DNA of 64,000 nucleotides from Zygnema circumcarinatum SAG 698-1b (GCA_037447605.1 CM074808.1:2294001-2358000); one strand, 5' to 3'. Counted from the first letter of the stretch, positions 1 through 64,000 are shown. Numbers and translations: made by a program. Notes: a model not told the origin generated them from the letters alone.

Positions 1-2297
1 CCCGACAGAGGCCCTTCACTGAACTCTTTCCCTTGTGCTATTCGGAGGCCGCTGACCCCAGAAGGCATGAGAAATAGGCGAGAAATAAATGCAAGAGCTT
101 TATCAAGACCTCGCCTCAAGCATGCCGCAGCGGCTGCGAGAAGCTGAAGACTGCCTTTTCCGCTGCGCAACTCAAGTTGCCGGGACTCATCACCAGCACC
201 TTCCGCTGCTGCTGCTTCCCCCTCTATCGGTCGAGCCTGAAATTCAGCTGTCTCCACTTCACCTCCAAGCAAACGAGCCTGGTGACGAAGCCGTCTTGCC
301 AACCGTTTGTTTTCTTTTTTCAGCCCATCACATTGTTTTTGACTGTCTGCAGAAAAGCCATCGTAATACATTTCAATTTCTTTTCAGGGGAACAACCAGA
401 TCCCTTATAATCCTAAAACTGAGTTCAAGAAATACCAATATTGCATGCACCTAACAGAATCACCAATTAAGAATAAATTTGGGAGTTAATTTCCAGTTGT
501 CAGAAACCACACGGTTTAAAATATATATCGACCTACATGCATCCGAAACTTAAAAAAGAACCACAAGACAGTTGAATCAAAAACGTGAAAAAAGTTCGTA
601 CAAACATGCTTCATTAGATCAGAACAGCGGCACGACTTTATATCAATATGGACTATGCATTGCAACGAACCTTCAAGCTTGTCTGCGGTGGTTTGGAGCT
701 CTCTCTGGCAACACCTCATGTAGCCATGCAAGGCCCGTTCTGTTGTCACTCGTGTGTACGATTCAAATCGAGCTCTCTGCAAAGCCTCGAGGGCAGCACG
801 CTCTGCAACTTGCACTCTCTGGAGTAATCCAGCGAAGTGGTGTGTATCCTGTGCAGAATTCCCAAAGACATCTCCGAGAGTTAATGCATCTACAAAAAGA
901 AACTTCGGAAATTTCTCCATCAACAAAAGTACTTCGTGATGTACAAGTCGAAGCCGTCAGTACACGCACGGAAAATGCAAACAAGCGATAACATGTAGAC
1001 CAGTAAGCAATTCTTCCTGCATTCATCCACCTTCAACCTGTATCGGAAGAAACATCTACAATGTAACCTCAGAAAACGTCGGGAAGGGGCGCTGTGTGAC
1101 CACAATCTTGTCAAATTTTGGCACCGCAGCTTTCAAGGAAGATTGTGCCCCTACTCAGTATGTTTTGCGTAGCGACTGCAACCACCTGGTCATTGATAAG
1201 AAGCACATACTCTAAAACCTCCCAAACCACAGACTTAATGGTCAAGCTATTCGATTCTTTCATCTACATACTTCTTTGCACACTAGGTTTACAAGCGCAT
1301 CTACATGACAACTTTTCATAGTCTGGACCCAAGTGCAAGCACCAAATAGTGCAAAAGCAAAACTCACCATATTTCGCATCCCTAGACTACCGCTCCCTTC
1401 CCCATAACCGCCTCCATCGGCATTTCCAGGACCAGCTAGTCTCGCCAACCCATCATTGCTCCAAATTTCCTCGTTTGTGAGTCGGTCTGGGCTGCTGCCT
1501 TCATTTTTTCTGCCGAAAACCTTACGCAGACCATCTGGGGAGAACAGACAGGGGGCTAAGTGGGCTTCTATTGCTAGCCTCGCAGCTGACAGAGAGGAGC
1601 TCTGCTGCTGTAAGTCGTATATTCTGCACTGAATTTGCTTCAATTGCATTGGCGTTCCGTCAATTGCCACACGACTGTGTTGATGCCTGCTCATTAAGCT
1701 CAAGCTATCCTCGTACGGCAAAATCTCCGCACTGCCAGGGTTGAAATTAGTCAAGTGTGAGTCTGGAACCTCTAAGGTGAAGTTGCCACCTGCAGTTCCC
1801 CCACAGACTTCCTGCAAGAAACTCGCAGACCTCCCACTTTCCACCTCCTGGACAGAGCACAACTGCATCGTAAGACCGCCCAGACGCTGACGATTGTCTT
1901 CCTGCAATACATTGGCGTTCTGATGCTCTTGCTGACCGCACAACGGGCCATTGCCTTGTTCCAACCCAGCAACTCTCCTGCCAAACACCTGCCTCGTGAG
2001 TGCGGCATGATCCGTTTCCGCCTGCCCTAGTTCCCGCAAGCACTCTTGCTCCCTCATCTTAATTTCCCTCCATGCTTCCCGACAGGCTTCCTCCATAGCT
2101 CTCAGTGACTCCTCTGCCAGACGAGCCCTGGATTGCGAGAGGCGCAGGGCATTCGGCAGCACTTGCAAGGGAGACATGGCTGAATCTGTGGTGGTGGAAG
2201 CACTCTGACCCTGCGTGAAAGGCGACTGGAAGTCAGGATCCATCTGCGGCATCTGCGGCATCTGCGGCCATGCCCCTCCTGCGCCCCCCCCCGCCAT
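1..2297 (-). CDS. Uncharacterised coiled-coil protein, 3'-truncated by window edge. Exons 2297-1368, 848-671 and 346-<1
   Basis: 345-aa ORF with GTGAGT donor after 1368. Exon 848-671 (DTHHFAGLLQRVQVAERAALEALQR...) joins in phase 0. Exon from 346 joins in phase 1 and stays open to the window start (SQKQCDGLKKENKRLARRLR...). N-terminal PQM x3 repeat (CATCTGCGG x3 at ~2242-2270). No family motif recognised. Confidence 0.6.
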
Positions 2298-3505
2298 GGC
2301 CGTGCCCGCCCTCTCCCCGCTCCTCCCCAGCCCTGCCCCGCCTCAGGGGAGGGCTCTGAGCGTCTCAGTTCACACGTGCGAAGGTATCCGTACGGATGCG
2401 CCTTCCGCGTGGCGCCGACACCTGGCGGCCGCCGGACACGGTGCCGCCGCGGAGAGGTCGCCGGTTCGAACCGCCGCGCTGTCAAACACGATATTTGACG
2501 TCAGCAGCAGAATTAAAAAACTACAGAACTGGATTCTATGCAGAATTACGACATAGGCATGATTGTGCGAAACCGAACAGAACGGGTCCCGTAGCGCATG
2601 GGACAGCAGCGCCAGCTGTTCCAGTTCTGAAGGCGGTTGAGTTTGTCGGCTAGCACGTGTTGGGGATATCTCAAACGCTTTACGGGACTGCCCCCACAGC
2701 GACACGCAGTCTGGCTTTGTGCTGTGGGAGAGAGTGTGCTGCGGAGTGGTCGAGCACAAGAGGGCGCCGCCAGTGGCACCGCAGACAGTGAATAATTTGG
2801 GGGAATTTGGGCACTCAAAGACAGGTTAAGAAAGGTTTCCAGCACGCGCGGCATATACCAAAGTGCAGACAGTCAACGCACATGCTGTTTGCAAGCTGGC
2901 AGACGGTTCTCCATTTGCGAAGAACAAAAACGAAAAATGGTAAAAACCAAATGATTGACAATATTTCTCAATAGTAAGTACATTTCGAAAGTGGAGACTA
3001 ATATTATTTGGCGCTGTGGCTCCAAGGGCGGGGAAAGGGAAACCACTCGTCCTCCTGCTCCAAACTGGGCAGTAAGAACATGGTTACACTAAGAGCTGCA
3101 GTCGCCTGAAACAATATCCGATGCAAATGAGTGCGGATCCCAAGGAGCCCTCAGCCAGTCATACAGCAACCCGCCTGCTTACAGCGCTGTAATGAAGTGA
3201 AACTGAGATCATTCAGAGAGACTAGTTTACACATTAAAGGTGGCCTTGGCTGCCTGGAAACCTGGCAAAGGATCGCTACCGGCACAGCAGCTGGCGAACA
3301 AACAACTAAGTCCTGCGCCTACAAAATGTGCTGCCCCGTATCTTCAAGCAGCTCCCCTGACAGCCCGCGGACACTCCACAACTTTACGGCATCTCCACTT
3401 CCTTTCCTGCCACGATCTGTCTGCGCTTTACAAGCATCTCCCCCCACCGGGCAGCGAGAGGCCGAGTGGCAGCTGAATTTGCTGCAACACGCCCCGCGTT
3501 CCGCC

Positions 3506-5629
3506 TCAGGTGCCTCCCAGGTATTTCTTCACCGCAGCCTTTTGCTCTGACGACAACCGCGCAGGAAATTTGACATCAAACTTTATGCGTAAATTACCCT
3601 TTTTGCCAGGTTCCTTCGCGATAGGCATGCCTTCTCTAGGAACAGTTTTCTCGTACCCAGGGCCAACCACCTCATTCACAGGGATTTGCAGACTTCGGCC
3701 ATCGAGCGTATTGACTGTAATTACATGATCTGTGAGAGCGTCTGCCAGTGTCAGTCTATGCGTGTATATCAGATCATTGCCCTCTCTTTTGAACACCTCA
3801 TGGGGTCGCTCATCAATGACGAACACGAGGTCCGCCGCCACAACTCCTGGTTGCTCATTCCCTTTCTCAGGGAAGGTAATCTTTGTTCCCTTCTTCCATC
3901 CAGGCCTCACATCGATTGTCAAAATCTCTTCGACCGGTAACGTTTTCCTGCAAAATACAAACACTCAACAAGCTTCTCAAACCATCCAGAAAATCCAGGC
4001 AAGCAAATAATAAGGTGTTGCAGAAGTCCTAAAGGAGCAAACAAGTAAGTCAGTCAAGAGGAAACACAAACATCCTTCATAAAGTTTGTAGGCTCTATCA
4101 CTAAAGCTATGGCGTTACAGCTCAACTTTCCGACCACGTCAATAAGCCCACTTAAAAAGTCTCATAGCGCAACAATGAATCAAAATGCACGACGAAACAT
4201 AGAACAACGCCTCTACAAACAATGGCCACTTTAAACCAGAGAGTAGTATCATTCAAAATTTAAAATCTCAAGTAAACCAGAGTTGCAGCGACCTAGTATT
4301 AAATTCCAAAAAGCATAGATAATGATGGCACTCGAGTACGAAAGATACATAAGCTTCTTTACGTCACACATAGGGAATTGCAGGTGCCTAGAAAAAAAAT
4401 AGGTCAAAGGTTCAGGCAATTTATCAAGTGCGCTACGAGACCGTACAAACAAATACAACCTAGTGCCTCATTACACGTTTGCCGTAAAATTTCTCGAAGT
4501 TCCGAAATCCAATAAAACGAAACAAGAAAGACGACCAGTTGCCCTCCTTCACAAACTGTCGTATAGTCGAGCCAGCACTTCAGGAATTAGACATCGCAAA
4601 TCATCGGACTGTCTCGGACATCCCGAGCAAAAACCAGAACCAATTAACAGAAAATTTGCGGTGCGAAAAAGACCGACTTACCCGCTGGCATCTGCTATAT
4701 TCCGAGATATCTTCATTTTCCTCGTTGATCCTGTATACAACTCCTCCAGCGTGCACTGCAATTTGTTCTCTACCGCCGCCGCCTTCTTAGGCCCCGAAGG
4801 GCTCGCACCCTCCCCAAAGCGATGGAACCCTCCATCGTGCCCAAACCCACCAAACATGTCCTGGGCAAATGGACCGCCCCCCATCTTCCCTGACCTGGAC
4901 CCCATGCCTCCCATCTGACCGCCCATGCCTACAAATGGACTGCTGCTACCAAAAAATTCTGAAAAAATATCCTCGGCGTTTCTTGGATTAAACCTGAACA
5001 CTGTAGGCCCCCCTCCGTTTGTGTACACCCCGGGTCCCGGGCCATGGCCCGCCGTGGGAGGGGGGACTTGGCCCTTCAATCCTTCCTCACCATATTGATC
5101 GTAAATTTGCCGCTTCTGTGGATCACTAAGAACCTGCAGACAAAGGGCCCGGACCCGCCAAAGGTAAAAACCAGTGAACAAACATTTGACAAAACATCAC
5201 ATCTAGAATAACACCTGTAGAGACTGACTGGTTGAATGACTGACCGACTGACTGACTAAACAGTTGAACCGACGTTCAACCGAGGGAGAGCTTCGCATCT
5301 AATGAGCAGACCTCGACCTTTACTTGGACTCCGTCAACAGCCCTAACTTCTCCTAGGCAATTGCGCACATACACTCATGCAGCAATAATCAAACCGAGTT
5401 AACTGGAAAACGACGTCTCTAACGAAATCTCGAACGTCAGAATTTATCTGAAGCCATCACGCACCTCATACGCCTCGGAAATTTGCTTAAATTTAGCCTC
5501 AGCTTCCTTCTTCTTCGTGGGATTCTTATCGGGATGCCATTTCATGGCCAGCTTCCTATACGCCTTCTTCAGATCCTCATCCGAGGCAGTCTTCGGCACA
5601 TCAAGCACCCCATAGTAATCTACTCCCAT
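3506..5629 (-). CDS. Type II J-domain co-chaperone (DnaJ/Hsp40 subfamily B). Exons 5629-5465, 5133-4682 and 3947-3506
   Basis: J-domain with HPD motif (MKWHPDKNP), G/F-rich region and C-terminal substrate-binding domain ([23 protein letters not shown]-like REGMP). No zinc-finger CxxCxGxG repeats. GT-AG junctions keep frame. Confidence 0.95.
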
Positions 5630-5742
5630 CTTTCCGAACGCCAGTGCAAATTTATTTCCTACACCGTGATATTGCTGGGCGGCTGCCTCGAAAAAGAGGC
5701 CCTAAACGCGGCCGCAACTCCCTACTCAGTAAATTTGGTCCC

Positions 5743-5785
5743 GAGAGAGAGAGAGAGAGCGAGAGAGAGAGAGAGAGAGCGAGAG
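5743..5785. repeat. (GA)n microsatellite in the 5' region of the DnaJ gene
   Basis: GAGAGAGAGA...GCGAGAGAGAGAGAGAGC read directly; CT-rich on the gene's sense strand. Confidence 0.85.
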
Positions 5786-5859
5786 AAGAGGGAGGGGGGA
5801 GGTAGGAGGTGCGTGCGCAGGCTCCCGCGCTTCCCCAACGGCACGAAAGCGCTCGCCCC

Positions 5860-5872
5860 TTCGCGAACCTTC
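5860..5872. promoter_or_regulatory. Perfect three-unit heat shock element upstream of DnaJ
   Basis: TTCgcGAAccTTC (alternating nGAAn), ~230 bp upstream of the DnaJ ATG at 5629. Confidence 0.65.
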
Positions 5873-8133
5873 CGTTCCGTTCCGCGGAGCCTCTCCGCCG
5901 TTCCGCGGAAAGGGCGGTTGCGCGGAACGGTCGACAGATCCTGGCCGTCCCCCGGCGGGTCAGGCCGTCCCCGCCGTCCGATGCGGCCCCGCGGGACTGC
6001 GCGCAGGATCCGATATTGGCCGCGGCGGCAGGGCCGCCCTCCCTTTATGGCGCCATGTGGCGCTCCATGCTCTGCACAGAGCCAGCGATGCACTGCAACG
6101 GAACGGCGGCTGCAGCTGGGAGCATAGAACGGAAGTTGGGCCCTTGGCTCGGGCCCTGGGTCCCTGTCAGAGGTCGAGGTCTCGGCGAGGCCGCGAGGGA
6201 GGGAGGGCTGCATATGGACGCGGAAAGAGACCCGCTGACAGGCACGTAGCAATACGATGGGAGGGGATATTCTTCAGAGTTTAGGTTTCCATATGTAAAG
6301 GAGAGTACAGGAATGCGTATCGACAAGGGGCGCGTTTTGGCTGGATATTTGCTTGTCTGATTTTGGTTGCTGGTTTCAGTAGTTTGGTCGCCTTGACTTG
6401 AGCATCGCGGCTTTGCTTTCGTTGCCTGAAGTAGTTTAGAATAAACCATCAGCACAACCATGAAAAGTGGAATTTCGGAAAGGATTGGGCAAATGCATTT
6501 GCGGCCAAGTGTATGTCTTGGCCATTGTAGCACTACCCCTTTACGGCTCTTCCAAATCAATCAGTGTTGTGCTGTGAGGCTGAAGCCCGTCCGCTGATGT
6601 CTAATTATTGAGCTGCTAAACGCAAGTTACGTCGTAAGAGAACTTTTTGCGAGAAAATATGAAGTTGCTGCAGATTACAAGCGAATAGAACTCAGCCACG
6701 TTGGCTTTATATCCAGACATTATATTCCTGTCAATTTCCGTGTCCACGTACGTAGTCCATAGCCAGCGCATCTTTCGCGCAGCACATACAACTTCCGTGT
6801 GCGTTATCATAAAGCTACGCATCATTATTGTAACAGCATTGAAGCAAAGCAATCCTTGGTTCTAACTGCAGATTTCTGCTCACACACGCACCTATCATTT
6901 CTTCATTTTCGTATTCCATCAGCAGGTCAGCCTAGAATCATGGCCTTCCAATAATCATAGCCCTGCCGAATAATTGATTATTTGTTCTCGAAAAAAACAA
7001 AAGAATTTGCTCAAAATGTGCTATCAATTTGTAAAATTCCAATTACATCCGCCTAATCTCCTTTGTCCCCGTCTTCAACGGTCAGGATTCAATTAGTGTA
7101 GAACGGGTAAAGATTTGGAAAAAAGACAATCCGAAATGAGCAATTTGACTGATCACAACCGAAAACTGCATCTTATCATAGAAGCACGTTGCCCTTCTTA
7201 TTCGTTGCAGCAAAATTTGATGGTTTTGGCTCCAAAATTCTGTATTTGCACCAATCTCCATCAGGATGGGATGTCTGGATGGAAAGTTCAGTGACAATCT
7301 TAAGGGGGATGCCAAATAGATACGTGAGCGTTGATGACAGGTGTGCAGCGTCTACGAATTCTGCATTTTTGCGGTCCGGTAGCTCGAGCAGAGCACCAAT
7401 TCCGATGGTGTTGTTCTGACCTTCGCTAAGCCCTTATCCATATCTACTATAGCGTTGTTTTACACAATTAACACCGGAGCATTCTGCACACCTTTACAGA
7501 AATAGTCTGGTTCCACAACTGCTGAATGAGACCTTTTTGTGAAAAACTGACCCATAGTGGAATGCCCTGCATTCAGACTTAGCAACGGGTGGTGATGGAT
7601 TCAAGTTAACAATTGCCACTAAGCTGTCACTCGTGTCAGACTTAAAAACGTTAGTACAGTATGCGTGTTCGTAAGTTTGACGCCAGAACGAGTACTCCAG
7701 TGACATAGCAATCCTTTCGTGGCGGAGTACTTTTGTAACCTTTTTTTTTCGTGACGCTTTTCGTATGATTTTTTGAAGTCTGACACTCCCTCTTGCGATG
7801 GGAGCAGTCAACAGGTGCCAAAAAACACTTCTTTGCAAAAATCAGTCAAAACATACTATTAGGTTCCAATACTCCTAAAATACTTCTCGAGGTACAGACC
7901 TACTTCCCGTACAAAACCTATAAAAAGCTATCTTTTCCATAGGCTTTACGTTTTGCCCTGACAGTGACAGTCCTTGTTTACACGCTTTTGCTTCTAAGAA
8001 CTGCAAGACTTTCCTTCTGTAAGCTTTCCAGGAAGTGGACAATATTAAAACAAACTGCCTATGCCTATTTTGCAAACTTTGCTACAAAAAATCGAGTACG
8101 TGCACAAGTAGGTATCTTGGCTGCCGGGCCCTC

Positions 8134-11100
8134 TTATTGGTAAGGGCGGAAGTACTTGTAGAGATCTTCAGGCCGGCAGCGCTGCCCTGGTTCTAAAACT
8201 AATCGCAGCACCACCCCTGAAGCCAGCCGTGTCCTCACCCTCGATGGATGCAAAATACGGGCTAGAATCTCCACACCATCAACCAGGCGAGGGCCCGGCC
8301 TGCTGAAATAGGAATGATCGCAAACAAACACACGTCCCGTCTGGACAGCAGGCAAGGACCAGAAGCCCGGAAGGTTGGCGACGTACTTTACCTGAAAACA
8401 AAATCATTTTTAAAGCCATACGTTCAGTAGCAGCCCAACACACGTTGATCAATGTCAATCAAGGCGAGTTCATTCAGCAACACACGCTCAAGAGCAAAGT
8501 GAACGCCAAAAAGACCTCCCACCTGTCAGATCTACTTCGACAATCTCTCACCTGAGGATGAAAACGACAGCTCGACTGACTCCTGCTCACCTCTGTCAGA
8601 GTGCGTTGCAGGTTGGACGAACAGGGTGCCAACAATAATACTTCCGGCGCGTAGGCTGTTACCCTTTCCCACGTCACCTTCTCTGCCCCACTGCCAGGTT
8701 CTTGTAGCCCATCGATACCACCCGCCATGGCTTTCATCTCTGGTAACCAATGACCACCCGTCACCATCGGACAGAGCCCCTCCAGAGAAAGCACCCTCTG
8801 GCGAGGCTCACCGGCCACTGAGCGGGCCAAATGTCGCAGCCTCTTGCGGAGCTGCTCCACAAGAGTAAACGCCCGGGCTGCTAGACCCACTCCTTCGCCG
8901 ACAGAGATAATGGAATCCAGGACCTCTGACATCTACAATCACCAGGAGTCACGCAATCCAGTCAGTCCCAAGGGCCATAAGGACAATCAATGATATGCAG
9001 GGATACTGTTGTCCTCAACGTTTCGTTCATTCTGACGATCTTCTTGATTGGCTGGAAGTAAGCTGACCACATATCAGCATACTTGTGAAATAAATTGTAT
9101 TCTGCTAGTTTCACATGGGTTAAAAACGCTTTTCACTTTCACTTCTGCACTGAATCTTGGAAAACTTGAACCTCAGTTGGATAGCCCATACCAAAGCTTC
9201 GGCAGCTAAATGTTCATGATGTGAATATAGCAGAGCTACCCACCGTGTGCGGTCTAAGCACCATCAGGTCTATGTTAGGGCTGTCAATCAGATCCGCCTT
9301 GGCCAATGCATTGGCTACATCACTTTTATCCACATCGCAGCGTGAGCACGTATCCTGCAGCCTCATTAAAACACAGCTTCTTTAAGTATCTCAGCATATC
9401 TGTAGACTCATTCAAGGGACAAACATAACCTGACAGACATCATTTAGAGCATATACAGAATAAATTTCTGCATTCGATGACACCTCACATCAACACTGAG
9501 ATTCCACAATGGTTACCATTTAACCAGCTTCAGATCTGCTTCCATCTACTTTATCCCCCTCTTCCTCCACCTTTGCTTAAAAAATTTGAAATACAGGTCA
9601 TGGAACCCCGTTACCCAGGTCCAGATGCTTCCACATAGATTCAAAACTGTGAATAACAAAAATACACAGCCCAAACCTTGCTGTCTTGCAGCTCGTTACT
9701 TTCAACAATGCAAGCAGAAATACAGATATGGAGTTCCTCTATTACTTGCTAGATTGGATTCAACGCTTCAAGAGTACGCTTCACATGAACGATTTTCCAC
9801 GGGGGGGCGACTGCAGCGTCCACTACATGACGCTTCATTCTGCAAGGCTTCTTCATACTGTTTTGATTGCATCCTAAGACGTACTAAAGAAACACGATCA
9901 GGTGATGAAACACCCTCTCGATTTCACTCATGATAGATGGCTGATCTCGAAAATAAAGATGTAACGCTAACGGCGAGACCAAAGTCTAACCCCAGCCAAT
10001 TGAACTACATTCATCTCGCAGGTTCTAAACGCAATTAAATCGCTTATTTTCAATGGGAAAATATGCAATATTCCACCGATCAACTTCACTGCCGTGAATT
10101 GAGACTAATGACTTCGACCACTTCGGAACTAGGAGATCACATCAGCATTTGGACGATTACCAATTCTTCACACTCCAATTAGGGTTTAGTCATACCCCAC
10201 ATAGTTGACGTGACTCAAGCTTAACTTTGAGCAGAGAAATTTTAGCGAAAAAGATTGCATAGTTCTTGTCAGGCATTACTTGCAAGCAGCAAGTAAAGCT
10301 ACTCACCTGTGTGAACACCAGGTCTGGCTGAATCATGCGTAGGAGGCCTGCGTCCACCTCGTATGGACTCTCGCCCCTTTCTTGAAACCGCTTCATCTAC
10401 ATTTCAGCCCTCAAAAGTGACTTTAAGTTTGTAATTCAGGCCTCAAACTGCCCACCTGACATGAACCAGAACCCAATCCTGCCGCATTTCGAAATAGAAA
10501 GAGGAAATTGGATGCACGACCCTTGGTCGATAAAATTGTGAGCAACAAATATAAGGTGAAAGGAGAAACGGCAACAACTCAGAGATAAAAAGCAGACCAA
10601 AGGAACTCAACCAAGTCCCACAAACGGAGTCAGGAATGCCACATAAGGCTGTCTATGTTCCTGCAGTCCACCTCAACACAAAAAGAGGAGAAAAACTGGC
10701 GTTATGGGCCTACCGCGACCTCCACCTCTTTGCTTGACATGACCGCCGTGTCGATCTTGCTTCTGCTCACCTGTCCAACCCCGCCACGTGGAGAATCAAT
10801 GGCCCGTTCATTGGCCAGCAACGGCACAGACACTAGCAACGATTATTCAAGAAAGAAGGCCAGACACGAATAGTCACGACTTCATTTCGTTGTCCAAAAA
10901 CCAGTTGCATTTGCAGTGTACGCAGACAAGTTCAGAATAGCTTTGACACTGCACCAAATGACTCTCACCTTTGCACTTCATTAGTTTCAATCGCCATTAG
11001 CAGAAGTGAAGACCCTAAATCCTCAGTCCTAGCCTCTAAAAGCCCAACCCTACATCCTGAACTTCTAAAGCTTAAATCTTTCACCCTAAACCCTAATCCC

Positions 11101-13130
11101 GAAAACCTAACCGCTAAACCCTAAACCCTAAACTCTAACCTATGCCACCTAACACCTAACCCCTGAAACCTAAACCCTAACTCCTTGACTCTGCGAAACC
11201 TGACCACTAAACCCTGAACCCTAGCTGCTATAACCTAGACCATGGAACTTAGACCCTAACCCGTATCCCCTAACCCCTACAACCTTCATTACACCCCACA
11301 CCCTACACCCTACTCCCTACCACCCTCAACCTTCAACCCTGAACCATAACCCCTACACCTTAACCACTGAACCCTAACTCCTCAAACCTACACCCTGCAC
11401 CATAATCCCTAAATTCTAAACTCTAAACCCTGCACCCTACACGCTATCCCTAAACCCAACGCTTAACCCCTCATCCCAAAACCTTAACCTGGCACCTTAA
11501 ACCCTAAACCATTAACACCACAAACCCTACACCCTACACCCTGGGCTACTAAACTCTAGACCCTAAACCCTAAACCCACACCCTGAAGCTTAAACCTTAA
11601 CCCTTACACCCTACACCCTCACCCCTCAACCCTACACTGAAAAAAACAAAAACAAAAAAAACTTAAAAACCCGCACCCTGAAGCCTAAACCAGCATCCCT
11701 GACGCAAAACACTCAATCCTCAACCCTACACCCCTCACCCCAACTCGCACCCAAACCCTAACGCCAAAACCCCACCTTGAAGCCCGCAACTCAAACCCTA
11801 AACTCTAAACCCTAAAACCTAAGCCCTAAACCTTGAGCCATAACCCCCTAAACCCTCAAACCTAAACCCGCAACCCTGAACCCTGAACCCTCAACCACGT
11901 GATTCGCGGAAAAAATTCAGATCCCGCTGGTTCCACAAAGATGACCAGAAACAGGTGAGCTGTATGCAGTCTTGCAGTCTGCAGGGACGTAACCTTAAGG
12001 AGACGGCTCCGTAAAGGACAACTAAGAAGGTTCATGCGCCTTGAAACGGACAGAACAACTGCACTTCTGTCAGAATCAAGTGCATGCGCGAGGAGAGAAA
12101 GGCTCTTGCATACCATAATGAAGGCAAGGGCCTCGCAAGAGCGGAAACTGACAAGACCTGACAAGACCTGACAAGACCTGACAGGACCAGACAGTCGCAT
12201 CAGAAGGTGGATTTCTTCAGTAATAAGCGATGGACTACATGGCCAACGCCATCCTAACAAACCCGGAGCCCAACATCCAGCCAATTTTTCTAGAGTGCTA
12301 TGTTGGTAATTGAAAACCAATTCAACAGGGTTCCTGGGTTCGACGACTCTCGCTAAATTCAGAGACTTGCGTAATGTTTTGAACCTTCAACATTACAATG
12401 AGACAACGATCAAGATGTCCAACGACTAGTTCAACGCACACCCATAAATAGAGTTTATGCCATGAATTGGCCTAAAAAGAAATTAGAGTTTAGTCCAACA
12501 GCCGTTGGAACAGGGCTCCAATTTCCTACTAACCGGAAAAATTCAATGCTGCTGTTAGTTGGACATGATGCAAGTACAGAGATGGTGATTTACTTTGCAA
12601 TCACTACGTGACTCCCACTTTGCAGCAACTAGCATCTACTACAGCCGATACTCTGAGACTTATAACGCGCCTGGAGCCTCACAGCTTGTGAAGGGAAAGA
12701 AAAAAAGTAGCTAAGGGTGGATAAAATTCTATCTGCTTACCAATTGCCGTCCCTTCCTTATGTCCTTTGGATAGTCACATAGATCAGAAATTCCCACCAA
12801 CCGTTCTCCAACCCCTGCAGCATTTTTGCAAAAGTCAAACTGAACTTCAAACACGATTGTTCATGGTTCTGGTGCCAGTAGGGCATGATATGAATACAGA
12901 GACATTCGGAAGCTCGTCAGAGATTCTATCCACTACAAGCTGCAGATCCTGGAGCCCTACCCTTTTCCACCGACTTCCTTGCAATCAACAAACTGAGAAA
13001 AATGAATAACACATGAGTGCAGTGCCTTTACAACAACAATGACTGCCGTTGAGCGTTCATCAAGAGCACATAGCACTCACCAAGCTCCATTAGAATTTCT
13101 GTCGCTGATGGCAGCAACGATATGATTCGC
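8134..13130 (-). other. BtuF/TroA-like (periplasmic-binding-fold) cobalamin-binding domain region of the fusion gene, end of exon 9 to exon 15
   Basis: Motif order matches the bacterial 'cobalamin-binding protein' ABC substrate-binding family, from [11 protein letters not shown] to [18 protein letters not shown]. Ligand identity is inferred from family and from the fusion partner. Confidence 0.8.
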
Positions 13131-16100
13131 ACAGGAACTGGGGGATACTCCAATGATGTGATGGGAAAAGCTCGACCATTGCTGGAGCCTCCTTGAGCTC
13201 GGTCCATAACACCGGTGCCAGGACCCATATATGCAACATTGCCCTCTTTTCGACCAGGCATTCCTGAACTCGATGTGAAGCCATTTTTTCGCTCACGTTG
13301 CACCCTTCCCTTGCTTGTGCTAACCCACTCTTCAGGCGAGGATGGCGGACCCTTCCATGCATGTCCTTCCCATGGCTCTCCTGCATCTGAGGAAGAAGGT
13401 GTGTCCAGATCATCAGATAGTGTGCGACCATTCTCTAGATGATCCCTATATCGACCTTCTTCTTTACTACCACTACCATCCCCAATTCTAAACTGGACTG
13501 CAGAACCTTCTCGTCCCGTATAGGGCCTGCTGACTTCTCGTGATGGTGTACCAAACTTATGTTGCTCAGCTTCCCCTAAGCTCTGAAAACTTGAACTATG
13601 GTGCCCATTAGTAATTGTGCGCTCAATTCCGGTGCTCTGCACATCTTCGTCTGATGACGTTTTGCTGTCAGGACTGCCCCATTCCCCTGAATTTCCATTC
13701 CTCCCATCGGGACTGTCAGCCCTGCCCGTAATTGAGTTCCTCTTGCCCCTCCTACGATTCTGAAGCGAACCCCAATATTCTGACATTGAACGGCGGATGC
13801 CTTTTCCACTAGTCAGGCTTGTAGGCCTCTTCACTGGAAAGGGCTCCATGGAATCGGCTCGCGGAAATAAAGGCCGTGCCACCTTATCACCCTTCTCCTG
13901 ACCGTTCCAATCCCATGAGTTGCTTCCTCCTGTCCTCTCCCCCGCTGGAGAGGCAGATCCACGGAACTCCCACCTATTGCTCTCGCTTCGCCTTCGTGCA
14001 TCCCAGGAAGGTGCAGCTAAAGATGATGGACCAACCGGCAATCTCCATATGTCTCGCTCTTCCTCATCTGAACCTGCAACACTCCATGACTCTCCTAGCG
14101 CGTCTGTGACTGCAGCAGCTGCCGCTGCGCCTGCAGCTGCTGCTGCCATCGGCCCAGAATCTGCTACAGCAGATGCTGATGCCGCTGCAACTGCAGCCGC
14201 CTTTGAGGTGTCCTCTCTGCATGATGCCCGAACAACAACTAATTATTCGAATACGATATGATAGAAGGTGTCAAATTAAACGTAGTGCAGCAGGTATCAC
14301 CATCTCGAATTGGACAGGCCAACAGACTGAAAAATACATTTACCTGCATCGTTCAACAAGGGCATGTGCGGCAGCCGGATTAGACCCAAAGTGAAGGTGC
14401 ACATAAGAAGCTAACACAGCGCCAACAACGTAGCCGCCCTCATCCAGATTCGTGCTGGCCCCCACAACCTGCATATCAAACCTGCCAAACTCCACAGTGT
14501 CGCGGACAGGTCAATCTATGCCAAGAAAGGTCAGCCACGTCTCCATGTACTGTTGATCTAATAATGCAATTTCAAGTTGACAGCATGTGAAATATTGCAC
14601 AAATGAATTTTTTGCATCCAAATTGGGATACTATCGCTGTTCTTTTCCTTCTGTCAGCAATAGCGTGCTTGCTGAGAGGATGAATCAAAAAATCGCACAC
14701 ACGTATTCCTCATTGTACGGGCTTCAACCAAGCAAACAAATAGAAACAACAAGGCTTGGATCTTTCAGCAGAAGTTCAGTCGCTCTAGGTGTTTAAAGTC
14801 TTCAGCCTCATGTTCTAAAACCACCCAATTTAACTCTAATCAATAATGTCCTCTATCCATTCTGTCGCACATAGTCACCTCGAGCGGCAGATATCTCTGG
14901 GCGGGCTCCCAATAGACAAGAATAGATTGGTGGCATGATACAGGCTCTATAGTTAAAACATGGCCCTCCGATGATCCTTTGACTTTACCCTATATTTGAA
15001 ATTCAGGCCAAAACCTGGATGGAATTCCTCAGCCCATCTCAATTGTCTTGAAAGTGGTTTGCACTCACCCTGCCTCTGGAACACAATCGCCGACCTCCGT
15101 CGTAGCCTCCGGAGGAATCACTTCACTGAAGTGAAATATTTGCCCCCGGATCTCCCCTATCTCGGGAGGGAAAATACTGTTACTTTCCTTCGGTGTCACC
15201 TGCATGAAGAGCCGCAGAGCTCACACAATATCTCAGAGAAAGCCTTCTCCTTCATGCTCGTCGACTCCGCTATCAAAAAGATGATAGCATGTCCATCCCA
15301 CTAAATCTGTCTCCCCGAAATAAAAGAGTTGCGTCCTGGTACTAACGTTAACATCTCAGCCTTCTATACGGTTGTGCCAAAACCTCATTTCAATATGCTC
15401 ACTATAGCTATGACTATATAGCTATACTATAGCTATAACTAAGCTATCATCTATCCTAGCATGTCGAAAAGCAACTGAGGAGGCATAGGGGAACGAGCCC
15501 ATTAAACATCTCAAATTACTTTGATGTGTTTAGTTGAGGAATAGGCACCAAACAATGTAAAAAGGTGCATCGTGCCATACAGTGATATAAGCTAGCTTCA
15601 TTTTTGAAACCATACGTGTCCAGAAAGGGAACACTCCACACATTGCGAAGCGCTGCCCATCTCTTGTCTGCAATACAACAAGACACGCGACAATGAAATT
15701 GCATTCCATTTCAGGGACTTCTAAGCTTCACAAACCCATCTGCGTAGTAGATCATTTGGCTTTCTCGAGCTACAGTTATACAAGCTACCAGTGTGCTATA
15801 GAAAAGCCTTGCGTATACTGTTGAAAGAAGTAAGTCGAGTTGTCGGCATTTAACGACCAGAGAAAGTGTTCATCTTTCATACAGATATTCACTCTGAACA
15901 AATGAAGGTCTTTGAATACGGCAGAAGTTGGCCAGTTTATCCACTTACGAAGATTTCCCATCATCAATAGTTTGGCCAAAGGTGTAGGTTCTCTTCATCA
16001 TGGAGCTCTGATCAGCACAAACACTTAGATAGAAGGGTATGAAACGGACCTCAATTCCTTGCGAGAGGTACATGAGGCCTCCACACTCGCCGTATATTAT

Positions 16101-19100
16101 TCCCCCTGCAGCTGCAAAAGCTCGCATGGCATACAGCATGCGAGTATTCTCCGCAAGTTTTTTGCCATGAAGCTCTGGATAACCGCCTCCTAGGTAGACA
16201 GCATCCAGTCGTGGAGGAAGCGCATCGTGCAATGGAGAGAAGAATACCAGTTCGGCACCCGCATCTGACCAGCATGTCTCCCCAACATCCCGTTATTAAG
16301 TAGAGAAACAGCCATTTGGTCCATATTCTACCGACTGCAATACTATTGACACTTGCCTCCAACGCCTTTAACTGATGGCGGTGTCTGGCATCTTCAGCAA
16401 GGCATTTCATGCAAAGTCCGGATTTGAGATGCTTTAAAGACATCCTCTAACACTGGCATCCTGCCCACGCCTCTTATCCACTGAACCAGGGGCAAGACAT
16501 GTTTTTGATTGCCAAGGAATGCCCTTCATACCACAAGGTTATGCATTCAATTTAGACACTTTTCCAGTTGTACTCACCTTTCAATAGAGCAAGATTCTCG
16601 TGGTAGTAAAAACAAAAGGCGGCATCTCGCGCTATTCCGATCCGTACCAGCTTCCCAATAGCAAGGGGTAAAGGAACTGCAGCTGTTACTGGCATTGCCT
16701 CTTCGTCACCTCCTCTGTCTTCTCCACAATCACCTTCACTGCCTTCGGGTTTCGACTCGTCTTTCGACAACAATGGAATCGATGGTACCACTTCAGCTGC
16801 CTGGTCCAAAATGCTCTCAAGGTCAATGTACTTCTCCATAAGGTCTGCCAACTTGTCTATAAGGCCCTCTGGCACGCTATCTTCCCCAGGCATGCAGAGG
16901 CCCAAGTGGCGTTCCGGAACTTCTAATCCAGGTGTCTTTGGTAATCCTCCGTACACCCTAGCTGTGGCATTGCTGCCTTCCATTGCATCTTTCAGCCACT
17001 TCAGATGGGTTAAGCTCCCAACCTGCAACTTTAAAACGTTTTAGTAATAATACCAATTTAATGGGCAAAGTCGTAGTAAAGTTGACGATGCATCAAAGGG
17101 AGTGTAATCCTTCTCCTAAAGTTGGATTGCAATAATAGCTATTGTCATATCAGAAATAACTGTCTGCAAACAGTGTGTTGTAAACATAGACTTCTGCAGT
17201 TCAATGTTCTGTATCCAGTTCACGAATCACCGCCACTACACAATAAGTTGCGTCCTAATCCCAAAATACAGTAAATCCTCATAGAAGCATCTTCGGTTGC
17301 TAAATCCACCCTTGATATATAGGTGCCTGGGACAGTGGTGTAGTTTCTATAATGAGAGAGCATCTCCTCCCGTACGGTTGCCAGTGCTGATTCAGACCTA
17401 AAAGCTATGAGAAACTAAACACGACTTGATGTAAAAATCAAGCTGTTCCATAGGTGCTACTCTGTTTCTGCCCAAACGTCTAGGGCTGAGACAAATATGA
17501 CCTTTGGGCATTAGTTATATGGCTCTCTATGATGATGGAGAGCAGAGATTCTGACGTCTGCCTTTTCTGTGACGGAGAAACAATTGCAGTATGCGAAAAG
17601 GCAGTTTTGCTGATTTCAACTGTCACGAGCAAGGTTTTCTATTTCTCATGCGCCCCGCAATGCATACCTTGTTGAATATGACGCCGGCAATTTTTAGCTC
17701 CGGATCAAAAGAGGCGTATCCATGCACCATAGCTGCTGCACTACGAGCCATTGCTGCTGCATCCAAGACCAGGAGGACGGGTGCCCCAAGAATCTTGGCC
17801 ATTTCAGCTGTGCTACCCGTTTCTGACATTCCGTCGCTCCCATCAAAAAGACCCATGACTCCCTCCACAATGGCAATGTCCGTGCTCTCATGATTGCGCC
17901 AAAAGCACTGCAGATTCACTTCCCTGTTCCCTTCAAGCCAACAGTGCACTCAGATTTGTGAGTGCTCGGCAGGAAGAAGGGTGGTGATGACTGGCAACGA
18001 AAGCAGAGTAATTAAAAAAAAAAAAAACGAATAGAATTGAGCAAAGTAAAACATTGAAATTGAGCTCCACCGCACAGCCATAAACTAGCCTAACGTGGTA
18101 CAGCCGTATACAGCAGACACTTGCCAATACCACCGTAAGAAACGCTCTAGAGATGATACAACGTGCCATGGGCACTGTCGACATGCGAAGCACCCTTGCC
18201 TCTCATCATGTTGAGCAGGAGAAATCTTGTGAGGCCCTCATGGTCAGTTTCAGCGTGGCTTTGAACTGAAGAACAAAGAATAAATTACACCTACACGGTT
18301 ACAGCCATCAAATCACGGAGACTAAACTGCCAATGCAGGCACCTGCGGGGGTACTATGCACTGTCAACAGTCCTGAAGCTACTTTTGCTCAATATGTTCC
18401 TTCCGTGTGACTTGGCGCGGCTCTACACATTTCAGATGGATGAACACCGACTTGCATGTGCTACTCAAAGATGCTGCAGAAAGCTCGGCAATAACGGCGG
18501 TGATAAATATTTCTGAAAAAAATAAAGAAAAGCTTCCCCGGTACATTTTGAAGGACCCCGGGAAACTACACAATCCTCAAGGTCCTTGTTTCCACACCTG
18601 GACAACATCCAACCATCCAAGTTGACTGATTCTCGGCCTGAAGCAGCCTTATGGTGCATTGGATCCAAAAAATCTGCACAAAATATTTAGCCCGCCGTCA
18701 AATATTCAAATTTCTTCAGTAAAACATTGTCCATGCTTTGAAAGACACTCAAGTATGCGCCGCAGGTGATAAAGATCAATCTCCCTTGCGTTCACCTTGC
18801 AAATACTACATGCTATTGGCAATGATGCACACTTTGGAACGCGGCAAGCATTCCCAGGTTCGATAACTTCAGCCTGAATGCAGCCAGAAGCTAAACGTTG
18901 GAGACTGGGCAAAACAAAGGTAAATCAACTATACAGTGAAATTCGCAACTACAGTTGCAAAATCAGCGATCATGTTTCTAGAGAATCGAAGTAGAGTTAC
19001 TTTGCAACTAACCTTACTCGCACTCTGGGAGTCACAAGCACACCGTAATAGTCAGCTTCTTAAAAATTACTAACTCTCCCTCTAGTAGGAACTTGGTACT

Positions 19101-19382
19101 TATGCAGTGATAACGCAGACAACAATTGCTAAATAAAAATTCTTGAATACCTCTGCATAGCAATGCAAACTCCAGAAAGACTTCGAACTGTCTTCTAAGC
19201 TTGGGAAACAACTGATGCGGCGCACGGATTATGTGCAGGAAGTAGAACAATTGGAGCTCACCAGGGCCAACCTTAAAGGGTTGTACTCGCAGGCCACGAC
19301 GACGAAACGCTGCCATCAGTCCAATGGCAACGAACGTCTTTCCTACACCACTGTGAGTCCCGCCAACGACTATGCTCTTCAT
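8134..19382 (-). CDS. cbiA: Fusion protein (~1178 aa): cobyrinate a,c-diamide synthase (CbiA/CobB) + low-complexity linker + BtuF/TroA-like cobalamin-binding domain. 15 exons: 19382-19262, 18673-18598, 17923-17668, 17022-16578, 16264-16050, 15667-15581, 15199-15069, 14481-14344, 14216-13081, 12814-12741, 10770-10714, 10396-10307, 9354-9244, 8932-8591, 8391-8134
   Basis: All 14 introns are GT-AG and phase-compatible; summed CDS is 3537 nt. CbiA motifs: [11 protein letters not shown]-loop, [68 protein letters not shown]. BtuF-like motifs: [79 protein letters not shown]. Confidence 0.85.
11012..11894 (+). repeat. Degenerate interstitial telomere-like array (CCCTAAA/TTTAGGG family) within intron 10 of the cbiA fusion gene
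   Basis: Dozens of CCCTAAA, CCCTGAA, CCCTACA and CCTTAA units, with short perfect runs such as AAACCCTAAACCCTAAACTCTAA and GACCCTAAACCCTAAACCC. Confidence 0.85.
14344..19382 (-). other. cobB: CbiA/CobB (ATP-dependent, glutamine amidotransferase) domain region of the fusion gene, ~490 aa, exons 1-8
   Basis: Full-length N-terminal synthetase domain plus C-terminal CobB-type GATase domain with nucleophile Cys in GECGG and the YxHxH His motif. Confidence 0.92.
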
Positions 19383-19979
19383 TGCTCCCTCCGTGTATCC
19401 TAGCTTTGAACAAAGAAAATTAGTGTTCTCGTCTACTTTGCAACTCTTTCGGAGCGTATACCAGCCTCAACTCTTCAAAGCAGTTGATGGCCAGCGACCT
19501 CCCTCAACGTTGACGAGCTGACAAAATTTCATTCAGACAACCAATTCTGCGAAACGGCAATGCGGAGCCTGCCAAGTCTGTCATTGCTTGGGCTACACCA
19601 AGTTTGCCCGGCTGAGCTCATCCATCTCCTCCCAGCATCCCCGCGATGCATACAGTTACATCATCAGATGTCGGATGACATCCCTTCCAAACACCTTCCT
19701 CCTTCCCTTCCAACCTCCTGGCGAGTGAGCGCGTAGGGGAGCCAAGCCACGCCGGGCGGGTCTCTCTCCAGGTGCAAGCGGCGCGAGTGGCAGCAGCAAA
19801 CCCTAGCACCGGCGCCGGCCAGCCACGTGGCGGGCCGGGAGGCGAGGAGGGGCGCAGGGCCGGGTAGGACACTAGGGCAGGGCCGGGGCTGGGGCAGGGG
19901 CAGGGCAAGGCGGGGCGGGGGGGCGCCTGCGCGGCCGCCACGTGCGGGGGCGCGCGCGCCGATATTTGGAGGGGGGGGG

Positions 19980-19989
19980 NNNNNNNNNN
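19980..19989. other. Assembly gap (10 N) between a poly-G run and a poly-C run
   Basis: Seen directly. Confidence 0.99.
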
Positions 19990-20021
<32 letters not shown>

Positions 20022-20141
20022 CATCGCATGGCATGGCATGGCATGGAGTGGCGTTGGGAAGGGGGACGTTCAGTGTACGGTAGTGTCGAAATCGCGTACT
20101 GTGCCGTTATCAGTGAAACATTCACGAGCAGTTCATAGCAA

Positions 20142-21856
20142 AGGATGTGGCATTGATCTCACCATGGCGATGATGCCATCAACTGTACATGGACAAAATC
20201 AGCATGGGGAACCACGAGGAACTGGTCGCAAAGGACCTAAGGACAAAAGAAAAAAGCTAGGAGCGGGAAGTTATGCCTAGGCTCAACAACGCACCCCTCC
20301 CTCGAAGCTGTCGCGAAGGTCGCCGATGTGCGGCACATCGCGCGGAGGGAGGGAGCGGCGGAAGGCCACCGACACGGTCACCAACAACCGCGGCACGCCG
20401 AGGGAGCGGAGAAGCGAGGCAACGCTGAAGGGCGACGGAAATGCATTGTCGATAAAAAGTAGTGAGGATCACCGGAGGAGGGCTTTGTTAGTGTATATTA
20501 GTTAGTGGTACATAGTTAGTTAGTGCATGTGTTTGTTTAGGAGTCTAGAAGGGCTAGGCGGCAGAGCTAGGGTCGAGCTAGGATCTGGCCGGAGTCCCGA
20601 GGTGTGCGGGAGACACTCCAGGCGCGAGTCACGGGAGACCGTCGGAGCAAGGGTCCGCAACGGATGTGAACGGCAGCCGGCTGTGTGTGCGCGAAGTGAC
20701 GTGATAGGCGCGCAACTGAAGACGCGTGACGTGACAGACGTGGCGCGCAACCGAAGACGCGTGACGTGACCGGCGCGCAGGCGTAGGCGCGTAGCGAGAC
20801 CAACGCTTAGTGTTTGCTAGCGGGGTTGGTAGCCGCCCAGGGCTGTTGCTTTGGGCAAGTATAAATTGAGAGGGAGAACATTGAGACTTAACCCTGGGTG
20901 TAGACTGCGAGAAGTTATGGGCCTAATAACGCGGCTCTAGAGCGCCATAGGAGGTTGTGAGCAGAGTCAGGCGGAGGCCATTCTAAAAGGTGCGAGAGGC
21001 GCACTAGCGAGGGAAGGAAACGAGCAACCGAATATCTTAACGGCCATGAGAACAAACTCGTCGGCAGAGTCGCACATTAGGGCTTGTCAATTATTGGGAA
21101 ACTTCCATAGTAGAAGAGCTCGAAATTAGTACATTTTCCCATGGAACGCTAGTATCTGCAAATGTACTGTTTTCAAGAAATCTCGAAGTGAAACCCCTCC
21201 GATGTTTTCAAGATTGACAAGCCCTAACGTATAGTACCATCGCGGTCCGTGCACACATTTGAGTATTGTTCAATTTTGCTTTTGGTAAGAGGAATGGAAG
21301 ATGCATTTTGCTTTGGTTGCGTTTCATGGTTCTAAACTTTCGTCTTGAAGCTCTGAAAGTTGGAACCGAGGGTTTTAGAAGCGTCGAAACGAACCTGATA
21401 AAAAAACAATTACAGTGTTTTAACAATGTCCAAAACGAACCTCGTCAACTGGTCCAACCGTCCGCATGCGCGAGCTGCTTGCATGAAAGCCGGAGGGCGC
21501 CGCTTTGCGCAAGCTAGCGCCAACGAGCGAGCGCCGCGTGGCGTCCACGTGGCGCCTCAAAAAATAGGGAAGATCAAACGCAGACGTGGGAGTTGGGAGC
21601 TCGCCGCGGCACGTGTTGGCGATTCACCGAAGAAAGGCAGGTGAAAAAGTTTAGGCGACCGTCGCGGCTGCTTCTAGGGAGGGCTTGAAGCGTTGTTGAG
21701 CCTAGGCGTAGCTTTCCGCTCCTAGCTTTTCTCTTCTCTCCTTAGGATCTTTGCGACCAGTTCCTCGTGGTTCCCAATGCTGACTTCGTCCATGTACATT
21801 TTATGGCATCATCGCCATCAAATGATCAAATCATCGTGAGATCAATGCCACATCCT
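20142..21856. mobile_element. Putative non-autonomous DNA transposon / fold-back element (~1.7 kb) with ~185-200-bp terminal inverted repeats (20142-20324 and 21654-21856)
   Basis: Arms are reverse complements, with exact blocks AGGATGTGGCATTGATCTCAC (21 bp) and GGGAACCACGAGGAACTGGTCGCAAAG (27 bp) and roughly 80-85% identity by eye. No transposase ORF inside; TSD not identified. Confidence 0.6.
21078..21226. mobile_element. Small MITE candidate (145 bp) nested in the larger inverted-repeat element
   Basis: TA|GGGCTTGTCAAT (21080-21091) ... ATTGACAAGCCC|TA (21213-21224): perfect 12-bp TIR with TA on both flanks. Confidence 0.45.
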
Positions 21857-22602
21857 CCTTCCTGATGAAAGGCAGCTACGGTACCGTATCTGGTACGTAG
21901 TCGTGCCACACGGGCTCGCTCCTTTTCTCGCTTTCGCGAATTAGTGAGCACGTCCTTTTCGGTACAGTGCGCGGCCTCGACGGGCGCAAGGGGTTGGCTC
22001 TACAGATGTAGCCGCGGGTTCCCGTGCGTGCACCTGTTGTCAGTCAGAACGATGCCTACGATGCGCGATGATTTTGATCGTCTGTCCGTGGCGGGTCGTT
22101 GTTGGAACTTGCGACTCACCACTGTTGCAGTTCGTGTTGAGTGGTGCGCTCCCTCTGTGGGATTATGATGGTATCGCTGTCATTTGCCTCACAAGTTTGA
22201 GTTTACAACCGCCCTTGAGAGGTTCGCAAACTCGTGCACGCCGCAGAGCCCGGAATAGAAGGCGAGCAGCAGAGAAACGTCGTCTCGCAGGCTGCAAACT
22301 CCCCGCCCGGTTTGCAACCCGGCGCTCCTGCGCTTCGACAGTCCCTCCGCCTCCGGGGGACGAAAGTCAAGATCGGACATTCTTCGGACCACGCGAACGA
22401 ACGCGACCTCAAAAGTTAAAAGTGGCGCGCAGGGCAGGCCCTTTGCTGCGCGCTGCTGGAGAGCGCCCTCCCTTTTGCAGGCGCGCTTCTCCGTTATGGC
22501 TATGGCGACAGCGAGCATGTTGCACGGGAGGCGTGCGGCTGCCCGAAGCGCTTAACGCATCTCGTTCTCTTCTCCTTGGGATGCGCTGCATTGAAGCGCA
22601 GC

Positions 22603-25600
22603 ATGGAGAAGACTTCCTATTTGTCGGCCGGGAGGAAGCGGGTGAGGCCAGTCATAACCCTTTTTATTCAGCTATACCTTTCATTAACATTTGCTTCTGA
22701 CATTCCTTTCTTGCTAATTTCGGTTGGAACTATTGATCGTCTCTTTCACCATTCATTCTTGCTGAATCTTGTGTTATGGTGTAACAGCTGGAAGAGTTTC
22801 GCAAAAAGCAGAGTCAGAAATCCAACCCTCCCAGGGTTTCTCAGCCGGAGATTCTAGGGCAAGCTAAACCTGGCGATGCGGCGACTACGGCTTTGTCTTC
22901 CAGCGGGAAATCTCCGAGGAAAGTCGACCAAGCCATTTCCGCTCCCCCTCGCGTTGCAGGCGAGGGGTCAGGTGACGGACGGGAGGAGCTTGTCATTGTT
23001 GACTCCACTACAAGCTCGACCCACTCCACAGTTCCTCCGGAGGTCGGTATTGAGGATACAGTGGCGGAAGAAGCACAGGCCCAGGGCGCCTCCCTTCGTC
23101 ACCTTCTTCGTTCTTCACTGGAAAAACCAGCAGGGCAAAGTCACAACGTCTATATTGACATTGTTTCTGATAGAAATCACGTTTCTGCTGAGGAGACAGA
23201 GCAGAGACTACCTGAGAAAGGGATAGGTAGAGTGGAAGGAATTAAACGCGTTCAATCTTCAAGCAGTATAGAGACGGCTGGACGTCCAGCACCAAGTGCA
23301 CCAAGGGTTCGATCGGAGAGCACCTTATCGACTGAACAGGAGGGTTTTCACACTCCAACAGGGAGTCCAATCGGATCAGATGCAGGAAAAGGGTTTGCTC
23401 ACGGATTTCAAGATCCTGAAGGGCGCTCCGCCAAGTCGTCAGAGGTTCACAGCACCGAGCATCATGATGAGGTAGAAAAACGTCAATTCCTTTGAGTTTC
23501 ACACTTGCGCGCTCTTTCTTGTTCCAGCAAGAGGAGCCATTCCTTGTTTGGTCCTTTCTTATTTGCGATGCGACGCCCTTTTTTATCCGTTTTCAGAGAT
23601 CACTGTGTAGAGGCTGAACCCCTGGCTTGTAGTAGAACCTAAGGTCATCTACAAATATATATACGTATATATATTTTTTTCTGAAGTGAACACAGCGGAT
23701 AGTGGTTGTGCATTAGGAAATATGTTTTAACTTGGTCGGTGTGCAAGGAAATTAATGATGGCTATAGCTGATCCATGCGAAATAGATAAGTCTTTTTGTT
23801 CACACTTACACTAAGCAAAAATATATATGCTGGCATTGCAGTCGCTTTGCAATGAGGCTACCACTTATGTTCAATAAGTTTCATGCCATTGTAATTTGTC
23901 AGTCAAAACACGGCCGTATGTTGCCGGCTTTCGTAGGGTCCTCCAGGCCTGCTTTCCGGGCTAGCTTACTTGCTGTAGGATACTTCTGTACTATCTCGTA
24001 AACTGCTGATACCTTTCAGGTTCAGCAAGATGGTAGCATAGGGTTACATTATAGCTGAGAGGCATGCCACAACTCGCATCCATGCAGGTGTCAGCTTCGC
24101 CCACTGTCACTGACCGAGGACAACTCATGCGGGCGTTGCCTCCCATTCCTTCTCCTCAGCTTGAGGACTTAGCCCTTTTGTCGAGCAAGGAGCATGATGG
24201 CAGTCATAAGTGGTTGACTAGGCGACAGGGTCCCGGTCAGGTAGTTCCTGGTGGCAGCAATGAACCAAGTGCTGGAAACAGCCTCGTTGTTTCCAAGAGC
24301 GGTGGTGAGGTTTGGCCAGAAAAGAAGGATAAGTATGTGGAGCGCCTGGAGGTGAAGGTTTCCGAATTACAACGACGCTTATCGTCTGTCTTGGATATGC
24401 AGCCCAGGGGCTGGACCCAAGATGCCGTGCAAACAGAGATGGAAAGGAAAAGTGAGAGAATTAAATTTTTGGAAAAGGAACTTACTCTTGTGAAGTCGGA
24501 GGGTGCAGTCGGAGAGGGTTTTGGAAGACTCAGGCTGTATACGTCAGGAGAATTGAGGCTTGCTCATTCCAATAGTGCACCAATGATTGTGGATTTAGTT
24601 GAAAGGCACACAACAGAGATGAATGAGCTGAAGCGAGTGTTGAGGGAAAGAGACGAGCGTGTGTCTTTCTTAGAGCGTGACAGACAGGCAGCTTTAGACA
24701 AGTTTAAGCAAGAAGTAAAACTTGAGCAGGACGAAGAGACAAAAAGACTGTTTAGGATGCAGGCAGATATGCAAAAAGCTGCTGTAGAACTGACTAAACA
24801 GGTCTCAACGGCTGCGCAGCGTTACAAGCGGCTGGAGGTTGATAAGTTCAAGCTCGAATCCGATATGGCTGAGAAGGAGGCAGCACTGGAAGGCGAGCGA
24901 AGGAGGAACGAGCGCTTGGAGGAGGAGATGGCCATTGTTCGTGGACAGTACGAGACAATGATGGAAACGGTTGCAGCCCTTCAAGAAGCCCGAGCGAAGG
25001 AAGTGTCCCAAAGGGAAGCATTGGAGATTTCACTGGCAGCAGCTGTCAAGTCGCTGACAGAACGGGAATCTCAACTAGAGTCTCTCCAGGCTGTGGCATC
25101 TGAAGTGAAAACCTTAAGGGAAGAAAATGTGACGGCCGGTGAGGGTTGGAGACAGGCCAAGTCCGCAAATGAACAGAATGAGGGCCTCGTTCAGCAGGTA
25201 CTTCGGTTGCAAGGCTATGTTACAAGCAAAGAGGTTGAAGGAGAGGCTTTAGTAGGGAGATTAAACGAAGCAGAAGCAGCTCTATCAGCCAAAGCAATGG
25301 AGGTGGGTGGTCTAACTGCCCATGTAGAGAAGCTGGAAGATGAGTTCTCCAAACTCTCTGCGGAGCATAATGCTGTGAAAGAGGAGTTAAACCAAACAGA
25401 GCTTAGATTGGGAGGAGTTCGAGAGAAATTGAGCATGGCCGTGAAGAAGGGAAAGGAGGTCGTGCAGCAAAGGGATAATCTGAAACTTGCCCTTGCACAG
25501 AAACAGGCAGAGATAGAGGGCACTGTTACAAGTTGGCACACAGAAAGTGGGAACCTTAGACAAGAACTGGAGAAAAAACAGGAGGCTTTAGATGCTGCAG

Positions 25601-28600
25601 TGAAGCAATTAGAAGAGTTGGAGGGTTCAATGACAAGCTTGAGGGATAGAGCAGCTAGTGACTTGTCGAAAATGCGGGAGGACATGCAGTTTAAAATCGA
25701 CCAGAAGGAAGTGTCCGTTGCAGAACTTCAGGCACAACTAGAGGATGCCAACCGAAGGCTGGGTTTCATACAGGGCTTGCTGGTAACAAGTGAAGAAAAA
25801 ATTGCTTCTCTGCATAAGAATGTCCAGGAGTCGGAAGGAAGAACGAATTTGTTAAAGGAGGAGTTTACTGCGACAGTCGAAGAACTGCAGAGAGCATTAT
25901 CGGAAACACAGGATAAGGCAAGTTCCTTCGAAACAAGGCTGGCCGCTGAAGAGGACAATGTTCGAAAACTGCAAGAGGCTGAAAGGGCGAAGAGCAGCTC
26001 ACTTGCAGGAGCTCTGCATGGTCTGACTTTGGCAGAGAAACAATTAGTTGAGGCCACTGAAAAAGCACAGGCTTTGCAAGCGAAATGTTCCTGCTTGGAC
26101 AGTGCTTTAAAGCACGCTGAAAGCCAAGGTGCATTAGCCGTGAAAGAGTATGAGACGGAAATGACAAGACTGCACGGCTTGAACACGGCTTTGGAAAAAA
26201 AGGTGCAGTCTCTCGAGGCCTGCCTTTCAGATGCTGATAGGAAAGCTTCAGTGCTAGAAGCAGAGACGGCAGAAGTTCGCAGTCGGTTTAGTGCGGTTTC
26301 CATCCAGGCGGACGGGGCAAAGAATGTAGCAAATGAGTTGGAACGAGAGCTAACAGAAGCGAGGCAAAAGGGCAGAGAACTTTCTGACGAGCTCAATGAT
26401 GCAAAACAGGAACTGGCAAGGCTTTTAGAGCAAGCAACCCTGGATGCGGCCAATCTAGCAAATACAGAAAAAATGTTAAGGGAAGCACGAAACCGCGAAC
26501 AGAATTTCTCTAGAGAGGTTGACCAAACAACTAGGAAGTTAGTGGACGTAATGGAGAAGATGTCGAAAAGTGATAGAACAGCTCAACTGGTTTCCGCAGA
26601 GGCTCAGGATCTTAGCGAAAAACTTCGGCAAGCAGAGTTGACAGCTGAGAGTTGTGCTCTGGAAGCAGAACAATGGAAGGCAGAAGCCAGGCGTTTGAAA
26701 AATGATCTGGAGAAGGCCTCGAGCGAGCTAAGTGATGCTGGACAGAAGATTGCGGCAGCAGTAGCTGAGAGAAATTCGATTGATGAGAGGGTAAGGGATC
26801 TGGAAGACATGGAGAAAAAGCTACTAGCTGTGAGTAATGCAGCACAAGAACAGAGGGGAAGAGCGGACGGATTAGAAGGTGTTCTCACATTGCTTAACGA
26901 GGAAAAAAAATCTCTGGTAAACAGGCTGGAGATGGAAGCACAACGTTGTGAGAAAGCGCTTGATGACCTTCATACGTTACAATTAAAATTGCACGACGGC
27001 AGACTAAGAGAGGAATTGCTTTCTCAGGAAAATGCTGTTGCTGGGAGTAGACTAGAAAGTTTGGAAGCAGATTTGATAAAAGCTAAAGGAGAGGTGCAAA
27101 AAGCTGAAGAACAGGTGGCGAGCTTAGAAAAGGTATTGGTTAACAAAGAAAGGAGGATAGTTGAGCTTGAGACGGAGAAGGGAGAACTTGGTGAGAGGCT
27201 TAGGGATGCGGTCGAGGCTGGAAAGAAGATGGAAGTGGAGAGAGACAGAATTCTGGGCAAGCTCAAGGAGGAAGAGCAGAATAGAGAAGCAGCCGAAAGG
27301 GGAATTGAAGGGTTTTTGCAGGCCAAGATGAGGGCAAACTTGTTGGAAGAGGAATTAAAGAGATTATTGATTGCTGCGGAGACAAGCGATGCAGAGCTGA
27401 AGTCTTCGCGAGCAACGATTGACACGCTTGAATTACACAGAAGGGAGCTGGAAATACAGGTGGACTCCTTGAAACAGGAAAAGGAATGGCTCGTAGCTAC
27501 TCAGTCCGAATTAAAGGACAAAATGGAAGGCCTTGAAAGGAAACTGCAAGCAAGTCAAGAAATGCTGCGTGAGGAGAGAGGGGATATGGAGGCGTTATCT
27601 GAGGAGATGGCCAACTTGCAGCTGACTTTTAAAGAAAGAGTGATTGAGCTAGAATTAGCGGCAGCCCGAGTGAATGCGCTTAGCTCAGAACTAGTTAATG
27701 TCAAGGGTAGTGCAACCAGTAATGAGCAAGCACTCCAGAGCGAGCTGGAAGGGCTGCGTGCAGAGTTGAGAGCTGAGCAGGAGGCAGTACAGTTAGCGAG
27801 AGGTGACAGAGATAAGTTAACGAACGAGGTCAGAGAGTTGCGACAGAGTCTGGCAAATAAGGATGAGGAGTTTTATTTTGTACAGGAAGAATTGACACGA
27901 GAACTAGAGGCCAAAAAGGAAGAGATGCAAGATGAGAAGAAGGTCAACGAGGGATTGCTCCAAGACCTATCAGCCCTTCGCAGGAGGTTTGCAGCTTTGG
28001 AGGCCACAGTAGAAGCTGAGAGGAGTGCAAGTTTGGCGGAAACTGAAGCAAAATTAGAAGGACTTGAAGGGGCAATGGAGGGAGTTCGACGATCGGAGAA
28101 AGAGGTGATGACTTTGAGGGTAAGTTGAAAGCCTACTTCTTCGTGGTCGCACTTGCCCGCGACGGTAAGGAGGGAGGGAGGGAGGAAGGGACTTTCTTGA
28201 ATGCTGAGAGGTTAAAAGCGCCTTATTTTCTTTCTTTCTTATTCCAGATAGCTTTCCCATTGGCGCTCGTCAGCCTCTAAAGTTTGGTCTGGTTTAGTTT
28301 TGTCTTCACCAACCTATTGCTACGGCTTGAAACTAGTTGTGATCAGGGAAAATGGTTGTGTGTTACCTTTTATTGAGATTTGACTTATGTGGTTGTTATA
28401 GTAATGATGAAGTCTAACAGACGTCCTGCAAGCCACGCACACGCTTTTCCATTAATACATGTTCGATCAATTAGTTGCGCCTACCAAAATCAGCATGTCT
28501 AGGTTGCTTCCATACAATGCTTATGGTAATTTATTTATGGTCCATGTACCATAAATCCATGGTGTATGTACGCAGCTTGGCTGTCATGTTCATTTCATAT

Positions 28601-31600
28601 ACATCATTTTCAACCCATGTACCTCCCGAGTACATCAATCATCCGGTACGTCATGTACGTCCCGAGGTTCTGTTACTAAAAATATGAATCTTGCCTGCAG
28701 GACCATCTGAAAGCAAGAGAAGCTGCTCTTACTGCATCACAAATGGGATCCCTGGCGGCAACTGAAGCAGCGGAGGCAGCGCATGCTGAGCTTCGGCAAC
28801 TGCAGGATAGCATAGCAGCTGAAAAGAGCAGCACAGAGGAACAAATGCGTTCAGTCCTTGAGGTTCACAAAGTGGAGACTGAGCAATTACAGCGATCTTT
28901 GGATGCTGCCGAGGCTGCAGTGGCATTCCTGACAGAACAGCTTGAGAGGGAACGAGGACAAGCTTTGCAGGCTGGTAGTAATTTAGCAAATGTTAAGGAA
29001 GTTCTGAATAAGACTAACGCCAATGTGGCCCATCTAACCGCAGCTTTGATGAAAGAACAGAACGAAACACGGCAAGCTCAGCAAAAAGCACACCATCAGA
29101 GAGTGCAAGAACTTGAGAAGGCATTGGCGGAGTTGAAGGCGAAACATGAAGCAGAGCTTGGAACAAAGGACAAGGAACTCGTTAGCACAATGGAGAGGTT
29201 GCGTCAAGTAGAACAAAAGTTGAAAACACTTCAAAGTAGCTTGGCATCAAAGGAGACTCAGCTAGAAACAGCACAGGCGAAGATTGCTGATACATGCAGT
29301 GAGCTGGAGGAGACAAAGGCTGCCATGTTTAACGCTACTGAGAGTGTCTCTCAGTTAAATGCACAAATCGTTCGGTACAAGGAACAACTTACTGTCCAGA
29401 ATGGCGTCGTGCTGGAACTGGAGGTGGAAAACAGCAGATTAAAGAAAGAGTTGAGCGATGCACGGAACTGTGAAAATTCTTTGAAAGTGGAGATGGAGGA
29501 TTTGGAAGCTAGGGCAGGGGAGGTTGTCAAGTTGAAAAAAGAGCTGGATGCCCGGACTGCGGAGGCAGCAATGAGGAGGGAGGATGTAGCAGCCTTTCAG
29601 CAACAGCTTGAACACATGAAGGAATCATGGGCAGTGGCCGTTCACTCGCTGAAGGAAGCTGAAGAGGAAGTGGTTAATCTTAAAGATGAATTGGCAAAGT
29701 CAGGGAAGATGCTAGCTTTGGCAACAGAGGAAGCCGATCGTCGCAAGGAAGATGTTGCAAGATTAAGAGCAGAAAAGCAGGAGGCTGGAGGAGTAATCAA
29801 GCAAGAGAAGGACAGTCTGGCAGAGATGCTGGAGGTAGTTCGTAGTGAGAAGGAGGGGTTGAAGGCGGAGGTCGTGAGGTTAGAGAAGGACAAATGCGAA
29901 TTGGAGTTGGAAAAGGAACAAGTGTTGGTGGAGTTGAAGAGAGTGACGGACAAGCTGAAAATATCGGAGAACGAACTAACTACAGTCAAGGAAGATTTTG
30001 CAGCCAGAGACAAGAACCATGCCAATGTGCTGCAGGTTACTGGATCCAAAATTAGCATTCTTGAAAAGGAGGCTAGTAAGCTTCGTGACGAGGCCTTGGA
30101 TTTACAAACTGAGCTTGGGAAAAAGGAGATGATGCTGGTTTCTATAAGGAAGGAGAAGGAAGATTTGGAACGAGAAGCTGGGAGCTTAGTCGAGGAGGTA
30201 AGATCCTTGAAAGTCGCACTAGATCACAAGGAGCATGAACTGATCAGAGCTGAAGAATTGACGAAATTGCTTGATAAGAGGAGCAGTGAATTAGTCGCTT
30301 CTCGCACAGGTCTACAGGATGCAGAAATAGAGGTGGTCCGTTTAGGTTCAGAGTTGCAGGTGGTTAAAGAATCCTCAGAAAGCAAAATATTGGAGATGGA
30401 AGAGGCCATGGCTGCGTTGAAGAAGCAACTGGATGCTTCTGCAGAGGCGAAGGCTCATCCAGGCATTTCAGAAGAAGTGGCCATAGCCGTCCAAACAGCA
30501 AGGGAAGCATGGCAACAAGCCCATGAAGAGGAAACTCGGGCATTGCGGGAGCATTTGGCTGATGCTGAAAATAAGGTCAGGATTATTCAAGAAAGGATGG
30601 TGGCAGCTGAAGAGGGAGAAAAGAGAGATACAGTGGGCAACGCCAGCAACATTGGAAACAGTCCGAATTTGGAAAAGTGTGCGGCTTGTGGAGAGGAGAA
30701 GGTAGACAAGGTAAAGGAGGAATTGACTAAATCACAGGAACAGGTTGCTACTGTGCGCGAAAAGCTGCAAAGAGCTGTCAAGAAGGGAAAGGGCATAGAG
30801 CAGCAGAAGGTAAAACTGGAGAAAGATTTGGCTGCAATGGAAGAGGAAATGATCAGCTTAAGGAGAAAATTAGAAGGGCATGGTAACAAGATGAATGAAG
30901 ACTTAAACAAGGAAGAGCTGGGTATTAGGGTTGCGAGCAATATGGAGTTAATCCGAGAATTGACTGACGAACGGGACAGATGGAAAAGCAAAGTCACGGA
31001 TATGGAGGGAGAGGTTGCAGAAATGATGCAACATTTAAAGAAAACACAAGACGAATCAGAGGTTTTGCGGAGCAGACTAGTGGAAGCCGCAGAGCAGGTA
31101 CGCATTCTCACGGGGAACCTGGAGGATAAAGACAGAGAAGTACAAGAGCTATTGCAAGATAAACTTCAAGGACAGAGCAGAGAGCAGGAAGCGCTGCAAG
31201 TTGCCCACGTGTTGAAGGTTGAGAGTATTGCAGACATGAAAAGCAAGATAGCTGCTGCAGATGCAAAGAAGGCTGAATTAGAACTGGAGAAAGTTCAGCT
31301 CGAGCAAAGGATTAAGGCAAGTGAAGCAACTGCAGAGAAAGAAGTTATGCAAGCCAAAAAAGCAGCAGAGGAGGAACTTGCTCAAGCTGTGGCTGAGGCA
31401 AAAGGCATGGCAGCCAGGGAGCTTCAGCTTGCTTTGTCAAATGCGGAGAAAGAAGCGGCCGTTGAGCGTGCAGCAGCTATGGAGAAGGGGAATAAAGAAG
31501 CTGAAGCCATGACAAGGAAGGTAAAGAACCTAGAGATGACCTTGGAAGCAATGAAGGGTAGGGAAGAACAGCTAATCCATGAACTAGAGAAAGCCAAACA

Positions 31601-34600
31601 TGATGCTGAAGGCGCTGAGAAGGAGGTGCAGAAGCTTGAAAAGGAGTTGATTGGAAAAAGGATGCAATTAGATGAATCCAGCTCTCAGATGGATGCGTTA
31701 CATTTTGAATTCTCAAGACTCCAGCAGGCGGTTGCGGAGAAGACAGTAGAGGTACTGGGAGCGAATAGGACGGTCGTGGATATGAAGAAGCAGCTAGATG
31801 AGGAGAAAAGGACGGCGGCAGAGACAAAGCAGAAACTGGCAGCAGAGCTATCCGAACTTCGAAAACGATTGAAAGCCTGTGAAGCAGGTATGCACAAGCC
31901 TGAGTGCTGTTTCCAATCCTTATGGGTTACACGCCTTCTGTGTCTCTTTTACTGCTTCATATGCAGGAGATGGACGTATTCTTTAGACTGTCAGAAAAGA
32001 CTTTCCTCTCTTTCTTTTACTGTACGATCAGGTTTGCCATAATTCAGTCAATCAGGAATATTCTTTTACCGGTCTTTCTTCTGGGTTGACAGTTAGATTT
32101 GGAGAGGGTAGTAAATGACTCGCTTCATGTCATTAGTGTGGCACTTTACTGCTACTACTTATTAGCAAGGCTTCGACACTTTGATTCTATGACCAGCTAG
32201 AAGAGAGACTGTAAACAGCTTTTGGAAAGTAAGATTGTTGCTTTTCCCTTTCACTCCAAGGTTGTCTCATGTCCATTATGTCCCATTTCGTTTGGCTGCT
32301 ATGGCTGAACCTGCTCTGTTGTGCTTTGCAGAGCTGGCACAACGAGCAGAACTGTTATCCACAGAAGAGCTCCGTGCAGCAGAACTGGAGGGGATAGTGG
32401 CGAGACTGAAGGAGGAGATGGAGGGCAAGGAGGCGAGCTTGCGGCAGGTGGCATCAGGGCGGAGCAAGGCTTTGGCCAAACTGGGAGCGACAGTGGACAA
32501 GTTAAAGGAGATTCAGCAGCAGGCAGGGCAGCCAATCTCAATCTTCTCATGCAATGTCGTTTGGCAAGGCCTCCTGTCTTTGTGCCTTTGCTTTTAAATC
32601 TTTTGAACCACCGTAGTGGTTGTCAGCTACATGAAGTTTTGGGATTTTGTATTCACCACTGTAAATGATGATAGCGGCGCATACAGTATAAAGATGCACC
32701 ACCTCCACATCCAATGAATCCGTTTGTGTTTATTATGGAAACTGCACACGCAAGAGCAAACCTACCTGAATGCGTTTTTTCTTGAATCAGGTTATGGTAC
32801 TGCTGTCAGTAACAACAATTGTGAGGCTTGCCAGGACTTGAATGCCAAGTGTGCCGATAAATTCACTAATGATGTGCTCCATGGGGTCTTCTCTGCTCGC
32901 TTCAGTCGGAGGCAATTGTTGCAGAGGCAGAGAACAAACTGCAGCTCAAAGATGCTGAGTTGGCAAAGCTGCGAGATGAGTGCAATCGTTTGAGCGCCAC
33001 TGCCATTGTGCAAGAAGCAGATGTACGGCAAATGAGAGGCGAGCTGGAGGTTCTTGAAAGTATGAATGCGGAAGTGGTGCAACTGCGCAGGGAGGTTCAG
33101 CAATTGGAGGACGAGGGAGGGGATGTGAGGGACACTCTGCGAGCTAAGGAGATAGAACTGGGGAAAGTAAAGAGAGAGCTGGAGGATTTGGTAGTTAAGG
33201 CTCAGAAGTTGGAGGAGGAGGTATATCGAAAGAGTGCTGAAGCAGACGAGTTGCAGGCTTTGTTGGGAAGCACACAGGAGGACTTGCTGACTCAGCAGCA
33301 GGCGACCCATGATGCAGAACTGGAGCAGCTAAAGCAACAGGTAAGCTGGCATGATCTATGGTGGTACACTTCAGTTCTGCAGCAAAAAGAAAATGTGCAA
33401 GGCTACGAAATTAAATGGAATTATTGTTTGGTTAGGATAAACACGCAACTGGTGATAGATTGTGTTACGAGTGTCAATGTTCATTAATGGCAACAACTGA
33501 GGGCCCTTTCTCCAATTGGCACCAGAATAATTGAACTTGCATTCTCAGCTTTACCGCGCTCTACTCGCGATCGGCCGTAGGTTCCGCAGCTATCAAATAA
33601 TTTACTGCCATGCTGCGTAATCTTTCAAGTACCGTAGGACAAATGAACAACTGAGTAACTCTTAACCCATAGGATGAAAGTCTTGGTTTGGTTATCGTTT
33701 TTCTAAGCTTGAACAGTTAGCCAGTTTCGATTGTGCATTATTTTTTAAGCTTGAGTGAATGTCATTTAGCAGCCTCAAAAGAGTGCAGCCCGAACTCCAT
33801 TACCCGTTGTTGTTTTGCTGCGGTTCTTTCTATGTACCTCAATAGAAACACGTTACAGTAAGAGCCTTTATTACCTCCTTAATCATCCTTCTAGAGCGAT
33901 AGAAAAAGCGAGTGGACCGTAGTCAAGCCCTAACCATCCCTAAGTGAGGATGTAATGGAGCGATATTCATAAACCTGACTTTCGCGTGCTAGTTTAATTT
34001 CAGTTGTAACACAACAAAAGCCGCTGTTTTGCATCCCTGAACCAGGTTCGAGAACTGACCTCAGAAGCAGAGGGCCTGCGTGCGAGTGTGCAATGGCGAG
34101 ACGCCGAAATCGAGGAGCTCCGCCACGAGTCGCAGGGGCTCATTGCGGAGGCGGAGGACTGGCGGAGTTCAGCAGAGCGAAAGGACGCGCAGCTGCAGGA
34201 ACTGACGCAGGAAATACAGACTCTGTTGGCAGAAGCGCAGACCGTTCGCGAGCGTCATGATCAAAAGGAATCAGGGGCAGTGGGGATGGCATCAGGAGTT
34301 AGCCCAGGAGGGGACCTAAGTTTGAGTACAGAAAGGAAGGGAGATATGGTTAGTCGTGATGTAGCAGAAGTGGTAAGGGTTCATTTTGCGGTAGACACCC
34401 GCACATTGCAGCAGTTAATGAATTGTTTCTACCACAAAGGTATCAATCGCATGCGTTGAGCATACATGAGCTCTGTTGACTTCAGGTTTTGCTGTTTGAC
34501 TTGCATGCAGGTCCACAATCCAACCATGACACTCCCCCCGCTCAGCAGAGTGATACCCCTTGGGAACGTCCGTAAAGCCCCTGGAAACAGCTCACTGGAT

Positions 34601-35821
34601 TTCGAGGCCATTGACGTGGACTCACCGCCCTCCTCTTCAGCTTCACCACGCAGTGACGGTGTCTCGGATAGTGACTGTGAGCTTTCTATTCCCGGCTTCT
34701 TTCCCAGAGCTGGGACAGGCGACAGATGTTAGCTGGGATACTGAAGAAGCTCAGTTTATAATTTGCTTGAGTTTGTTTGAGATTAAAGAGGCACAACCTT
34801 TCCTTTCCCGGCTTCATTCCCGTAGCTGCGACAGGCGGCAGGTGTTAGCAGGGAGTCTGAAGATGGTCAGTTTATGATTTGGTTGAGTTTGTTTGAGATT
34901 GAGGCACAATCTTTCTGATCTACGCTTTGTGTTCTGCCCTAGCTTCACACTTTGGGGTGACACGGTGAGGGATTGTTGTGGCAATCGATTGCAGTGACAG
35001 GCTTGCAGCAGTTTGTGCCGATTACTGCGGCTTATCCCTATCTGCCGTCTTCAATCGGTTCGACAATGAACAGTTTCGACAGACTAAGGTAGGTCTGCAT
35101 TACATGGGGCTTTGCTGCTAGTGACCCTGAGTGGCCAGAGGCTACTAGAGGTACACTTCTAGCAGCCTGGAGGATGTGATTGTGTGGTGTTGGAAACAGG
35201 TCATGCTGGAGGAAGTATAGTCTTGTTCGAGTGGCCGGATAATACTGATCGTTTTCACATATTGGACTTTCAGCATGTTACTAATTCGCGGTCATGACAG
35301 GAAAACTTAAAAGAGAAATTCGTGTGTTACATTTTGACGCAAACCTCTCAGCCACAGCTTACTTACTGTCACTCAGACCATGTCCAACGACTCCTTGAGC
35401 CTAATTCTGAGCCTCTGATTATCACAAGATCATACATTGTTTTTTTGCTTTTGGTCCGACAAATGAGAGTTCATTATTCTTATCTCATCCAACCGTCGTT
35501 TCTGAAGCTTTTGCGTATCTTTGCGATTTCTGGATTCTTTTTGGGCGGACTTTGGACTGAAATTGCCAGAAAGTTCTTTGCACTCGTGATCTTAAGAGAG
35601 CGCTTGTGTTCTGGTTGTAATATGACATGACAACATATCCCGGAACTCTCGATTTCCATTACTATTTCCTTAAGCGTTTGTTCTTGTGTGTGCTATGGGA
35701 GGACAGTGTGGCGGTGGTGAAGCTGCTTATGAACAATCCCGGGGCGCGCCTGCTGCTTCTGGTCTACTGGCTCGGCCTGCATCTGTGGATGGCTGCAACG
35801 CTCTCCACGGTGCGTGTCTGA
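22603..35821 (+). CDS. TNO1: Very large coiled-coil, C-terminally membrane-anchored protein, TNO1 (TGN-localised SYP41-interacting protein)-like. Exons approx. 22603-22641, 22788-23471, 24055-28119, 28701-31887, 32332-32522, 32906-33340, 34046-34372, 34511-34676, 34995-35088, 35707-35821
   Basis: N-terminus MEKTSYLSAGRKR|LEEFRKK resembles the plant AGRKKL.QFR.KK start. The TNO1-type motif VREKL..AVKKGK occurs twice. Heptad-rich E/K/L/A composition. C-terminal LMNNPGARLLLLVYWLGLHLWM hydrophobic tail. Exon phases are compatible. Confidence 0.75.
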
Positions 35822-37268
35822 AGGTCAGTCCTGAGCTAGGCCTATTGCCCATTGGGAATCCACCAAATTGTGGCTTGTTTCCCTTTTGAAAACCATATCG
35901 AAACTATTCCTGGAGCGTTGACCAATGGTGTAATTTTACTATTGTTGCCAAACCGGGAGCTAATTTAGCTTTTCTAAAAGGAATGGCACTTTTTTGTCGG
36001 GAGTTTAACGAAAAACTACCTCTATTTTTTTTCTTCTTTCTAAATGAATCTTTTATAGTTTTCAGCTTGAAAATGCTTTTTATAATCTCAGATCCCTGAT
36101 TGCTGTAGAAATGTCGTCACGAGCCTTTCGAAGGATCGGCATGGCGTTGATAGTGCCAGCAATTTCAGGGACGGAAACAATGTTCAAAGCAAAAATGTTG
36201 CACTTGAAAGCCAAGTGAAGGGGGATTAAGGTGTAACTTCTTAATGATCTTTAGTTGTTTGTGCATTGCTGAGACAGAAGTTGCAGGTTAATACTGTGCC
36301 CATTGGACTCAGCTGATGTTTATAACGAAGGCATATCGCAATGGCCACCTTGAAGAAGGTGTGCATATTTGTGTTGTTGTGATTCCATGCAGGGGGCTTG
36401 TGAGGTCTTGAGATGTGCAAGTTTAAGGCTTTTTTTTTATGTTGGCTGCTGCATTAATGACTGCGGTATATTCCTGCCAAGTAACCTGATGCTTCTGAGA
36501 TCTTCTTTGGCGTCGATAACTCCTGTCAGGGTTGGTTCTAAGTCGTTTGCTCTAGCGGGTGACAGGGCCTTTGCAGGAAAGTGAAGAGCAAGCAGCAATA
36601 CATTTCAGGCTCTTGGATATCCAGAGCTGTCATTTTGAAGGCAAGCTTTCTCACGCGCTTGGGCACGGCATGTTCTCGACGCCGCTATCACCACCTGGCA
36701 ATCATTGGGCTCCGAATCCAAAATGTCGTTCACCCCTTCATCGTCAAAGTCTCAAGTGTCTAAATTCTGTCCGTCCCACATAGCGGCCGCGGCGGCTCGT
36801 TCTGCCCGTGCTTCATGCCATCAAGAGTGCCCAGTATCTTGCAAGACGAAATCTCTCATGAGATTCCACGGTGTGGCAATACTCAAGATCCTTCCACACT
36901 CCAAACAAGAATGTTTCCACAAGTTGATCATGACATGCTTCGATAACGTTATAATGGTACTCAAGCTCGCTCTCGTTTATTATGTTTAGGTTGTGGCCCA
37001 AAAAGAATGTCATTTGTACCTGTTGTTATTTTGCTTGCCTTGAACTACACAGATTATGTCTCAACATGTACAGATTCAGATTGGTTTGTTGGAATGTCAA
37101 ACCGAGTTGTCCAGTGAGCATCAGGAAGCAAACAATTCAAGGTTCGCAATTCCTCACGACTACCACCTTATTTTCCAGAATGCTTCCGAACATTTGGAGG
37201 ATAACTTACGTAACTCCAATTATCAGTCCCAACCCGATCGGACCCAGTCCGTCCTCGATTCCACCTCG

Positions 37269-40200
37269 TCACTTGGTCACATGATAGGAATAGAGCAGCG
37301 CCCCCTCCACGCCGTGGAAGTCCGCGTGCAACCACGTGGGGGCAATGCCCATGGCCACAAAGCCCTGCCCGTTGTGGTCAAACAGGAGGCCGTCCTCTGG
37401 AACAGCGTCCTTTTGCGGGCGGTAACACTTTGACCCGGCGCCACTTGTCAGCAGCGGAATGGGGCTGCGGCACCACGAGGGAGCACCGTTCAACATGAGT
37501 TGTCCTTCAGAGTCGCAGCAAGGAAGATGATGAATTCAAGGGTCTCACCGAGACTTCAGCAGAGCATAGGAACTGGAATAGGGACTAGTGGCAGATTGGT
37601 TACAAGGCCCTTTACTGACTGCTCACCTGTCCAGCCGCTTGATAAGCTCTAGTGCGTGATCGTGGCCATTAATGTACATATCAACATGATTGTCCTGAAG
37701 CGAGGCACAGATCGGCACACAGAGCGAGTAAACAGGCGCATTCTAAAAGCTCAAATGGCCGCACTTTCACTTCTCTATGCTAGGCATCAACCAACCAAAC
37801 TCCTATGGTAAGCCACAACAGCTGTTGAAATGCCCTGCTGGCTAAACGACTGTGACTTGTCTAATTGGCAAAAGCACAGAGGGTGATCTTGACAACTGTA
37901 AGCTGCATTCCCATAAAACAGCGGAACCAAACCGCAGCAAAGAGGCGGGGTTAAAGAAACGTACCTCCAGTACTGGTAGCAGAGTTTCGATCAGCTCTAT
38001 TGTATCTCCATGGTCGCCCATGCTACGGATAGGATGATGTCCAATCACAAGCTTCCAGGTTGCATTTGAAGATAAAAGAGACGCTTCTAGAGCCTGCAGG
38101 CACATGTGAGCCCAAATACCTTTATAGCTTTCTCTGCATGCCAAGATACACTACGCCGTTACACTGCATGTCCGACAGTGGCAAGTTCTCAGATAGGCAA
38201 ACGCCCAAGGGGAACGTCAATAGACGAGAAACATCAACTTATGAGCTTGTCAGCTTTAGCAGAGCAAGGTATAGACTGTCAGCTCAAGGAAGCATCCAGA
38301 GACAAAGACTTCAACTGTTGAGTCAAAGAAAGTACAAACCTCCAGAGATTGTGTAACCTCCGTCTCACGTGTGCCCAAACCTGTGAAATTCAGAGAAGAA
38401 TTCCAATAATCTGTTACGAATGGATTTGTGTCGATGAAGAAAAATTCTGCGGTCGCATTGCAGTTACCTGCGTCACCGCACAACTCCAAACACTCAGTAT
38501 TTCCATCTCCAACACTCCAGCGTGAGAGACTGAAACAGCCGTACATAACTAGCACCCAATCATATGTTCAGCTCTTCAATGAGAATAAACTTGTACCAGT
38601 TCTAGCGACGGAAGGAAAGTTGTTTAAAAACTTGCACTGCACCCGCATCTGAGACATAAACGGATTTTTGATGGTCTGCACAACCTCAGTTCAGCAGCAA
38701 AGACCTACAATAACGACCAACGGCAAAGAAACGGCCGCTGACCTTCGGGAATAGGACAGACACTGCGAATGATAGAGTATTTCCGTTCGCAGTGCCATCG
38801 CGGGTCACGCAGCTTCAATGCAGGGTCTGTCTGCACTGCTGCTACTTGTACGTAGTCGTGATTGCCAAGAACTGCAATTCCTCAATGCCATTCAGACATT
38901 AGAGAAACATCACATCGAAATGACCGGGATAGGTTGGGCCGTCAAAAGCATTCAGCCATACGAAAAGACCTCACTAGCCTGCGTCGCGTGCATTAGGTAC
39001 CTTCTCGTGTCAAAGTGTTTGGGAGAAAGTACATGCTCCTAAGTGCTGGGTGAAAGAGTCAAATGAGACTCATGGAGGTGCTCTAATGAACTGGACATTG
39101 TTGCGTAAAGGATACGTGTACAGAGGCTTGGATTGTGAACTTAAACTCGTGGATTTTCTTGAAAATTTGATTTTTTTGGAACCGTGGCTTTCCATTAGTG
39201 CTGCTTCAGACGATTGAACTCTAGCCTCGCCGGAAGTGTGTGATCCTAATTAAGTGATTAACTGATTAGTAAATTCATAAAAAATGGAGATCAATATGCC
39301 TGGTTGAAAGGATTCGACTTTGATGCCTGCATTTGGCGAGAGGCTGGCCATAACGCAATGCTTCTCATCCACTGTTTTCAGTAACTTATTGGAACCAATG
39401 CAGAGGAAGCAGGAGTTCGAAATTTTCTTTATGTAAATTGCAATGAAATGACATCTGAAGCTAGTTGACCTTACCGGCATACCACAACGTCTGAAGACTA
39501 CGCGCTGTATAAATGTTGCTGAAGGAGCTCTCAAACAATGGATCTTCAATGCTGCTGAGGCCATGCTCATAGAAATTGTCTCCTGTGGAGATGACGAAAT
39601 TGACATTCAGTTGCTCTGCAATAATGCCCATCTGCATCATAGCAAGCATCAGTCAGGATTTCTAATCTAAAGTTGTGAAACATAAAGTAAGCCACGAAGT
39701 GCTTCGAAAGGGCAAAGAGCAATGGAACCGGGTTCACAAAAAAAAGGAGTCCCTTCACACTCATTCATGCAATGCCGATGGATGTCACTTGTTTAGAACT
39801 GCACACGTCACACGATGATGTATATACTCAAGTCAACCTGGCAATCCGACGTACGAACTGCCACGAAACGTCCATAGAAATTATAACGACCATGTAAGCA
39901 AATAGCCTAAAAAACAAAAGGTATGTTGAAGAGAACATCCAAGAGAGTCTAAACTCGATACGACAACTGCAATTTGTGACTTGGTTCAGATATGCAGCAA
40001 ACAACTTTTAAAAATCACGCACTTGGTCAATAAGGAGACAAAAATGCAACAAGTGTGGAATAATGCAAAGTTTCCAACGAGCGAAAATGTGCGCTTCACT
40101 CTGTTTCCCACCATGGCAACGTGGCAAATGTGTACCGACCGTTTCGGCTACGACAGATTGGTTGTACTGCCCTTCGCGGCCCCAGTCTCCAACCACCAGA

Positions 40201-40376
40201 AAGCGCAGAGGCGCAGCTGCGGCTTCCGAAGCCCTGTTCCGGGAGGCAGGCAGTGCACGGGCGATGAGCACACCAGCGCAGACGCCAAGGAAAGCGAGTG
40301 CTACCAGCTTCAAGCGCACCAGCCACGGATTCTTTTGCGCCATCGCCTGTTGCCATTCAAGCAAACGCATGAATGA
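37269..40376 (-). CDS. Purple acid phosphatase (small, ACP5/PAP17-like metallophosphoesterase) with N-terminal hydrophobic anchor. Exons approx. 40376-40140, 39631-39475, 38871-38743, 38467-38340, 38093-37965, 37694-37627, 37464-37269
   Basis: All five metal-ligand motifs present: GDWG, GDNFY, VLGNHDY, VIGHH, YINGHDH. Also AEFFFIDTNPF and TSGAGSK. The start codon could instead be the downstream MAQKN ATG. Confidence 0.92.
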
Positions 40377-42026
40377 TTTGAGTGACAAACGTACAACAGA
40401 CAACTAATGAAGGGTACAGCCGCGGTTGAAAGAATTCCAACACTGCACTTTCCTATACTCCTGTAACGATCAGCATCCAAGAGCCATCTAATGCTTCGAG
40501 AGAACAAGAGCTATACGACTCCTGGTCATTGTCTCATGCATACTCTTTACAGTTACCTTTCCCGAAGTTAGCCCAATCTCTTCGCCTTCCGGTTGTGTCA
40601 TGGTCCTTGAAGCTGCGAGATGCAATGTAAAATCATTAAAAAGAATGAGAGGCAAAGTAATATGGTTGAGAAACGAAGGTATCTGGAGCGCAATAGGCAC
40701 AGCAAACCTATGCCACGAGGAATCCAAGCCCACTTTTTGCTGTTGGAACAGGAGGTGCTTGTCAAATATCACAAAGCTGTTAAAGCTAGAGGAACAAATT
40801 TCCACGCGGTGGCTGCATGTTCATACATGAGCAAAACTTTTCAATGGTTGCCAGCAATTGAGAATGACGCTTTTAAAGCTTACATTTAAAAAGCAATAAG
40901 AACGAGATCGACCAAGGCTTAGGGAGACATCCTGAGTAGCATGCAGAGACATGGGGCGGGATGCGCACCGGCCATGATCGATATTCCAGCGAGTGACTCA
41001 CGTCAGTGTGCAGGCAATTTATCTGCCGCTAATCCACACTCGTCTATTTATTCAGGCACCTGTGCCGCGTGCAGTTTTAACGGACAATGTTTCCTTCTTT
41101 CTCTTCTCTCCCTTGTCTCTATTTATTTTCAAATGCTATGGCAACCGCACGCCTCCCTCCCTCCCTGCCTGCAGGAGGGCCCGCAGTGTGTCCCTCACAG
41201 CGCCATGCGGAGTGCAGCAAACCGCGACGCTGACCGAACGGACGCCTCGGTTCAAAGACATCGTCACTTGACGTCCTGACGTCACTTCCAAAGTCGTACG
41301 GAGAATTCGTACTGTACCTTACAGAACCGCCAATACGCCACCAAGGAAAAGTATGGGCACCACACTGGTTGCCCATGAGCGAGGCATCAATCGCATTGTG
41401 AGAAGTTGCGCGCTTCAGAACCTGATTGACATTGCCCTGGGCGATCAGGTAAAGAGTGTTGAACGCCAGAAGCCTCGAGGATACCGCTTATGCAGACAAT
41501 CACTATGTTGTTATGTGCACTGAGCAAGGCACGATCAAGAAGACATCCCAAACAATTGACGTTCCAGAAGTTTGATCGTATGAAGGCTTCTCGTGAGGTC
41601 CATCAAAGTTAAGAATGGGGGGAGAGAGGGAAGATAGGTGGCAAGTGTTGGTGTGGGATAGTTAGATTTGTACTACGCTAAATTACTTGGTACGAAGTTG
41701 TTGGGGTGTGCTTTTAGTGGAATAGAATATTCATGTAGGTATTGCGTCACAGGACATTGCCTCGGGGGAATCGTAGTGTTAAAGTTTGCAATGGGGTGCT
41801 TCATTGTGTGCAGTTGAAGCTGGTGCTTGCAGACCTTGGATGAGCATGTCCAAGTATATCTAAGTTGTCCGCTTCTCGTAAATATATAACGAGTTTTCCT
41901 ATAAGGTTTATCTTGTGCACTCTCTTTTCTCTCTTCGCTCTCCTCTTCTCTTCTCTCTTTTCTTCGCTCTCTCTTCTTCTCTCCTTTCTCTGTTTGTAAA
42001 GCCGTGTTGTAAAGCCAAAAAGTAGA

Positions 42027-42072
42027 GTTCATGTACATACGATGACATCGCCATGGTGAGTGCAATCAATGC
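42027..42072. repeat. Short degenerate third copy of the inverted-repeat element's terminal sequence
   Basis: GTTCATGTACA..GATG..CATCGCCATGGTGAG....ATCAATGC aligns with the TIR core at ~20150-20195 (reverse complement) and ~21788-21849. Confidence 0.5.
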
Positions 42073-43273
42073 AAATTCATTTTAGGTCTTTAGGGTTTCT
42101 AAAAAATCCCCAAAAAACGTAAAATGAGGGGCTTTTGATGGTATTGAAGGTTAATCCCTCTACAGTCATATCAACACGTTCTTCAAATAAGCTATTTACG
42201 ATATTTAAGGGAAACCTCTATTTGAGGATGCCTGGGTTTGGCCCAAACCCCTTCCTGTTAGGAACCATCAAACCCCTCTGCAGCGTAGAGGAGCCAGTTT
42301 CAGAGGTTTGGAGTTTCCGTGCAGGCAAGCGCGGCAACTAGCGCCCATGTACGCGCACATGCAAAGCGGTCGGTGGCGTGCACGCGGGTGCCCGGCCATG
42401 CATGCAGACAATGGCTCGCCGTACATTGTAGAGCACTGGAGCCAATCGCAGAGTTCCACGTCACCTCTAGATTGCTAGCCATACAAACTCTTGAGCTCAT
42501 GGCCAAAAAAGGAGCTCTATTAGTAAGACCAGGATTTACTGCAGATATTGACAGCTGGGATGACAGTTGGTGGTAGTTTGACTCTTAGCGTCTACTTGCA
42601 AGGCGCACCCAGTCATCCCCATTGCCCAGCTTAGACAAACAAGCCTAGTAAAGAAACCCTTCATTCATAAATAAAACATTCCCCAGCCATTCCATGGCTG
42701 CAGTCAGCTTTACCATTGCAGCCACTGTCAATCTCTGGATACATTGCCTATTGATTCTGTCCTCAGCTAGAGTCTGTTGGCTTAGGCTAGAGGCACCACG
42801 GAAGGGGAGACCCCAGCACATGTTCGGCCGCCGAGGGGAGCCTGTTCAGATCCCCCACGTCTTCCGTTGCGCGTCCCTCGAGTTTCCCTCCCGGCCCCTG
42901 CCTCCATGCTGCGCCACATCCCCCGACACCTCTCTCAGTTCCAGTTCTGACCTCCCTGCAAGCGTGCAGCAAGCATCGCTCATGAGTTTGCGCTACAGTA
43001 CACCCCCCGTCCTGTGAGGCCGTACGGCCAGGCCCAACTCCAAAGTCCCAAAGTCCCAACTCCAAATGCGGCAACTCAACGCCCTAGATCGCCGTACGGC
43101 CGAGCGAGGCCCTTGCCACGGTACGGAGACCCCCCGGATCCCGGCGGGCGCTCTCCCGCGCGTGCGGGCCCCTCGCGGGAGAGGGCCACCGCCCGAAGCG
43201 GGCCCACCCGCCCGCGCTCCGGCCGCCGCGTGGCGGCGCGTCCCCAAGCTGACGGACGACCGCCCCCACGCCC

Positions 43274-43283
43274 NNNNNNNNNN
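43274..43283. other. Assembly gap (10 N) inside a poly-C tract upstream of the SCP1-like gene
   Basis: Seen directly. Confidence 0.99.
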
Positions 43284-43563
43284 CCCCCCCCCCCCCGGCC
43301 CCCCGGGCCCGGCCCGGCCTGGCCCGCGCCCCTCAGCGCGCCCCCTCGCCGCGCTCTTAGCGCACTCTCCGCCCCAGTGCAGGCCAGCCCTTCCCGGCCT
43401 GCCTCCAATTGCGACGCACAGAGGGCTGCAGGGGGAGGGGAAGGGGAGCTGCGAAGGGGTTCAATTCAACGTTTGGGACGGAGTTCGGCTTAATCGGAAG
43501 GGGTAGGTTACGAGAAGGGAGGGAGGGGTACAGAAGGAGGATAGCGAAGAGGGGAGGAGATTT

Positions 43564-44661
43564 ATGGGGGCATACGAGCTGCTTGCAGCCCAGACAGGCG
43601 CTATGTTTAGGTATGGCTGCCAGGTGGAGTACGTTGGCATGGTAGAGGCGGGGAAAGACGATAAGGTTCATAATCTGCAGCTCTGCCACGTGGCGAAACC
43701 AGAAGACTTGTCCCGGATCCACCCTCTGGAAGCAGAAGTGAAGGCAGGCTGCAGAATAGCAGGAGTGAGGAATTCAGCTGACGAAGGTGAAGGGAAGGGC
43801 GTGCACTCTGCGAATCAGGAGGACCGCTTTGAAGAGAAGCGCTCTCTCAGCTCGCAGAGAATGGCGGGAGCTACATTGCCAGCTAGCAGCAGCCCGGGCC
43901 GCCCTCCTGGGCGCGCAAAACTGTCGCTAATGCAGGAATTCATGGCGGGAGAAGACAGCAGCGCCAAGCTATGGCGGAGCATCCTCTACTGCTTGAAACC
44001 CAGCAGAGAAGGGCACCTTCATGGTTCAAAAAAGGGCAGCAGCCGGCCCCTCCTGGGCCCGATTCAAAGGAGCGCGCCGTCCCCGCCTCCTGGCGGGCGC
44101 AGCCTCCTCCCGCCCATGGCTGCGAAGCACGCGGGCAGGAAGACGCTGGTGCTGGACCTGGACGAGACGCTGGTGCACTCCTCCTTCAAGCCCGTGCCCC
44201 GCGCGGACTACGTCCTGCCCGTCGAGATTGAGCAGCGCGTGACGGACGTGTACGTGCTGAAGCGGCCCTGGGTGGACGCCTTCCTGCAGGCGGCGAGCGA
44301 GAGCTTCGAGGTGGTGGTCTTCACCGCGAGCCTCAGAAAGTACGCGGACCCGCTCCTGGACGTGCTGGACAAGTACGGGGCCATCACGCACAGGCTGTTC
44401 CGGGAGTCGTGCTGCTTGTTTGAGGGGAATTATGTCAAGAATCTGGCGGTGCTCGGGAGAAGCCTCAGCAGCACCATCATCATCGATAACAGCCCGCATT
44501 CGTACTTTTTTCATCCTGAAAATGCGCTTCCGATAAGCACATTCATTGACAGCCCTCATGATCGGGAGCTGTTTCAACTCATTCCTTACCTTCGTTCTCT
44601 CGCGGCTTCGACTGACGATGTTCGGGTACTCCTTGGCCGCCTTGATCGCTTTAAATGCTAA
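43564..44661 (+). CDS. SCP1/CTDSP-like small CTD phosphatase (FCP1/NIF HAD family), single exon
   Basis: TLVLDLDETLVHSS (DxDxT nucleophile motif), VLKRPWVD, FEVVVFTAS, YADPLLDVLD, RLFRESC, YVKNL..LGR, IIIDNSPHSY, DRELFQLIPYL. The true start could be a later ATG such as 43861, or upstream across the gap. Confidence 0.92.
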   Translation: MGAYELLAAQTGAMFRYGCQVEYVGMVEAGKDDKVHNLQLCHVAKPEDLSRIHPLEAEVKAGCRIAGVRNSADEGEGKGVHSANQEDRFEEKRSLSSQRMAGATLPASSSPGRPPGRAKLSLMQEFMAGEDSSAKLWRSILYCLKPSREGHLHGSKKGSSRPLLGPIQRSAPSPPPGGRSLLPPMAAKHAGRKTLVLDLDETLVHSSFKPVPRADYVLPVEIEQRVTDVYVLKRPWVDAFLQAASESFEVVVFTASLRKYADPLLDVLDKYGAITHRLFRESCCLFEGNYVKNLAVLGRSLSSTIIIDNSPHSYFFHPENALPISTFIDSPHDRELFQLIPYLRSLAASTDDVRVLLGRLDRFKC

Positions 44662-45083
44662 GCTTGTCTTGTATCCTTATTTTTTAATGTCACACCCTTG
44701 TAGCCACCAGAACAAGAGATGAAACCGGGGCGAACTGAAGGAAATGGGGGGGGGTTAATCCGCTACTCTTTTTCTTTTTGTATGTATGTTTATAATTGAT
44801 ACGGTCCTTGCTTGTACATCAGAGTTAGCATATCTATTCTCTAGGTAGAAATCCAAACAAGAGGTTTCTGTTGCCGTTGGGAGAATAAATGATTTCAGAA
44901 GAGCAGAGGAATCATATGAGACTGTGGCTGAGGTTTTCAGGAAGGGTCCATTTATTTTTTGTACAACACACTGGCGGTTTCCCGCTGTGTACATGTAAGT
45001 AGGAAATACGGGTAGAGGGGGGAGGTAGCAAGCCACAAGGCAGTTGACTTTTAATCCGGCGGAACCTTTACATAAAGAGGCTG

Positions 45084-45167
45084 AATCTTTTTGTTTGTTG
45101 CAAGCCACGCCATCGGCGGTGATTAATCTTTTTGTTTATTGCAAGCCACGCCATCGGCGGTGATTAA
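45084..45167. repeat. 41-bp tandem duplication (2 copies, one mismatch)
   Basis: AATCTTTTTGTTT(G/A)TTGCAAGCCACGCCATCGGCGGTGATT x2. Confidence 0.9.
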
Positions 45168-46222
45168 CGACTCTGTCCACCGGTTCCCTATGGCCATGTC
45201 AACTGCATTGCATGCATGTGCTTGATGGCTTGCTTTGCAAGTATGCGCTTATGTGTCTTTCTGTAGAGACGTAACTTCTATCTTGGTTCTCGTTGTAACT
45301 CTCGGCCAGCGGCTAGCGGGCAGCAAAGAGTGCGCCCCTCCTTCCAGCGAGTCGCGGCCCGCCCAGTCACTCAGTCAGTCAGTCAGTCAGTCACCCGCGC
45401 CTGTCCCTCCCTCCCTCCCTCCCTCCCCTCAGGCCCACCCACGTGGCTCCTCCGGTTTCTTTATTCTGGAGCTGCGAGCCCACCCGCCCGCTTGCCCCGT
45501 TCTGCTGCTTCTTTTTTCGAGCGAACGAGTTCGAGCTATCAAGATCGACTACTACAGTACTGGCTCAACAGAAGAAAAAGAAGAAGAAGAAGCGGACGGG
45601 ACGGAACTTTCTAGAAGAAGAAGGAGAAGCAGCAGCAGGCGGTGCGGGGACGGGACGGGGCGGGACGGGATGGGCAGGGAGGTCAGGAGGGAGGGAGGGA
45701 AAGGGAAGGGGAGGGGAGGGGAGGGCGACAGCGACAGGGAAGATCCTCGCGAATGAGAGCGTGCCACGTGGGTCCTACGTGGCCATACCATCGATCGCCT
45801 GCCCTCACTGCCACGCAAGCAGCGGCCACGTGGGAGCAGTCCTCTCTCGCACCAGTACATTTTGTCATTTAATTTTTAAATACACATTCGGGCCGTGCTC
45901 GCGCGAACATGGCTCTGGAACCGGGCCGGGGCTGCTGACGTGCGTGACATGTCATCCAAGGACCGTCCGTACACAACAGCTGACCCTTCCGTTTTGTCGC
46001 TTTGCGGTCGCGCCGCCTCGCCCGGGCCGGTGTCGGGCCGGCCGGCTGGAAGCTTCGAGGCTCGAGCCCGGGCCGCACATTTGCAGGGTGGCGGGCCGTA
46101 CCGTACGAACACCGTCGTTGCTGTGTGAACGTTTTGGAACAAAACGAGCGAATCCAGTCCTATTCGAGATAAATCCACACCAATGGAACTGCGCCACGTG
46201 GCATACTGGGCGTGTCCCGTGC

Positions 46223-46235
46223 TTCTAGAAGCTTG
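46223..46235. promoter_or_regulatory. Heat shock element upstream of HSP90
   Basis: TTCtaGAAgcTTg ~200 bp upstream of the ATG at 46439. A second HSE-like GAAcgTTttgGAA lies near 46127-46139. Confidence 0.55.
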
Positions 46236-46438
46236 CGTTGGCGCCGAGCATGGCGCCGCCTCTAAAGCGGCCGCTGAGGCGTCGCATGGCGGATTGTAAG
46301 AGTGAACAGAGAAGAGAAGGAGAGAGCGTTCTTACAGGGCAGGGAGGCAGGCGCACCGGAGTTGGTTATAGCGCACGTCACAGTATTATTCTTGGGTTCT
46401 ATTTTAGGCTGCAATCGTAGTGGTGCTTGCTGGAAGCC

Positions 46439-49400
46439 ATGGCTGCTGCCGACGTGCAGATGAACAGTGCTCCTGCTGAATCAGGGGAGGGCCCCTCGGA
46501 AGTGGAGACTTTCGCTTTTCAGGCTGAAATTAACCAGGTGGGTTGTTCATTCCTTGATAATTTTTTAGCCTTTCAGCAATCAAAATCTGCGTGAATAGTC
46601 TTCTTGCTTATTTTGCGTGATTTACTCCCGTGAATGCACCAAGTCCCAGCACAAATAATTCCAGCAACTTGATACCAACCCTATCTGACATGCAGCGTCG
46701 TTCGAGTTACAGGATCCTGAGATGAAGTTCTATTTCTGCTATAAGAATTTTGCTCAGCATTTGGTCCATTGCGTGTGCTTTCCTCGCTGTTGTGAAGTTT
46801 TTCTGTAGTTTTATCGTTGGATGCGGTTCTATTTTTTTATTGAATAAATAAACTCATTTATTTTAAATATACTTTCAAGAAACGAAACTGTTATTCGCAC
46901 TCCTTTTGACATGCGAACATGCTGCTTGTAGGTCATCGCTAATATCGATTACTTGCTATTGGCTGTTGGCACACATTGCCTAAAAAAAACTAACGCTTGC
47001 TCGAACCGGTCCATGCGTGCAGCTGCTGAGCCTGATTATCAACACCTTTTACAGCAACAAAGAGATCTTCCTGCGAGAGCTCATCAGCAACTCGTCCGAT
47101 GCTCTGCACAAAATTCGATACGCGAGTCTCACAGACAAGTCTCAGCTTGAGTCGCAGCCGGAGCTCTTCATCCACGTCATTCCGGATAAAGCAAATCGTA
47201 CCCTCACAATCGTGGACAGTGGCGTTGGAATGACTAAAGCAGGTATGCTGTCTGCGAGGAGATGTCAGACTACTCAACTTCTAATCAAAGAAGAATTCCT
47301 CCTTACGATATGCTAAAAAACACATGTTAGAGATTGAAGGGCAGGGTTGTTTGCCGTGCCGTCAATTCAGGATTTGCGTGTGTTACGCAGTCGATAGGAT
47401 GTCGCTTAATTACTTAATTTCGTTCTGGGGGAGTGAAGACCCCGTACCGATTTCGCTGAAGCGGCAGCCTTTCTTGTAGAGTCTGCAGCAATGGGTAAAC
47501 CGTGCTCCCTCCCCACTCTTTCCGCTGCGCAGACCTTGTAAACAATCTGGGAACGATTGCACGTTCCGGCACGAAAGAGTTCATGGAAGCATTACAGGCT
47601 GGTGCGGACGTCAGCATGATTGGGCAGTTCGGTGTGGGATTTTATTCTGCATATCTCGTCGCCGAGAGAGTCGTTGTCACGAGCAAGAACAATCTGGACG
47701 ATCAGTATGTGTGGGAGTCACAGGTGAGAATTACACCCGGGCTGAGAGCGGAAGAAAGTAGCTGCACACACCTCTGTGTTCTGTGCAGTGTTTTGAATGC
47801 TTAATTAATAAGTAAAAACTTGAAATTTTTCGTGTTGAAGAATCGCTGTCTATGTTCTCCCGTCGCTGCAGGCTGGCGGGTCGTTCTCTGTGAGGCGTGA
47901 CACCGAGGGAGAGCCTCTCGGCCGCGGAACAAAGATCACGCTCTACTTGAAGGAGGATCAGAGCGAGTACTTGGAGGAGCGGCGGCTCAAAGACGTGATC
48001 AAGAGGCACAGCGAGTTTATCAACTACCCCATCTCTCTTTGGGTGGAGAAGACGGTCGACAAAGAGGTCGAAGAGGACGAGGAGATGGAGGTAAGTAAAC
48101 CCTCTGTTTAAACTTAAAAAATGCTACATTTTCAATCTCGGAGTATTACGTTGGACTTTGGTTTGCGGATGCAGTCGATGATTCACTCCGTTTGGTTCAA
48201 TACGTTTTTGCAGGAAAAGCGAGAGGACGAGGAGGAAGGGAAAGTGGAAGAGTTGGAGGAGAAAAAGAATGAAAAGAAGAAAACGAAGAAGGTGAAGGAG
48301 GTGCGGCATGAGTGGCAGCAGGTGAACACTCAGAAGCCGATCTGGATGCGCAATCCGGAGGAGATCAGCAAGGAAGAGTACGCGGCCTTTTATAAGAGCT
48401 TGACCAACGACTGGGAGGAGCATCTGGCCGTCAAGCACTTCTCAGTGGAGGGCCAATTGGAATTCAAGGTGCGAGTCGCAGGAGGGGAGAGCATCCTAAC
48501 AGCGGAAATGGGTGAAAACACACCATAAATTAGCCCGGTTTCTTTGCATTCACGGTGCCCTTGCAGGAGAAGTTGACATGTGTGCGGGTGGGCGGCAGGC
48601 GTTGCTCTTTATTCCAAAGCGTGCGCCGTTTGATCTGTTTGAGGGGTCGCGGAAGAAGCTTCACAATGTGCGGCTGTACGTGCGGCGGGTCTTCATCACC
48701 GACGACTGCGAGGAGCTTGTGCCGGAGTGGCTCAGCTTTGTGAAAGGGGTTGTGGATTCCGAGGACTTGCCACTGAACATTTCTCGGGAGATGTTGCAGC
48801 AGAATAAGATTCTGAAGGTGGGTGCAGCAGTGGGTCGAGGCAGGGATTTTGTTGCAACTTTGGCATGCTGTGCCCTTCAATCTTGTGCATATTATGAAAA
48901 AAAAGGATGATGACATGAAGTGTTGTTTGACTGCAGGTGATTAGAAAGAACCTGGTGAAGAAGTGTATTGAAATGTTCCACGAATTGACTGAGAACAAGG
49001 ACGATTTCAAAAAGTTCTACGAGGCCTTCTCAAAGAACATCAAGCTGGGAGTCTATGAAGACTCGCAAAACCGAGCGAAGCTGGCAGAGCTTCTCCGATT
49101 CTACTCGACGAAATCTGGTAAGACTCGCATGAGAGACACGCCTGTTTCACTGCTGTTTCCACCCCTGTGAGCAGGTCCTCCGCGGTTATGAGGGTGTTTC
49201 ACTTAAACTTCATTACTTTTTCCCCTCCTGCAGGTGCCGAGATGACGGGTCTGAAAGACTACGTGACGCGAATGAAGGAGGGGCAAAAGAGCATTTACTA
49301 CGTCACGGGTGAGAGCCGAAAGGCGGTCGAGAATTCGCCCTTCTTAGAGAGGCTGAAGCAGCGCGGGTTGGAGGTGCTGTTCCTGGTCGACCCCATCGAC

Positions 49401-50449
49401 GAGTACGTGGTGCAGCAGCTCAAAGAATTCGACTCCCACAAACTCGTGTCCGCCACTAAGGAAGGGTACGCCCTCAGACACTCAGCTCGTTGTTTCTTAC
49501 GCAGCAGAACCCCTTGTCCACACAACAGATTTGCAGTGCATTTGTGTTGTGAAGCTGTGTCTGATGCGATGACGATGTATTGGGGAGAACAGGCTGAAGC
49601 TGGACGAGACGGAGGAGGAGAAGAAGGTTCGAGAAGAGCGCGCGAAGCAGTTCGAGGAGGTGTGCCGCGCGATGAAGGGCATTCTGGGCGAGCGCGTGGA
49701 GGCGGTTCGCACGAGCGAACGCATCGTGGCCTCGCCGTGCGTGCTGGTCACGGCCGAGTACGGATGGACAGCCAACATGGAACGCATCATGCGCGCGCAG
49801 GTGCCTGCAGTTTTCTTCTCAGATTTTTCGCCTTATGCTTTTCGCCATGCTAGGGTTTTTCTTTTCCGATCTACTTCTCTACTGGGATTCGAGCGTGAAA
49901 TTTTCCTAGGCACAGGGAGCGGCGACATAGGGACATATTTTTAGAGATGATATTCACATTTCTCGATCGAAGACTTGGTGTGCAGGCATTAAAAGACGAC
50001 AGTAGCTTCCAGTACATGAGCTCCCGCAAGACCATGGAAATCAATCCGGAGAACTCGATTATTCAAGAGCTGAAGCATCGTCTTGAAGTGGACAAAAACG
50101 ACAAGACTGTGCGCGATCTCGTGCTTTTGCTGTACGACACTGCCCTCCTCACGTCCGGGTTCTCACTGCCTGAGCCTCCGGTGAGTCTCTTCCTGCGCCC
50201 TGTTTCGAAACTAACTCAAAACTTTCCTTTGCATTGACTTTTTGCAACACTGCTTGACTAGAGTCGGCGTATTAATAGAAATTGTGTTTTTTTGGTGACA
50301 TATTTGCGCAGACATTTGCGAGCCGCATCCACCGCATGATCAAGCTCGGGCTGAACATCGACGAGGCAGAAGGAGAGGGCCTGGATGCGGAACCCGCAAC
50401 TGTTGCCAGCGCGGAAGAGGAGGAGAGCAAGATGGAGGAAGTGGATTGA
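46439..50449 (+). CDS. HSP90: Cytosolic heat shock protein 90. Exons 46439-46537, 47023-47242, 47533-47723, 47872-48090, 48214-48468, 48599-48817, 48937-49117, 49234-49465, 49593-49800, 49986-50180, 50312-50449
   Basis: [63 protein letters not shown], and the C-terminal MEEVD cytosolic TPR-binding motif. Confidence 0.97.
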
Positions 50450-51998
50450 GAGGTCGTCACTCGGACAGGCACAAAAAGGGCAGTTCCATGTACAGGAAGT
50501 AGAGTAGGAGTGCAGCAGCAAGAGGCACGTTCTGACTCGCAGATTATGGTCGTCAACCGTAACCGTGTTCGTGCATGTAAAACACAGGTCTTTAGGTGAA
50601 AGTGGAGTGAGTCGTGTGAAAACACGGGGGTCTGCAGCACAAGCAGGAAACCGTGTGGGTATAGTGACTTCAGATCCGCACTGTCTGCGGCTTTAGGACG
50701 ATAGGAAATGCTTTTAGGGGAATAGGATATCGAAATTGCACTACGAGTTGCGCGTCAATTGTAACTGCCTAGAATTGGCAACAACACTTGGGTATGTGCC
50801 AATTTTCGTCTGTGAATTTTGCTGTAATGATACACTCATTGGTTGGATCGACCACCGAACCAGTAATTCGCGACCCAACCCCCTCATTCCTTGAGGTTGC
50901 AATTGTTGAATTATTTTTGCTTGCCAGACACTAGTTGCCACTAGTCAACACTTCTCAGCAGTCACGTCGTTTGATGGAGTCGGCGAGGAGGAGAGGCTTT
51001 GCCTCGGGAAGAAGAGAGGAACCAAGGCCGAACCCTGCCGTGTTGCCAATGCAACTGTCCACTTCGGCAGCGATAGTGCTGTTCGGACCCTGCGCCTGCA
51101 CTCCCGCCTGGAAACTCACAAAGAAGCTGTGATTAGATAGCGGTTGGTCAAAAGAAAAGGAAGCAAAACAGACGGATGACGACAAGAAATGGCATAGCTC
51201 ACATGTTGCTGAAAAAAGTGCTCACTGAGTACACAGATTTGCATGAAATTGTAAAGGAGGCGTTTCAGCGGAGAATAACATACTTGGCAGCGAACGAATT
51301 CACAGGACCTGTGAGGACGACCTCACGTCGAGCGGTGCGAGGAGAGTCCGCGCTCACATTCTGCAGCCTCGCTCGCTGCAGCCACGGGAGAAGCTATGGC
51401 GAGGAGTGCGGCCATGTCCTCTTCGGAATCAAAACAGAGCAGCAAACACTACGCCAGACAGCCAGCCAGCGACGAGAAACCCAACGATAGGGCCGAGCGC
51501 GTTCCCCCCTGCCCTTCTAAGCAGGGCGCCTAAGCAAGCCCTCCCTCTCGCCATAGGAAGGCAAATGGCGGAAGGCGGCCGGCCGATTCTCCGCCCGCGT
51601 GCAGTCCGTACGGCCATGCTATGTTGCTGTCACTGTTCCTGTATTGCGGCGTGCTCACGGCCTTAGGAATCGCCATGTGTAGAACGGGTGTGAAATCATA
51701 GAACGGATGGTCGCGAGACGGGCTGGAATGTTGCGCGCCACGCCAGCGAAGGTCCAGTCGCGATCTCCGAACTTCTTGGACGCGCTCCGATTGGCCCAAC
51801 GCACCGTACGAATACGCGGGGGCCTAGGGCCAGGATGCCACGTGGCGCGAGGGAGCAGCTCCATGCACAACATTTCGCAACCAGTTCAGCTGGGAAAAAC
51901 TGAGTCTGTTGTGACAGGGGAACCAACTGTGGACATGGAGCGCCGGACGGTGGAAAGAGGGCGCCACGTGGCGTCTCTTCCTCCGAGCTGCGGAGAGC

Positions 51999-54900
51999 AT
52001 GGGCCAGGGGGCGGATGGGCGCCGCCATGGCTGGCCTGAGGACGCGCAGGAGGTGCTGCTGCAGCTGGGCGGGACTGGGAGGAGGTTGGAGGCGCATCCA
52101 GGTTGGTTAGACTCTTTGTTGTATCCCCCTCTTTCTGGACGGAACCCTAATGTTGAGCCCAGGGCGTTCTGGAGAGAGATGTGCCCCAGGGAAGGCACGG
52201 ATGTTTAGGCGGGTGAACAGAAAGACCACTGAGGTCTTTCTGCATTTGCAGGTAGTTTGGAGAGAATAATGGTGAAGGGTTGATCATATTAAAGCTGATT
52301 TTCTAACTGAGGTGAAACACCTGTTTCCGGATACAGGACACACAGATATGGAGCAGGCAGAGAGAGAAGCCCGGCAGAGGGTAGGTGCCACCATGGCGAG
52401 AGCCATAGAGGAGGCGGAGGCAGCTGTGCAGAGGCGTGCGGAGGCTGATCTCGCTGCAGAGGCTTACCAGAATCTCAGCTTCGATTTTCCGCTCGTCAGT
52501 ACCGAGGCTTTGGTCGCGCTCGCGTCGACTTTCAGGTAGCTACCCATTGTGACATTCTGAGCCTTGGACCGATCTTAGAAGACTGGCGCCTTCTCCTCCA
52601 GCTTCTATTGAGTTCTGGTTATTGTTAGAATTTTGTTTCTACAAGTACTTTCAGCCAAATTTCTGTTGGCGTCTCCACTCCCCCTGACGCAACTTGAAAG
52701 GTTCAGATCATAACTAATATTTATTCTTTTGAAAATCAAGGCCGAATTTATGCCACACAACACATTGAGTTCGAAGCGTCACTTCGTATTTAATCATCAG
52801 TAATCATCTCTTTGTCTGAAAGCTGTTTCCAGGGCTCAGAATGTTTACTGAGACCATTGAGGCTGGCATTGGGCAATAGAGACGTTCCTTGCTCCTATGT
52901 AAATTCCGAGCCTCTTTGTCAATATAGCGATTTTCGACATTAAGTCTGTTTGAACCTTTTAAGTGAGCCAAAGAGCCGAGGATACCATGCCTTTTGACTG
53001 TATTGCGTGCCCCCATGCCCACTCTCCTGTTCAGGAAGGCTCTTGCATCAAACCAATTGCCGCCTTTCCCCGTAACTGCTCCCCTCGTTTCCGGCGTTCT
53101 GTACCTCACGAAAGGCGGCCAAGGCAGAGAGCCACCCGTCAGGCCATTTTCGACCCCCGAGCAGGAAGGGGACGACGACGAGCTGCGGGCAAGGACGCAC
53201 TCGATTCACACACTTGCAGGTGAGGCTCCATTTCAAGACTGGCAAGAAAGCTTATCTTTTTGGAAGGAAAAGCATCAATAATTAGCATCCTGTGCACCTA
53301 TTTTAAGGCGTTGACAGGCAGCCATGGCTAGTTATCTGGAGGGGCACACTGTTAATTGACAGTGGAGGTTGTGGAGCGTTCAGGTTTCATTCTGCTAAAG
53401 CTTCCAGCCTTCTGCCTTGCTGCATCTCGAGAAGATGGGGGAGCACTCCTTCGCAGAGCGTTAGCATCATATGTGGCGCAGAGTGGCCGTGTGCATGAAC
53501 CAGCCGAGGAGTATGAAGAGAGCGAAGAGGAGAGCAGAGAGCAGGAGTCTTCTGTAGCTGCAGCAATCATTGCTGTCGATGACGGGACTGGCCATGCCAT
53601 GGCTGTTGAGCAAGATGACGGTGAGAGCCTCCCTTGTTCCTTACATGCTTGGTCTCGTCTCCTTCTTTCAGAGTTTACGCTTAGGTTGACGATGAAGTGC
53701 ATTGTGCGCTGCATCAAGTTAAGACACGATCAAATGCTAGAGGTCAAAACAGTGTCCAAGAATGCCCTTCATGAAGTTAATGCTTCAACTCTGTAACCAT
53801 CGAAACCTCATCTGCTTAGTCGAGCATCTGTTCAAAACTACTTCATTTTGTTCATCGTTTAATGGCAGAAGTCAGCCTACAGCCGCTCATGAACTTCTAA
53901 TGACAACCATCAATCATAAACTTTCAATGAAGTTTACGTCCTAATGTGCAAACATTCCTCCCATTCCATTCCTCTATTCCTTCCTTCTTACAGATGACAC
54001 AGAGTGGGAACCTCTAGAAGGTGCTTCTCCCCCGGCAGCCGGCCCTCTCCCTCAAACCGGCCAAAGTGAGGAGACTTCTCTCCATCCCCCCCAACCGGAG
54101 CATTCCCTCTCCTGGCCGGACCTCCTGCGTGGGTTGGCGGGTCTTTCCCGTCTGCTGCAGTTCGAGCATTTGAGCAACCCCGGGGCATGGGCAGAGCTTC
54201 AGCTCACGGACTGCATCCTCACTGTGCTTGAAGGGGCTCTCAGAATAGGGCTTCAGCAGCCTCTAGGGGGGGAAGCAGAGCTTCATGTGGGGCTCGTGGT
54301 GCGGGCCCATGTGGACCTTCTCTGTGAGCGTCTGCTCACTCATCCAGTGGGAGGCGATGGCGGGAAAGACAGTCTGGGAAAGGTGGTCGCTCGAGTGCTA
54401 CGTCTGGTCGGGGTAGAGAGGGAGGGAGTGAGAGGGGGAGGGTTAGCAACAGAAGGTGGTGTTCTGCCACATGCTGCTAAGGCAGACGGGCAGACATTGG
54501 CCCTTGTCATTCTATCTTCTATGTGCACTCGCCTTCCAGCGGGGAGCAATGGTGCCGTAGAGAGAGGGAGCTCGTGGAAGAGGGAAGGTTTTGGCAGCGG
54601 CGGAGCGGCAGCCATGGCCAAGGAGCAGCTATGGCCGGAGGTGGGGGCCGCCCTGCCATGGCTGGGAGCTCGCCTGGCGAGTCTGGGGGGAGAGAAGGCG
54701 GCACACAGTGGTGCGGCTCCCGCATGCCGCTCTGTCATTTTTGCGGCTGCTCCTTGAGGCTGGTTCAGGCACTGATGTTGCTCTGTGAATCTCTGAAGAT
54801 GCATTGCAAGAAGCTTGTCGGATTTGTCGCAATTGGGCTGAGGAGTATGGTTCCGCGAATGTTGCTGGTGTTGCGTAGTATGCGTCATTGTGGAGCAGGA

Positions 54901-56994
54901 GGAGTTGCAGGAGGCGAACTGGCCAGTGGCGAACTGACAAGTGGCGGCATGGGGTGGTTGCAGAGTGGCTGGGGGAGATCAGCAGGGTGCTGGCAGTGCT
55001 GCGGTTCTATGTGAAGGCTGCTCCGGGCAATGCTCGTCTTGGGCCTCCCCTCCTTGAGGTGCGCACTATTGCACGCCAACTGTACGATGATTGTAATGTA
55101 TGACTTGTGTATAATTTCTGTGTTGTCTCCGCCCTCCTTCCCCAATGCGCATAAATTGAGACTGCTTATGAAGTCAGATTCGAATGCCAAAGGGAAGGGA
55201 CCATGCAATCGGACTGTGCTCTAGTAGACGGTCACTGTACGGTTGAGCATTTAAAGCACGGGGACGTTTTTTGAAGCGATTCACACTTTTCACAGTTTTA
55301 ATGGTTTTCAAACTTTTTATGTTCCCAAACTCCCTCACGGGTGTTTTCATGGAGGGTGCTGCTTTAATTTTTACTATTGTGGTGCTTTGTTTGTATGAAT
55401 GAATTCACTTGCATATTGTTGGAAACCTCTGGTTTCTGATTTCTGTGTACACAAAGACTATTATATAGGCAACTGAAGCGGCACGTTTTGAAGTGCCTCC
55501 TGGAAAAGGGAAAGCAAAGTCTGCCACTCGTCATGCTCCTCTTCACCCCTCATGTAAAGATCGGATGAAAGGTGTATTGGATGGATCACATATATGGGCC
55601 GTGGGACGTGGGAGGGAGCGTTGCTAAGCCTTTGCCTTTGCTTTCCCTTCTTTTGGCGGTTCAGAGTGGAGTGTGCCGAGCTGCCGCAGGTCTCTTTGTC
55701 CGAGCCGGGGCCGCACCGGCCATGGAACCCCTGCGCTGCTTCATGCTGCTCGCAGCTGTGAGGGGTCTCCTCCCACATCTAATGTTTCTTACATTTCTGT
55801 GCCAGTTTTCTATGGTTGTTTTGCTTCATTCCGTGACGCGGAGCTTTAAGCTCACGCTCATGCTCCATCATTGCATCCTCGTCAGATGAGTAGCTTTGTC
55901 TCAACTGTTCACAGTGGATTGTTGTATGTAATTCAGTCAGCGCCCACGAGGCTTTCTTTCAGTCTCCCTAACCTTCACAAGCTCACCAAGCTCTTTGTTT
56001 AACATCGCCACCTGTATTGCCAGGTGGCAGCACCAGAAGTGGCCTCCTATGTGGCAGCCATACCTGCGTTCAATGCTGTCATGGCGTCACCCTCTTTCTG
56101 CGATGCGTCCAACCCTGCCGCCTCACATGCTCTGCTTTGGCCACTCCTCCTCAGCCGCCAACAGCAGCTCTCCGGCTCAAATAAAGAGCAAACGACGGAT
56201 GGGGAAGCACCTCTCGCCGGGGAAGCGGCGAGATTGACTCAGTTGGCAGCAGTGAGGCCATTGGAGTTTGTCGAGCTTTCGGTAAGTCATGGCCTTCCTT
56301 ATGCATTGTGCATCGTATCTTGTTCTGTAGCACGTTGTACTCCCCTCCTATCTTTACGCTAGAGCAGGACTGACGAGGAAAAACTCTCTCATCCCCTTGA
56401 ACCGACCCCTCCCCCCCCCCCCTTCCCCATTGTGCTTCCCAGGCAGCTGCATCGCGCATGCAGCGAGTGTTGGCGCTGCTTGAGGAGGCGGCGGCCATGG
56501 CCAGGGGTCCTCCTCCGCGCCTTTGGAAGCCTGGAGGTCGCCTCAGTGGCGCATTGGCAGCTTGCCAGTTGGCAGTGCGAGACGCCGCCACGTGGGAGTC
56601 CGCATTGCAGGATGCCCCTCTTCCTCCGGGCGCCGAAGAAGAGCCGCACGATGGGGCTGTGGCTGGTCATGCGCTGCCCTTGTCTTCGGGGAATGGCTGT
56701 GACGAGGATGGGGGTGCTGGTGTAAGTGAGTTGCAGAGGACAAGTGTTGGCTCTGCAATGGATGCAGCTTTGTCTGTGCAATGGGGTGGTGGGGACGAAG
56801 GTGTCGTGGCGGGAGAGGAAGAGGACGGGGAAGAGAAGAAACGGAGACGAGCTTCGGAAGGGAAGAATGGGGGCAACACTACAGCGGAGGAGGCACGGAG
56901 AAAGTGTCGGGAGCTCTTTCCGAAGCTGGCGGTGCGGCTAAAGCATCTTGTGGCGCTTTCGAGAGGATCCATGGCTGCCGTGAAAAGCGACTAG
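51999..56994 (+). CDS. Uncharacterised multi-exon protein (approximate model)
   Basis: Chain of phase-compatible exon-like ORFs with GT donors and AG acceptors: ~52338-52536, 53032-53219, 53362-53620, 53994-~54640, ~54879-55057, ~56024-56281 and ~56443-56994 (stop). First exon and several junctions are uncertain. No family motif recognised. Confidence 0.5.
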
Positions 56995-57529
56995 AAGGCT
57001 TTCATGCGAAGGTGGAAATGCAGACGTGTTGTGACGGAAGCACGGTCAAAGTCCTTACAGTCGGCCCTTCCTAAGGGAGTCTGTCCATGTCTCGATAGGT
57101 TCCCAACTGTTGACAGCAGCGATTACATAGGGACAGCTCACAGCTTTCACTTGAAAAGTATCGCCTTTTTTTGCATGGCACGCCTGCACACAGGCGTGGA
57201 AACCGGGGCAACCGAAGCCTCATTTTGTCCACGTGGTGAGCAGAGGACACCTGTCTGTTGTTTCTTTCGAAAAAACTCCGCAGGCAAAACCTCGAAATTA
57301 TTATCGATAAGCCCATGCTCGGAAGATTTCAAAACCTGTTTATGTTTGCTTCAGAAACAAACCCTGATGCGGTGCCCCGGCTATTCCCCCACTAGCGACT
57401 GGCCGGCGGGCCCGGCCCTCTGCCCGCACAAAGGAGCAGCACCACCAGAACGGCGGAGGGAGGGGACCAGGGGAGGCGCCCAGCGAACAGCGACCTCGAC
57501 CGGCGGTCACCGCGCGTCGAGGGCTGGGA

Positions 57530-58050
57530 GCCACGTGGCGGTGCGCGATTGGAGAACCCGAGCAGGTGAATCTGTGGAACCCTCGTGTCCGCGACGCGTT
57601 CCAATTGTCGACGTGGCAGCCACGTTGGCTCCACGTCAACAAACAAAAAATATAAACCGCAAGATCCTCCCACTGCCAGACTGCCCGCGCGCTCCAATCG
57701 GCCGCCGGAAAATGATTCCCGCGAGCGATCGCGGGAGCCAAAATCTGCCGCTCGGCGGCTGCCGGCGCGCCACGTCGCCTCCAAAAGTCCACGTGTCTGC
57801 GTCAGTGCTCGCCTGCGGACAATGATTCGCCCCCGCCCGCTTGTCGCGCGGCGCAACCGGACGGCCCGGGGCCCGATCTGCAATTTGTTCGCTGGAGGGC
57901 GGGGCCGCGCTGGAAGGGAATGTTCGAGGGGGGGGGCAGGAAGAGGGGGCGGGCGGCCGAAGCGGGTGGCGCAGACGCGCCGCGCGACGTGGCCGGCGAG
58001 GAGGCCACGAGCCGCCGCGCAAAGATCTGACGGGCGAGTGCCGACGTGGC
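57530..58050 (+). promoter_or_regulatory. Cluster of eight ACGT-core bZIP-type elements (G-box and C/G hybrid boxes) upstream of the BIC-like gene
   Basis: CACGTG at 57532 and 57790; GACGTG/CACGTC at ~57610, 57632, 57771, 57986 and 58043; CACGTT at 57621. Confidence 0.55.
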
Positions 58051-58234
58051 CGCGCAGGAGGGGGGCGGCGTGTGTGCGGGGCAGAGGATGCTGCGCTGGC
58101 GCCTGGCGGGCGGCTGGCACGCTGGAGGCCGTGGAACAAGGGGAGGGGGCGACGGGATGTTTGTGTATGAGGGGGGGAAAGGGAGAGCGGGAGGCGAAGG
58201 CTGGGAGTTAAAGTGAAGGTGCTGAGCAAGGGTG

Positions 58235-58903
58235 ATGGCGGGAGGCTTGACGTCCGGTAGGGATTTAGAGGGAGCCCATATGGACATGTGCATTCTGGAG
58301 AGAAGCGAGGGCTGCGTCATGACGAGCTGCGACGTGGACATGAGCAGCATCAGCGGCTCGTTATGTAGGGAAGGATGCGGCGGAATTCTACTGGGAAAGA
58401 GAAGAAGGGGCTCCACCTCCACTGGCAGCCTTACCGGAGCATTTGGCTCACAACAGGGCGTTCAGGGGGAGAGTGTCAGCGGGGAGGCAGGCGGCAATGC
58501 CCGGACGCGGGCTCGGCATCACGAGCCCTTCAGGGATGCGCTGCATTCCATGGAAAACGCTGGCAGCTTAGGCCGCGATAGTTGGAGGGGAAGTGCGGAA
58601 GGTGCCGGTAGGGAGGCACATCCGGGTGCAGCTGCTGGGGGCTGCTTTAAGAGCGGGCGGGAGCGGCTGGTCAACTTCAGGGCGCTCGTGGCGGGTAACA
58701 TCTCCATACCCGACACGTGGACAGGCGACAACAGCCTCCAGGAGTGGGTCGACTGGACGCCCGTGGAGGTGGCCCTGAGGCCGAAAGGGCTCATGCTGGC
58801 GCGGTCGTCTCTGGTGAACGAGCACTGCGGCGGCCGCAGTGCGCCTCAGCGCGCCGACTCCCACCCGCGGAGCAACAGCGCAATTGAAGTTCAGTTGGCC
58901 TGA
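58235..58903 (+). CDS. BIC1: BIC-like protein (Blue-light Inhibitor of Cryptochromes), single exon, ~222 aa
   Basis: C-terminal GRERLVNFRALVAGNISIPDTWTGDNSLQEWVDWTPVEVALRPKGLMLARSSLVNE matches the recalled BIC cryptochrome-interacting domain pattern GRERL..HR.EVAG.V.IP..WG.E..LK.W.D...F...L.P.G...AR..LV.E. The N-terminus is low-complexity. Confidence 0.75.
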   Translation: MAGGLTSGRDLEGAHMDMCILERSEGCVMTSCDVDMSSISGSLCREGCGGILLGKRRRGSTSTGSLTGAFGSQQGVQGESVSGEAGGNARTRARHHEPFRDALHSMENAGSLGRDSWRGSAEGAGREAHPGAAAGGCFKSGRERLVNFRALVAGNISIPDTWTGDNSLQEWVDWTPVEVALRPKGLMLARSSLVNEHCGGRSAPQRADSHPRSNSAIEVQLA

Positions 58904-59403
58904 TGGGATTAGGGTTTCGGGGAAGAGGCGCCCGCCCCAGGCCAATTTTTTGGTAGTTTGAGCGGTGGACGGTTGATTCGCTCGCCGGCTGCGTCTGAGG
59001 CTGCCCACATCACTACAGCGCAAGCTGCACAGGTTCAGGCAGAGTACTTCTGGGCATTATTGCCTTTTTCCTGAACCTGAGAGGAATAAATAGGAAACAC
59101 TTGTAAATAATTCCTATTTTTTATTTTAGGATAGTGGTAGGATATAAGATGTCTGGAGATTAAATCTGTACCATGCGGATGTTTATCTGATCTGCTGGCT
59201 ACAGCAAGAGGTCGCATGTCAAACTATGTAACTCATTCTTGGTACGAAAACCTGAATGTGATGGACGATGCCGGTCCTCTCCATGATATTCTTGCCACTC
59301 CTTGCAAGGATAAATCTCCTTGTCCTGTTTCCTTTGCCGTTGTGCGTTGCATTGCAGCTTTGTTCGGGCTTGATGCAGTCGATGCTTTTTAATCTTTAAC
59401 TCC

Positions 59404-62400
59404 TCAATCTTCAGCCTTGTACAGTGCAACTTTTTGAGGGATGTACTTCTGAGAAAGTAAAGTCATCGATATAGCTGCGAGCGCTTCTATCTCTATCTTC
59501 CAGCCGGAGTCAAGCATGGCCTTTAGTTGTTCACTGCCACAGCAAAATGTCACCCGTTTTTTAAGGCTCTGTAGATGAATCGCAATGACGATAGGAAAGT
59601 CGGTGAACCACTCGGTTTAATTTATTCATCCATGATGTTTTCGGACGGGTGGAAGGTTGCCTACCACCAGTCTGGCGCAAGGCTCTGCAGGAACGGTCTA
59701 GCGAGCAGCGCTCTTCCCTTCATGTAATCTGCACCTTAAGTTCCGTCATCAGAAGCGCAGCATGCATCTGTGGACCCCAGAGCTCAGCTGGAGAATTTTC
59801 TGTAGCTCCAACGCTGAAGGTACATGGTAAGGGCCTTACCTCTTTTCGACAGACTTAGACGGCATCGGCTTGGGATTGCAAACGCTTTTTGATCAGATGA
59901 GAAAACGCCAATCCATTGAAGTTTTGGAGTGGCCATGTTTTGTGCGTCATGCGCCATTTGCTATGCCAACCCAATATGGCAGACAAACAGCAAGTGCCCC
60001 CCCAGTAAGTGTCTGATCCCTGCCTTAAAGTAACAGAAGAGACAATTTAGTTTTCCGATCACAAAATGCACAATTTTCCACTTTCACTGCATTGCACTCA
60101 CCAGTTCAGACCTTTTCTCTGATTATGCGTGCTTTCAAGATAACAGTGCTGGAATAAACTGCCCGCGGTTTCCTAGGATAAGATCCTACCAGTGATCCAA
60201 ATCTATAGGTGGACATGATGTCGATGCCGTATGGGTCTCCGTCCGATAGTCCAAAAATTGGAACTGAGAGTTCGCTGGCAAGCTTGTGAAGGAACAGTCT
60301 CGTTGAGACGTCAGGGTAGCCCTTTCCCTGCAGCGAAGAGCTAGAAAACGCATGTGTCTCAAAATGCATCACATTTCAAACAGGAGTTTGAAACACAGCC
60401 ATGGCTCTTGGTATTCAAGCAGGAAGCAGACGCTTTAACAGGTGGTGACAGTAACATATACCGTTATGACAATCGCTCTGTTCCCCTGGCAGAAGCAATC
60501 ATCTGCGAGCCGCATGAAAGCTGCATTTCCCGTCTTCGATGTTAGTTCATTGAGGCAGACGGTACACTTGAGTATCGAAGAAGTTGCTACACCAGGTAAA
60601 AGAATAATGCCTCTTGGGTTAAAACGTGGAGCATATTTTGCTCCAAGGAAGCCAGATAAAAAGAAATTGCTATGTGCAAAGCTTACCGCTTTCCTTCTCA
60701 ACGATCAATATGTAATCAGCGTCAGCACTGATATCTGTAAAAAGGAGATGCCAAGACCACCGGATGTTATGAACTCTGACTGGGTTGAAAAGCAGAAAAC
60801 TGTATAAGAATTGGATAGCTGAAGCCGTTGAAGCCAACGCAAGTAACCGAGGCTTCCAAAGGTTGAAAGCCCTCACCGCATACGTTATCTGTACACGACG
60901 GAATTCCCAGACCCTGACGAGGCACCCATGCACAGATTCGATCGTTAGCCACCACAGGATCGAGTAGGACAAGTGAAAATAGTTTCTTGAGCAACGACGC
61001 GGGTGTCCTTACCGTCTGCCGGGACAGAGAACAGTCAACGACATGCCCGTTTTCCTTGTAGCTCAGGCAACCCATAACGAGTCTGACAGCCCATCCGGTC
61101 CAAACTAATTTAGCATTTCAAAGAGCGAAGTTATACAGAGTAACTGATTTGAAACCTTCAACTTCTCTCTATTGGTAACGCAGAAGCTTTTAAAGCTCAT
61201 GCCATCGACGCTGATGTTAAGTTTGAAATGGCTATCACTGCAAGGAAAGGTAAAGTTCACGAGCCGATGGCCCAAGCAGCCGACTCCCTACCCTTTGCTC
61301 GCAGATACCTGCACCAAGGGACTCGGTTTGCGTTAATAGTTATGCGTATTACAATTTTCAGAATTTTCAGGGACATGACGCTCACTCAGCTATGACATTA
61401 GATGATGAAAAAACAGAAGTTACCACGTTCAAAGCCGATCTTGGACAGTTGAAGTATGTGCAAATATCTACGAGACCGCGATCAACAGTCTGCTGATCTG
61501 CAGTGGTCAAAGTCAATACACGACGTGGCATAAGATGCTCGGTTTGAATCTCACTGTCAATTCAAATGCACTTTCAAGTAAGGCTGGAAGCCAGTTTGTC
61601 TTCAGGCAGCAGAAACCGTCGTCGACAATGCCTGGCAAGCTGGATAAAAATCGGTACCTTTGAACAGGCTGACATCGGTGTAGTAGATGTCCCTTTTTGA
61701 TGCATGTACTCTCCGCTGGAGAAGACTTTGAACAAGTTGCAATATTCGTACCATGGCAACTGAAGGGTTGCAGCACCACGAAAATAAACAAACGATGGAA
61801 GCAGTAAGATAAATGGACTGGCAAAGGATACTTTGAACCGATTAAATCCCTGACAGAAGACATGGAAGTCCAAGGCTGGCCATGTCATTGGAGGAAGTCG
61901 GTACAGATGCTGGCCGGCAGGCAGCTTTATTACCAAGCCTTGTTCCATTGCCTCGGGTACCAAGTTCAGAAGTCCACGTTTCCGAAGATGTTCCATATAC
62001 ACCGCTGCAAGGCGGCACATCAAGCAGCTATGTCTCAGAGGCTGATTTTTGTAGCGCTAGCGACTTGGAAAATTTATAGAATCTACATATGCTGTTGCAA
62101 AAATCTTACACAACAGAGTGGGAAAAAAATGAACTAATGACCTTTCAACATGGTTCTTGATGAAATCAACGTGCATCACACGGTAGCGGGGTACAAATAA
62201 GGCCGGCAACTTGTTGTTTGCGATGTCCCGGAGGATAATCAGAGCAGCTTCTGCAAGACACGTCACAAACTTCAAGCTGATAGTTTATGGAAATCCAAGC
62301 AGCAGAAGTCATTTTGACGTTTCTGGAGAATAAGCAAGCCGTAATTTCAAGTAGTACTAATAATAGCTAAAGTGCTCCAACCCCATTCTGGGGGGTCGCA

Positions 62401-62498
62401 TTGGTGGCTGCACCTTCAATCATGCGCAGAATACCGCCTTCAGCAGCGTGACGGGTTCCTTCCTGCAGCAGCTGCGATGTCTGCACGCCCTCCGCCAT
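59404..62498 (-). CDS. SPO11-1: Meiotic recombination protein SPO11-1 (topoisomerase VI-A family), ~14-15 exons
   Basis: Spliced exons give HASKRDIYY (catalytic Tyr), TVDRGLVDICTYFNCPRSALNV, VSASKG|LVMG, ADYILIVEKE, FC.GNRAIVITGKGYPDVSTR, DGDPYGIDIMSTYRFGSLQMAHD, WIGVFSSD and KIEIEAL...YIPQK-stop. These match the SPO11-1 rather than the SPO11-2 or TOP6A pattern. One N-terminal exon (~61900-62100) was not resolved. Confidence 0.88.
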
Positions 62499-62848
62499 GC
62501 CGTTGTCAAGCTTCAAGTTGCAAGTTCCTGCAAGAGCGAGCAAGAGGTACCACCGGTTCGTCCCGCGGTACGCTGCCTGCAACGGTGCGGCGGACACTCG
62601 ATACTGCAACTAGGGACGCCAGTAATACATTTGATGGACGGTTGGACCATCCTCCCCTTCCTCGAAGCTTCGCGTCCCTTCGGCATCGCGCTCGCCTCAC
62701 CAGCGCCCGTGTTGGGCGTCCCTACGCTCGCCGCCGGACATTTGTACGGTCGTAACTTATGTGTGTTCGCGCGGCCTACCGCCGCGCGCCACGTGGTCAA
62801 TCCCGACTTCCCGTGTTCCCCACTAGGGGGTCTCAGACTTAAACAAAA

Positions 62849-63009
62849 CTTGGTAATCGTACAGCTTGGTAATTGGTAATCGGGGATAGAGAAATTGGTA
62901 ATAATGATTACTTTGCCGAACCTGTGCCGAACCAAATGCAAGTCAACGCTGGTAATCGTACAAGTCCGAAATTGGTCATGGGCGCCCCAATACTTGGTAA
63001 TCGTACAGC
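62849..63009. repeat. Dispersed direct repeats of TTGGTAAT(CGTACAG) in the SPO11-1 upstream region
   Basis: CTTGGTAATCGTACAGC exact at 62849-62865 and 62993-63009; CTGGTAATCGTACAA at 62949; further TTGGTAAT cores between them. Confidence 0.75.
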
Positions 63010-63678
63010 CTATCACCAGAAACTTATCACCACCCAAAACGGTGGTTTTCGGTCTCCGCGAAAGGAAATGGTAATGAAACGGGCGTCACCATGACGTCCA
63101 CACCCCGGCCTGACATCCCCCTCCCCGCCCGCCGCCACCTACCGCCTCCTCCTCCCCTGCGTGCCGCCCGCCATGGCCCGAGCGTCCCTCTTGCTCCCGC
63201 GTGCCAGCCGCTAGCGCTCCTCCAAAACCGACCGGCGCGGTATCCCACCTCTCTCCCGCTTTCCCTCTCTTTCCCAACCCTCCCATTTTTTCGTAGTTTT
63301 GTTCTTCCCATCCTTACCTTATCCTTATTTTCTCATACTTTGTTGGAAAGAACTCTTCTGCAATACACGAATGAGGATGTTGCGTGGCCTTGCCTCACCT
63401 TGGTGTCCTTTCCTTCTCGGTGTGCTTCGCTGCCTCTGCTGCCCTTTGCCATGAAGAATGCATCGCTCTCGTCTGTCTTGGTTTGCGAAAGGCGGGACAT
63501 TCTCTTGTTTGAGCCAATTTTAGAGCAGTTAATTACTCACCGTCACATTGTGTCCTGACTATTGCTCCAGATGAGGAGATGCCACCTCACCTCACCTCTG
63601 CAGCAACCTGTTGTACCTCATGCCATTGCTTTTCCGACAACTGTTTTCACATCTGGAGTTCATACACATGAACTCCAG

Positions 63679-63762
63679 ATGTTAGAGAAAGAGAACGTGG
63701 ACCCATCGACGTTGCTTGCTTTCACGCAAGCCACAACAAAAATTGTCCCCATTCAAAATGAG
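63679..63762 (+). CDS. Possible first coding exon of a gene continuing beyond the window (MLEKENVDPSTLLAFTQATTKIVPIQNE)
   Basis: ATG-initiated 28-codon segment ending at a GAG|GTAACA donor, downstream of a GC-rich promoter-like region divergent from SPO11-1. No homology recognised. Confidence 0.3.
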
Positions 63763-63868
63763 GTAACACTTTTCTCCCTCTTCTCTCTTTCTGTCTTTCC
63801 CTCCCGGAGTTCTCTCCTGCAATATCCACTCTCTAACTTCTTCACCACTCTACCTCTCTCCTTTCTTT

Positions 63869-64000
63869 CCCTCTCCCTCTCCCTCTCCCTCTCCCTCTCC
63901 CTCTCCCTCTCCCTCTCCCTCTCCCTCTCCCTCTCCCTCTCCCTCTCCCTCTCCCTCTCCTCTCCCTGCTCCCTCTCCCTTTCTCCCTCTCTCCCTCTCC
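63869..64000. repeat. (CTCCCT)n hexanucleotide microsatellite
   Basis: Seen directly, running to the window end. Confidence 0.95.

What the first reader, a model, noticed from the sequence alone, without database searches (positions are those of the whole stretch)
8134..19382. Intron-rich eukaryotic gene fusing a cobalamin-biosynthesis amidase (CbiA/CobB) to a BtuF-like corrinoid-binding domain
Seen in sequence: 15 exons with canonical GT-AG sites assemble without frameshift into ~1178 aa. The ORF track shows only scattered fragments. Exon 8 ends ...ALVERC-AG and exon 9 starts A-GAG-GAC, which places the CobB C-terminus in frame with the 373-aa ORF leading into [11 protein letters not shown]. 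Established knowledge: CbiA/CobB amidates the a and c side chains of cobyrinic/hydrogenobyrinic acid in prokaryotic B12 synthesis. BtuF-like proteins are normally secreted ABC substrate-binding proteins. Eukaryotes are not known to synthesise B12 de novo, although many algae use it. Inference: a prokaryote-derived, long-domesticated, probably cytosolic protein (it starts directly with the P-loop domain, with no leader peptide). It may capture incomplete or degraded corrinoids and amidate them (salvage/remodelling), or act as a corrinoid sensor. No other cob/cbi gene lies in the window.
Basis: partly seen in the sequence, partly recalled or inferred. Interest (0 to 1): 0.92.

Follow-up and report, generated by a model that had tools for sequence, protein, structure and literature searches.

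The report
Expressed algal CobB–binding-protein fusion gene
This alga has one expressed, intron-rich gene that joins an intact-looking bacterial-type vitamin-B12-pathway amidating enzyme (CobB) to a cytosolic relative of bacterial B12/heme-binding proteins; many algae, oomycetes and non-seed plants share the fusion, and I found no paper that studies it.

Summary
Fifteen GT-AG exons on the minus strand (19382..8134) give a 3537-nt reading frame of 1178 aa. Spliced RNA contigs from four runs in three studies confirm introns 2-9, including the fusion junction 14344/14216. One 3350-nt contig runs from exon 1 into exon 12.

The N-terminal 490 aa are a CobB/CbiA-type a,c-diamide synthase with every catalytic motif intact. 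About 360 disordered residues follow, then a Peripla_BP_2 domain without a signal peptide.

The fusion is not unique. The same architecture occurs in streptophyte algae, liverworts, mosses, lycophytes, a fern, many chlorophytes and a haptophyte. Oomycetes, dinoflagellates and Triparma carry it with added Kelch and DUF5522 domains. The eukaryotic CobB domains form one clade, and the window's copy sits among streptophytes.

Orthologues pass NCBI's CobB equivalog cut-off. The C-domain fails the BtuF cut-off. Its nearest kin are ~300-aa leaderless bacterial and archaeal proteins of unknown role.

In land plants, which lack METH (hornworts excepted), key motifs of both domains decay. They are intact in algae, including this one.

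I found no paper describing the protein. The scan has no earlier report of it on other DNA. Function is inferred, not shown: amidation of a bound corrinoid-like tetrapyrrole.

The parts
8134..19382 (-). Whole gene: 15 exons, CDS 3537 nt, 1178 aa, all introns GT-AG
   Evidence: Model assembled. Introns 2-9 confirmed by spliced RNA contigs. Remaining junctions supported by colinear alignment with orthologues.
16876..19382 (-). Exons 1-4 (part): ATP-binding P-loop domain of CobB/CbiA (aa 1-200). P-loop [10 protein letters not shown] lies at 19364-19335, GPDFLDP spans intron 1, [11 protein letters not shown] lies at 17871-17839, PERHLGL lies at 16917-16897.
   Evidence: Pfam CbiA and AAA_26. NCBIfam NF002204 is the best hit. 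Motifs compared with bacterial CobB.
14344..16653 (-). Exons 4 (end) to 8: GATase_3 glutamine amidotransferase domain (aa ~275-490). Nucleophile Cys sits in [10 protein letters not shown] at 16094-16065. [11 protein letters not shown] lies at 14408-14376. The CobB homology ends at ALVERC (14363-14346).
   Evidence: Pfam GATase_3, 1.3e-14 on the exon 5 piece. NCBIfam. Motif table.
14217..14343 (-). Intron 8 (127 nt), the fusion junction. If it were retained, the frame reads ...ERCR then TAA, which would give a stand-alone CobB.
   Evidence: Sequence. The joint 14216/14344 is seen in 4 of 4 runs. Depth in bin 14100-14299 equals what exon sequence alone predicts, and no intron-retaining contig was found.
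13136..14216 (-). Exon 9, main part: ~360-aa Ser/Gly/Ala/Arg-rich linker (aa 491-850) with no family match. The model predicts it is disordered in an orthologue.
   Evidence: No Pfam hit. Composition. Uniform RNA depth across it. Linker length and sequence are not conserved among orthologues. Low pLDDT in the linker of the Chlorokybus model.
8221..13135 (-). Exon 9 (end) to exon 15: leaderless Peripla_BP_2 domain (aa 851-1150). Cleft motifs: SLLPSATEI (13132-13094), DLCDYP (12785-12768), [10 protein letters not shown] (spans intron 12), GGHWLPEM (8758-8735), [12 protein letters not shown] (8310-8275).
   Evidence: Pfam Peripla_BP_2 on exon 14. ~40% identity between the Spirogloea orthologue's domain and leaderless prokaryotic proteins, with the window's domain aligning colinearly. 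AF2 model of the orthologous domain has pLDDT 94.7. Fold matches. Motif table.
8137..8187 (-). Conserved C-terminal tail [17 protein letters not shown]. Eukaryotic orthologues share it, as do the two closest stand-alone proteins (P0312, P0313).
   Evidence: Alignment. Consensus GQxCRPxxLxxHF in A3. No Pfam match.
11083..11896 (-). Degenerate interstitial telomere-type repeat (TTTAGGG)n inside intron 10. It is not part of the protein.
   Evidence: TRF finds period 7, ~78 and ~15 copies. There are 8 matches to a double unit against 0 expected.

Best explanation
This is one real, expressed nuclear gene of a streptophyte alga. It encodes a probably cytosolic two-domain protein and is an orthologue of a eukaryote-wide family. 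Shown: the exon structure and the spliced fusion mRNA, the domain identities, the intact catalytic motifs, the wide distribution and the single eukaryotic clade. Inferred: the N-terminal domain is an active ATP- and glutamine-dependent amidotransferase of the CobB/CbiA type, which converts the a and c acetate side chains of a corrin-type tetrapyrrole into amides. Also inferred: the C-terminal leaderless periplasmic-binding-protein-like domain, tethered by a long flexible linker, holds the substrate or product in its Cys-lined cleft, or captures it from the uptake route. The organism cannot make B12 but uses it. The most likely job is therefore processing (completion, repair or detoxification) of imported corrinoids that carry free acetate carboxylates, not de novo synthesis.
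For: Gene and transcript. CobB identity: NCBIfam CobB is best on the four main CobB exon pieces. Orthologues score 369-469 bits against the equivalog cut-off of 254 and fail the CfbB cut-off of 560. The Spirogloea orthologue is 44-49% identical over its full length to bacterial cobyrinate a,c-diamide synthases. The window keeps all but about eight of ~147 positions that are near-invariant in bacteria, including the P-loop, GPDFxDP, EG, PERHLGL, GECGG and HLHF. Coupling of the two domains: the same fusion occurs in more than 30 eukaryotic lineages. One Bathyarchaeia locus has cobB 12 bp upstream of the stand-alone binding-protein gene, next to an ECF S-component and transcobalamin-like pieces. 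Tetrapyrrole-binder likeness: the best PDB sequence match is Vibrio BtuF at 1.9e-13. The Swiss-Prot structural neighbours are almost all BtuF or archaeal cobalamin binders. Link to B12 use: earlier notes report METH and CBA1 in this genome. In land plants, where METH is absent outside hornworts (PMC11439496), the glutaminase Cys is lost in Riccia, Selaginella, Diphasiastrum and P0204, and the cleft motifs of the binding domain decay in all sampled embryophytes. Both are intact in algae.
Against: No activity or ligand was tested. No natural corrinoid with free a/c carboxylates is known to be taken up by algae, and no CobQ, CbiB or other late cob genes were found here. The C-domain fails the BtuF equivalog cut-off. 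It resembles heme and iron-chelate binders almost as well. Its prokaryotic kin have no conserved neighbourhood, with cobB adjacent in only 1 of 67 loci. The same subfamily is also found next to or fused with Dph6-like amidoligase, DCC1 oxidoreductase and GGACT. AF2 gives no fixed interface between the domains (pTM 0.59). The gene has persisted for hundreds of millions of years in METH-less mosses and liverworts, some of which keep the catalytic Cys. Several B12-using algae did not appear among the listed hits, but the list stops at 120 of 779.
Confidence: 0.5

Rival explanations
1. The enzyme is active, but its substrate is not a corrinoid. It may amidate another tetrapyrrole made by the cell itself (sirohydrochlorin/siroheme-type) or another carboxylate. 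The binding domain would then hold that molecule, or a metal ion through its three conserved cysteines.
For: The fusion persists in mosses, liverworts, lycophytes and a fern that lack METH. CfbB, a homologue, acts on Ni-sirohydrochlorin, and orthologues score 315-397 bits on that model. Fold matches include heme and metal-chelate binders at similar E-values. The cleft carries C..CxxC plus GHW, which could bind a metal. The prokaryotic subfamily pairs with unrelated amidoligases and with redox or glutamyl enzymes.
Against: Orthologues pass the CobB equivalog cut-off and fail the CfbB cut-off. Motifs decay in exactly the lineages that lost B12 use. No amidated siroheme-type cofactor is known in plants or algae (my own knowledge).
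Confidence: 0.25
2. The binding domain is a sensor or regulatory/scaffold module rather than a substrate holder. Examples would be a corrinoid or metal sensor that gates the amidotransferase, or one that recruits partners through the linker or through Kelch domains in other lineages.
For: A long disordered linker and no predicted fixed interface. Stramenopile and dinoflagellate versions add a Kelch propeller and DUF5522, which are typical interaction modules. P0048 has PBP-Kelch-DUF5522 without CobB.
Against: Nothing here separates sensing from substrate delivery. Strong conservation of the cleft motifs fits either reading.
Confidence: 0.12
3. The main products are two separate proteins: a stand-alone CobB made by retaining intron 8 (frame reads ERCR-stop), and a binding protein made from an internal start. 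The fusion would be a minor or read-through form.
For: The Chara and Closterium annotations list CobB alone.
Against: All four runs show the spliced joint at full exon depth, and no contig retains the intron. Orthologues in intron-poor picoalgae encode the fusion as one uninterrupted ORF. The Chara models CBR_g32417 and CBR_g32415 lie on the same contig under near-consecutive numbers (same 5,198,144-base longest contig), so they look like one gene annotated in two pieces.
Confidence: 0.04
4. The gene is an evolutionary relic with no catalytic role in this alga.
For: Some land-plant orthologues have lost the glutaminase Cys.
Against: In the window every catalytic and cleft motif is intact. The gene is well expressed and correctly spliced. 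The frame stays open across 15 exons.
Confidence: 0.04

Closest known systems
Bacterial cobyrinate/hydrogenobyrinate a,c-diamide synthase (CbiA/CobB; NCBIfam NF002204, TIGR00379)
   Same: The N-terminal 490 aa have the same two-domain build (P-loop ATPase plus GATase_3). The Spirogloea orthologue is 44-49% identical over its full length. The P-loop, GPDFxDP, EG, PERHLGL, GECGG and HLHF motifs are intact. Orthologues pass the equivalog cut-off.
   Different: It is a nuclear, intron-rich eukaryotic gene. It is fused to a binding domain through a ~360-aa linker. No other cob gene was found nearby. The host cannot synthesise B12. Eukaryote-specific changes include I to L in GPDF[I/L]DP (0 of 19 eukaryotes keep I) and H to Q in RGH.
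BtuF, the periplasmic vitamin B12-binding protein of the BtuCD-F importer
   Same: Same class III periplasmic-binding-protein fold. Vibrio cholerae BtuF is the best PDB sequence match (1.9e-13) and shares the xATEI, DYP, GHWxSE and NRPxPR motif regions. BtuF proteins dominate the Swiss-Prot structural hits.
   Different: No signal peptide. No ABC-transporter partner. An extra ~40-residue helical insert and a C..CxxC cysteine set lie in the cleft. It scores 25.8 bits against the BtuF cut-off of 234. Heme and iron-chelate binders match the fold about as well.
Leaderless ~300-aa bacterial and archaeal Peripla_BP_2 proteins, auto-named 'cobalamin-binding protein' or 'iron complex transport substrate-binding protein'
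   Same: They are the nearest relatives of the C-domain (~40% identity to the Spirogloea orthologue's domain over the full length). They share the insert, HECDYP, LCxVCA, GHW and FSRPGPR motifs and begin directly at [12 protein letters not shown].
   Different: They are stand-alone proteins with heterogeneous gene neighbourhoods. cobB is adjacent in 1 of 67 loci and a Dph6-like gene in 5 of 67. I found no experimental characterisation.
[quoted passage not shown]
   Same: Same CobB-linker-PBP architecture and the same conserved C-terminal tail. The window is 53-60% (N-domain) and 44-55% (C-domain) identical to streptophyte members. It falls in the same clade.
   Different: The window's linker is among the longest. 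Land-plant members show decayed catalytic and cleft motifs, which the window does not. Stramenopile and dinoflagellate members add Kelch and DUF5522.
CfbB, the Ni-sirohydrochlorin a,c-diamide synthase of coenzyme F430 synthesis
   Same: Homologous enzyme performing the same chemistry on a different tetrapyrrole. Orthologues score 315-397 bits on its model.
   Different: The scores are below the 560-bit cut-off, and CobB scores higher in every case.

Membership tests
CobB/CbiA a,c-diamide synthase | N-terminal P-loop ATP-binding domain with GxxSGxGKT | tested here: met
   [10 protein letters not shown] at aa 7-16. Pfam CbiA 5.5e-11.
CobB/CbiA a,c-diamide synthase | Conserved acidic substrate/ATP-site motifs (GPDxxDP, xEG) | tested here: met
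   GPDFLDP and [11 protein letters not shown] are present and align with bacterial CobB. That these residues matter in Salmonella CbiA is from my own memory of the literature.
CobB/CbiA a,c-diamide synthase | GATase_3 domain with nucleophile Cys (GECGG) and the C-terminal HxH motif | tested here: met
   [10 protein letters not shown] and [11 protein letters not shown] are present. Pfam GATase_3 1.3e-14.
CobB/CbiA a,c-diamide synthase | Score above NCBIfam's curated equivalog cut-off (NF002204, 254 bits) | tested here: inconclusive
   The spliced protein could not be submitted as one reference. The pieces score 48, 117, 76 and 74 bits with CobB best on each. Orthologues P0209, P0203, P0205 and P0232 score 369-469 bits, above the cut-off.
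CobB/CbiA a,c-diamide synthase | Catalyses amidation of the a and c acetates of cobyrinic or hydrogenobyrinic acid | not testable with these tools
   Needs an enzyme assay or complementation.
CobB/CbiA a,c-diamide synthase | Works within a cobalamin biosynthetic pathway (other cob/cbi genes present) | tested here: not met
   No other cob-like domain on the largest ORFs of the window. The genome notes mention METH and CBA1 only. Eukaryotes are not known to make B12.
BtuF (vitamin B12 ABC-transporter substrate-binding protein) | Class III periplasmic-binding-protein fold | tested here: met
   AF2 model of the orthologous domain has pLDDT 94.7. Foldseek gives BtuF 5ysc at 3e-16 and 1n2z at 3.5e-13.
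BtuF (vitamin B12 ABC-transporter substrate-binding protein) | Secreted: signal peptide, periplasmic or lipoprotein location | tested here: not met
   The domain is internal to a protein that starts at the P-loop. Its prokaryotic kin start at MRIVSL with no leader.
BtuF (vitamin B12 ABC-transporter substrate-binding protein) | Score above NCBIfam's BtuF equivalog cut-off (NF002894, 234 bits) | tested here: not met
   25.8 bits for P0209 and 35.7 bits for bacterial P0318.
BtuF (vitamin B12 ABC-transporter substrate-binding protein) | Binds cobalamin | not testable with these tools
   Needs binding assays.
Eukaryotic CobB-PBP fusion orthologue group | CbiA + GATase_3 + Peripla_BP_2 on one polypeptide, in that order | tested here: met
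   Window model. Eight of eight long homologues tested share it.
Eukaryotic CobB-PBP fusion orthologue group | CobB domain falls inside the eukaryotic clade | tested here: met
   All 31 eukaryotic rows lie on one side of a branch (SH-aLRT 99). The window falls in a 10-row streptophyte set (99).
CfbB (Ni-sirohydrochlorin a,c-diamide synthase) | Score above NCBIfam's exception cut-off (NF033195, 560 bits) | tested here: not met
   Orthologues score 315-397 bits. On the window pieces CfbB is always below CobB.

The most novel reading that the evidence does not exclude
B12-using eukaryotes have a so far unrecognised cytosolic step of corrinoid metabolism. A CobB-type enzyme, fed by its own tethered corrinoid-holding domain, amidates (completes, repairs or detoxifies) imported corrinoids that carry free a/c acetate carboxylates. 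The module was present early in eukaryotic algae and has been decaying in land plants since they gave up B12-dependent methionine synthase.
Probability: 0.3. Interest if true: 0.85.

Novelty: new member of a known kind. Interest (0 to 1): 0.58.

Why it matters
Eukaryotes are thought only to import, trim and load B12, never to do corrin side-chain chemistry. This family is conserved, expressed and catalytically intact-looking in many B12-using algae, oomycetes and dinoflagellates. If it is active, one clearly defined enzyme step would be added to eukaryotic B12 metabolism. That bears on which corrinoid forms are bioavailable to phytoplankton.

The motif decay in METH-less land plants gives a second, independent marker for the loss of B12 use during plant evolution. 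It complements the 13-protein survey of PMC11439496, which did not include this protein.

The gene itself is not a discovery of this window. Dozens of orthologues already sit in databases under automatic names. The value lies in flagging an uncharacterised family with a directly testable biochemical prediction. Tractable hosts that carry an orthologue include Marchantia, Physcomitrium and probably Ostreococcus.

Tried and rejected
1. Bacterial contamination or a two-gene reading is rejected. Nine of the 14 GT-AG introns are confirmed by spliced contigs, and there is one in-frame junction.

2. I looked for a bacterial version of the fusion and found none. The long environmental homologues P0242 and P0004 lie on contigs with eukaryote-type neighbours (GT29, PP2C, Kelch, ankyrin) and fall in the eukaryotic clade.

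3. I looked for a conserved neighbourhood of the prokaryotic stand-alone binding proteins and found none. This covers three look-ups and 67 GTDB loci. The commonest neighbour family occurs in 7 loci. cobB is adjacent in 1 locus and CobQ lies within 2-4 genes in 2 loci, which is not above chance.

4. The search for related loci with the mixed alignment A1 failed because no stretch was conserved enough. I repeated it with the prokaryote-only alignment A2.

5. The full-length AF2 model of the short-linker Chlorokybus orthologue has well-folded domains but pTM 0.59, so no fixed interface can be claimed. Coordinates are not returned, so I could not test whether the three cysteines cluster.

6. NCBIfam gives the C-domain no equivalog.

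7. Tetraselmis P0293 shows the reverse order (GT8-PBP-CobB). I do not use it as evidence, because it may be a merged model of tandem copies.

8. Seven full-text literature searches and three papers read gave only one passing mention of a CobB-like transcript in Chrysochromulina brevifilum (PMC4057078). Neither B12 paper I checked mentions it.

10. The spliced 1178-aa protein has no reference form, so whole-protein searches were run on exon pieces and on orthologues instead.

Full report
**Observation.** The region holds scattered minus-strand ORF fragments whose translations read like pieces of CobB and of a periplasmic binding protein. I joined them at GT-AG sites and obtained 15 exons (19382..8134), a 3537-nt frame and 1178 aa, ending in TAA. 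Pfam finds CbiA/AAA_26 on exons 1 and 3, GATase_3 on exon 5 and Peripla_BP_2 on exon 14. [quoted passage not shown]

**Transcript evidence.** I laid contigs of four public runs from three studies on 12700-18680.
- They show eight joints with CT..AC ends, which is GT..AG on the minus strand. These fall at my intron boundaries 2-9, allowing for the tool's stated 1-2 nt ambiguity.
- Depth is high on exons (75-216) and 0-27 in introns.
- The fusion joint 14216/14344 is present in all four runs at full exon depth.
- In run X1 a single 3350-nt contig covers exons 2-10. Its loose ends match exon 1 and exon 11.

The mRNA therefore joins both halves in frame. The window aligns with orthologues across these junctions without gaps.

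**Start and location.** The protein starts [16 protein letters not shown], directly at the P-loop. Upstream in frame there is a stop 29 codons before the ATG and no ATG in between. There is no room for a targeting peptide unless an unseen upstream exon exists, so a cytosolic location is the inference.

**Not unique.** An exhaustive HMMER search with exon 14 found 1864 relatives. Among the best 150 were 13 proteins of 749-1445 aa with the match near the C-terminus. Eight of eight that I tested are CbiA + GATase_3 + Peripla_BP_2. Cluster look-ups and a word search with the Riccia orthologue name the following:
- Liverworts: Riccia and Marchantia. [quoted passage not shown]
- Mosses: Physcomitrium and Ceratodon.
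- Lycophytes and a fern: Selaginella, Diphasiastrum and Pteridium.
- Streptophyte algae: Chara, Spirogloea, Chlorokybus and Mesotaenium.
- Chlorophytes: Trebouxia, Myrmecia, Micractinium, Auxenochlorella, Prototheca, Tetraselmis, Chloropicon and Mamiellales.
- A haptophyte: Diacronema/Pavlova lutheri.

Oomycetes (Aphanomyces, Saprolegnia, Achlya), dinoflagellates and Triparma have CobB-PBP-Kelch-DUF5522. The long environmental members lie on contigs with eukaryote-type neighbours. I found no bacterial fusion.

In a maximum-likelihood tree of 31 eukaryotic and 62 prokaryotic CobB domains, all eukaryotes lie on one side of a branch (SH-aLRT 99). The window falls in a streptophyte set with Closterium, Mesotaenium, Chara, Spirogloea and the land plants. 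The window's protein is not identical to anything fetched. Its best matches are 53-60% identical in the N-domain and 44-55% in the C-domain.

**The enzyme half.**
- The Spirogloea orthologue is 44-49% identical over its full length to bacterial cobyrinate a,c-diamide synthases.
- Four orthologues score 369-469 bits on NF002204 (cut-off 254). They score only 315-397 bits on CfbB (cut-off 560).
- Of ~147 columns that are at least 95% conserved in 22 bacterial CobBs, the window differs at about eight. The P-loop, [35 protein letters not shown] and [11 protein letters not shown] are all present.
- No CobB-family structure exists in the PDB by sequence search.

An active a,c-diamide-synthase-type amidotransferase is the natural reading.

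**The binding half.**
- The nearest relatives are ~300-aa prokaryotic proteins, ~40% identical, that begin at [12 protein letters not shown] without a leader. Some are auto-named 'cobalamin-binding protein'.
- They are widespread in Bacteria and Archaea. At least 599 matches were found in species-representative genomes.
- They share with the eukaryotic domain a helical insert and the cleft motifs HECDYP, LCxVCA, GHW and FSRPGPR.
- An AF2 model of the Spirogloea domain is confident (pLDDT 94.7, pTM 0.92).
- By sequence the best solved relative is Vibrio cholerae BtuF (1.9e-13).
- By fold the top matches are 4m7o, BtuF and the heme binders PhuT, ShuT, BhuT and RhuT, within a narrow E-value range.
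- In Swiss-Prot the neighbours are YvrC, many BtuF proteins and the Halobacterium cobalamin binder.
- The domain does not reach any NCBIfam equivalog cut-off. BtuF scores 25.8 bits against a cut-off of 234.

It is therefore BtuF-like in fold and nearest sequence, but not a BtuF. Its ligand is unknown.

**Context of the prokaryotic kin.**
- Three look-ups and 67 loci show no conserved neighbourhood and no ABC permease partner.
- One Bathyarchaeia locus has an Asn-synthase-like gene, then cobB, then 12 bp later the binding-protein gene. These sit beside an ECF S-component, a DUF4430 protein and an alpha/alpha-toroid protein. The last two are weak matches reminiscent of the two halves of transcobalamin.
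- Five loci have a Dph6-like PP-loop amidoligase gene immediately adjacent and co-directional.
- The ESM Atlas lists Dph6-like-PBP and PBP-DUF5522 fusions.
- Other partners are a DCC1 thiol-disulfide oxidoreductase and GGACT.

The recurring link to two unrelated carboxylate-amidating enzymes suggests that the domain presents a substrate for amidation. The variety of partners warns against assuming that the substrate is a corrinoid.

**A pattern that ties the family to B12 use.**
- Earlier notes of this scan report METH and CBA1 in this genome. I did not check them.
- PMC11439496 finds METH in no land plant outside hornworts.
- In my motif tables every alga, including the window, keeps the CobB motifs and the cleft motifs.
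- The glutaminase Cys is replaced in Riccia (G), Selaginella (A), Diphasiastrum (S) and P0204 (S).
- PERHLGL decays in all sampled land plants.
- The aromatic residue of CD[YF]P and the Arg of FSRPGPR are replaced in all sampled embryophytes.
- The CxxC pair is lost in liverworts, Diphasiastrum and Pteridium.

The sample is small and the lineages are related. This is a lead, not a test. It is what relaxed constraint after loss of B12 use would produce.

**Mechanism.**
- Shown: one spliced mRNA, two folded domains and a ~360-aa Ser/Gly/Ala/Arg-rich linker.
- Inferred: the N-domain uses ATP and glutamine to amidate acetate side chains of a corrin-type tetrapyrrole, and the tethered C-domain holds that molecule.
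- AF2 gives no fixed interface (pTM 0.59 with domain pLDDT above 90). That fits a flexible tether.
- The weak point is the substrate. No free a/c-carboxylate corrinoid is known to reach algal cytosol, and the later cob enzymes are missing.
- Repair or detoxification of damaged corrinoids, or another tetrapyrrole altogether, remain open.

**Comparison and novelty.** The N-half meets every sequence-level criterion of CobB/CbiA that I could test. The exception is membership of a cob pathway, which is not met. The C-half has the BtuF fold but fails the secretion and score criteria. The gene is a new member of an existing, automatically annotated eukaryotic orthologue group.

I found no paper that describes the group. 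The only trace is a sentence on a CobB-like transcript in Chrysochromulina brevifilum (PMC4057078). Neither the land-plant B12 survey nor a 2026 preprint on algal B12 uptake and remodelling mentions it. The library does not cover most subscription journals, so a description could exist outside it.

**Verdict.** The claim of an exceptional fusion is not, because the fusion is widespread. The family itself is an attractive, testable unknown.

Noticed in passing
window 11083-11896 (inside intron 10): About 800 bp of degenerate plant-type telomere repeat (TTTAGGG)n lie interstitially in an intron. There are 8 near-perfect double units against 0 expected.
   Followed up: partly
window 24064-28128 and 28743-32042 (+): Two very long open frames (1354 and 1099 aa) have no Pfam match. 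The stretch has strong G>C and A>T skew (GC skew up to 0.32). It may be a giant low-complexity exon or a repeat-derived frame.
   Followed up: partly
window ~19870-20040: Translations of the ORFs here contain runs of X flanked by poly-Gly/poly-Pro. This indicates a short run of N (assembly gap) in a very GC-rich homopolymer tract roughly 0.5 kb upstream of the gene's start.
   Followed up: no
window 43564-44661 (+): ORF with a strong NIF (CTD-like phosphatase) domain, 2.3e-57. It is an unrelated neighbouring gene.
   Followed up: no
L035:2080-7776 (Candidatus Bathyarchaeia contig DASPWY010000153.1): A compact cluster holds an alpha/alpha-toroid protein, a DUF4430 protein and an ECF S-component on one strand. 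On the other strand it holds an Asn-synthase-like gene, cobB and the leaderless binding protein. It may be a corrinoid uptake/processing island. The matches to the first three are weak.
   Followed up: partly
L024, L036, L065, L038, L017 (Acidobacteriota, Ignavibacteriales): A Dph6-like PP-loop amidoligase gene (PF01902) lies directly next to, and co-directional with, the leaderless binding-protein gene. The ESM Atlas also lists fusions of the two, and PBP-DUF5522 proteins in diatoms.
   Followed up: partly
proteins P0222 and P0002 (Chara braunii CBR_g32417 and CBR_g32415): In Chara the CobB half and the binding half are annotated as two genes on the same contig under near-consecutive numbers. 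This is probably one fusion gene split by annotation.
   Followed up: no
proteins P0027, P0030, P0208, P0204 (Riccia, Selaginella, Diphasiastrum, unnamed): These land-plant orthologues have lost the glutaminase nucleophile Cys (GECGG becomes GEGGG, GEAGG, GESAG or GESGG). Marchantia polymorpha and Physcomitrium keep it.
   Followed up: partly
protein P0293 (Tetraselmis striata TSEL_011608): This gene model has the order GT8 - PBP - CobB. It is either a real rearranged fusion or a merged model across tandem copies.
   Followed up: no
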